Below are positions 1-38,376 of a stretch of 38,376 bases of DNA, one piece after another. Both the position numbers and the translations under genes were made by a program. This stretch comes from Oligoflexales bacterium (GTDB lineage: Bacteria > Bdellovibrionota_B > Oligoflexia > Oligoflexales > Bog-1112), in assembly GCA_045105515.1 (NCBI GenBank), contig JBGCDR010000234.1:1-38376 (forward strand), given 5' to 3'. Every line of letters starts with the position of its first letter. The first letter of the stretch is position 1. Under the pieces are notes generated by a model. That model saw only the letters and a list, made by a program, of their open reading frames with translations. It ran no database searches and had not been told where the DNA came from.

Positions 1-118
1 GTTGATATTTTTTAGTTTCATGCCCACAGATTTCCTGAATTCATATGTAAATTCAGCATAATACCTAATCTGTGCGAAAATTGATTTTTAATATGTCTTC
101 GGCTTGTATGACGAGTTT

Positions 119-331
119 TTAGAGTTCAGTCAGTGCTCCTGAATACCTTACCTTTGATAAATCAAAGTCATAGAACTCTTGAAGCTGCGCTTGCAAACTG
201 GGATCAATACTTTTCCATTCAAGGCTTTGATTGTATAAAAAGAGCTTTGCGCTTAGAACGCTAAATGAGGCGTTTCCACAAGCTGGAAAAAAAATGACAA
301 TGACGAATAGTATAAAACCTATACGCATCAC
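119..331 (-). pseudogene. Short or truncated lipoprotein, possibly a DUF4157-like N-terminal fragment
   Basis: Hydrophobic signal ending FFPAC (lipobox-like), then IDPSLQAQLQEFYDFDLSKVRYS, which resembles the start of DUF4157-type domains. Stops after 70 aa. Confidence 0.35.
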
Positions 332-420
332 AAACTCTCAAATTTGATTTGAACACCAATAACCATATAATTTTTCGTAATTTATGAGTTTGATCTTTAA
401 TCAAGCTTATAAAGGGTGGG

Positions 421-456
421 AGTTGTGGGGATTTTCTCTAATATTTCCCCACAACT
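421..456. repeat. 11-bp perfect inverted repeat (hairpin or operator)
   Basis: agttgtgggga (421-431) pairs with tccccacaact (446-456), 14-nt loop, intergenic. Confidence 0.7.
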
Positions 457-767
457 AAAGTGGTAAGATGCATTGTGGATCTGGGGTAAGCATGTGTGTT
501 CGTATAAGACCCCTTATACAAATAAACAGGCAAGATAACTACATAGTCGAAAAACTCACAATTTTTATGACCCAAGCTTATACCTTCTGACTTTCATTCA
601 GAAAAAATCCTAGCAATAAAAATTACCACTTTGTTCTCAAACACTGAGAAAAATATCTGCTATGAATAGGCTTAAGACTAACCTAGCTAGATCTTGTGAA
701 TCAAAGGCTAATAAGCTATAAACATTGGTCATTATAAGTAAAAAAACACTCTAGCAAGGAGTTGAAT

Positions 768-1006
768 ATGAAAATCTTAATTATCCAACTGTTTTTTGGT
801 ATGAAATAAATTCTTGCAAATGAAGCAGTTGCCCATGAGCATCCCATTGTCCATATCCATACAAGCAAAGGGCCAGTATTAACTATGGCTTTTTACTCTA
901 TCTTGTCATAGCTATGGTCTTAGTTTCTTATATTGGCAAGAATTTGCTCATTAAAAATGATAGATGCATTTCGTTTGGCCACATTTTCCTTGCTGCTAGT
1001 TTTTAA
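768..1006 (+). pseudogene. Disrupted small exported His-rich membrane protein
   Basis: RBS AAGGAG then ATG768 MKILIIQLFFGMK*(TAA807)ILANEAVA-HEHPIVHIHTSK. A frameshift at GGG 870-872 continues ASINYGFLLYLVIAMVLVSYIGK (TM-like helix). Confidence 0.45.
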
Positions 1007-1285
1007 AACTTAAATCACGGAACTGTTGGAGAATTATCACAATCCTGAAAACATCCGGGTTATGGTAAGTAAAATGCTGGAGACTAGCAAGAAAGGTAAA
1101 GTATGGAAACTCATGGAGATATGCGAATGATCTTTATACACACAAGAATCAATAGCGGGAAAAATGCGGGAGATGCCCTAACGTCCCTAAGAGACTGGGC
1201 ATGTCTGTGTATGCCTGTGTTAAGATTTTAAAGACGGTAGCCTTGCGCTTATTCAATTCAAGCTGCTTATCTTAAAGGAAAAAAT

Positions 1286-2899
1286 ATGCCCAGGTCCCCT
1301 ATTTTGCGAGGAACGTTGAGTTTAGTCTTACTCATTGTAACAATTGTCCCCGCCTGCCGCACTACTGACGATGAGCCTGTCAGTATTAGTAAGAATAAGA
1401 ATAAGAATAAGAAAAAGAAAAAACCTCGCAGCTTCCTTATACCGACCAAGAAAGAGTCAAAGCAGGGAATAGAGGTCAACTTTAGGGGACATGCATTCAA
1501 GCTACAAACCGCAGATTTAGATATTAGTGAAAATGAAAAACCCCTTCCCTCATTTGCTAGAACCCACTTGAGCTCTGGAGATGAAAATAAGTTTCTAATA
1601 GATTCGGCCAGGATCAATAGCAAAATGTACTTAGAAGGTATAAGCGACAAACTTCGAGGAGAGGCCAAGCCATGTTTTGCTTTTATTTTTGATGATTTTT
1701 CCCAAGAATTGTTTCTTTTTAAAGACTATCAGCTAATCGACCAGTTTCTTCGCACCGGTAGTAGTCCTGTGCTGGTCAGCCTCACCGGTAAAATATGCGT
1801 CGACACTAAAAATTTGATCAGCAAGATTATTCTCGATAGTCGTTTTAACAGTGAGGATATGCTGAGCAATCTAAGCTACCTGCTAAACTTGGACCAAGCT
1901 AAGAACCAAAAGTCCCTTGCGAAAAGTGGCTTGGCTGAACTATATAAAAGTTTAGGGCTTCCTGATCTGGTGGAACAAGCCTTAGTCCATAAGCCTGGAA
2001 ACAGGCTTGGGTCTCATCTAGGTGCACATAATCTATTTCGAAATAGAGTGTGGAAGAAGGTCCTGGAAAGCAGCAAGGTCCTGCGCAGTCGACAGAAAAA
2101 ATCTCCGAGCTCTAATAAAGACCACTGGCAGATTTTATATCAAAGAAACCAGCATGCTCTTGTGCGCCATGGCGTTAAACTTGCAGAAGTCTTACTTAGC
2201 AACGAACTGAGTAAAAGATCTAAGTATATCGCTGGCGGATTGGCGTACCTGAAGACTCTGCTGACAGGGAAGGATAAAGGCAAGCTCAAGAACCAGGTGG
2301 AGTTTACTTATATAAGCCCTTTATATGATGGTAGCCTTGCTACTAGCGAAACTTGGAAAATCATTCCAGCCTCGCTGAGCAAGACCGAAATTATTATTCA
2401 ATTTTCCGAGGGATTAGGATTTCTCCATGCGCAGAAATTGATCCACGGGAGTCTACAACTTGATAAACTCTTGTTTGATGGAAGAAGCGAACACCTGCTC
2501 CTCACTGATCTAAGTCACAGCAAAAACATCAAGGATGGCCTTGTTAAACGAGACAATACCGCACACCCCAATAAGACATACCTAGCCCATGAAGTGAGGG
2601 AGAATAAACCTTTTGACCCTTTTAAGGCAGAAGTATACAGCTGGGGCCTTGTTGCACTAGAAATCAAGCACGGAGGAAACAGGCCAGTCCTCAAAGAGAA
2701 TTTTAAGACCAAAATAGATAAACCAAGCACCAGCTATCTGCCAAAGAAAAAGCCTTCATATCGCGGAGCATTGGTTGCAAGTATGAAACTGGATCTGAAA
2801 TTGCCTTTGGATCGCCTAATTTTTGATGCCCTGAATCCTAAGCCCAATGAACGACCCAGTATGGAAATGGTACTTGCTAGCTTAAAGAAAAAGAAATAG
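1286..2899 (+). CDS. Lipoprotein with C-terminal Hanks-type protein-kinase-like domain (probable pseudokinase)
   Basis: Signal peptide with lipobox VPAC. C-lobe motifs GLGFLHAQKLIHGSLQLDKLL, LTDLS, YLAHE, AEVYSWGLVALEI and PNERPS align with kinase subdomains VIa-XI. Confidence 0.8.
   Translation: MPRSPILRGTLSLVLLIVTIVPACRTTDDEPVSISKNKNKNKKKKKPRSFLIPTKKESKQGIEVNFRGHAFKLQTADLDISENEKPLPSFARTHLSSGDENKFLIDSARINSKMYLEGISDKLRGEAKPCFAFIFDDFSQELFLFKDYQLIDQFLRTGSSPVLVSLTGKICVDTKNLISKIILDSRFNSEDMLSNLSYLLNLDQAKNQKSLAKSGLAELYKSLGLPDLVEQALVHKPGNRLGSHLGAHNLFRNRVWKKVLESSKVLRSRQKKSPSSNKDHWQILYQRNQHALVRHGVKLAEVLLSNELSKRSKYIAGGLAYLKTLLTGKDKGKLKNQVEFTYISPLYDGSLATSETWKIIPASLSKTEIIIQFSEGLGFLHAQKLIHGSLQLDKLLFDGRSEHLLLTDLSHSKNIKDGLVKRDNTAHPNKTYLAHEVRENKPFDPFKAEVYSWGLVALEIKHGGNRPVLKENFKTKIDKPSTSYLPKKKPSYRGALVASMKLDLKLPLDRLIFDALNPKPNERPSMEMVLASLKKKK
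1391..1423 (+). repeat. In-frame hexamer microsatellite (AAGAAT)3(AAGAAA)2 encoding KNKNKNKKKKK
   Basis: Read directly from the sequence. Confidence 0.85.
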
Positions 2900-2923
2900 C
2901 TTTTTTCTTTATTAAACCTTTCC

Positions 2924-3116
2924 GTCATCCCGAGCAGAGATTTAAGTCATCCCGGCAGAGATTTAAGTCATCCCGAGCAGAGTCGAGGGATCTCAGGTGC
3001 TTATAAGGAGACCTCTCCATTACAGTCGAGGTGACAGGTCTTCGATGTAGGAGAGAGGTGACTAGGGTCCTATTAACTGGATTTTCTCCGTTCGCTTCCT
3101 CGTCTGTCGAAATGTC
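2924..3116. repeat. REP-like palindromic element cluster with tandem duplication of the left arm
   Basis: gtcatcccgagcagagatttaa (2924), gtcatcccggcagagatttaa (2946), gtcatcccgagcagagtcgagggatctc (2967-2994), imperfect inverted arm gagacctctccattacagtcgaggtgac (3008-3035), further arm at 3079-3116. Homologous to 8606-8801. Confidence 0.8.
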
Positions 3117-3233
3117 TTGTTATTTGCCTTCCGCTAAGCCGAACTGAATTGATTATTTCGCTTTCACTTAGTTAAGAATTAAGTTAAAGCCAACAGAAAA
3201 ACTTTACTCCTATTAAACTGATGAGGGTATTAC

Positions 3234-4799
3234 ATGCTGGGTCCACTGCATCAAAAGCAATTCGAATATGATTTTATCTCCCACTTTCAAGGAGATGATA
3301 GCTACCTTAAAACACCTAGACAAACACCTGACGTTTTCTATTGCTTGACTCAGCCGCAGGCTACAATAGCTCCCAGCCTTATAGCAGCAAGCAGTAAGCT
3401 CATGCAGGATTTCTCCATAGAGGAACCTCTTTCTCAACGAGATGTGGCAATTCTTGGCGGTAATTGTCAGGATCTAAATCTAAAGCCCTATGCAGTTTGT
3501 TATGGCGGTCATCAATTTGGCCACTGGGCAGGCCAACTCGGGGATGGACGGGCAATCTGCCTGGGTGAGCTTACTGACAAGAATAAAAATCTTTGGGAAG
3601 TACAGCTTAAGGGCGCAGGGCTCACCCCATACTCACGCTCTGCTGACGGTAAGGCAGTCTTACGTTCCTCTGTACGTGAATACCTTATGAGCGAAGCCAT
3701 GCATCACTTAGGCGTGGAGACTACCCGAGCTATTTCACTAGTTGGCACCGGGGAAGCTGTGGTCCGCGACATGTTCTATGACGGTAGAGCAGCCGACGAG
3801 CCGGGAGCAGTGGTTTGTCGGCTTGCACCCAGCTTTCTTCGCTTTGGTAACTTTGAGCTGTTTGCTTCACGACAAGATAAAGCTGGCCTTATGCAGCTTT
3901 GCCAATATGTGATTAAGAGGTTTTTCCCTAGTATTGATCCGATGGATGAACAAGCTTACCGGCAATTTATCAAAATCCTTGGCAAAAAAACTGTTGAACT
4001 AATAGTTGAATGGCAGAGAGTTGGTTTTACTCATGGTGTGATGAACACCGACAACATGTCTGCTATAGGACTTACTATTGATTATGGGCCATATTCGATG
4101 CTTGACCGCTTTTATCAAGAATTCACTCCCAACACCACCGACCTTCCTGGTAGGCGTTATGCCTTTGGTGCCCAGCCTTCCATTGCTATTTGGAACGTCC
4201 TCCGTCTAGTAGATTGTTTTAAAATTATTGAGGACCAAGATACGTTCCAAGAGGAGTTGACTGAAGAACTAAAAGAACACTTCTATAAGAGCTATGGCAC
4301 GATGATGGCAAAAAAAATGGGACTTTCTCAGTTGAAAGAGAAAAAGAGAATACCCATCATTAACGATTTTTTACACCTACTTGAGGAAGGAGGCCTAGAC
4401 TACACCAATGGCTTCCAATGCCTGAGGACTGCAGCCTCAAAGGATAGGAGTAATTTTTCGGAGAAACTTGCAAGCACTTCTTACCGCACCTTAGATGCTG
4501 TTATCAATGAGCTCTTAGTAAGCTTTACCCGTGAGTACCTACAAGCTTTCACTTCACAAGCAAACCCTAGCCAAGCTCAAGATGAAATGGCAAAGTCAAA
4601 CCCTGTCTTTACTCTACGTAACTATCTCCTGTTTGAAGCAATTGCCGAATTGACAGAAGGAAAACGTACAATCTTTGAGCAGTTGGAAACCGCAATTCAA
4701 AACCCTTACCAAATGACAGCTGATCCTAAGCTTTGTGATAATGCCCCAGACTGGGCGGAGAGAATGCCTGGCTGTTCACAGCTATCTTGCAGTTCTTAA
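3234..4799 (+). CDS. selO: Protein adenylyltransferase SelO/YdiU
   Basis: YGGHQFGHWAGQLGDGRA, QLKGAGLTPYSRSADGKAVLRSSVRE, GFTHGVMNTDNMS, IDYGPY and C-terminal GCSQLSCSS. Confidence 0.97.
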   Translation: MLGPLHQKQFEYDFISHFQGDDSYLKTPRQTPDVFYCLTQPQATIAPSLIAASSKLMQDFSIEEPLSQRDVAILGGNCQDLNLKPYAVCYGGHQFGHWAGQLGDGRAICLGELTDKNKNLWEVQLKGAGLTPYSRSADGKAVLRSSVREYLMSEAMHHLGVETTRAISLVGTGEAVVRDMFYDGRAADEPGAVVCRLAPSFLRFGNFELFASRQDKAGLMQLCQYVIKRFFPSIDPMDEQAYRQFIKILGKKTVELIVEWQRVGFTHGVMNTDNMSAIGLTIDYGPYSMLDRFYQEFTPNTTDLPGRRYAFGAQPSIAIWNVLRLVDCFKIIEDQDTFQEELTEELKEHFYKSYGTMMAKKMGLSQLKEKKRIPIINDFLHLLEEGGLDYTNGFQCLRTAASKDRSNFSEKLASTSYRTLDAVINELLVSFTREYLQAFTSQANPSQAQDEMAKSNPVFTLRNYLLFEAIAELTEGKRTIFEQLETAIQNPYQMTADPKLCDNAPDWAERMPGCSQLSCSS

Positions 4800-4803
4800 T
4801 GGG

Positions 4804-4827
4804 GAAGTAGGAAAATATTTCCTCTTC
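4804..4827 (+). terminator. Possible hairpin after selO
   Basis: gaag-t-aggaaa ata tttcct-cttc bulged stem just after the stop, without a clear U-tract. Confidence 0.3.
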
Positions 4828-4895
4828 GGACTTGAGTATTTGGACCGACACTCTGCTTAGAAGTTTAAACTTCCACATTAAGTAATGGGTGCATT

Positions 4896-5321
4896 ATGCC
4901 TAAATCCGAAAATCTAGCTTCCCCTTCGTCCTCGAAGCCTTTCGTAGAAAAGCTTGTTCTTCGGGGATCTCTTGCAAGTGTATGGGTAATGGGCTGCTTT
5001 GCAAGCTGCCCTTTATCTGGTGCTCAGATAGTGACTTGTAGCAGAAATAAGCTTGCCGCAAGTCACCATTGTGTACTTGAAGCAACTCATGATGAAAAAA
5101 TGGAAATAGGAGGAACTGTGGTCACCTACAGGAAGGGCTCATACTGGGCTGGCACTGGTACCATCATCAGCAGTCGCGGAGAGTATGCCATAGCAGAGTT
5201 TAAAGACTATATAGGCATCCTTCATAAGGGAATGACTGCTTATATCTACCGTGAAAATGAGCTGGGAATTTCCGATTGGCGTCACACATTTTCAAAGAGT
5301 GAAGCTTTGCCATACCGGTGA
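4896..5321 (+). CDS. Hypothetical protein, probably exported, beta-rich
   Basis: 141-aa ORF filling the gap between selO and a convergent gene, with a hydrophobic N-proximal stretch and Cys residues. Confidence 0.6.
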   Translation: MPKSENLASPSSSKPFVEKLVLRGSLASVWVMGCFASCPLSGAQIVTCSRNKLAASHHCVLEATHDEKMEIGGTVVTYRKGSYWAGTGTIISSRGEYAIAEFKDYIGILHKGMTAYIYRENELGISDWRHTFSKSEALPYR

Positions 5322-5347
5322 AACCCACCAAAATCGTGGCTTTGATC

Positions 5348-6334
5348 TTAATCGCTTGCATCTTTATTGAATTCAGTGAATCCTTCTATTTTACTATCTA
5401 CAATGCTTACAATATTAGCAATGTTTTCTGTTACAGCCTCTAATGTTATCGTTTGGAGTTCAAAGGTATTTAAGCCAGCTCCTGTACAGTTTGCAATATC
5501 TGTGGAAACTAAAGTGCTTGCATCCATACAGTAAGTTGCGTTAGTCGTGCAAGAACCACCAATAGATAGCTGCCCTTCAATATAGATGTAGGTTTCATTG
5601 GAGCGAAAATGTACTCCACAACTTAAGGAATAGCCTCCCAGGGTTCCCGCAGTAGTTACCTCAATTCCACTGGTATCAGAGCCTTTAACATGCATCACGT
5701 TTGCAGATGGTCCGCTTGCACCATGGTCTGTAGGATTCGCTTGATACCCTACCGTCCAAACATCTACGGAAGTACCATCTTTCAGTGCATTCGCTGCAAC
5801 ATAAATACCTTCTTCAGTAGAGCTACCTGTTTTATCGATCAAATAAAAATTTGTATCATCGAGGCCAAAGGCTAGTTCTGCTGTTTCATTTAATTTTTCA
5901 TTGCATTGGAATTTGTAAGTTATCGACTCTCCTGATGGCATAGCTGCTGCAATGGTATACTCACTAGCCGAATCTTCTAGACATGCTCTTGCACTATCTT
6001 GTGCTCTTGCATCCAGAGATGTCATTCTTTCGTCCACACTTTTTAACCGAGCAATCGGGCTTGGGCCACCATTGGTGGGATAGAGGTAGTTTTTGATTGT
6101 ACTCACCATAGTATCCGAAGTTGCAGCACCATCTTCATCAGTCTTATTAACTAGATCAGTATTGTTAAGTATTTTTAAAGAGGCCGATGTAGTCATACCA
6201 TCAGGCATGTTTCTAGTTACAGGTGGTTCTACTTGAGGAGCACCAATGCTATAGCCATCTTTTTCATCGCCGCAAGCGATAAGATTAAAGAAGAAACAAA
6301 ACGATAAGCTAACTGATATCCGCCTTTTATCCAC
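5348..6334 (-). CDS. Hypothetical lipoprotein (Cys-containing, Thr/Ser/Asp-rich)
   Basis: GTG start with GGAGG RBS, lipobox LIAC, 328 aa. Confidence 0.85.
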   Translation of the reverse strand: MDKRRISVSLSFCFFFNLIACGDEKDGYSIGAPQVEPPVTRNMPDGMTTSASLKILNNTDLVNKTDEDGAATSDTMVSTIKNYLYPTNGGPSPIARLKSVDERMTSLDARAQDSARACLEDSASEYTIAAAMPSGESITYKFQCNEKLNETAELAFGLDDTNFYLIDKTGSSTEEGIYVAANALKDGTSVDVWTVGYQANPTDHGASGPSANVMHVKGSDTSGIEVTTAGTLGGYSLSCGVHFRSNETYIYIEGQLSIGGSCTTNATYCMDASTLVSTDIANCTGAGLNTFELQTITLEAVTENIANIVSIVDSKIEGFTEFNKDASD

Positions 6335-6365
6335 GATTTCCTCCTTAAATTTTGTTGCAAAAAAA

Positions 6366-6392
6366 CCGTCGGCATCTAGTTGGTGATATTAA
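6366..6392 (-). promoter_or_regulatory. Sigma-28-like promoter candidate
   Basis: TTAA-N15-GCCGACGG on the minus strand, upstream of the lipoprotein gene. Confidence 0.35.
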
Positions 6393-6697
6393 ATAGGCAA
6401 AACTTACTATTCATCAAAATATTTCCCTGCTTATCCTTTTTGGTATCATGTAAACGTGGGTTTTCCTGCTTTTTAAATAGATCCAATTGCCAATCCAGAA
6501 AATAATCCTCAGACTCATGATAAAACGAATCTGAAAACTTTCCTCCCAGCTTGTTGATGTTTTTAGCTAAAGGCTCAAGCTGCTCGGATAGTTTTTCTCT
6601 CGAACAGAAAATGGTAAACTTCTATTTTTTAATGGAAATAAGACTTGATGTACATCTTGAGGGTGTTAATCTTACAGATTTATAGATCTGAATTAAG

Positions 6698-7858
6698 CTA
6701 AAACAGCTTGGTAAAAAACCTGGCTAAATTGGTTTTAAAAATAAAGCCCAGATAAAAACTGCCTGAATTTGAGATGAAATTAATTCTATTATTATTAGCC
6801 AATATTTCTTCCTGGTTATAATGATCAACAGACTTTTTGAAGTTAAAAAGAGGTCCGGAAAAAATAAAATAAAATTCAGCTCCTTGGAAAAGGCCCGAAC
6901 GAGTAAATTCATTAGTTTTGTTTAGGAATACTAGTTTTAAGAAATATCCCATTTGTTCGATAAAAACTTTTCCGGTTACGCTCTGTAGGTAAGCGTCAGC
7001 ATGACTGTAGTTTGCACCTTCAGGATCAAACCTTAAAATAGAGATTTTGCTTTGGAATCTTCTAAAACTAATCCCTAGATTTGATTTAAAAGCATGAAAT
7101 TCACGCGCTAGACTCCATTGCCATTCTAAAAACCATGATCCTGTAGCAAAGTCTTCCAAGCCTCCTCGGCCAATTTCTCCAACCTCACCATTCAAAATTG
7201 TTGTTTCAAGATTTAGATCATGGCCTAAACGATAATAATAATCGACTCCAGCTGCATAACTATAAAAGTTGCCTCCTGTTATTATCATTGGTGCGATATT
7301 TAGATGAAATTTGTGCTTATTTAGGACCGGGGAAACTTCATCCATATCGTAACTAAGAAATGAATGATAGGTCATACTTTCTCTTTGTTTTCCAAAATCG
7401 GAAAACAGTGCCCGGCATGTAGCAATAACAGTAGCCCTTGTGATTTTGGCAAAAGAGGAACTTAAAGAAGCCTCTGCATGATAAAGCTCTCCCCCTTTAT
7501 CATAAGCATCCAAAAATAGTGTTTTTTCATATTGATAGTATCTACCATCTTCCTGTTCTTCTATTTTCCAAGATAATGTTATTTTTAAACAATTGTTAAG
7601 TTTTTTTCTTGCTACCTCAAAGCCTTTTATAGCTGCGACGTCTTTGCATACATTCACCCATTTGTTTTCTTTCTTTTGCTCTCTATTTCTATTGATTGCC
7701 GGCCCAATACATAATGGCTTCTTGAATTTCCCGATTGTCCCTTCACTATCAACTGTTACCGGAATGGTCTGACTAGCAGCATTTCTTTCAAACAAAGCAA
7801 CTATGATAATTAAAGCTGTTCTCATTAAATTTCTATGCGAAAAATACATCTTATTCAC
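6698..7858 (-). CDS. Exported hypothetical protein: N-terminal soluble domain plus putative outer-membrane beta-barrel
   Basis: Signal-like N-terminus (..NAAS-QT). The C-terminal half has alternating aromatic/hydrophobic strands (YAAGVDYYY, WFLEWQW, FYLGFIF) and ends in Phe. Confidence 0.65.
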   Translation of the reverse strand: MNKMYFSHRNLMRTALIIIVALFERNAASQTIPVTVDSEGTIGKFKKPLCIGPAINRNREQKKENKWVNVCKDVAAIKGFEVARKKLNNCLKITLSWKIEEQEDGRYYQYEKTLFLDAYDKGGELYHAEASLSSSFAKITRATVIATCRALFSDFGKQRESMTYHSFLSYDMDEVSPVLNKHKFHLNIAPMIITGGNFYSYAAGVDYYYRLGHDLNLETTILNGEVGEIGRGGLEDFATGSWFLEWQWSLAREFHAFKSNLGISFRRFQSKISILRFDPEGANYSHADAYLQSVTGKVFIEQMGYFLKLVFLNKTNEFTRSGLFQGAEFYFIFSGPLFNFKKSVDHYNQEEILANNNRINFISNSGSFYLGFIFKTNLARFFTKLF

Positions 7859-7952
7859 CTTCTAAATACTTGTATAGACTATTCTTATACTAACACATCT
7901 AAATCATATAAGTTTTTGTTGTTTGTTGGATTGAAAACTAAGTATGGAACAT

Positions 7953-7980
7953 TCAAGTACCAAGAGATTCAAGCCGACAA
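7953..7980 (+). promoter_or_regulatory. Sigma-28-like promoter candidate
   Basis: TCAAG-N15-GCCGACAA, 37 nt upstream of ATG 8018. Confidence 0.5.
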
Positions 7981-8017
7981 TCCGGTATAGAAAAATGTAA
8001 AAATAACGGGACAGGAC

Positions 8018-8576
8018 ATGAATAAGAAAAATATATCTTGTTTAATTGTAGATGATGAAGAATGGGTACGGGACGTTTTTAATTGAAAACTGCAAGGATC
8101 GTTTTCGTAACTTAGTTACAGCAGACACTGGGGAACAAGCGATAGAAAAAATACAAGAATCCAACTTTGATTTAGTTCTTCTTGATTTAAAAATGCCAGG
8201 AATGTCGGGACTCCAGGTTTTTGAAGAGATTAAAAATCTCAGTCCAAATTCTCTAGTAATCATTCAAACTGGATTCGGAACAAAAGATCATGTAAAAAAG
8301 GCTATACATTTGGGAGCTTTTGATTATATCGAAAAGCCTTATGAACGCACTTTATTAGGGAAGACTCTAGATAGAGCGATTCAGAAGATTCACCTCGAAA
8401 AAATGAACAACGAAATTTTAGAATATTTGTTGCTCACCCTCACCGAAATAGACCTCAAAGAATATCAAGAGATGGAAAAAGAAAAGAAAAGCTTACTTTT
8501 AGAGCAAGTCCTCGGTGTTTTGCGAGTTCAGCGTTTAAACTTACTTAAGAAAAAGAAAAATGATAAGTCTGCTTGA
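8018..8576 (+). pseudogene. Response regulator (NtrC-like receiver plus short helical tail) with a +1 frameshift near the 5' end
   Basis: AGGA RBS and ATG8018 give MNKKNISCLIVDDEEWVRDVFN*. Removing one T from T5 (8076-8080) joins it to LIENCK..FDLVLLDLKMPG..IIQTGFG..GAFDYIEKP of ORF 8052..8576. Confidence 0.85.
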
Positions 8577-8605
8577 TTATCTATATCAATGGGTTTGCAT
8601 GCAAA

Positions 8606-8801
8606 GGATTTCTCCAATCGCTTTCGCTCCGTCGAAATGACACATTCCATACCAGAGCCTTCTGTTAATAGGATTCCATACAGTAAGGCTTGTTAGGGGA
8701 TCTCCTGCAAGATATATCTTATTAGGTGGACCCTATTCGCTTTCGCTCAGTCAGAATGCCCCAGTCATCCCGAGCGTAGTCGAGGGATCTCCTGCAAGAT
8801 A
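8606..8801. repeat. Second REP-like palindromic element cluster, between convergent genes
   Basis: ggatttctccaatcgctttcgctccgtcgaaatgac (8606-8641), gtcatcccgagcgtagtcgagggatctc (8764-8791), and an 18-bp direct repeat gggatctcctgcaagata at 8697 and 8784. Confidence 0.8.
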
Positions 8802-8808
8802 ACTTGAT

Positions 8809-10275
8809 TTATGTTAAACCATCTTTAATAGCACCAGGAATTTTAGATAGAGGCAATATTTCTTTAGCAGCCCCAAGTTCAGCCGCAGCCTTAGGCATCC
8901 CATAGACCGTTGAGGTTTTTTCGTCTTGAGCAATCGTCAAATACCCTTTAGATTTTAAATCGAGCAGTCCTTTTGCTCCATCCTCACCCATACCGGTCAA
9001 CAGTACTCCCACCATTTTTTTTGAGGTGATTTTACTAAGAGAGAAAAACGTAAAATCTACTGAGGGCTTGAATCGATTTACCGGCGGATCATCTGATAGC
9101 TTGATGATCAGTTTATCTCCTATATCTTTGATTTTCATTTGATAGCCTCCAGGAGCTAGATAGATCGTGCCAGGCTCAAGCTTATCGTTGTCTTCAGCTT
9201 CTTGCACCGAAAAGGTAAATTCTTCGTTCCACCTTTCAGCCAAAGCCCGAGAAAAGGAGCCAGGAATATGCAGAACAACCACAACCGGAGGGATATCACG
9301 GCTGAAGTTTTCAATCACTTTCTGTAAGGCCTGGACACCTCCGGTAGATGCTCCTATAGCCACCAAAGAATTTTTACAAGTCCGCGAAGGAAAACTAATT
9401 CGCCCGAGGGAATCTTTAGACAGCTTTGCCGAGGAACCAGAGTTCAGATTAAACCTATGGGCATGTTTCAGAACCTGGCGCAGCTCTATTTCAAAATCTG
9501 CAGCTTCTCTGGTATTTTTCGGCTTCTCAAGATAATGGAATGCACCAAGCAAGAGTCCTTCTATAGTCCCTTCAAGCTCCTTAGGGTTCAGCGATGAAAT
9601 CAGGATAGTTGGAAAGAAATTCTTAGATATATATTCTTTGATAAAAGTTATGCCATCCATACGGGGCATCTTAATATCGAGCGTAATCACATCGGGCTTT
9701 TGCCTTTTGATTATTTCCATAGCCTCAATAGGGTCCCGTGCAGAACCAATAATTTCAATCTCGGAATCCGATTTTAGAGTAGTTTCAATTAAGGTGCGTA
9801 TAGTTTTAGAATCATCTACTATTAAAACTTTAATAGGTGCTACAGTTTCTGGAACAATACTGGTTTTGATAGAAAATCTGAGCTTACCGCTCATAGTGTT
9901 AAAAGAGACTGTCTTAGCATCATTGCCACCAATAGACCTAGCCTTGATCCGTAAGCCAAATTTATTCACAGTTTCTAAAGCTAATGCCAAGCTATTATGT
10001 ATCGCAGTGATCTGTTTGATTTCATGAGCATTGATATGAGCCCCGCCAAGCATCTTAATCTCTAAATTCTCTTTATCAGAGCCAAAACCCTTAAACTTTC
10101 TAAGCAGGTCAAGCAGAATTCTATTGCCATCACTATGAGAAAAAACGCACATACCGCCTATTTTTTGATCCCGATCCCATACCGTCAATGCAAAGTCTGA
10201 ACCTACATAAGTTTCAAGAATTGTCGGGGACGTGCAGACTACAAGTTCACTGCCCCTAAGGTTTTGCGTTTTCAT
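8809..10275 (-). CDS. cheB: CheB methylesterase with N-terminal CheD-like domain (CheD-REC-CheB)
   Basis: REC: VLIVDDS, LDIKMP, EKP. Esterase: IGASTGG, VLHIP, NRFKPSVD, LTGMGEDGA, VYGMP. Residues 1-137 are CheD-like: TYVGS, IGGM, LEIKMLGGA, IGG..KTVSFNTMSG. Confidence 0.93.
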   Translation of the reverse strand: MKTQNLRGSELVVCTSPTILETYVGSDFALTVWDRDQKIGGMCVFSHSDGNRILLDLLRKFKGFGSDKENLEIKMLGGAHINAHEIKQITAIHNSLALALETVNKFGLRIKARSIGGNDAKTVSFNTMSGKLRFSIKTSIVPETVAPIKVLIVDDSKTIRTLIETTLKSDSEIEIIGSARDPIEAMEIIKRQKPDVITLDIKMPRMDGITFIKEYISKNFFPTILISSLNPKELEGTIEGLLLGAFHYLEKPKNTREAADFEIELRQVLKHAHRFNLNSGSSAKLSKDSLGRISFPSRTCKNSLVAIGASTGGVQALQKVIENFSRDIPPVVVVLHIPGSFSRALAERWNEEFTFSVQEAEDNDKLEPGTIYLAPGGYQMKIKDIGDKLIIKLSDDPPVNRFKPSVDFTFFSLSKITSKKMVGVLLTGMGEDGAKGLLDLKSKGYLTIAQDEKTSTVYGMPKAAAELGAAKEILPLSKIPGAIKDGLT

Positions 10276-11096
10276 TTATTCCTCTTGAAAACTGATATAT
10301 CAAGGTCCTCAAAAAGGTCTCTAGATTTGCCAATATTTTCAGAAAATCCAATAAAAAAAAGACCGTCACGATTAAGGCCTTCGTACATTTTCATTCCAAT
10401 TTTTTCAATTAAGTCGTCGTTAAAGTAAATAAGTACATTGCGAAGGAAGATAATATCGAATTTGATCGGGGCACAAAAATCAGAATCAGCAAGATTAATC
10501 TTTCTAAACTTAATTTTGTCGCGAAGCGCAGGTTTTGCCTTAATTTTAGTGCGCGATGCATTTTGCTTAAAGTATTTGGCAAGTAAATCAGGGGGAATCT
10601 CACTAATTCTATTAGCATCAAAAACCCCCTCCTCTGCCGAGGCTATCGCCGGCTCACTTACATCAGAAGCAAGAATACGATAATCTAAATGCTCAAGATT
10701 CGAACCTAACTCCTCAAGGACCATAGCCAGGGTATAAGCTTCCTCACCGGTCGAGCAGGCTGCACACCATATATTCAAACGCTCACCAGTGGCAAAATGA
10801 CCCTGTTCAATATAGTCTTTCAAGACAGAAAAATGTTTTGATTCACGAAAAAAATGGGTGGTATGAGTGGTGAGTACATCAACGAAATATTGACTTTCCT
10901 CAAACTCATTTTCACGGATATATTCGACATAATCAGAGTAGTTATCGAGTTTTAGAATATGCAGGCGCGACCGCAAGCGGTTTTCAACCAAGGATAACTT
11001 GTCTTCAGAAATGCTCACACCAGATTTTTTCTCTATCAGTCTTCTGACAAATTGAAAATCTTCGGGAGAAATCGGGTTGAAAATATTTGGTCTCAA
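10272..11096 (-). CDS. cheR: Chemotaxis methyltransferase CheR
   Basis: TTHTTHFFRESKHF, IWCAACSTGEEAYTLAM, ILASD, FDIIFLRNVLIYF. Overlaps cheB by 4 bp. Confidence 0.96.
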   Translation of the reverse strand: MRPNIFNPISPEDFQFVRRLIEKKSGVSISEDKLSLVENRLRSRLHILKLDNYSDYVEYIRENEFEESQYFVDVLTTHTTHFFRESKHFSVLKDYIEQGHFATGERLNIWCAACSTGEEAYTLAMVLEELGSNLEHLDYRILASDVSEPAIASAEEGVFDANRISEIPPDLLAKYFKQNASRTKIKAKPALRDKIKFRKINLADSDFCAPIKFDIIFLRNVLIYFNDDLIEKIGMKMYEGLNRDGLFFIGFSENIGKSRDLFEDLDISVFKRNK

Positions 11097-13265
11097 TTAT
11101 AGGTCTTCCCATTTGTCTGGCGTTGCATCTCGTACCGTAGTTTCACCTACTGCTCTTTTTAAGTTATTAGTATTTGAGTAAGACGCTGGTTCTCTTGCTT
11201 GGTTTGGCTCTTCAACGAGGTTTTCTTGCGGTCTGAGTGGAACCACTTGGCCATAGTTATTTTGGTTATCTGTCTTCCCACTCAAGACACGATTAAGTTC
11301 TTTAACGATCACATCCATTTCGAGTGCTTGGTTTCTTAGACTCTTACTCGATTGTGATGTTTGCGCTGCTATTGAAGAGGTATTCTGAGTGGCATTATTA
11401 ATTTCCTGAATCGCGTGATTGATTTGAGTAATGCCTTTTGATTGCTCTTGGGAAGCATCAACAATTTTCTTTGAAGACCCGGCTACAGATTCGATGATTT
11501 CTTGAGCTTCCCGCATCGACTCAGAGCCTTCTTTAACTCTATTAGCATTTTCCTTAGCTATGACTAAACCTTTCTCGGTGCTCTCTTTTACGATAGCAGA
11601 TATTTCTACGGCTGCTTTGCCACTTAAAGCTGCAAGATTGCCGACTTCTTGAGCTACTACTGCAAAACCTCGGCCATGCTCACCTGCTCGTTCTGCTTCT
11701 ACTGAAGCATTGAAAGAAAGTAACTTGGTTTGGAATACAATTTCATCAATAACTCTAGTTTTTTCGCCAATCTCTTTGATCACCTTAACTAAGGTTTCAA
11801 TCTCAGCATTGGATTCTTCGATCTTCGTGAAAGAACCTGATAACTCCACTGCTTTTTTCTTAACATCAGTGGATAGGTCGAAAGACGTCATTGCAAAGTT
11901 AGAGTTATTTTTAACGATGCCATTCATTTCCTCAATACTTGAAGAAGTCTCTTCAAGAGCGGCTGCTTGCTCGGTTGTGTTACTGGATAAGCCACCACTT
12001 AGTTTATCAATAGAACCCGATTCACTTAATATATGCTGAGAGTGCCCAGTAAGCTTTCTGATAATATCGTTAAAACTGTCGCTAAGTTTGTTGAGTTCAT
12101 GCTCGCTGAAAGTCTCTAGCCCTTTAAATACCTTTTTAAAGGGCTCAGTTATAGTGCGAACTAATGCTTTGGTTATATATATGGACGCTCCGATAGAGCC
12201 CACTAATAATAGGAGCATAAGTAGGATACTATAATTAAAGGTGCTTTCCGATCTGCTTTCGAAACTTTTTGATTGACTAACCATTATATCCTGAAAATCT
12301 TTCATTTGACCTCTAAATTTATCAAAGTACTTTTTACCTCTAGCTTCACCAACTACATCTGCCATGTCGTCCATGGTTTTTGCGTTGCCAATTTTTCTTC
12401 TCAACTCAATCATCGGAACTGCAATGTTTTGTTGCCAATCTCCGATAATCGTTCCTATCTGGACTAAAAGACCCACCTGCGCAGGATTATCACTTACCTT
12501 TTGCTGCAGTGCTAAGATCTTCGACTTGATCGAACTAGCACCATTATTGAAAAGCTCTAAGAATTCCTCCTTGCCTGCCAAGAGGTAACCACGCATACCT
12601 GTTTCCATATCCTTAGCGGTGGACTCTATATCAGCTGCATGCGCCATCACCTCGTAAGTGTGGGTCACCCACTTTATGGCATCTTGCAAAACATCAGGAT
12701 CTAGTTCACCTACCATTTTTTCCTGCCTTGATTTTAGGAGTAGTCCTTCTGTGGCTATAAACTGACCAATCTGCGCACGAAACTTATCAAAGTATTTTTT
12801 TCCTTCACCCTTTTGTACAATCACTGACAGGTCATTCATGGTATCTGCATCACCAATGTCCCGTCTTAGTTGGATCGTAGGCTCAGTCACGTCGGTAATC
12901 CATGCGGAAATATTCTCTTTGGTATCATCAAGCTTTTTGACTAAGTTACTATCGTAGGCCACATCTTTTTTCATCTCTTCGATGAGCTTGAAGAAGTTTT
13001 CTTGACCACCATTATATGGTTCTAAAAAACCTTCCTTGCCTGCAAGCAAGTAACCACGCATACCAGTTTCCATATCAACTGCAGCACCGACGAGATTAAG
13101 GGAATCTTCAATAATCAGGTGGGAGTTTTTTACATTCTCTCCGCTGCGTTGGAGCCAAAAAGCACTAGTAAAACCAACTACTCCTAAAACCACCATGCCA
13201 GCAATTAGCGTATATATTGCAAACATTATTTTGTTTTTTAAAGGCGTTTCGGTCTTAGCAAACAT
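11097..13265 (-). CDS. Methyl-accepting chemotaxis protein with tandem CHASE3-like sensor domains and C-terminal pentapeptide
   Basis: Two TM helices, duplicated [24 protein letters not shown], hairpin [28 protein letters not shown], ends KWEDL. Confidence 0.95.
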
Positions 13266-13287
13266 ATTATTTCTCCTAAATTAGTGT

Positions 13288-13797
13288 TTAATATCTTAAG
13301 TTTCTTAGTTCATTAGCTTCAATTATTTTTGCTAAATCAACTAATAAGGTCAGTCGATCTGACTTATCATCCTTAGCAACTCCCAAGGCAGCAATGTTTT
13401 TTTTGCTAGTCTCTTCATCCACATGATAGTTGATTTGGCTATCAGAAAATCCCTCTACAGAAACCACTTCATCAATGAGAAAACCTATGGTTAGATCATC
13501 ACAATTTGAGATAATAATTGAGTTTTTCATACTATCTTCGGTATTGTTTTGACTACCAACAATGATGCTAAAATCCACCACAGTGATAATCCTCCCTCTT
13601 AAGTTAAGCAGTCCCTTCACATAGGAAGGGGCTTTAGGGAGTTTAGTGATCTTACGTACACCAATGATTTCATTTACCTTTAGGAGTGGTACGCAATACC
13701 TCTCATTACCGGTGGTAAATACAAGGTACTTCTTTTCCTCGCGATTTACCGCTCGGCTTTCCTCTTGGGCATGAGCCACTTCCATTTGCATCATCAA
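13288..13797 (-). CDS. cheW: CheW adaptor
   Basis: YLVF..ERYCVPLLKVNEII..ITKLPKAPSYVKGLLNLRGRIITVVD..IGFLIDEV. Confidence 0.95.
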   Translation of the reverse strand: MMMQMEVAHAQEESRAVNREEKKYLVFTTGNERYCVPLLKVNEIIGVRKITKLPKAPSYVKGLLNLRGRIITVVDFSIIVGSQNNTEDSMKNSIIISNCDDLTIGFLIDEVVSVEGFSDSQINYHVDEETSKKNIAALGVAKDDKSDRLTLLVDLAKIIEANELRNLRY

Positions 13798-13808
13798 ACC
13801 TCCCTAGT

Positions 13809-15635
13809 TTATGAAATCATATAGTTAACGTTTAAGATTAAGGTCACATCACCGTCACTCATTATCGTTGCGCCTGAAAATTCATTGATTGATGAAATTT
13901 CATCACCAAGTTTTTTAAGGACAATTCTTTCTTGAGAAACCAGCTCATCGACAATAAATGCTTTATTTTTTTGATGAGAATTTGAAATAACCACTGCAGT
14001 AACATTTTCTGGTTCCTGATAATCATTCACTTTTTTACGTTGTTGGTCGTGTTTGTAAAAATTAGGTAGATGCTCACCCAGATAAGACACATCAAACGTC
14101 TCACCCTTGATCACAACCTTATTATGATGAGTGATTTCATTCTTGGATATTTTTACAGTCTCGACAAAGTCACTATTTGGCAGAACATATTTTTCTTGTC
14201 CAACACGGACTACTGTGCCATTAAATACTGACAAGTTGAGTGGGACTTTGATAGTTATCCTCGAACCTTTTCCTCTTACCGAATCAATTTCACAGCTTCC
14301 TTTCAGTGCGGCAATTGCGTCATTAACCGCACCCATGCCGACCCCTCTGCCTGATAATTTAGTAATCCCATCGCTGGTGGAAAGCCCATTTTCAAATATT
14401 AATTGATGAATCTGGTATTCTGAAAGCCGGTCTTCTCGAGAAATTAGATCTTTCTCTATAGCTTTTTGCAAAATTTTATCAGTGTTAAGCCCCTGGCCAT
14501 CATCACTTATTTTGAGCACAAAATAGCCATTTTCTTGGCTCGCTACAATTTTTATCGTTGCTTGTACGGGTTTATTGGTTTGAGCCCTATCCTCTGCCGC
14601 TTCAATTCCATGATCCACTGAGTTACGAATAATATGTCCAACTGCAGGAGCTAAAGCATCGTAGACAGATTTTTCCAACTCAACGTTCTCTCCTTCCGTT
14701 TTTACTGAGATATCTTTTTCTAATTCATCCGAAGTATCTCTAACTATTTTCTGCAGCCGCATAAATAATGGTTTTATGGGAAACATACGCAGAGACATTG
14801 TAATTTTTTGGGTCTCCCGAGTGATTTTTGCCAGGCTAGTGATAGTTTTAGACACTAATTCTTGATTTTCGTCTAGTTTATTCTTATGTTGCTCAAGTAT
14901 AGACTGTAGAATGACCAATTCACCAAATTGATCTATGAGATTTTGAATTTTACTTAGGGGCATTTTTATAAATTCGTCACTACGAGGCTTAACAGTCGAC
15001 TTAAGCATTTCTTCATTGTTATCAGCTTTTTTTACCAAATTGACCTGGGATCCCTGCTCAGATTCATTTGTAACTTGCCTGTCATTTTTTTCTGAAGTAG
15101 GACTCTCATGAGGTTTTTCGCTTTCTTCTTGATGATCTTTTTCTTGTGAAGAAGAATTCTCAGTAAGCTTTTCTTTAGTCATAGAAATGTCCTTTATCCA
15201 TACTGTATAGGGTGCACTTGAAGTACTTTCCTCTACAGGTTCTGGGTTAAGAATAATCTCAATTGCTTTTAATAGTTTCTCAGAATCAATATTTGCGTTC
15301 CTATCACTATGTACATCATCTAAAAAATCAGAAATTTTGTCGTTGCATTTTATCAGCAAGTCAACTTTATGTATGTCACCGCTTAGATCTTCAGGGCTAA
15401 GAAGGGAAATTAGCGACTCCACCTTATGAACAAAAGCTTGTAAATTGCTAAAACCTGAAGCTCCAGCACTGCCTTTTAAAGTGTGATAGATCTGAAATAT
15501 TTCTTGCAGTATAGAAGGATTTTTTGGATTAGACCTAAGAGACAAGAATAATTGCTCTGTCTCTTCGACGAGGTCTTTTGCTTCTTCAAGAAAGGTGTCT
15601 TGAAGCACCTTTAAATAATCATCATTGTAATTCAT
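13809..15635 (-). CDS. cheA: Chemotaxis histidine kinase CheA (copy 1), likely start ATG 15635
   Basis: Hpt IFQIYHTLKGSAG, HIIRNSVDHGIE, ISDDGQGL, GLST..SGRGVGMG, C-terminal CheW-like P5. AGGA RBS before 15635. Confidence 0.96.
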   Translation of the reverse strand: MNYNDDYLKVLQDTFLEEAKDLVEETEQLFLSLRSNPKNPSILQEIFQIYHTLKGSAGASGFSNLQAFVHKVESLISLLSPEDLSGDIHKVDLLIKCNDKISDFLDDVHSDRNANIDSEKLLKAIEIILNPEPVEESTSSAPYTVWIKDISMTKEKLTENSSSQEKDHQEESEKPHESPTSEKNDRQVTNESEQGSQVNLVKKADNNEEMLKSTVKPRSDEFIKMPLSKIQNLIDQFGELVILQSILEQHKNKLDENQELVSKTITSLAKITRETQKITMSLRMFPIKPLFMRLQKIVRDTSDELEKDISVKTEGENVELEKSVYDALAPAVGHIIRNSVDHGIEAAEDRAQTNKPVQATIKIVASQENGYFVLKISDDGQGLNTDKILQKAIEKDLISREDRLSEYQIHQLIFENGLSTSDGITKLSGRGVGMGAVNDAIAALKGSCEIDSVRGKGSRITIKVPLNLSVFNGTVVRVGQEKYVLPNSDFVETVKISKNEITHHNKVVIKGETFDVSYLGEHLPNFYKHDQQRKKVNDYQEPENVTAVVISNSHQKNKAFIVDELVSQERIVLKKLGDEISSINEFSGATIMSDGDVTLILNVNYMIS

Positions 15636-15662
15636 ATATGTCCTGGATGTGCTTTGCACCAT

Positions 15663-15690
15663 CACTCGGATGATTTGAAAGATATCTTTA
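15663..15690 (-). promoter_or_regulatory. Sigma-28-like internal promoter candidate for cheA1
   Basis: TAAAG-N15-TCCGAGTG on the minus strand in the cheX-cheA gap. Confidence 0.4.
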
Positions 15691-15703
15691 ATTTTAAATT
15701 TGA

Positions 15704-16249
15704 TTAGGGGATTAGAATAAATCTATCTTCTTCTTTAAAACCGATTTGAATAATGAATTCTCCGAAATCTGAAATAAAAGGTACCATTAATGCAGGAAGT
15801 GGAGTTAACGAGGACTCCGCAATCTCTTTCTGATCTATGATGACAGGTATATCCATCACCGCGTAGTGATCTCCATCTATGTTGAGTTCTGTGCGAGCTG
15901 AGCCAAAAATCATGTTCAATATTTCACAGGCACCATCTTTTAGCTCTTCATCAATTTCTCCAAAATCCTCTCCCAAGGCTTGGCTAAGCAGCTTAATAAA
16001 GACGTCTTCAGTAAAAAGCACGACGACTGCACCTTCACATTTCTTGGAGGTCAGATTTATTTTTGCGGTAAGGGCAAAGTGCTTATTTTTATCTGGATCT
16101 TCCTGATTTTTCTCATAAATATCACCGCATTTCAAATCAATACTAAATTGCTTGGAAAATATATGAAGGGTTGCTTTTTTGAAAGCCGAAACAACATCTT
16201 CGTACCTTTCAAGAAGGGAATCACTATCTGTTTTTTCCGCATGCGCCAT
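15704..16249 (-). CDS. cheX: CheX-like phosphatase
   Basis: LTAKINLTS..EGAVVVLF..EIDEELKDGACEILNMIFG (E-x2-N motif)..DIPVII..VPFISDFGEF. Confidence 0.88.
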   Translation of the reverse strand: MAHAEKTDSDSLLERYEDVVSAFKKATLHIFSKQFSIDLKCGDIYEKNQEDPDKNKHFALTAKINLTSKKCEGAVVVLFTEDVFIKLLSQALGEDFGEIDEELKDGACEILNMIFGSARTELNIDGDHYAVMDIPVIIDQKEIAESSLTPLPALMVPFISDFGEFIIQIGFKEEDRFILIP

Positions 16250-16307
16250 AAAAGATGTTTCTTAATGCTTCAGTCACAATACATTTAATCGTTTCTATCT
16301 CTTAGAG

Positions 16308-16335
16308 GCGTCGGTAACTATATGCATATGCTTTA
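16308..16335 (-). promoter_or_regulatory. Sigma-28-like promoter candidate for the leftward che operon
   Basis: TAAAG-N15-ACCGACGC on the minus strand. Confidence 0.4.
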
Positions 16336-16415
16336 GCATTGCCATGGTAAAAAAAATCATGGTAAGAGCAATCGACAAGAAGAACTAATAAAATTTAGCC
16401 ATGAACCCATTCGTC

Positions 16416-16442
16416 TAAAGCAGAAAAAATAAGTTCCGATGA
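16416..16442 (+). promoter_or_regulatory. Sigma-28-like promoter for the rightward che operon
   Basis: TAAA-N15-TCCGATGA versus the FliA consensus TAAA-N15-GCCGATAA. Confidence 0.6.
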
Positions 16443-16467
16443 CAGCTTTATAGATAAGCTACGAAGA

Positions 16468-18279
16468 ATGGCAATCATGACTGAAATAGAAGCTGACATT
16501 GAATTACTACAGGAATTCATGGAGGAAGGATCAGATATCCTGACCGAATGGGAGAGTTCAAGCATCGAACTTGAGAAGGAGCCCTTGCAAAAACCGCAAA
16601 TCCTGGCAAACCTTTCTCGCTCAGCTCATAACCTCAAAGGAGTCTCCAAAAGTATTGGCTTAGTTGCGTTCTCAGAATTTGTCCACAAAGTTGAAGATTT
16701 CATTGTCTTCCTCCAGGAAAAAGACAATATTCGTGTAGACCAAGCGATTCGAATCCTATTGGACAGCAAAGATATTATGCTCTCTTGGCTACAAAACGCC
16801 ATCGAAGATATTAGTTTTGTCCCCCAACAACGCTGCGAAGAAATAGATAAATTAATTGAAGAATATATACATAAAAAAGACCACACTGAGGACTCAAACA
16901 GTGCCGATGATGATGATTTTGAGTTTGTGGCACCTGCCACAACAGTAAGTGCTTCTAGTGAAGAAAATGTCGATTCCAAAGATGATGATGAGGAAGAAGA
17001 AGATGATGATGATGGATTTATCAAAATAGAACCTAATAATAAAAAAGAAGACAACGCCAAAACCGAAAACATTCAATACTCGAACAAAAGGAAGACCTTA
17101 CGAGTGGCTACTGACAAAATTGATTATCTGGTCAGGATGGCAGGAGAGCTTTCGATACATACTTCTATAATAGATAATTTCATGAACCGTGTAGCCCGGC
17201 AATTGGACTTTGTTCCGGATTCGGTAAATCAGATTACAAAGATTTCCCGAGTTATTCAACGAAGCGTACTCAGTCTTAGGCTGCAGCCAGTGAAAGATCT
17301 TTTCCAAAAGCTTGAAAGAGCCGCTTACGATGTTGCTCGCATTCAAGAAAAAAAGATTGATGTAGAAATACTAGGCGATGATATTGAGCTGGATAAATCC
17401 GTACTTGAAGCAGTAGGAGACTCATTGATCCATACTGTAAGAAATGCTGTCGACCATGGAATCGAAAAACCTGATGTTAGAAAAGAAAAAAATAAATTTA
17501 TTAAAGGCTTACTTACCATTGAAGCTATCAAGGAAATAGATGGGATAAAAATTATCATTGAAGATGATGGCAAGGGACTTGATAAAGAAGGGATCTTGAA
17601 AAAAGCCGTTGAACGTGGTTTGGTCAACCCTAGCACAAATCTCACTGCCGAAGAAATTCATGAGTTTATCTTCCTTCCAGGGTTTTCCACTGCGGAAAAA
17701 CTCTCGCAAATATCGGGACGTGGGGTCGGGATGGAAGTACTCAAACAATCGGTAGAAGCCATAGGTGGCAAGGTGAAAATCAGCAGCGAGCCAAACAAGG
17801 GAACTATATTGATGTTGTTGATACCGACATCGCTAAATTCTATCGAAGTACTAGGTATTAAATGCGGCAAGATAAAATACGCAGTTCCACTAGATAGTAT
17901 CGACGAGGTGATTCAGCTCAAAGACGACATGTGTAAAATGGTGGGTGGCCAGAAGATGATTGAGATCCGCGGTGAATTATTTCCTATTTATTCAATGGAG
18001 AGTTGCCTACCACCAGTTCCAGACTTTGACCAAGAGGGTGGGTCTGAGGACAGCTGGGAGCTTAGTAATATGGCAATCATGATAAAGTCAAATGGAAAAA
18101 ACATAGCATTCCAGGTGGATGGGGTATCTTCCCATTTTTCTGTAACCATTAAAAACTTGGCTGGAAGCTTAAAAGTAGATCAGACCGTAGGGGGAGCAAC
18201 TATCTTCAGCGATGGCACCCCTGGCCTCATCATAAATCCGAAAAAACTCTTAGCTAATGTTAACTTGGAGCTTAGTTAA
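16468..18279 (+). CDS. cheA: Chemotaxis histidine kinase CheA (copy 2)
   Basis: Hpt RSAHNLKG, acidic linker, HTVRNAVDHGIE, IEDDGKGL, FLPGFSTAE..ISGRGVGM, P5 domain. Confidence 0.96.
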   Translation: MAIMTEIEADIELLQEFMEEGSDILTEWESSSIELEKEPLQKPQILANLSRSAHNLKGVSKSIGLVAFSEFVHKVEDFIVFLQEKDNIRVDQAIRILLDSKDIMLSWLQNAIEDISFVPQQRCEEIDKLIEEYIHKKDHTEDSNSADDDDFEFVAPATTVSASSEENVDSKDDDEEEEDDDDGFIKIEPNNKKEDNAKTENIQYSNKRKTLRVATDKIDYLVRMAGELSIHTSIIDNFMNRVARQLDFVPDSVNQITKISRVIQRSVLSLRLQPVKDLFQKLERAAYDVARIQEKKIDVEILGDDIELDKSVLEAVGDSLIHTVRNAVDHGIEKPDVRKEKNKFIKGLLTIEAIKEIDGIKIIIEDDGKGLDKEGILKKAVERGLVNPSTNLTAEEIHEFIFLPGFSTAEKLSQISGRGVGMEVLKQSVEAIGGKVKISSEPNKGTILMLLIPTSLNSIEVLGIKCGKIKYAVPLDSIDEVIQLKDDMCKMVGGQKMIEIRGELFPIYSMESCLPPVPDFDQEGGSEDSWELSNMAIMIKSNGKNIAFQVDGVSSHFSVTIKNLAGSLKVDQTVGGATIFSDGTPGLIINPKKLLANVNLELS

Positions 18280-18282
18280 TTT

Positions 18283-19245
18283 ATGGAAGAAGCCAGCCTA
18301 GGGCATAATAGCACAGTCGGTATCAATACATCATTTGATACGCTCCATTTTATTTTCAAGCTCTGCGACTTCAGCTATGCCCTACCTTTTGACCAGGTAG
18401 ATTTCGTTGTGCCTTATCCAGAACTTACGAAATTGCCCAATGTAACCGATGACATTGTCGGTCATTTCGAATTTAAAGATTGGCCTATAATCGTAATTGA
18501 TAAAACTGCAAAGCTTAGCAAAAAGAAAAGTGAGCTTATTATTTTAAAGGTCCAAGACATTAAAGTTGGAATCTGTGTGGATGAACTCATGGGGGTTAAA
18601 CGACTTATTGCCTCGACAAATGATGTGGACCACGACACTCCCTTTCCCTATAATGCTATTTTTAAGACTGAAAATTCATTAACCTTCCGTCTTGACTTAG
18701 AAAAATTCCTCCCAGTTAACTATCTCAAAAAGCTTCTTGGTCATTTTAAACAGGACATTCAGTCTAACACTGTTCAAAACAGCAGTAGCGAAGAAATAGA
18801 AAATGAAAAAGATCAACAAGTTATTATTCGTATTGGCCCCCATCTCATTGCAGTAGAACTAACACAAATCAGAGAATTTCACCCAAGCTTCAATTGCACT
18901 CCCTCTCCTTCAAACAACAAAAGCTTGATTGGGACCATCAACCTTAGAGGGGAAATTGGCTGCATCTATGATGTAGGTTCGTTCTTCAATGGCACAAAGT
19001 CAAAACTCAATAAGACTTCGATTTTTATTCTCTACGATTTCCCTGATATTGGCTTAAATGGTGTGCTTGTCGATGAAATCATTTCAGTTAACCAAGATCA
19101 GACATACAAGATTATTGAAAAAGATCTTAAAATGGAAGGATTTCCTCAGGAATTTTATCATGGGATTGTATGTTTAGAAAATAGTGAAGCTCTGGTTTTT
19201 GATTTAAAAAGTTTGCTTAAAAATATAATAAAAAGTGAAAACTAA
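18283..19245 (+). CDS. cheW: Tandem CheW-CheW protein
   Basis: Two CheW-like units: [22 protein letters not shown] and [23 protein letters not shown]. Confidence 0.85.
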
Positions 19246-19274
19246 ACTTAAACTGCAGAAGGAAAAGAATAAAT

Positions 19275-20426
19275 ATGGATGACTTAGCAAAGATTGAAGA
19301 AAAACTAGGTAATTCTTCAAAATATCTGCCTATCTTGACTATTTTTATTCAGTTGGTATTCCTCACCACCTTGGTACTCTTTGATCACGGTATCGCTGAA
19401 ATAATTATTACTACTGCTGTATCAACAGCTCTCATAATTGCTTGTCAAAAGATGCTTTATCCGAAGCCGAAACGAGTCTATGAACCTTTTAAAAACCTCA
19501 TAGATAAATGGGAAAATCTCGCCAAAAGACTTAAGATCAACTTCGAAAATATGATTGCTGATCTTGCTGCAATCGAAATCGTTGTGAAGAAGCACAATGA
19601 ATCTTTGCAAGAAATAGATGGATCTTTGATGGTTATGCAGGAATTATTGAAAACAAATATCGAGATCTTTGGTGAAATCACCAAGGCAGTGACAGATAGT
19701 AGCATAGAAGGTAAGGATGTTATCAAACAAATGACCAATACCATGGACACACTCTCTACTACCGGTGTTCAGCTGCAAAATGTCTCAGAAATTTTCGATA
19801 GCATATCCTCTGAAACCAAAGTAATTAACGAAATTGTATTCAAGACCCAGCTTCTCTCCTTCAACGCCTTTCTTGAAGCTGCAAGAGCGGGCCAACACGG
19901 TAGTGGTTTTGTGGTTGTAGCCGAAGAAATTGGAAGTTTAGCAAAAAATAGTGGCAAAGCAGCAGAAGAAATTAGCGGTCTTCTATCAAATAGCCTAGAA
20001 AGTGTGGATTCCATATTGGGTAATACCAAGACTGGAATCAACAAAGTTAGAACAACTAACTCAAATGCTACAGGAATTTTCGAGAAAATAGTCAGCAACA
20101 CCTCTGATTACTTGAAAGCAATTACAGATGCAAGTGAAGATAATTTGAGCGGAGTCAATGATGCCATATCAATCACCTCTCAAATGCGACAAACGCTCAA
20201 AAAAACCAACGATATGGCTTTAACGACAAAGAGCTTATCAAATACAATCAGAGAAGACTGCAAGGAATTAGAGGATTCTATCTCTCCTTTTACTTTATTG
20301 TTTCATGAAGCTGAAAATTTAGAATCTGAAGCAAAGGGAAACAAAAATTTGAAATCTTTTTCTAAGAAGAAAACTCCGAGTGCAGATGATGAAATAATAG
20401 ACAATACTATAGACAAAGCTGGATAA
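19275..20426 (+). CDS. MCP with TM hairpin and no periplasmic sensor domain
   Basis: Two closely spaced TM segments, and [37 protein letters not shown]. Confidence 0.9.
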
Positions 20427-20431
20427 AAAAC

Positions 20432-21916
20432 ATGTTAAGCTTGCGCACAAAAGTATTTAGCTTCATTGTTATGACCTTAGTTTTAAGTGTCCTAGGTGGT
20501 TTTTATCTATACAAGCATTTTCTAGAGATCAAGAAAATTAATCAAATGGAAGTATCTGCGCATCGGGTTGAGATCACATCAGCAAGACTCAGTGATTGCC
20601 TACAATTTACCAACCTAAATTGCCACAAGCTAGCAACTTCTCTTATCAATGACTTAAGTGAAATGTATAACTTTCAAGGTCTTGTAGATAACCTAGGTAT
20701 GCGAGCTTCATTTGTTCTTAAAGACCTAAAAGATTCCAAAGAAAACTATGACCAAATTAAAACTGAACTAGAAGCTTTAAGTAAGTTACAACGGTTCGAT
20801 ATAAATCAACTAAATTTACATTTAAAGAACGTTGAATCAGATTCCTTGAATCTCCAAGCTGTAACCAGTAAGTTGACTGAAGTTTGGTACTTACGCATTG
20901 GTTTTCTTTTTGTTTTTGGAATTATGATAATGATCTTTATTATGATTTTTGGATTTCTTTTTCTCAAAAAGTGGCAGTATAGATTTGATGAAGTCATGAC
21001 ATCATACCGTAGCCAACAAGAGAAGCTACAAGAGATAAAAAAGAAAGCAAATCAATTTGAAGAAACTTTTGACAACTTCTCAGAAAGAGAGAATACAAGC
21101 TTAGTCAAATCAAACGAACTCATAAATATAATCAAAGTACACAGTAAAAATCTCAATACCCATGTCAATAATCTATCTTCAGAAGGTAGTAAATCAAAGC
21201 TGAATGACACTAATACTCAATTACCAAGTGAGAAGCTAAAATTTATAATTGAACAGATTCAAGACTGCAACAAAATTGTAAATGAACTCAAAAAAACAGT
21301 GGGAAATATTAATACGAACATCGATACTATCAAAAGCATATCTCTAAAAACTCAACTATTAGCTATCAATGCTGCTGTTGAGGCTTCAAAAGCTGGTCAT
21401 CTTGGCAAAGGATTCACAGTAGTAGCTGAAGAGATGGGAAAACTTTCAATCGTAAGTCGGGATGCAGCAAATGCCATCAAAGATCATATCCAACAACATG
21501 AAAAATTACTCAAAAAAGTAGATAAATATACCTACGATGCCGTTGACAACGGACTGAATACCCTTGAGGCATTTGATAAAATTGCCGACCAAAGTTCTTC
21601 TTATATAAACTCTATCATCGTTAAATCAACCAAGATACCTATGATCAATGCAAAATACACCGGTAAATTTAATCTTTTGTCAAACGAAGTAAAAGCTTTG
21701 AACGAATTAAATGATCTACGCCAACAAGTGCAGGAGCTTTCTCAAGAAATCAACCGGCAGGTCAAGAAACAAATTAAGAATGAAGACGATTTAATTAAAA
21801 ATCTAACACAACTTGTGGCAGGTAATCAGTATTTGTCGATAGAAAACTTTGAAAAATACTTTTTTGACTTAAGCTCTTCTAAGAAAAAGAAAAAAATCAA
21901 AAGATTGGTTTCTTAG
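20432..21916 (+). CDS. MCP with ~125-aa helical periplasmic domain
   Basis: TM1 and TM2, and [34 protein letters not shown]. Confidence 0.9.
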
Positions 21917-21984
21917 CAAATATTAACTGAGCTAATATATTAACTATGAATAGTTTATAATAATAGCAATAAAACAACTAAGGA

Positions 21985-22401
21985 GTGAGTATCATGTTCC
22001 AAAAAGAGATTAAAATCCTAATTGTTGATGATATGTCAACAATGCGGCGAATTGTTAAAAACGGCTTAAATGATCTAGGGTATGATACGATCGAGAATGC
22101 TAAGAACGGTCAACTTGGTTGGGAAATTATCGAAACATCCCATAGCGAGGGCAGTCCCATCGAATTGGTGATGTGTGATTGGAATATGCCGGTATGTACT
22201 GGTTTAGAGCTCCTACAAAAAGTACGTGCTGATGAGAAAACTAAAGATCTACCATTTATTATGCTTACTGCAAAATCCGAAGAGAAAGATATGCAAGAAG
22301 CTCAAGATGCTGGGGTTAGCGCTTACCTAACAAAACCTTTCTCAGGTGGGGAACTCGAAAACACTCTGAGAGAAGTATTCGAAAAGAAAGCTGCCGCTTA
22401 A
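21985..22401 (+). CDS. cheY: CheY
   Basis: KILIVDDMSTMRRIV..CDWNMP..TGLELL..LPFIMLTA..YLTKPF. AAGGAG RBS fits ATG 21994. Confidence 0.93.
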   Translation: MSIMFQKEIKILIVDDMSTMRRIVKNGLNDLGYDTIENAKNGQLGWEIIETSHSEGSPIELVMCDWNMPVCTGLELLQKVRADEKTKDLPFIMLTAKSEEKDMQEAQDAGVSAYLTKPFSGGELENTLREVFEKKAAA

Positions 22402-22416
22402 ACTCTGGAGGCGAGA

Positions 22417-23586
22417 ATGACTAATAAAGATCTGAGGATTCTAATTCTCTCCTCGGATAGCGCCAACATTCAAACTTTGGTTAAAATTTTAGCTCAGTTA
22501 GGCTATCTGAATATAATTGTAAAAGAAGATGGACTAACAATTTCAAGTTGGATCAAAGAAAATCCTTTCGGATTTCTAATCTGCGATATGAGCATCAAGA
22601 ATATATCGGGATGGACTCTCATCAGAGAACTAAAAGCCTCACCTGATATTCCTAATTTCCCTAATATTCTTGCTGGCTCAGAGCCGGCGCCAGCTGGTGA
22701 AGAAGAGTTAAAAAGCTATGGTGTGGTGAAGTATTTGCTAACCCCATTTAACGAAAAAAATCTTAAATTCCTTATCAACTCCACCATCTTACTGTTTAAC
22801 TCATCGGGTACCATCGAGAACAAATTTACCCACGCAAAAGATGCATTGATTGCCCAAAAATCTCATGAAGCAATAGAAAAATATGAGGAACTTAATAACC
22901 TGACTGATCGTGGGGAGCGAAGTAGCATCGGCCTTTATCAAGCCCATGTTAAATCAGACAATATGTCCAAAGCTATAGAAGCCATAAACTCAATTAACCC
23001 AAAAAGAGAACTCAGTCCCTCAGCTCTTATAGTTAAGATAAAAATATTAGCTGATCAGAGGAAAATAAACGAAGCAATCGAGCTTGCTCAAATACTCTTG
23101 GAAGAAAAAATGCCACGGGTACCCTATTTTTATCAGAAAAGCCTCAATATCTTTATGAACTTAAATGAATTTAAATTTAGCAAAAAGATCTGCCAACTAG
23201 CGATAGAAAAGGAATTTAAGGTTGAAGACTTCTATTTATCATTAGCAAGGATAGAATATCAAACTGAAGATTTCAATAACACCCTCGAAATTTTGGACAA
23301 AGCAGAAACTATTTTTGGTCAAACTAGTGAGTTGTACAACCTTAGAGGGGTTTGCTACAAGAAAAAAGGCTTATTAGACACAGCTAAAAGCTGCTACGAG
23401 CGAGCTATAGAATTAGCACCGCAAGACTCAAAGCTTTATTTTAATATTTCATCTTGTGCTATTGCCATGAAATCCTATGATGAAGCAAAGCAATACCTTG
23501 AACAGTGTTTAAAAATCGAACCAAAATTCGAAAAAGCCCAGGAAAAAATTGATGAAATAGATAACTACCTAACCAGTAATTCATGA
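22417..23586 (+). CDS. Atypical receiver plus TPR-repeat protein
   Basis: N-terminal REC-like fold (LRILIL..FLICD..SGWTLIRELK..YLLTPF). TPRs: ELYNLRGVCYKKKG..YERAIELAP, LYFNISSC..CLKIEP. GGAGG RBS. Confidence 0.88.
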   Translation: MTNKDLRILILSSDSANIQTLVKILAQLGYLNIIVKEDGLTISSWIKENPFGFLICDMSIKNISGWTLIRELKASPDIPNFPNILAGSEPAPAGEEELKSYGVVKYLLTPFNEKNLKFLINSTILLFNSSGTIENKFTHAKDALIAQKSHEAIEKYEELNNLTDRGERSSIGLYQAHVKSDNMSKAIEAINSINPKRELSPSALIVKIKILADQRKINEAIELAQILLEEKMPRVPYFYQKSLNIFMNLNEFKFSKKICQLAIEKEFKVEDFYLSLARIEYQTEDFNNTLEILDKAETIFGQTSELYNLRGVCYKKKGLLDTAKSCYERAIELAPQDSKLYFNISSCAIAMKSYDEAKQYLEQCLKIEPKFEKAQEKIDEIDNYLTSNS

Positions 23587-23731
23587 AAATCATCACAATT
23601 TAAAGCTTGTAATTTCTCAAGATTTTTTAAGTCCTCGTAAATCTGTCCTTGGGCAATTGCTACCCATTTTAAATCGCAAACTCTGGACCGAAAAGTAGAC
23701 TGCCTAGGTCTATTTTATATTGGAGTAAATC

Positions 23732-25006
23732 GTGCTGCGGCTATGGTATTTAATAGTTTTGATTCTCTGGATAAACAACTTGCAAACTCCTATTGCTGCT
23801 TCACCTATGTTTGACTACATCACTACTGTTTTGAAAGAAGACCTGCCTACAAAAGCTTCAAGGAAAGAAAAAGCTGCAGCTGTTTTTGAACTAGAACAAA
23901 ATTCAGGGCAACTTTACCCTCAGATCAATCTGCGAGGTCAATCTGGCTTTGCGGCTTCTCCCGAATCCTCAAACAATAACAACAATTTGGGGCTATTCTT
24001 GAACCAGGTAATCTTTGACAAGAGCAAATCCACATACTTGTCTCTGAGTGAGTCATTGCTTGCAGAAAAAGAATTAGCAATAAGAATAAAGCAGGAACAA
24101 ACCATATTAGAAGCTGGCTTGATCTTCATTAATTACGTAGAAGCATTGAAACGTGAGAGAATTTCCGTTGAGCACGCTCTCAGATCTCTCGACCAAAGAA
24201 AGTTTGTAAAAGATCAGCTTACTGGGGGAGGGGCAACGCAAATTGACCTCCAAAATGTCGAAATTGCTATAAAAAGCTTAGAACTCAATCAACTCAATTA
24301 TAAGGCTGCAAGAAGACTTGCGGCCTTAGCTCTACTCCAAAGGTCAAGGAATAAAGCTCAAATACCCGAATTTCAATCCCTACCTCAATTCAATTTTCCT
24401 TTAGTTCTTATGCCACCAGATCAAGCCAAGAAATACTTGGAAAAAAAACCAGATATTTCATTGATCATCGCACGTATAAAATCCTTGGATGCTCAGATCC
24501 GTTTTTCAGAAGCAAAGAAATTCCCAATTTTAGGATTTGAAGCTTCACTAGAAACAAGTGGTGTTGAAGCGAGTGATAATGTTGCCAGCCTCAAACTATC
24601 TGCGAGTTGGAACTTGTACGACGGTGGAACTCAAAGAGCAGAGAATGCTGGATTGATCGAACAGAAAAAAAGCTTAGCTCTCACATACCGGCACTTATTC
24701 GAAACTTACTATGGTAGATACCGAGAAACATTAAATAGATACGAAGCTTCCCTAGCAAGCTTTAAGCTTAGCCGAGAATTGAAAGGCCACTACAAGGAAT
24801 TTTTGGTACAGAAATCAATCCAGTACCGTGGAGGTCTAGTGACTATTGAGAACATTTTAGGTGCCCAATCCAACCTTTTCGACATCGAACAGCAGTTACT
24901 TGGAGCTGAAATCGCAATGACTAAGGCAACTTGGGAGCTCATGGGCCATCTTGGCTTACTACAAGCTATTGGTTTAAAAGCCTTATTTATTCCACCAACG
25001 GAATAA
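23732..25006 (+). CDS. TolC-family outer-membrane efflux protein
   Basis: Signal peptide, LYPQINL..LNQVIFD, FPILGF..ASWNLYDGG, YRGGLVTIENILGAQ. Adjacent to T1SS genes. Confidence 0.9.
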   Translation: MLRLWYLIVLILWINNLQTPIAASPMFDYITTVLKEDLPTKASRKEKAAAVFELEQNSGQLYPQINLRGQSGFAASPESSNNNNNLGLFLNQVIFDKSKSTYLSLSESLLAEKELAIRIKQEQTILEAGLIFINYVEALKRERISVEHALRSLDQRKFVKDQLTGGGATQIDLQNVEIAIKSLELNQLNYKAARRLAALALLQRSRNKAQIPEFQSLPQFNFPLVLMPPDQAKKYLEKKPDISLIIARIKSLDAQIRFSEAKKFPILGFEASLETSGVEASDNVASLKLSASWNLYDGGTQRAENAGLIEQKKSLALTYRHLFETYYGRYRETLNRYEASLASFKLSRELKGHYKEFLVQKSIQYRGGLVTIENILGAQSNLFDIEQQLLGAEIAMTKATWELMGHLGLLQAIGLKALFIPPTE

Positions 25007-25260
25007 AATCTTTCCAAAACACCTCAAAATCAGACTACAGTAAGTTTGCCTCGCAAATAAATAGAGGATCTAACAATCTGTTTATACTCCATTATTACAA
25101 TAAGCTAACATCTTCCTCGGCTATCCCGAACTCCGTGAATAATAGAGGATGATACACAGTGGCGGAGCTGTTTTGCTCCCTAGCTTGTATCGGATCCGTT
25201 GCTTGGTACGTGGTTGTGAAAGAGCTCGGAATATTAAAAACAACCTTAGGGGACAAAAAA

Positions 25261-28200
25261 GTGGCAAAAGGCAATAGCATCATAGACAAGCTCAAGAAAA
25301 TGCTGAAAAACGACTCTCCTTCAGAAAACTCCCAAGAGACGGTCGAGGTCGTTGATCCTTTCCTCAACAAAAGTGTTGAGGATGCCAATAACCTACAAGT
25401 CCAGGCTGATGATTCCAACGAATCCAAAAGCACTGGTGGTGCAGACGCTGCGGATATAGCCAGCATCAGTTCCCAAAGCGTCAAAGCAAATGAGTTCGCT
25501 GCAGCTGAAATAGCTAGAAGTGATTCTGACATCGATGCCAGCAGAAACAGTAGCAGTGAAGCTGCTCTCGGAAACAGTGGGATTGCTGCTAATGAATTTG
25601 TTGGCGAAAGTTCCAATGAGCTCGGTGATATCAGCCAGCTGGCAAGTTCAGCAACTGAACAATCAAACCAATTTACAGAGAACGCCGAGCAGGTAATTGC
25701 TCAAGAAAATGAGTTCTCTGATGTTGAAGCTGCAAGAGTTAGCCAAGATCAAAATGATTTCAGCGACAGCTTAGCAGCAAATAATGACTCCTCAGCCAGT
25801 GGCGAAGGAGCAAGCCTTGTAAACCAAGGTTCTGATATTAGTGAACCAGCAGCTTCTAGCGATAAACCTGCTGCGCAACCAAGCGATAGCATTTCGGCTA
25901 CAGATGATGAAGCCGCACAATCTACTAGCCCGGAAGCTGCCTCTGCTGGCAACACAGAAGTTACCTCTTCCAGCATTGAAGACTCAAGCGGGAATACAAT
26001 CGAAAATGAGCAACATGAGCCCGTAGTAGCTGAACCAGCTCAAGAAGCGGCAGCTGAACCAGCTCAAGAAGCGGCAGCTGAGCAAGAAAGTGAATCTAAC
26101 TCTGAACCTATCCAGACACCAGGTGAAGAGACTAACATCCAGGCAGAGCAAGCTGGCGGGGATGACACTCTCCACGGCGGCAGAGGCGACGACATCATGC
26201 TCGGGGGTGGCGGTGACGACGTCCTCAAAGGCGGCAGGGGTGACGACATGCTTCACGGGGGCAGCGGAGACGATGTCCTTAAAGGCGGCAGAGGCGACGA
26301 TGTCCTTGCTGGCGGCTCTGGTGATGATGTGTTGCGCGGTGGCCGCGGTGATGACATCCTCGCTGGTGGCTCCGGAGATGACACCATTCATGGTGGGAGA
26401 GGCGACGATCTCATCGTTGCTGGCGGTGGTGGAAACGACACCATTTATGGGGGAAAAGGGGATGATACTCTCAAGCTTTCGGGAGACTTTGAAGACTACA
26501 CCTTCATCAAGAACGATGATAATTCTCTGACCATTGTTGACAATGTTGAGGGAAGAGATGGCCAAATGACTGTGTCAGGTGTTGAAGAGTTTTCATTTGC
26601 TGACCAAAGCGTGAGCGGCACAGATTCCTTGGAAATAAGCAGTCCAGAATCAATTAGTAGCTCCATTGATATTGGAGCTACCACAGCAAGTGTTAGTAGC
26701 GCTAACACTGAAAGCACTCTTGCAGCAAATACTGAAAGTACCCAAGCTACAAGCCAGACTGCAGATATCCTCAAGACTGACAACGATGTGAGTTTAAGAG
26801 GATCAGGTGATGATGATCGCTTGGTAGGAACCAAGGGAGATGACACCATAAAAGGTGGCAAGGGTGACGATGTCCTGAAAGGACGCGATGGCAATGACTC
26901 ACTCTCTGGTGGAAAAGGTGATGACCGATTGCACGGCGGAAAGGGTGATGATGTTCTAGCCGGTGGAAAAGGTGATGACCGACTACACGGCGGAAATGGC
27001 GATGATGTCCTAGCCGGTGGAAAAGGCGATGATCGTTTGCACGGCGGAAATGGCGATGACTCACTCGCTGGCGGAAAAGGTGATGACCGATTACACGGCG
27101 GAAAAGGTGATGATGTCCTAGCCGGTGGCAAAGGTGATGACCGACTACACGGCGGAAAAGGCGACGACTCACTCGCTGGCGGAAAAGGCGACGATAGACT
27201 GAGCGGTGGAAGAGGTGACGACGTTCTTGCTGGTGGCAAGGGTGATGATAGATTGAGTGGTGGACGTGGCGATGACTCACTCGCTGGTGGCAAAGGTGAT
27301 GACCGACTACACGGCGGAAATGGCGATGATGTTCTAGCCGGTGGAAAAGGCGATGATCGTTTGCATGGCGGAAATGGCGATGATTCACTCGCTGGCGGAA
27401 AAGGTGATGACCGACTACACGGCGGAAAAGGTGATGACGTCCTTGCTGGTGGAAAAGGCGATGATGTACTTTCCGGTGGCAAGGGTGACGATATCCTCGC
27501 TGGCGGAAAAGGTGATGACCGACTACACGGCGGAAAAGGTGATGACTCTCTCAGTGGTGGTGCTGGAGACGATAAACTACATGGCGGTCGCGGGGACGAT
27601 GTTCTAGCTGGTGGTCAAGGCGATGACAAACTTAACGGCGGTCGCGGGGACGATTCTCTCAGCGGTGGAGCTGGAGACGATAAATTACACGGCGGTCGCG
27701 GGGACGATGTTCTAGCCGGTGGTCAAGGCGATGATAAGCTGAGCGGTGGACGCGGCGATGATATCCTTGCTGGTGGTCAAGGCGATGACAAACTTAACGG
27801 GGGACGCGGGGATGACTCTCTCAGCGGTGGCGCTGGAGACGATAAATTGCACGGCGGACGCGGGGACGATGTTCTAGCCGGTGGTCAAGGCGATGATAAG
27901 CTGAGCGGTGGACGCGGCGATGACTCTCTTAGCGGTGGTGCTGGAGATGATAAATTGCACGGCGGTCGCGGAGACGACATTCTAGCTGGTGGTCAAGGTG
28001 ATGATAAACTTAGCGGGGGGCGCGGCGATGACATCTTAGCTGGTGGTCAAGGCGACGACAAACTTAGCGGGGGACGCGGTGACGACATTCTAGCTGGTGG
28101 TCAAGGCGACGATAAATTACACGGCGGTCGCGGTGATGACATCTTATCTGGTGGTCAAGGCGATGATGTGCTGAAAGGTGGAAGAGGTGATGACACCTTG

Positions 28201-28680
28201 CTCGGTGGTGAAGGTGACGACAAATTAAATGGCGGACGTGGTGATGACATCCTATCTGGTGGTCAAGGCGATGATATCCTAAATGGTGGAAGAGGCGATG
28301 ACACTTTACTGGGTGGCGAAGGCGATGACACCCTAAGAGGTGGAAACGGCGACGATATCATGTATGGCGATTCAATCAATGATGCTGCACAGGATCTGAG
28401 CGATTTACTTTCACTATCTAATCAATCTGCGGATTATGGCTCAAACTTCTCTCTCTCTCAGGTACAAGGGACTGCAGTTGACGGTGCCAACCAAGATTGG
28501 ACAGCAGCTGCAGAAGATTCCAATAGTCATGTTGAATCCGGATCTTCTGATTGGATTGCGATGGATGGCCAGGTTGCATTGGAAGAGAATGATGGATCTG
28601 CAGAAGTAGAAACGCTTGATGATTTAGGATCACAAGATGGTATTTCTGCTTCTGACGATGACTTTCAGTTACCCGTATAA
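25261..28680 (+). CDS. Large RTX-repeat (GGxGxD) calcium-binding T1SS substrate, likely start GTG 25261
   Basis: About 12 + 58 nonapeptides GGxGDDxLx, acidic low-complexity N-terminus, no Sec signal, AGGGGA RBS before 25261. Confidence 0.93.
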   Translation: MAKGNSIIDKLKKMLKNDSPSENSQETVEVVDPFLNKSVEDANNLQVQADDSNESKSTGGADAADIASISSQSVKANEFAAAEIARSDSDIDASRNSSSEAALGNSGIAANEFVGESSNELGDISQLASSATEQSNQFTENAEQVIAQENEFSDVEAARVSQDQNDFSDSLAANNDSSASGEGASLVNQGSDISEPAASSDKPAAQPSDSISATDDEAAQSTSPEAASAGNTEVTSSSIEDSSGNTIENEQHEPVVAEPAQEAAAEPAQEAAAEQESESNSEPIQTPGEETNIQAEQAGGDDTLHGGRGDDIMLGGGGDDVLKGGRGDDMLHGGSGDDVLKGGRGDDVLAGGSGDDVLRGGRGDDILAGGSGDDTIHGGRGDDLIVAGGGGNDTIYGGKGDDTLKLSGDFEDYTFIKNDDNSLTIVDNVEGRDGQMTVSGVEEFSFADQSVSGTDSLEISSPESISSSIDIGATTASVSSANTESTLAANTESTQATSQTADILKTDNDVSLRGSGDDDRLVGTKGDDTIKGGKGDDVLKGRDGNDSLSGGKGDDRLHGGKGDDVLAGGKGDDRLHGGNGDDVLAGGKGDDRLHGGNGDDSLAGGKGDDRLHGGKGDDVLAGGKGDDRLHGGKGDDSLAGGKGDDRLSGGRGDDVLAGGKGDDRLSGGRGDDSLAGGKGDDRLHGGNGDDVLAGGKGDDRLHGGNGDDSLAGGKGDDRLHGGKGDDVLAGGKGDDVLSGGKGDDILAGGKGDDRLHGGKGDDSLSGGAGDDKLHGGRGDDVLAGGQGDDKLNGGRGDDSLSGGAGDDKLHGGRGDDVLAGGQGDDKLSGGRGDDILAGGQGDDKLNGGRGDDSLSGGAGDDKLHGGRGDDVLAGGQGDDKLSGGRGDDSLSGGAGDDKLHGGRGDDILAGGQGDDKLSGGRGDDILAGGQGDDKLSGGRGDDILAGGQGDDKLHGGRGDDILSGGQGDDVLKGGRGDDTLLGGEGDDKLNGGRGDDILSGGQGDDILNGGRGDDTLLGGEGDDTLRGGNGDDIMYGDSINDAAQDLSDLLSLSNQSADYGSNFSLSQVQGTAVDGANQDWTAAAEDSNSHVESGSSDWIAMDGQVALEENDGSAEVETLDDLGSQDGISASDDDFQLPV
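26029..26081 (+). repeat. 24-bp perfect tandem repeat (AEPAQEAA x2)
   Basis: gctgaaccagctcaagaagcggca twice, plus gctga. Confidence 0.9.
26152..26478 (+). repeat. RTX block 1 (~12 x 27 bp)
   Basis: GGRGDD/GGSGDD nonapeptides. Confidence 0.9.
26800..28365 (+). repeat. RTX block 2 (58 uninterrupted 27-bp units)
   Basis: Counted from GSGDDDRLV to GGNGDDIMY, 58 x 27 = 1566 bp. Confidence 0.92.
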
Positions 28681-29028
28681 TACCGTCTTAACAACGGTTT
28701 TTAGTGAATCAAAGTCAACTGGTTTGGTTAAAAATGCTGCTGCTCCTTTTTGATTTGCTTCATTAATCGTTTCTTCACTTGCATCTGCACTAATCAAGAT
28801 AACAGGGATATTTGGATGCTTCGCTTTCAATTCATCCATCATTACTAGCCCATTTCCATTAGGCATATAGATATCCGACAAAATACAATCCGGAATTTCA
28901 TCCACAAGCAGTGCGAAAGCCGAGGGAATATCCTCGGCTTCAAAGCACTTGTGACCCATCCTATGCAAATCGTTCGATAACTTTTTTCTTTGTGAAGGTA
29001 CATCTTCAATGATCAACACTTTTGCCAA
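28669..29028 (-). CDS. Single-domain response regulator (CheY-like)
   Basis: KVLIIED..ILSDIYMP..PVILISA..FLTKP. TTG start with GAGG RBS. 12-bp convergent overlap with the RTX gene. Confidence 0.92.
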   Translation of the reverse strand: MAKVLIIEDVPSQRKKLSNDLHRMGHKCFEAEDIPSAFALLVDEIPDCILSDIYMPNGNGLVMMDELKAKHPNIPVILISADASEETINEANQKGAAAFLTKPVDFDSLKTVVKTVLYG

Positions 29029-29115
29029 AAAGTGAACCTCATATTTCGTTATTCTAACTACTTATATTTTAACCACAAACTCTCACTACATCAATTTTAA
29101 AGCAGTTCATTACTG

Positions 29116-29142
29116 TAAAAAAATTGCTGGATAGTCCGATTG
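29116..29142 (+). promoter_or_regulatory. Sigma-28-like promoter for the ABC/hemerythrin/HlyD operon
   Basis: TAAA-N15-TCCGATTG. Confidence 0.5.
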
Positions 29143-29198
29143 GGAAACACATAGAATCGCAAGAACCCTGGCTATGTAATACAAGGTTTAAAAGCTCG

Positions 29199-30914
29199 AT
29201 GAAGCTATTAGGTCAAACTGCAGTCATTAAACTGTCATTGAAAAGATCTTTAGATCTGATCCTGGCAACTTTTATGATAAACCTGCTTGGTTTAGCTCTA
29301 CCTTTGAGCCTAATGCAAGTGTATGATCGCATCATTCCCAACAAGGGATTAGATTCGCTAACATGGCTAGTCATCGGTTGTAGCATTGCCATTTTTCTTG
29401 AAGCTCTCCTTAGATTTTGCCGGGATCAGGTTAGCAACTGGATTGGAAGTATCTATGAACACAAACTAGACTATAACATTTTTAAAAAAATACTAAATTC
29501 AGACCTTAAAGCAGTTCAATCTGAAAACACCAGTGCATTAATGGAGAAAATCAGCCTAGTTTCTACTCTGCAAAGTTTCTATTGCAAACAATTTTTCGAG
29601 ACCATTATTGAAATCCCATTTTCATTTCTATACCTGTATACCCTAGCATTCTTAAACTTCGGGCTTGCAATGTGGATTTTTGGGGTCGTTTTAATCATGT
29701 TTGCAATCGTTATTGTCTTAAGACCTTTTTATAAGAGAGCAAGAATCTATCGTAGCAAAGCAAATAGTGAAAAACTTGACATCATCATGGATGGAATAAG
29801 CAAGATTCACTTTGTGAAAGCATTCGCTCAGGAAGATAAATACGTAGCAAAAATTGAACAAGATCAAGCGAAACAAAGCAAAGCTGATTTTTGGGTAAGC
29901 ATTTTAGGTTCCATACCAGGTAATGTTGGCATGCTCATTTCGCAGCTCACTCTTTTTATAATTTTAGGCCTGGGAGCGGCGGATGTTATCAACGGTAGGA
30001 TGACGATCGGGGTCCTGACCGCATGCATGATGATTGGATCAAGGCTCGTCCAACCAGCTCAAAGCCTAGCTAATTATTGGCTTAGAAGTTCTGAATTATC
30101 GTATGCTAAAGAAAAAGTTTCAGAAATTTTTAAGTTGCCTGATGCAGATACAGAGGAAAAAGTCAGTGTTGATGCTGATGTCAGAGGCGACATTTATATT
30201 GAAAACGTTTTTTATCGAAATACTGAAGAGTCGAAATTCCTGCTTGAAGATTTAACTCTTAAGATCGAAGAAAAGGAAATGATCGGTATTTCAGCATCTG
30301 AATCGGAATATGCTTCAAAACTACTACAGCTAATTGCTGGCCTTTCAAAACCGGAGCGAGGAAACATCTATATTGATGATCTTGGACTTAGCTGCTGGCC
30401 AGAGGAAACTTTAAGAACAAGAGTCGCGTTCCTTTCTGGAGAGCCATCACTGGTCAAAGGTACCATTATCGAGAACCTAACTCTTTTTGATCCGCAAAAA
30501 ACTGAGACAGCGCTAGATACTGCAATGATGGTTAACTTAGACGAAGCTGTTTCACAGTTACCGAAGGGTTACGATACCATGCTTGATCGGGAATCTAAAA
30601 AATCAATTCCTGCAAGCCTTATTCAATTAATTGCCTTGACTAGAATTTTAACTGAACGCCCTAGCATCATTTTACTAGACAACGCAGATGCACAATTTGA
30701 CCAAAAATCACTCCAAGTTTTTTCTGAAATTATTCAGAAACTTAAAGGAAAAACCACTATTATCATGGTTACTGACAATGAAGATCTTTTAAAAAAATCA
30801 GACCGTATTATTTATATAAAATCCGGAAAAATTTCGGGAACCTCTCGTTTTTCAATCTTATCAGCTGTAAAGGAAAGTAAGGTAAAGATTTGGAAAAAGG
30901 GGGTAATCGCTTGA
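29199..30914 (+). CDS. T1SS ABC transporter subunit 1 (TMD plus degenerate NBD), likely start ATG 29199
   Basis: INLLGLALPLSLMQVYDRIIPN, INGRMTIGVLTACMM, GTIIENL, LPKGYDT. Walker A replaced by SASESEYAS. Confidence 0.92.
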   Translation: MKLLGQTAVIKLSLKRSLDLILATFMINLLGLALPLSLMQVYDRIIPNKGLDSLTWLVIGCSIAIFLEALLRFCRDQVSNWIGSIYEHKLDYNIFKKILNSDLKAVQSENTSALMEKISLVSTLQSFYCKQFFETIIEIPFSFLYLYTLAFLNFGLAMWIFGVVLIMFAIVIVLRPFYKRARIYRSKANSEKLDIIMDGISKIHFVKAFAQEDKYVAKIEQDQAKQSKADFWVSILGSIPGNVGMLISQLTLFIILGLGAADVINGRMTIGVLTACMMIGSRLVQPAQSLANYWLRSSELSYAKEKVSEIFKLPDADTEEKVSVDADVRGDIYIENVFYRNTEESKFLLEDLTLKIEEKEMIGISASESEYASKLLQLIAGLSKPERGNIYIDDLGLSCWPEETLRTRVAFLSGEPSLVKGTIIENLTLFDPQKTETALDTAMMVNLDEAVSQLPKGYDTMLDRESKKSIPASLIQLIALTRILTERPSIILLDNADAQFDQKSLQVFSEIIQKLKGKTTIIMVTDNEDLLKKSDRIIYIKSGKISGTSRFSILSAVKESKVKIWKKGVIA

Positions 30915-32233
30915 CTCAATTAGGAAAAATCGACACTGTGAAAAAGGCGAAAACAAAAAAACCTACCAAAATGATAAAAGATCATGTTTGGAATAAATGG
31001 ATTACTCATTCAGCCAGAACCTATGCAGATATTCAAGATGTTGTACCGCAAGTGGAATTACCATCAATATCAACAGGCCATCAACAAATTCTTGAACGCA
31101 CTCTTAGTATTAAAGATTTTATCCAATCGAACTCTGGAAAATCAATTAATCAAAAAAGTGTGTACGAATGTCGCAGATTAATTTCAGAGCTACTCGACTA
31201 TGCAACTTTATTTTTCGACTATGAGGACAAGCTCCTAAGAGAACTTCAGGTACCAACAGCAAGGGAACACATTACGGCTCATCGTGAACTTGAACATGTG
31301 ATTAGCGAAGTTCTTAACCGCTTTGTGCATGGCAAGATTGGCTTAAGCTCCGATCTATATATATCGTTATTAGATACTATCTTGGATCACATCAGAACAA
31401 TAGATGTTCCTTCATATCGTATTTCAAACTTAAAAAAATTCCTAAATCAAGAACACACTTACGACAGCCTGAGGCCAGCTCTGAAGCTTTCAGGAATTCA
31501 ATTGATCGATGCTCCTATTTATTCGGTAACTTCAAATATTCTCTTGGCAATTAGTGATAAAAAATCAAAACCAGAAGCCTTGAGAGAAACAGTTCTAAGT
31601 AGTCTTAAGGAATATATTTCTACAGAGGAACAATTTCTAAAAGAATGCAATAATATTAGCAATTTTAGCCAACAACAGACCGAGCACGAAGAATTAATTG
31701 AAGTTGCAGAAGATTCCGAGTCAGAGAACGATTTCAAAGCATTGCTGCAACAATGGTTGTACCACACAAATCTACTGGATTTTGAGACCCACAACTTCAA
31801 AAATTGGTCAAAAATAACTTTACAAGTCACTGAAGAACTCGACGACATCGAACATATATTTAAAATTTGCAAACATGATATTATGGCCTCTCATCATAAA
31901 GAGATCCTCGAATTTTTAATTGAGACGCCAGTGCTTAGTGATACCAGTAGTACTGAAGAATCTAAACAGAAGTTCATTGATGACTTTGAAAAAAAGCTAA
32001 ATAGAATGTTCAAACTAGAAGAAGAAATATTAGCTTTTTCGAACATACATCGCTTTTTTACGGTTAGCCATAGTTTTGAGCATAAAAAAATTAAAAGCCA
32101 AGTCATCTATTTGAGAAAGATTCTTAGCACCAATCGTTACCGATTTTCGCAAAACTTAAAAACAAGTCTAATAGAAAATCTGTTGATCTACTTTAACTAT
32201 CAGGACATCTTGCTTTATGGAGAAGAGCGTTAA
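30911..32233 (+). CDS. Protein with three tandem degenerate hemerythrin-like domains
   Basis: Repeated H..(x)FxxEE..HxxxH..HxxxxD spacing, e.g. GHQQ/FDYED/EHITAH/DHIRTID. TTG overlaps the upstream TGA (TTGA), with an AAGGGGG RBS. Confidence 0.8.
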   Translation: MTQLGKIDTVKKAKTKKPTKMIKDHVWNKWITHSARTYADIQDVVPQVELPSISTGHQQILERTLSIKDFIQSNSGKSINQKSVYECRRLISELLDYATLFFDYEDKLLRELQVPTAREHITAHRELEHVISEVLNRFVHGKIGLSSDLYISLLDTILDHIRTIDVPSYRISNLKKFLNQEHTYDSLRPALKLSGIQLIDAPIYSVTSNILLAISDKKSKPEALRETVLSSLKEYISTEEQFLKECNNISNFSQQQTEHEELIEVAEDSESENDFKALLQQWLYHTNLLDFETHNFKNWSKITLQVTEELDDIEHIFKICKHDIMASHHKEILEFLIETPVLSDTSSTEESKQKFIDDFEKKLNRMFKLEEEILAFSNIHRFFTVSHSFEHKKIKSQVIYLRKILSTNRYRFSQNLKTSLIENLLIYFNYQDILLYGEER

Positions 32234-34289
32234 TTCTCTTTACAAAAAATGTATTGTCCCACTTCTCAATGAGCTAAATTGGTCTGGAGATCTATCACGT
32301 TTTGATAATACTCCCATAGAGAATATCCAACACCTATTAAACAGCCTGGCTGAGATACGATTTATTGGCAACATTAAATCTACACGATTTGATCAAATTG
32401 ATTCAACGCACTTACCTTGCATTTTTGTGCCAAATACTACCAAAGCGCCACTAGTTATCACCAAATTAGAGGGTAAGAAAGTATTCTTTTTCAATAGTGG
32501 CCTTGAACGCTATGAAGTTAGCGACAAAAGACGTATTAGAGGACAGGTTTCATATTTTAGAACCCTTGGCATGGAAGAAAAGACCTTGGAGCAAAAGCGC
32601 TCAAAATGGTTCTTTTCAATGCTAAAAAGATTCAAAGCTTACGTAAGTCTTGGAACTCTTATCACTTCGACGATTGCCATCCTTGGGGTCGTATCGCCTT
32701 TCTTGGTGATGCTAGTGTTTGGACAAATAGCTGCATCGTCCGATTCGGGTAATCTCAATTTTCTTTGGATTGGAATATTACTCTATCTATTGGCACTAAT
32801 TGGCTTTAGAATGCTAAGATCTTACACCTTGGGATATGTAGGATCAAGAATAGGCTTTCTAATTTCAAATCAAGTCTTAAAAAGAATATTTCTATTACCG
32901 CCTTCTTTTACAGAAATGTCTTCCCTGGGAGCTCAATTAGCTAGGATAAAAGACTTCGAGTCCATGCAAGATTTTTTTTATGGACAATCCTTGCCTACAC
33001 TCTTCGAAATACCCTTTTTAGGCATATTAGTTGGAATATTATTTTACCTCGGTGGACCGGTTGGCTACGTCCCCATAGCTTCGGGTCTAACTCTGGCTCT
33101 CCTCAGCACCATTGTTTTTAAACTTCGTAAGCAGAACGCAGATATGAGCCAAAGCTTTAAACAAAAAAAAGAATTTCAACTAGAAACTTTGAACAATTTA
33201 CGAAATATCAAGGCCATGCGTATTGTGGAGATATGGCTCGAGCGTTACAGAGTAGTTTCAGCAAGTGCCTCCTTACAATCTTATTATTCCACATTTTCAG
33301 GCAGTTTTATGGAAGCCTTTGCAAGTGCAATCATTTCATGTTCTGGCTTGGCAACTATGGCAATCGGAGTTAATGAAATCATAAATGGTCGAATGACTGC
33401 TCCTGAGTTAATGGGTTGCATCCTTCTTAGCATGAGAGTTCTTGCACCTGTCAAGGGAACTTTTAATTTGACCAATCAGATGAGTAAGCTTAACAATAGT
33501 GTTAAACAGCTTGACATGTTAATGAACCTTCCCATTGAAAGTCGTGAAGAGCAGAATACTAAGTCATTTGAACGTCCTTTAGAAGGTCATGTATCATTTA
33601 AAATGGTGTCGCTACGGTATACCCAAGATTCTCATCCAGCTCTCCTTGGAGTTTCTTTTGATATTAAACCTGGTGAAACTGTGATGATTACAGGCCACGG
33701 AGGTGCAGGAAAAACTAGTATATTAAAGCTAATTATGGGTATGTACTTCCCCCAGTCTGGACAAATCTTAGTTGACAAGCTCAATACCAAGCAGCTAAAT
33801 CCTAGCCTATTAAGAAAAAAAGTCGCATACCTACCTGAGCGATCATTTCACTTTAAAGGTACTATTAAAGATAACTTTCTATCAGCGAACCCCAAAGCAA
33901 ATGACCAAATGATAAGCGAAGCTCTCGCGCAAACAGGACTCCTTGTTGATATTGAGAAACTTAGCGAGGGTATTGACACAGAGCTAAGCCCGAGTTTATT
34001 GCAACAAGTAAGCCCATCTTTTTTGCGCAGACTCAATATTTCTATGCTATTTGTTAAAGAGTCAGGACTTTGGCTTTTAGATAACCCCAGTGTAGACCTC
34101 GAAGACATGCATACACGGCAACTATTGGCTACTTTGCAAGCTTATAAGGGCAATACAAGCATTATTATCGCAACACAGAACCTTAATTTTTTAAATATTG
34201 CAGATAAGGTTCTATACCTTAATGCGGGACGAGTAACTGCATTTGGAAAACCAGAAGATGTTGTAAAGCGTCTTAGTTCAGCTGCTTAA
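32217..34289 (+). CDS. T1SS ABC transporter subunit 2 (C39-like N-terminal domain, TMD, NBD)
   Basis: N-terminal PLLNELNW..HLPCIFVP, TMD, Walker A GHGGAGKTS, Walker B LWLLDNP. Confidence 0.92.
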   Translation: MEKSVNSLYKKCIVPLLNELNWSGDLSRFDNTPIENIQHLLNSLAEIRFIGNIKSTRFDQIDSTHLPCIFVPNTTKAPLVITKLEGKKVFFFNSGLERYEVSDKRRIRGQVSYFRTLGMEEKTLEQKRSKWFFSMLKRFKAYVSLGTLITSTIAILGVVSPFLVMLVFGQIAASSDSGNLNFLWIGILLYLLALIGFRMLRSYTLGYVGSRIGFLISNQVLKRIFLLPPSFTEMSSLGAQLARIKDFESMQDFFYGQSLPTLFEIPFLGILVGILFYLGGPVGYVPIASGLTLALLSTIVFKLRKQNADMSQSFKQKKEFQLETLNNLRNIKAMRIVEIWLERYRVVSASASLQSYYSTFSGSFMEAFASAIISCSGLATMAIGVNEIINGRMTAPELMGCILLSMRVLAPVKGTFNLTNQMSKLNNSVKQLDMLMNLPIESREEQNTKSFERPLEGHVSFKMVSLRYTQDSHPALLGVSFDIKPGETVMITGHGGAGKTSILKLIMGMYFPQSGQILVDKLNTKQLNPSLLRKKVAYLPERSFHFKGTIKDNFLSANPKANDQMISEALAQTGLLVDIEKLSEGIDTELSPSLLQQVSPSFLRRLNISMLFVKESGLWLLDNPSVDLEDMHTRQLLATLQAYKGNTSIIIATQNLNFLNIADKVLYLNAGRVTAFGKPEDVVKRLSSAA

Positions 34290-34300
34290 GGAGTCATTGC

Positions 34301-35269
34301 ATGTTTCAAAATACTGACGAACATATTTCAAGCTCTATTTTGTTGGAAGAAAAAGGTGGTCTTGGTATCCAACGTTTCATATTTTTATTCTCGTTTTTCT
34401 TAGTTGGGTCTTTCGTTCTCTGGGCCATTCATACGGAATTGGACGAAGTAGCAGTCGGAAACGGAATGTTGGTACCTAAAGATAGCATACAGGTGGTCCA
34501 ACATGTTTACGGAGGCAAGATTAAAAAAGTATTCATAAAAGATGGTGCTCATGTCAAATCTGGTCAAAATTTATTCGCCTTCGATCCTAAAGAAGCCAAC
34601 GATTCACTAAAGCGTATCAAAAGCCAAATAAAATCAGAACTAGTCAAATATCGATCTCTAGCTGCAGAGTTGAAAGAAAAGAAAAAACTGGCTCGCCAGG
34701 GTGTTTTCCCCAGAATGCAATTGAAAAGCCTACTTAGAACTCTTAAGGAAAGCGAAGGAAAGATAACAGACTTTAAAATAAGGCGTAATATCTTAAGGAA
34801 AAACCTTCAGGATTTAACATTGAAGGCACCAATTTCTGGGGTCGTTTTCAACTTAAAAGCTAAAAAATCCAGTTATGTGAGCAAACCAGGAGAAGTTCTT
34901 TTAGAGATCGTCCCTGATGGCAATAAACTCATCGCTGAAATCAATATAAAACCAGCTGATATTGGCCATATCAGAACTAAACAAGCGGTTATGCTAAAAT
35001 TCAGCACCTATGACTTCAACCGTTATGGAGGGCTGAAAGGCATGATTGCATCTATCTCCCCTAGCACCATCATTGCTGGTGACAACCAACCTGTTTACAA
35101 GGCTATCGTCTTGATAGAGCGCACTTCCTTGACAAATGATGCTTCTAAAACGCCTCTAATTCCTGGTATGACTTTAACTGCTGATATCAGGGTAGGCTCT
35201 AAGTCTATAATGGAGTACTTACTAAAACCAATTTTTTCATCTGCCCAAAGTGCTTTTAGAGAACGATAA
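34301..35269 (+). CDS. HlyD-family T1SS periplasmic adaptor
   Basis: WA..ELDEVAVGNG..VVQH..GG.IKKVFIKDG, LKAPISG, PGEVLLEIVP, DIGHI, YDFNRYG, LIPGMT..YLLKPI..AFRER. Confidence 0.95.
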   Translation: MFQNTDEHISSSILLEEKGGLGIQRFIFLFSFFLVGSFVLWAIHTELDEVAVGNGMLVPKDSIQVVQHVYGGKIKKVFIKDGAHVKSGQNLFAFDPKEANDSLKRIKSQIKSELVKYRSLAAELKEKKKLARQGVFPRMQLKSLLRTLKESEGKITDFKIRRNILRKNLQDLTLKAPISGVVFNLKAKKSSYVSKPGEVLLEIVPDGNKLIAEINIKPADIGHIRTKQAVMLKFSTYDFNRYGGLKGMIASISPSTIIAGDNQPVYKAIVLIERTSLTNDASKTPLIPGMTLTADIRVGSKSIMEYLLKPIFSSAQSAFRER

Positions 35270-35312
35270 ACAATCAGAGAATACAGGAACCATTCAGATA
35301 TCAGATATATGA

Positions 35313-35766
35313 GTAACAGGTACAACTAGGGGGAGGTTGTCGGTTTAATTGCTACATGATTATCTACTTATAAAATTAAGGAGGTATCATGGATCTGGAA
35401 AGCTAGGCTCGGCGCATTAGTCGGATTAAGGAAAAAAGTAAAAGTGGTAAGTATAAATATCCGGCGAATATCAAAACACAGGCCCTCAAATATATAAGTC
35501 AAAACCAAGATAAAAAAATAGGCGAGCTGTCCGAGGACTTAGGAATTTCAACTCAGTGTTTATCCAAGTGGCTTAAGTCTAGCAACATAAAAATTAATCA
35601 GCAAAAAATCAAAAATCCTAACCCAATTAAAAAAGCAGAAGATACTCAAGAACCACAATCTCAGTTTATTCATGTAAACTATGAAGATACTAACCTACTT
35701 AAAAATAAGCCCGATTCTGACTTAATCGAAGTTCAACTTATAAAGTTTTGCAAAGGAGGAAATTAA
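35313..35766 (+). mobile_element. IS66-like left-end relic: tnpA (HTH) pseudogene with in-frame stop
   Basis: AAGGAGG RBS, ATG35389 MDLES*ARR..YPANIKTQA..IGELSEDLGISTQCLSKWLK..QFIHV..LIEVQL. GTAA-starting candidate end at 35313. No tnpB or tnpC follows. Confidence 0.6.
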
Positions 35767-36089
35767 CAAATTCATCAGTCCCAAAGTGATACCATTTAAC
35801 CGCAAATACTTCTTCTTCCTTGTTTGATCTAATACTTCATCTATAGCCTCTGAATAAGCATTGTAACAATCTTTTATTATTGAGCTCCCCTCCCCAAAAA
35901 CTTCTTTGATAAAAAACTTATCTTGAGGGCGATCTTCTTGATATAGTGGTGGATTTAATTTGTAATCTAACTTGACAACGGAATACATGTAATTTTTCGG
36001 AACATCTATAAGTGTACTCACTGTCGTATAACATCCCCGATCAAGAAAAGGTTTACAGTGAAAAATAAAGTACCAAAGTTAAGTGGCAT
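35722..36089 (-). pseudogene. Frameshifted putative lipoprotein
   Basis: GAGGGG RBS and ATG36089 give MPLNFGTLFFTVNLFLIG. One extra G in G4 (36035-36038) gives LIGGC-YTTVSTLIDV in frame with ORF 35722..36021. Confidence 0.5.
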
Positions 36090-36116
36090 TTACCCCTCAG
36101 AACTAATGAAAGTCAT

Positions 36117-36651
36117 TTATTTACAAACAAAGCCGAATCTATCTTCAGAAAAAACACCTTGTTGTTCACTTAAGCATCTTTGAAAAACGGCACTTGACTC
36201 CTCATTTTCAATAATAGCTAATAAAGTATAAAGCGAAGCAAAATTCTCTTTCTCGCACTGGAAATAAAAAACTTCGGAAAAACTTGAGCTTGTAATTTGA
36301 ATCCACTTACCGTCTTCAGAATCTGGGCAATATATGGCACGATTCTTAGTATCAGTGCCTCCAAGAAACAAATCGTTGTACTCATTTTTACATCGAATAA
36401 TATTATCCTATGCTTAAAGTATATCCTTCTAAATTACAATGAACGTGCTGAAACTGTTTTGCTCGGGGCGTAGGAGCACCATGCATCGAGGGATTTTTCA
36501 TACAAATAAATATCCCTGTATCATCCATTTGTAAGTTATCCCTATATTCTTGACAGTCATCTTTTCTGCATCCTTCTGAAATAATATATAATATGGTCAT
36601 TAGAATAGATATTTTAAACTTCATAAATAAGGGATTTAATCTTATAGTCAT
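36117..36651 (-). pseudogene. Cys-rich lipoprotein probably split by a frameshift (ORFs 36403..36651 and 36117..36371)
   Basis: Signal MKFKISILMTILYIISEGC. Deleting one G at 36407-36408 joins YTLSI to DNIIRCKNEYNDLFLGGTD, which is open into the second ORF. Confidence 0.5.
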
Positions 36652-36820
36652 CTATAGCCCTTAAGTAAATTATTGACTTCATTAATATTCTGATCAAACT
36701 TTTTGTAAATAATGTCTAAAATTAAATAAGGCTAGCCAAGTTAGTACGTATATCAATGTGGAAATATAGGTTTTAGATTATTAGAAATATTTAGTATCTT
36801 ATGTCTGCAGTTCTTGGGCT

Positions 36821-36859
36821 GCTCTGCGGTAACTTGACCACTGCAGGTTACCGCAGAGC
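36821..36859 (-). terminator. 13-bp perfect GC-rich hairpin downstream of the lipoprotein gene
   Basis: gctctgcggtaac pairs with gttaccgcagagc, 14 nt past the stop at 36874. No U-tract. Confidence 0.6.
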
Positions 36860-36873
36860 CTTGCTATCATTTT

Positions 36874-37899
36874 CTAGTTATTCAGCCTGAATTCGTCACA
36901 GTCCATTTGGTGCACATTTTTACCGGACCCGCTTGGGTCTTCAAAATTATTCAATAAGATATCATACGCCCCTTCATCATTGCTACATTTCTGCTTAGTT
37001 TTCCAAGGCTCTAATGCACAGGGAGAATGAATAAATAGTTCACCATTTGCTTTATTCTTGACCACTTTGAGGCAAGAGTTCATGTTATTATTGGGTCCAA
37101 TATAAATCTCTTCATTCTGTGTGATCCTTGCCGGTGCTGACGTATCAGGCACAAAGTGTGCTGCATTTGATTTTCTTTTCTCATGATAGTTTTCATTGTT
37201 ACCATTACATTTACATTCTACGGGCGCCATTCCATTGTCTACCTCGGGGCAATGAAGCCTGTTTCCTCCCTCTAGCCTTATATTTCGATCGCCAAATTTT
37301 ACCCAAGACTGTTTATTCCCCAAATTTCTAGATACTCTTACTTCCGAACCCGAACAGTAGACGAAGTACCATTTGTTATTGCTCTTTACCACAAGCGTAT
37401 TAGGCGCTAATTTTATATCGTCATCATCTTCATCTTCAGGTGGATTTTGATTGGGAAGCTCACATGTTTCATTTCCTGGCTGTTCAATATCGTTCTCAAT
37501 CATAAATGTAAAACCATGTTCATTGCTATCTTTTTCTTCTTTTAGTCCATTTGGATTCAGGCAAACGAAATTTTCGGAACACTCTTGACTATTATCACAG
37601 TCGCCTTCTCCTTGCCCTAGTAATGGAACACCAGATGGGTCTTCCATGGGCTCATCTTTCGCATCAGGATCTTCCATCGGTTCACCATTCGTATCAGGAC
37701 TTTCCTCCGGCTTATCAGATGAATCAGACCCAGTAGTCGATGAGCCTGGGATATCTGATGAAACATTTTCACTTTGAGATATTTGTTCGTATTCAGACTT
37801 TGGCTTTGATTTGCTACATGAGATAAGAGAAATAATACCAATAATAATAAACACATTCCGAAAAAACTGAAATTTTCCTGTCAAATCTAGCATATTCAA
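36874..37899 (-). CDS. Cys-rich lipoprotein with acidic Ser/Pro linker
   Basis: Lipobox LISC, EPMEDP x2 linker, GEGDCDNSQECSENFVC module and many further Cys. AGAGGAG RBS. Confidence 0.85.
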   Translation of the reverse strand: MNMLDLTGKFQFFRNVFIIIGIISLISCSKSKPKSEYEQISQSENVSSDIPGSSTTGSDSSDKPEESPDTNGEPMEDPDAKDEPMEDPSGVPLLGQGEGDCDNSQECSENFVCLNPNGLKEEKDSNEHGFTFMIENDIEQPGNETCELPNQNPPEDEDDDDIKLAPNTLVVKSNNKWYFVYCSGSEVRVSRNLGNKQSWVKFGDRNIRLEGGNRLHCPEVDNGMAPVECKCNGNNENYHEKRKSNAAHFVPDTSAPARITQNEEIYIGPNNNMNSCLKVVKNKANGELFIHSPCALEPWKTKQKCSNDEGAYDILLNNFEDPSGSGKNVHQMDCDEFRLNN

Positions 37900-38226
37900 G
37901 CACTCCTCTTGTTTGTCAGGTCATCGTCATTTATTACAGAATAAATTAATTTTATTTTATAAATACCTAACATTTATTGTTAATTTTATCTAACCAGCAA
38001 TTTTATTAATTTATATTATTATTTCAACATTTTAAGTAATATGTAATTCGCTTCACAGATGCACTTTAAATAACTCGAAATTTGCCCCAAAAACAAATAG
38101 CTACATCACAAGTTCGAAGTTTCTGGTAAAAAAGCACTCCAAGTATATTCTCGCTAAACTATTATAGCCTGCGTTTATTATATATTACTTTACAACGCTT
38201 AATTTTTCCCTCAATAGCTGAACATA

Positions 38227-38376
38227 TCAGGCAGAATTGCAGAACTCTGGTAATAACCCTAGCGGCCAAATGTCCTCACCAAATAGCTGCTTGAATAGTG
38301 AGTAAATAAATCCCTTCCCTGGTTTCCATATACGCACTAGCTCCATATTTCCACCACAATACCGGCACTCAAATGG
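38227..38376 (-). mobile_element. 3' end of a probable IS91-family (rolling-circle) transposase, running in from beyond the window edge
   Basis: Minus-strand frame PFECRYCGGNMELVRIWKPGKGFIYSLFKQLFG..NSA*. The P-x2-C-x2-C-G-x2-M-x-L-x2-IW pattern resembles IS91-type C-terminal zinc knuckles. Confidence 0.55.

Follow-up and report, generated by a model that had tools for sequence, protein, structure and literature searches.

Type I secretion systems (T1SSs) are treated as three-part machines that are controlled mainly through transcription, substrate binding or, in Lap adhesins, periplasmic proteolysis. The locus described here shares with the canonical RTX exporters (HlyB-HlyD-TolC and the LssB/LapB type) an ABC fold with a C39-like domain, HlyD, TolC and an RTX cargo (PMC8277102, in part), but it differs from them in having two unequal ABC halves, degenerate ATP sites and an extra hemerythrin gene, and its homologues carry mostly non-RTX cargo. 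TIGR03375 is the best NCBIfam model for both ABC proteins, yet they score only 304 and 351 bits against a cut-off of 693. Two ABC proteins, both needed for export, likewise occur in the Vibrio MARTX T1SS (RtxB, RtxD, RtxE and TolC), and the available text of a review of that system has 0 occurrences of hemerythrin (PMC3034196); the cargo studied here, however, is by domain content without MARTX, effector or autoprocessing domains. NHLP bacteriocin exporters (TIGR03796/TIGR03797) also combine two ABC genes with HlyD, but the proteins here score far below the cut-off and are accompanied by a large cargo and no peptide precursor. With TAP1/2, TM287/288 and TmrAB the ABC pair has in common a reciprocal degeneracy that leaves one working and one dead site (PMC7756269, in part); here, in contrast, the dead site has lost the Walker A Lys and the ‘working’ site is without the catalytic Glu and His.

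Hemerythrin domains are described, in the available part of a review, as switching fused enzymes by redox state, with one class found on a P1B-5 ATPase transporter, and the outputs covered there are chemoreceptors, c-di-GMP enzymes and P-type ATPases; protein-export ABC transporters are absent from that part (PMC9388753). DcrH (an MCP), Bhr-DGC, Bhr-HD-GYP and the P1B-5-ATPase, a membrane ATPase with a hemerythrin-like domain at its C-terminus (PMC9388753, in part), all carry a hemerythrin fold on an output protein, and the hemerythrin protein of this locus resembles them (Z 15.6 to DcrH-Hr). It differs from these known sensors in that its family has one to four tandem domains, a family-specific Trp-rich unit and a protein-export ABC as partner, and in that the copy studied here is without the O2-site ligands. 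In literature outside subscription journals, titles and the opening lines of abstracts gave no description of hemerythrin together with T1SS, HlyD, ABC or RTX; the first 300,000 of the 747,818 characters of PMC8277102 are free of hemerythrin, and the main text of PMC4919030 names no ABC, transporter or secretion, although the domain architectures listed in its supplements may bear on novelty. The T1SS variant with a dedicated multi-hemerythrin component is real and apparently undescribed.

The window (the whole stretch of DNA that was analysed, 38,376 nucleotides of contig JBGCDR010000234.1 from an Oligoflexales bacterium) encodes, in order, tolC, an RTX cargo, an antisense receiver, ABC1, a tri-hemerythrin protein (Hr), ABC2 and hlyD. 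All seven ORFs are present where the initial annotation had placed them, and their identities are backed by Pfam and NCBIfam models (Table 1); an ABC exporter, an HlyD-type adaptor and a TolC-type channel, the gene set of a T1SS, are encoded together.

Table 1 Features of the locus and its chemosensory neighbour, with window positions
Feature	Position	Strand	Support or remark
Chemosensory operon: cheA, double cheW, two MCPs, cheY, receiver-TPR	16468..23586	+	Context, not judged part of the system
TolC-family outer-membrane channel, 424 aa	23732..25006	+	PF02321 E 3e-20, TIGR01844 E 1e-16
Likely RTX cargo, 1173 aa	25159..28680, start possibly GTG at 25261	+	PF00353 only
Stand-alone CheY-like receiver, 119 aa, divergent from ABC1	28669..29028	-	PF00072 E 2e-24
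ABC1 half-transporter, TMD+NBD, no C39-like domain	29124..30914, likely ATG start 29199	+	LssB-like E 2e-90
Tri-hemerythrin accessory protein, 440 aa	30911..32233, frame open from 30890	+	Pfam hemerythrin, family search, model
ABC2 half-transporter, C39-like region + TMD + NBD	32217..34289	+	LssB-like E 2e-104
HlyD adaptor, short form, 322 aa	34301..35269	+	TIGR01843 E 2e-69, above cut-off

The che-type operon ends 145 bp before tolC (23586 to 23732), as first reported. A 10-bp hairpin lies between the two. The overlaps among ABC1, Hr and ABC2 that had been described are likewise present: ABC1 and Hr share 4 nt if Hr starts at 30911 or 25 nt if it starts at 30890, and Hr and ABC2 share 17 nt. 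ABC1, Hr, ABC2 and hlyD lie side by side on the forward strand, but the cluster does not form the single co-oriented unit that had been proposed, because the antisense receiver parts tolC and the RTX gene from the other four; from this orientation we infer at least two transcription units. Promoter and terminator scans of the window gave results at chance level, and its intergenic RNA folds were not significant (z -0.8 to 0.5). Logan contigs from two runs span positions 28400-35363 with no differences, and these possibly come from the source sample and are thus not independent. At 322 aa the adaptor is short compared with the HlyD proteins of most Hr-bearing homologues outside the window’s own order, which have 420-465 aa (366-372 in two).

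Hr does not stand next to the ABC genes by chance; the protein belongs to a dedicated family. A profile search over 1.84 billion representatives returned 168 matches at E<=0.001 (79 at 1e-10), the best 150 of which were examined, and the family amounts to about 80 clusters at 50% identity. Its alignment holds 80 proteins of 400-500 aa (78 profile matches and two close relatives) with three hemerythrin units and a Trp-rich segment before each, the first segment being the best conserved; four-domain forms also occur. Source names include Fibrobacterales, Desulfovibrio, Humidesulfovibrio, Magnetococcales, SAR324, Desulfobacterales and Bacteriovoracaceae. In five proteins hemerythrin is fused to the C-terminus of ABC1 through linkers of ~30-40 aa, with three hemerythrin domains in P0048 and P0061 and one in P0077, P0086 and P0182. 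A word-index homologue search found only three near relatives and a search among longer proteins found none; since such fusions exist, these blanks reflect insensitivity. No match to the family was found in plasmids.

Gene neighbourhoods were read in 14 loci with a true family member, two of which (L022 and L025) are the same in sequence, which leaves 13 other loci. Hr lies directly behind ABC1 or is fused to it in 13/13, ABC2 follows Hr directly in all 11 loci whose contig is long enough to judge, and hlyD comes after ABC2 in 10 of 11 and divergently upstream in the remaining one. The initial annotation had made the presence of hemerythrin in orthologous loci a test of its proposal, and hemerythrin is indeed a dedicated component of a twin-ABC T1SS that recurs across distant phyla, sometimes fused to ABC1. 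The genomic coupling of Hr to the ABC pair is strong, and we hold it with high confidence. An alternative interpretation is that Hr is a co-transcribed passenger, such as an O2 scavenger or iron store required during production of the surface protein, and that it plays no physical part in the exporter; the hosts do include microaerophilic or anaerobic groups rich in hemerythrins (30 Hr-like matches in genome G132), and fusions can come from adjacency alone. We consider this very improbable given the fixed slot between the ABC genes across phyla, the overlapping genes, the repeated in-frame fusions and the finding that, among the loci read, no family member was seen elsewhere.

The family is rare and patchy, with true matches in 2 of 131 genomes of the window’s own phylum (G000 included), 4 of 88 in the phylum of G131, 1 of 301 in the order of G132 and 1 of 401 in the phylum of G133, counts in which misses are possible because the two largest genome searches scored only 4-5 candidates per genome. 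In the phylum of G131, the Hr and ABC2 families occur in the same 4 of 88 genomes and stand side by side. Three further genome matches at E<=1e-30 (G314, G319 and G921:C9) are generic tandem hemerythrins without the family’s N-terminal unit, located away from any T1SS, and were left out of the counts.

Twin-ABC systems without hemerythrin form a sister family that is common in one alphaproteobacterial order. The ABC2 profile matches 136 of 301 genomes in the order of G132, against a single real Hr match there, and 2 of 401 in the phylum of G133; the Hr-less form is thus far the commoner, and hemerythrin is not needed for this chassis. All 12 sister loci that were read have the order ABC1-ABC2-hlyD, and three of them encode both halves in a single ORF of ~1,300 aa, so the two halves probably form a heterodimer. 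The chassis, a heterodimeric T1SS that has cargo motifs of its own, is very common and has apparently escaped study. The window’s genome encodes another twin-ABC system, one that lacks Hr (C390, with C353 as its probable continuation), and Hr-less twin-ABC systems are also found in three of its relatives. In a quick tree, the window groups with L015 and these four Hr-less loci in a single clade for each half (support 99 and 97), and the other Hr-bearing loci fall outside it, a pattern that agrees with an Hr present in the ancestor and since degenerated or lost within the window’s own order.

Both ABC halves carry degenerate motifs, in agreement with the initial annotation. Window ABC1 has a Walker A without Lys, D-N in Walker B and no H-loop His; window ABC2 has an intact Walker A, D-N instead of D-E in Walker B, Gln in the H-loop and a degenerate signature, and is without the catalytic Glu and His. 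By eye, the C39-like region at its N-terminus (~120 aa) has no catalytic Cys motif. The Walker A Lys of ABC1 is present in 0/15 Hr-linked rows (14 distinct) versus 12/12 Hr-less sister rows, a loss that is one phylogenetic event and not repeated evidence. It is also missing from ABC1 of four Hr-less rows of the own order, one of them in the window’s genome, so a dead ABC1 site does not require Hr. The signature-like LPxG..Q is mostly kept in Hr-linked ABC1s. Hr-linked ABC2s outside the own order have Walker A in 10/10, D-E in 8/10, an H-loop His in 6/10 (shifted by one in 2 more) and a degenerate signature; in most of these homologues one near-canonical site is present by sequence. All 5 readable ABC2 rows of the own order show D-N and are without the H-loop His, so the window pair is predicted to be without a canonical, hydrolysis-competent ATP site. 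Reciprocal motif degeneracy, together with the single-chain fusions in relatives, marks the pair as the probable two halves of an asymmetric heterodimeric exporter. Identities of ABC2 and Hr are correlated (Mantel r 0.82, n 11), but two divergent rows and kinship account for the value, which is not relied on. A predicted complex of Hr, ABC1-NBD, ABC2-NBD and the ABC2 N-terminal domain scored 0.69 versus 0.71 for a control with the ABC2-NBD replaced, and so gives no answer on binding. Programmed frameshifting was considered for split ABC1 genes and rejected, as L018 looks like a homopolymer error and L020 like a duplicated stretch.

These substitutions raise the question of whether the system is decaying in the window’s lineage, with Hr nearing loss and the pump nearly inactive. 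Such decay would agree with the own-order clade of six loci (99/97), where two loci have a degenerate Hr and four have none, with the D-N and missing H-loop His in all five readable ABC2 rows of that order, and with the very long branch of the L015 Hr. We consider it improbable, however, because no ORF is broken and the genes are tightly coupled, relatives that are 80-83% and 22-25% identical share these substitutions, and 17 of 19 differences from sister-strain contigs (single contigs, depth <5) in ABC1 and hlyD are synonymous, including 10 of 10 against the low-depth ABC1 contig. Intact, coupled ORFs and this excess of synonymous change suggest that the window system is still under selection.

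Pfam scores only one of the three hemerythrin bundles that had been proposed for Hr, but all three are backed by the family alignment and a confident model. Structure prediction from 3 sequences reached a pLDDT of 49.8; with the family alignment it reached 92.9 (pTM 0.89) and shows three four-helix bundles with a short helical unit rich in Trp ahead of each; in the family alignment, the first of these units is better conserved than the second and third. The closest folds are the bacterial hemerythrins 4xpw (Z 15.9, rmsd 2.5 over 131 residues) and 2avk (Z 15.6), in a search that barely covered domain 3; Foldseek gave no match at E<=0.001, and no solved multi-hemerythrin arrangement is among the fold-search matches listed.

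The ligand sets of the three domains are HFEHHHD, IYEQHHD and HMEHHYD, compared with the canonical HHEHHHD, and the full H-HxxxE-HxxxH-HxxxxD set is found in 0/3. The second His of the O2-binding iron is gone from all three domains in the window Hr and in its six closest relatives. In the clade formed by these seven proteins (FastTree, support 99), ligand 2 is hydrophobic in 21/21 domains, and nearly all domains retain the bridging Glu/Asp and the three positions of the other iron. Since the two-His iron is the one that binds O2 (PMC9388753, in part) and its ligand is lost, canonical O2 binding, which would underlie one of the inputs proposed in the first interpretation of this locus, is unlikely in the window copy, where no domain keeps the full set. 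With the second His lost in every domain and most ligands of the other iron kept, one metal per domain or a structural role becomes likelier, and we infer a putative single-metal site in each domain.

Across the family, ligand sets were counted over 105 rows, 94 of which are proteins whose gene neighbourhood was not in view. At least one complete di-iron set occurs in 87 of the 105 proteins, most often in domain 3 (75), and 13 have no full or Gln-variant site. Ligand 4 is Gln in 61 of 105 first and 62 of 105 second domains, which sets even typical members apart from textbook O2 carriers. Hr might be a structural or chaperone subunit throughout the family, one that steadies the NBD dimer with its dead site or keeps hold of the unfolded, acidic cargo or of the metal of that cargo, with metal sites of structural and not sensory purpose. 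That the gene stays put while its ligands decay in several branches (the 13 of 105 above) is in keeping with this, as are the greater conservation of the first Trp-rich unit over the other two and the three fusions in which one hemerythrin domain suffices. We nevertheless regard this possibility as rather unlikely, because most ligand positions are 84-100% conserved across family proteins that are only ~30% identical, and because close Hr-less systems exist.

The explanation we favour, to which we give about an even chance, is a T1SS with an ABC1/ABC2 heterodimer as motor and the tri-hemerythrin as a dedicated cytoplasmic subunit of that motor. ABC1 would pair with ABC2, and in the Hr subfamily ABC1’s own ATP site would be dead, which would leave one composite site at work, built from the Walker A, Walker B and H-loop of ABC2 and the signature of ABC1. 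Hr may sit on the C-terminal NBD face of ABC1, covalently in the fusions and otherwise probably docked; whether it physically binds the ABC pair and gates it is, in our judgement, evenly balanced. In most of the family, the di-iron centres would report O2, redox or iron state, and the state of Hr would tune the export of a surface protein that is long, acidic and for the most part unstructured and is recognised through a twin-Trp signal at its C-terminus. The window copy would be a derived form, more likely to hold one metal ion per domain or to act as a structural regulator than to sense O2, and its ABC2 would bind ATP and probably hydrolyse it poorly. On the best reading of the sequences, Hr would serve an asymmetric T1SS as a sensory or accessory subunit, with a probable link to O2/redox in the family, and the window copy would bind metal or play a structural part. 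More tentatively, the secretion ATPase may be under post-translational control by a bound metalloprotein: a multi-hemerythrin on a heterodimeric motor may replace the lost second ATP site and gate the export of a surface filament by O2, redox or iron, and in the window lineage it may have been retuned from a di-iron O2 sensor to a single-metal sensor, on a pump that may work with little or no ATP hydrolysis.

If the favoured explanation is true, T1SSs would have a new point of control in a dedicated metal-centre subunit that sits on the ABC motor in the cytoplasm, hemerythrin sensors would have a new output, and Hr may let oxygen or metal levels control the timing of surface-protein export. 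The family offers natural experiments: its hemerythrins stand alone or are fused, have one to four domains and keep or lack their ligands, and there are Hr-less sisters and the genome of a named isolate, Magnetospirillum sp. SS-4.

A further proposal of the initial annotation was that export is gated by the adjacent che pathway together with O2 sensing in the window copy, for which the 145-bp adjacency and the embedded CheY-like receiver speak. BLASTP with the window che proteins found no cheA, cheW, cheR or MCP in 10 of 10 judgeable homologous loci (at least 14 kb of DNA; three short contigs were excluded and a 36-bit low-complexity match was ignored). Orthologues of the receiver-TPR gene, the last of the che operon, occur in three of five relatives searched, beside a T1SS in 0/3. 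As the linkage is not conserved, we treat the operon as context only, and it looks like an accidental neighbour. Some receiver-domain gene does border the cluster in ~7 of 15 loci, kin that are not independent, versus 3.3% of the ORFs of this genome; these receivers are not orthologous, however, the window receiver being the best match in 0/6. With the ligands of the O2 site lost as well, we consider chemosensory gating highly improbable, and the link of the receiver to the exporter is putative.

The cargo, initially called all-RTX, does have RTX repeats, but only over about half of its length, where 66 GGxGxD repeats take up 594 of 1173 aa (51%). These nonapeptides lie in two blocks, and the first ~335 aa are acidic and of low complexity; the start codon and a hydrophobic N-terminus are uncertain. 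Pfam gave PF00353 only, with no enzyme or toxin domain in the window cargo, which is the only ORF of its genome with 4 or more GGxGxD. Cargoes of homologous loci are long, acidic, rich in Pro, Ala and Glu and without RTX repeats, so an RTX cargo is not general. An N-terminal LDELTVLQ-like motif is found in many of them, and also at one Hr-less locus, but not in the window cargo.

A hidden Markov model built from the C-termini of five other cargoes did not find the window cargo. Its own C-terminus is acidic and has two Trp, at -59 and -41, a candidate secretion signal. A twin-Trp PSSM from six other cargoes (window protein excluded) ranks it 4 of 4368 ORFs in its genome, with spacing limits that were picked with all cargoes in view, but it failed to find two further candidate cargoes, and the signal is no more than suggestive. 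Most homologous cargoes with a complete C-terminus likewise have two Trp ~70-40 residues from the end of chains that are otherwise Trp-poor.

The short form of HlyD (321-326 amino acids) runs through the whole own-order clade, which comprises the window, L015 and four homologous loci lacking the tri-hemerythrin gene (L002, L010, L011 and L012), and is accompanied there by Asn in place of the catalytic Glu in the ABC2 Walker B motif and by loss of the H-loop His. L002 belongs to a second twin-ABC T1SS in the same genome as the window (G000), adjoining which no cargo gene was found; a single-domain hemerythrin is encoded ~9 kb from its hlyD.

Loci L038-L049 (the order of genome G132, plus genome G594) carry a hemerythrin-less heterodimeric T1SS, on which we found no paper in the literature searched and which is very common, with an ABC2-family match in 136 of 301 genomes for G132's order. 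These loci include ABC1-ABC2 fusions of ~1,300 amino acids and ABC2 forms extended at the N-terminus (over 1,000 amino acids). An LDELTVLQ-like N-terminal motif, possibly a retention or recognition element, is common to the cargoes of seven tabulated loci and absent from the window cargo. At the hemerythrin locus L020, a c-type cytochrome gene (CxxCH, by eye) lies directly upstream of ABC1, weakly hinting at a redox context.

Locations of the features discussed
Feature	Location	Strand	Remark
Second twin-ABC T1SS, G000	C390 and C353 (L001, L002)		receiver-tolC-ABC1-ABC2, then hlyD
Single-domain hemerythrin	L002:2082-2486
Short hlyD	window 34301-35269
Cargoes with LDELTVLQ-like motif	L016:15065, L017:13451, L019:5710, L020:14936, L025:15013, L028:696-5627, L041:3-1124
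Cytochrome gene	L020:7454-7894
Divergent chemosensory operons	window 8809-16249; 16468-23586	-; +
Ser/Thr-kinase-like protein adjoining SelO-family adenylyltransferase	window 1286-4799
Cys-rich lipoprotein-like ORF	window 36874-37899	-	63% paralogue on C156
Repeated element	window 35310-35750		copies: 93% on C196, 80% on C91

Elsewhere in the window, the minus-strand chemosensory operon encodes a double-CHASE3 MCP and ends in a CheD-like/receiver/CheB fusion (488 amino acids). The Cys-rich ORF has no Pfam match, and in the repeated element a frame broken by a stop resembles, on visual inspection, what is left of a transposase.
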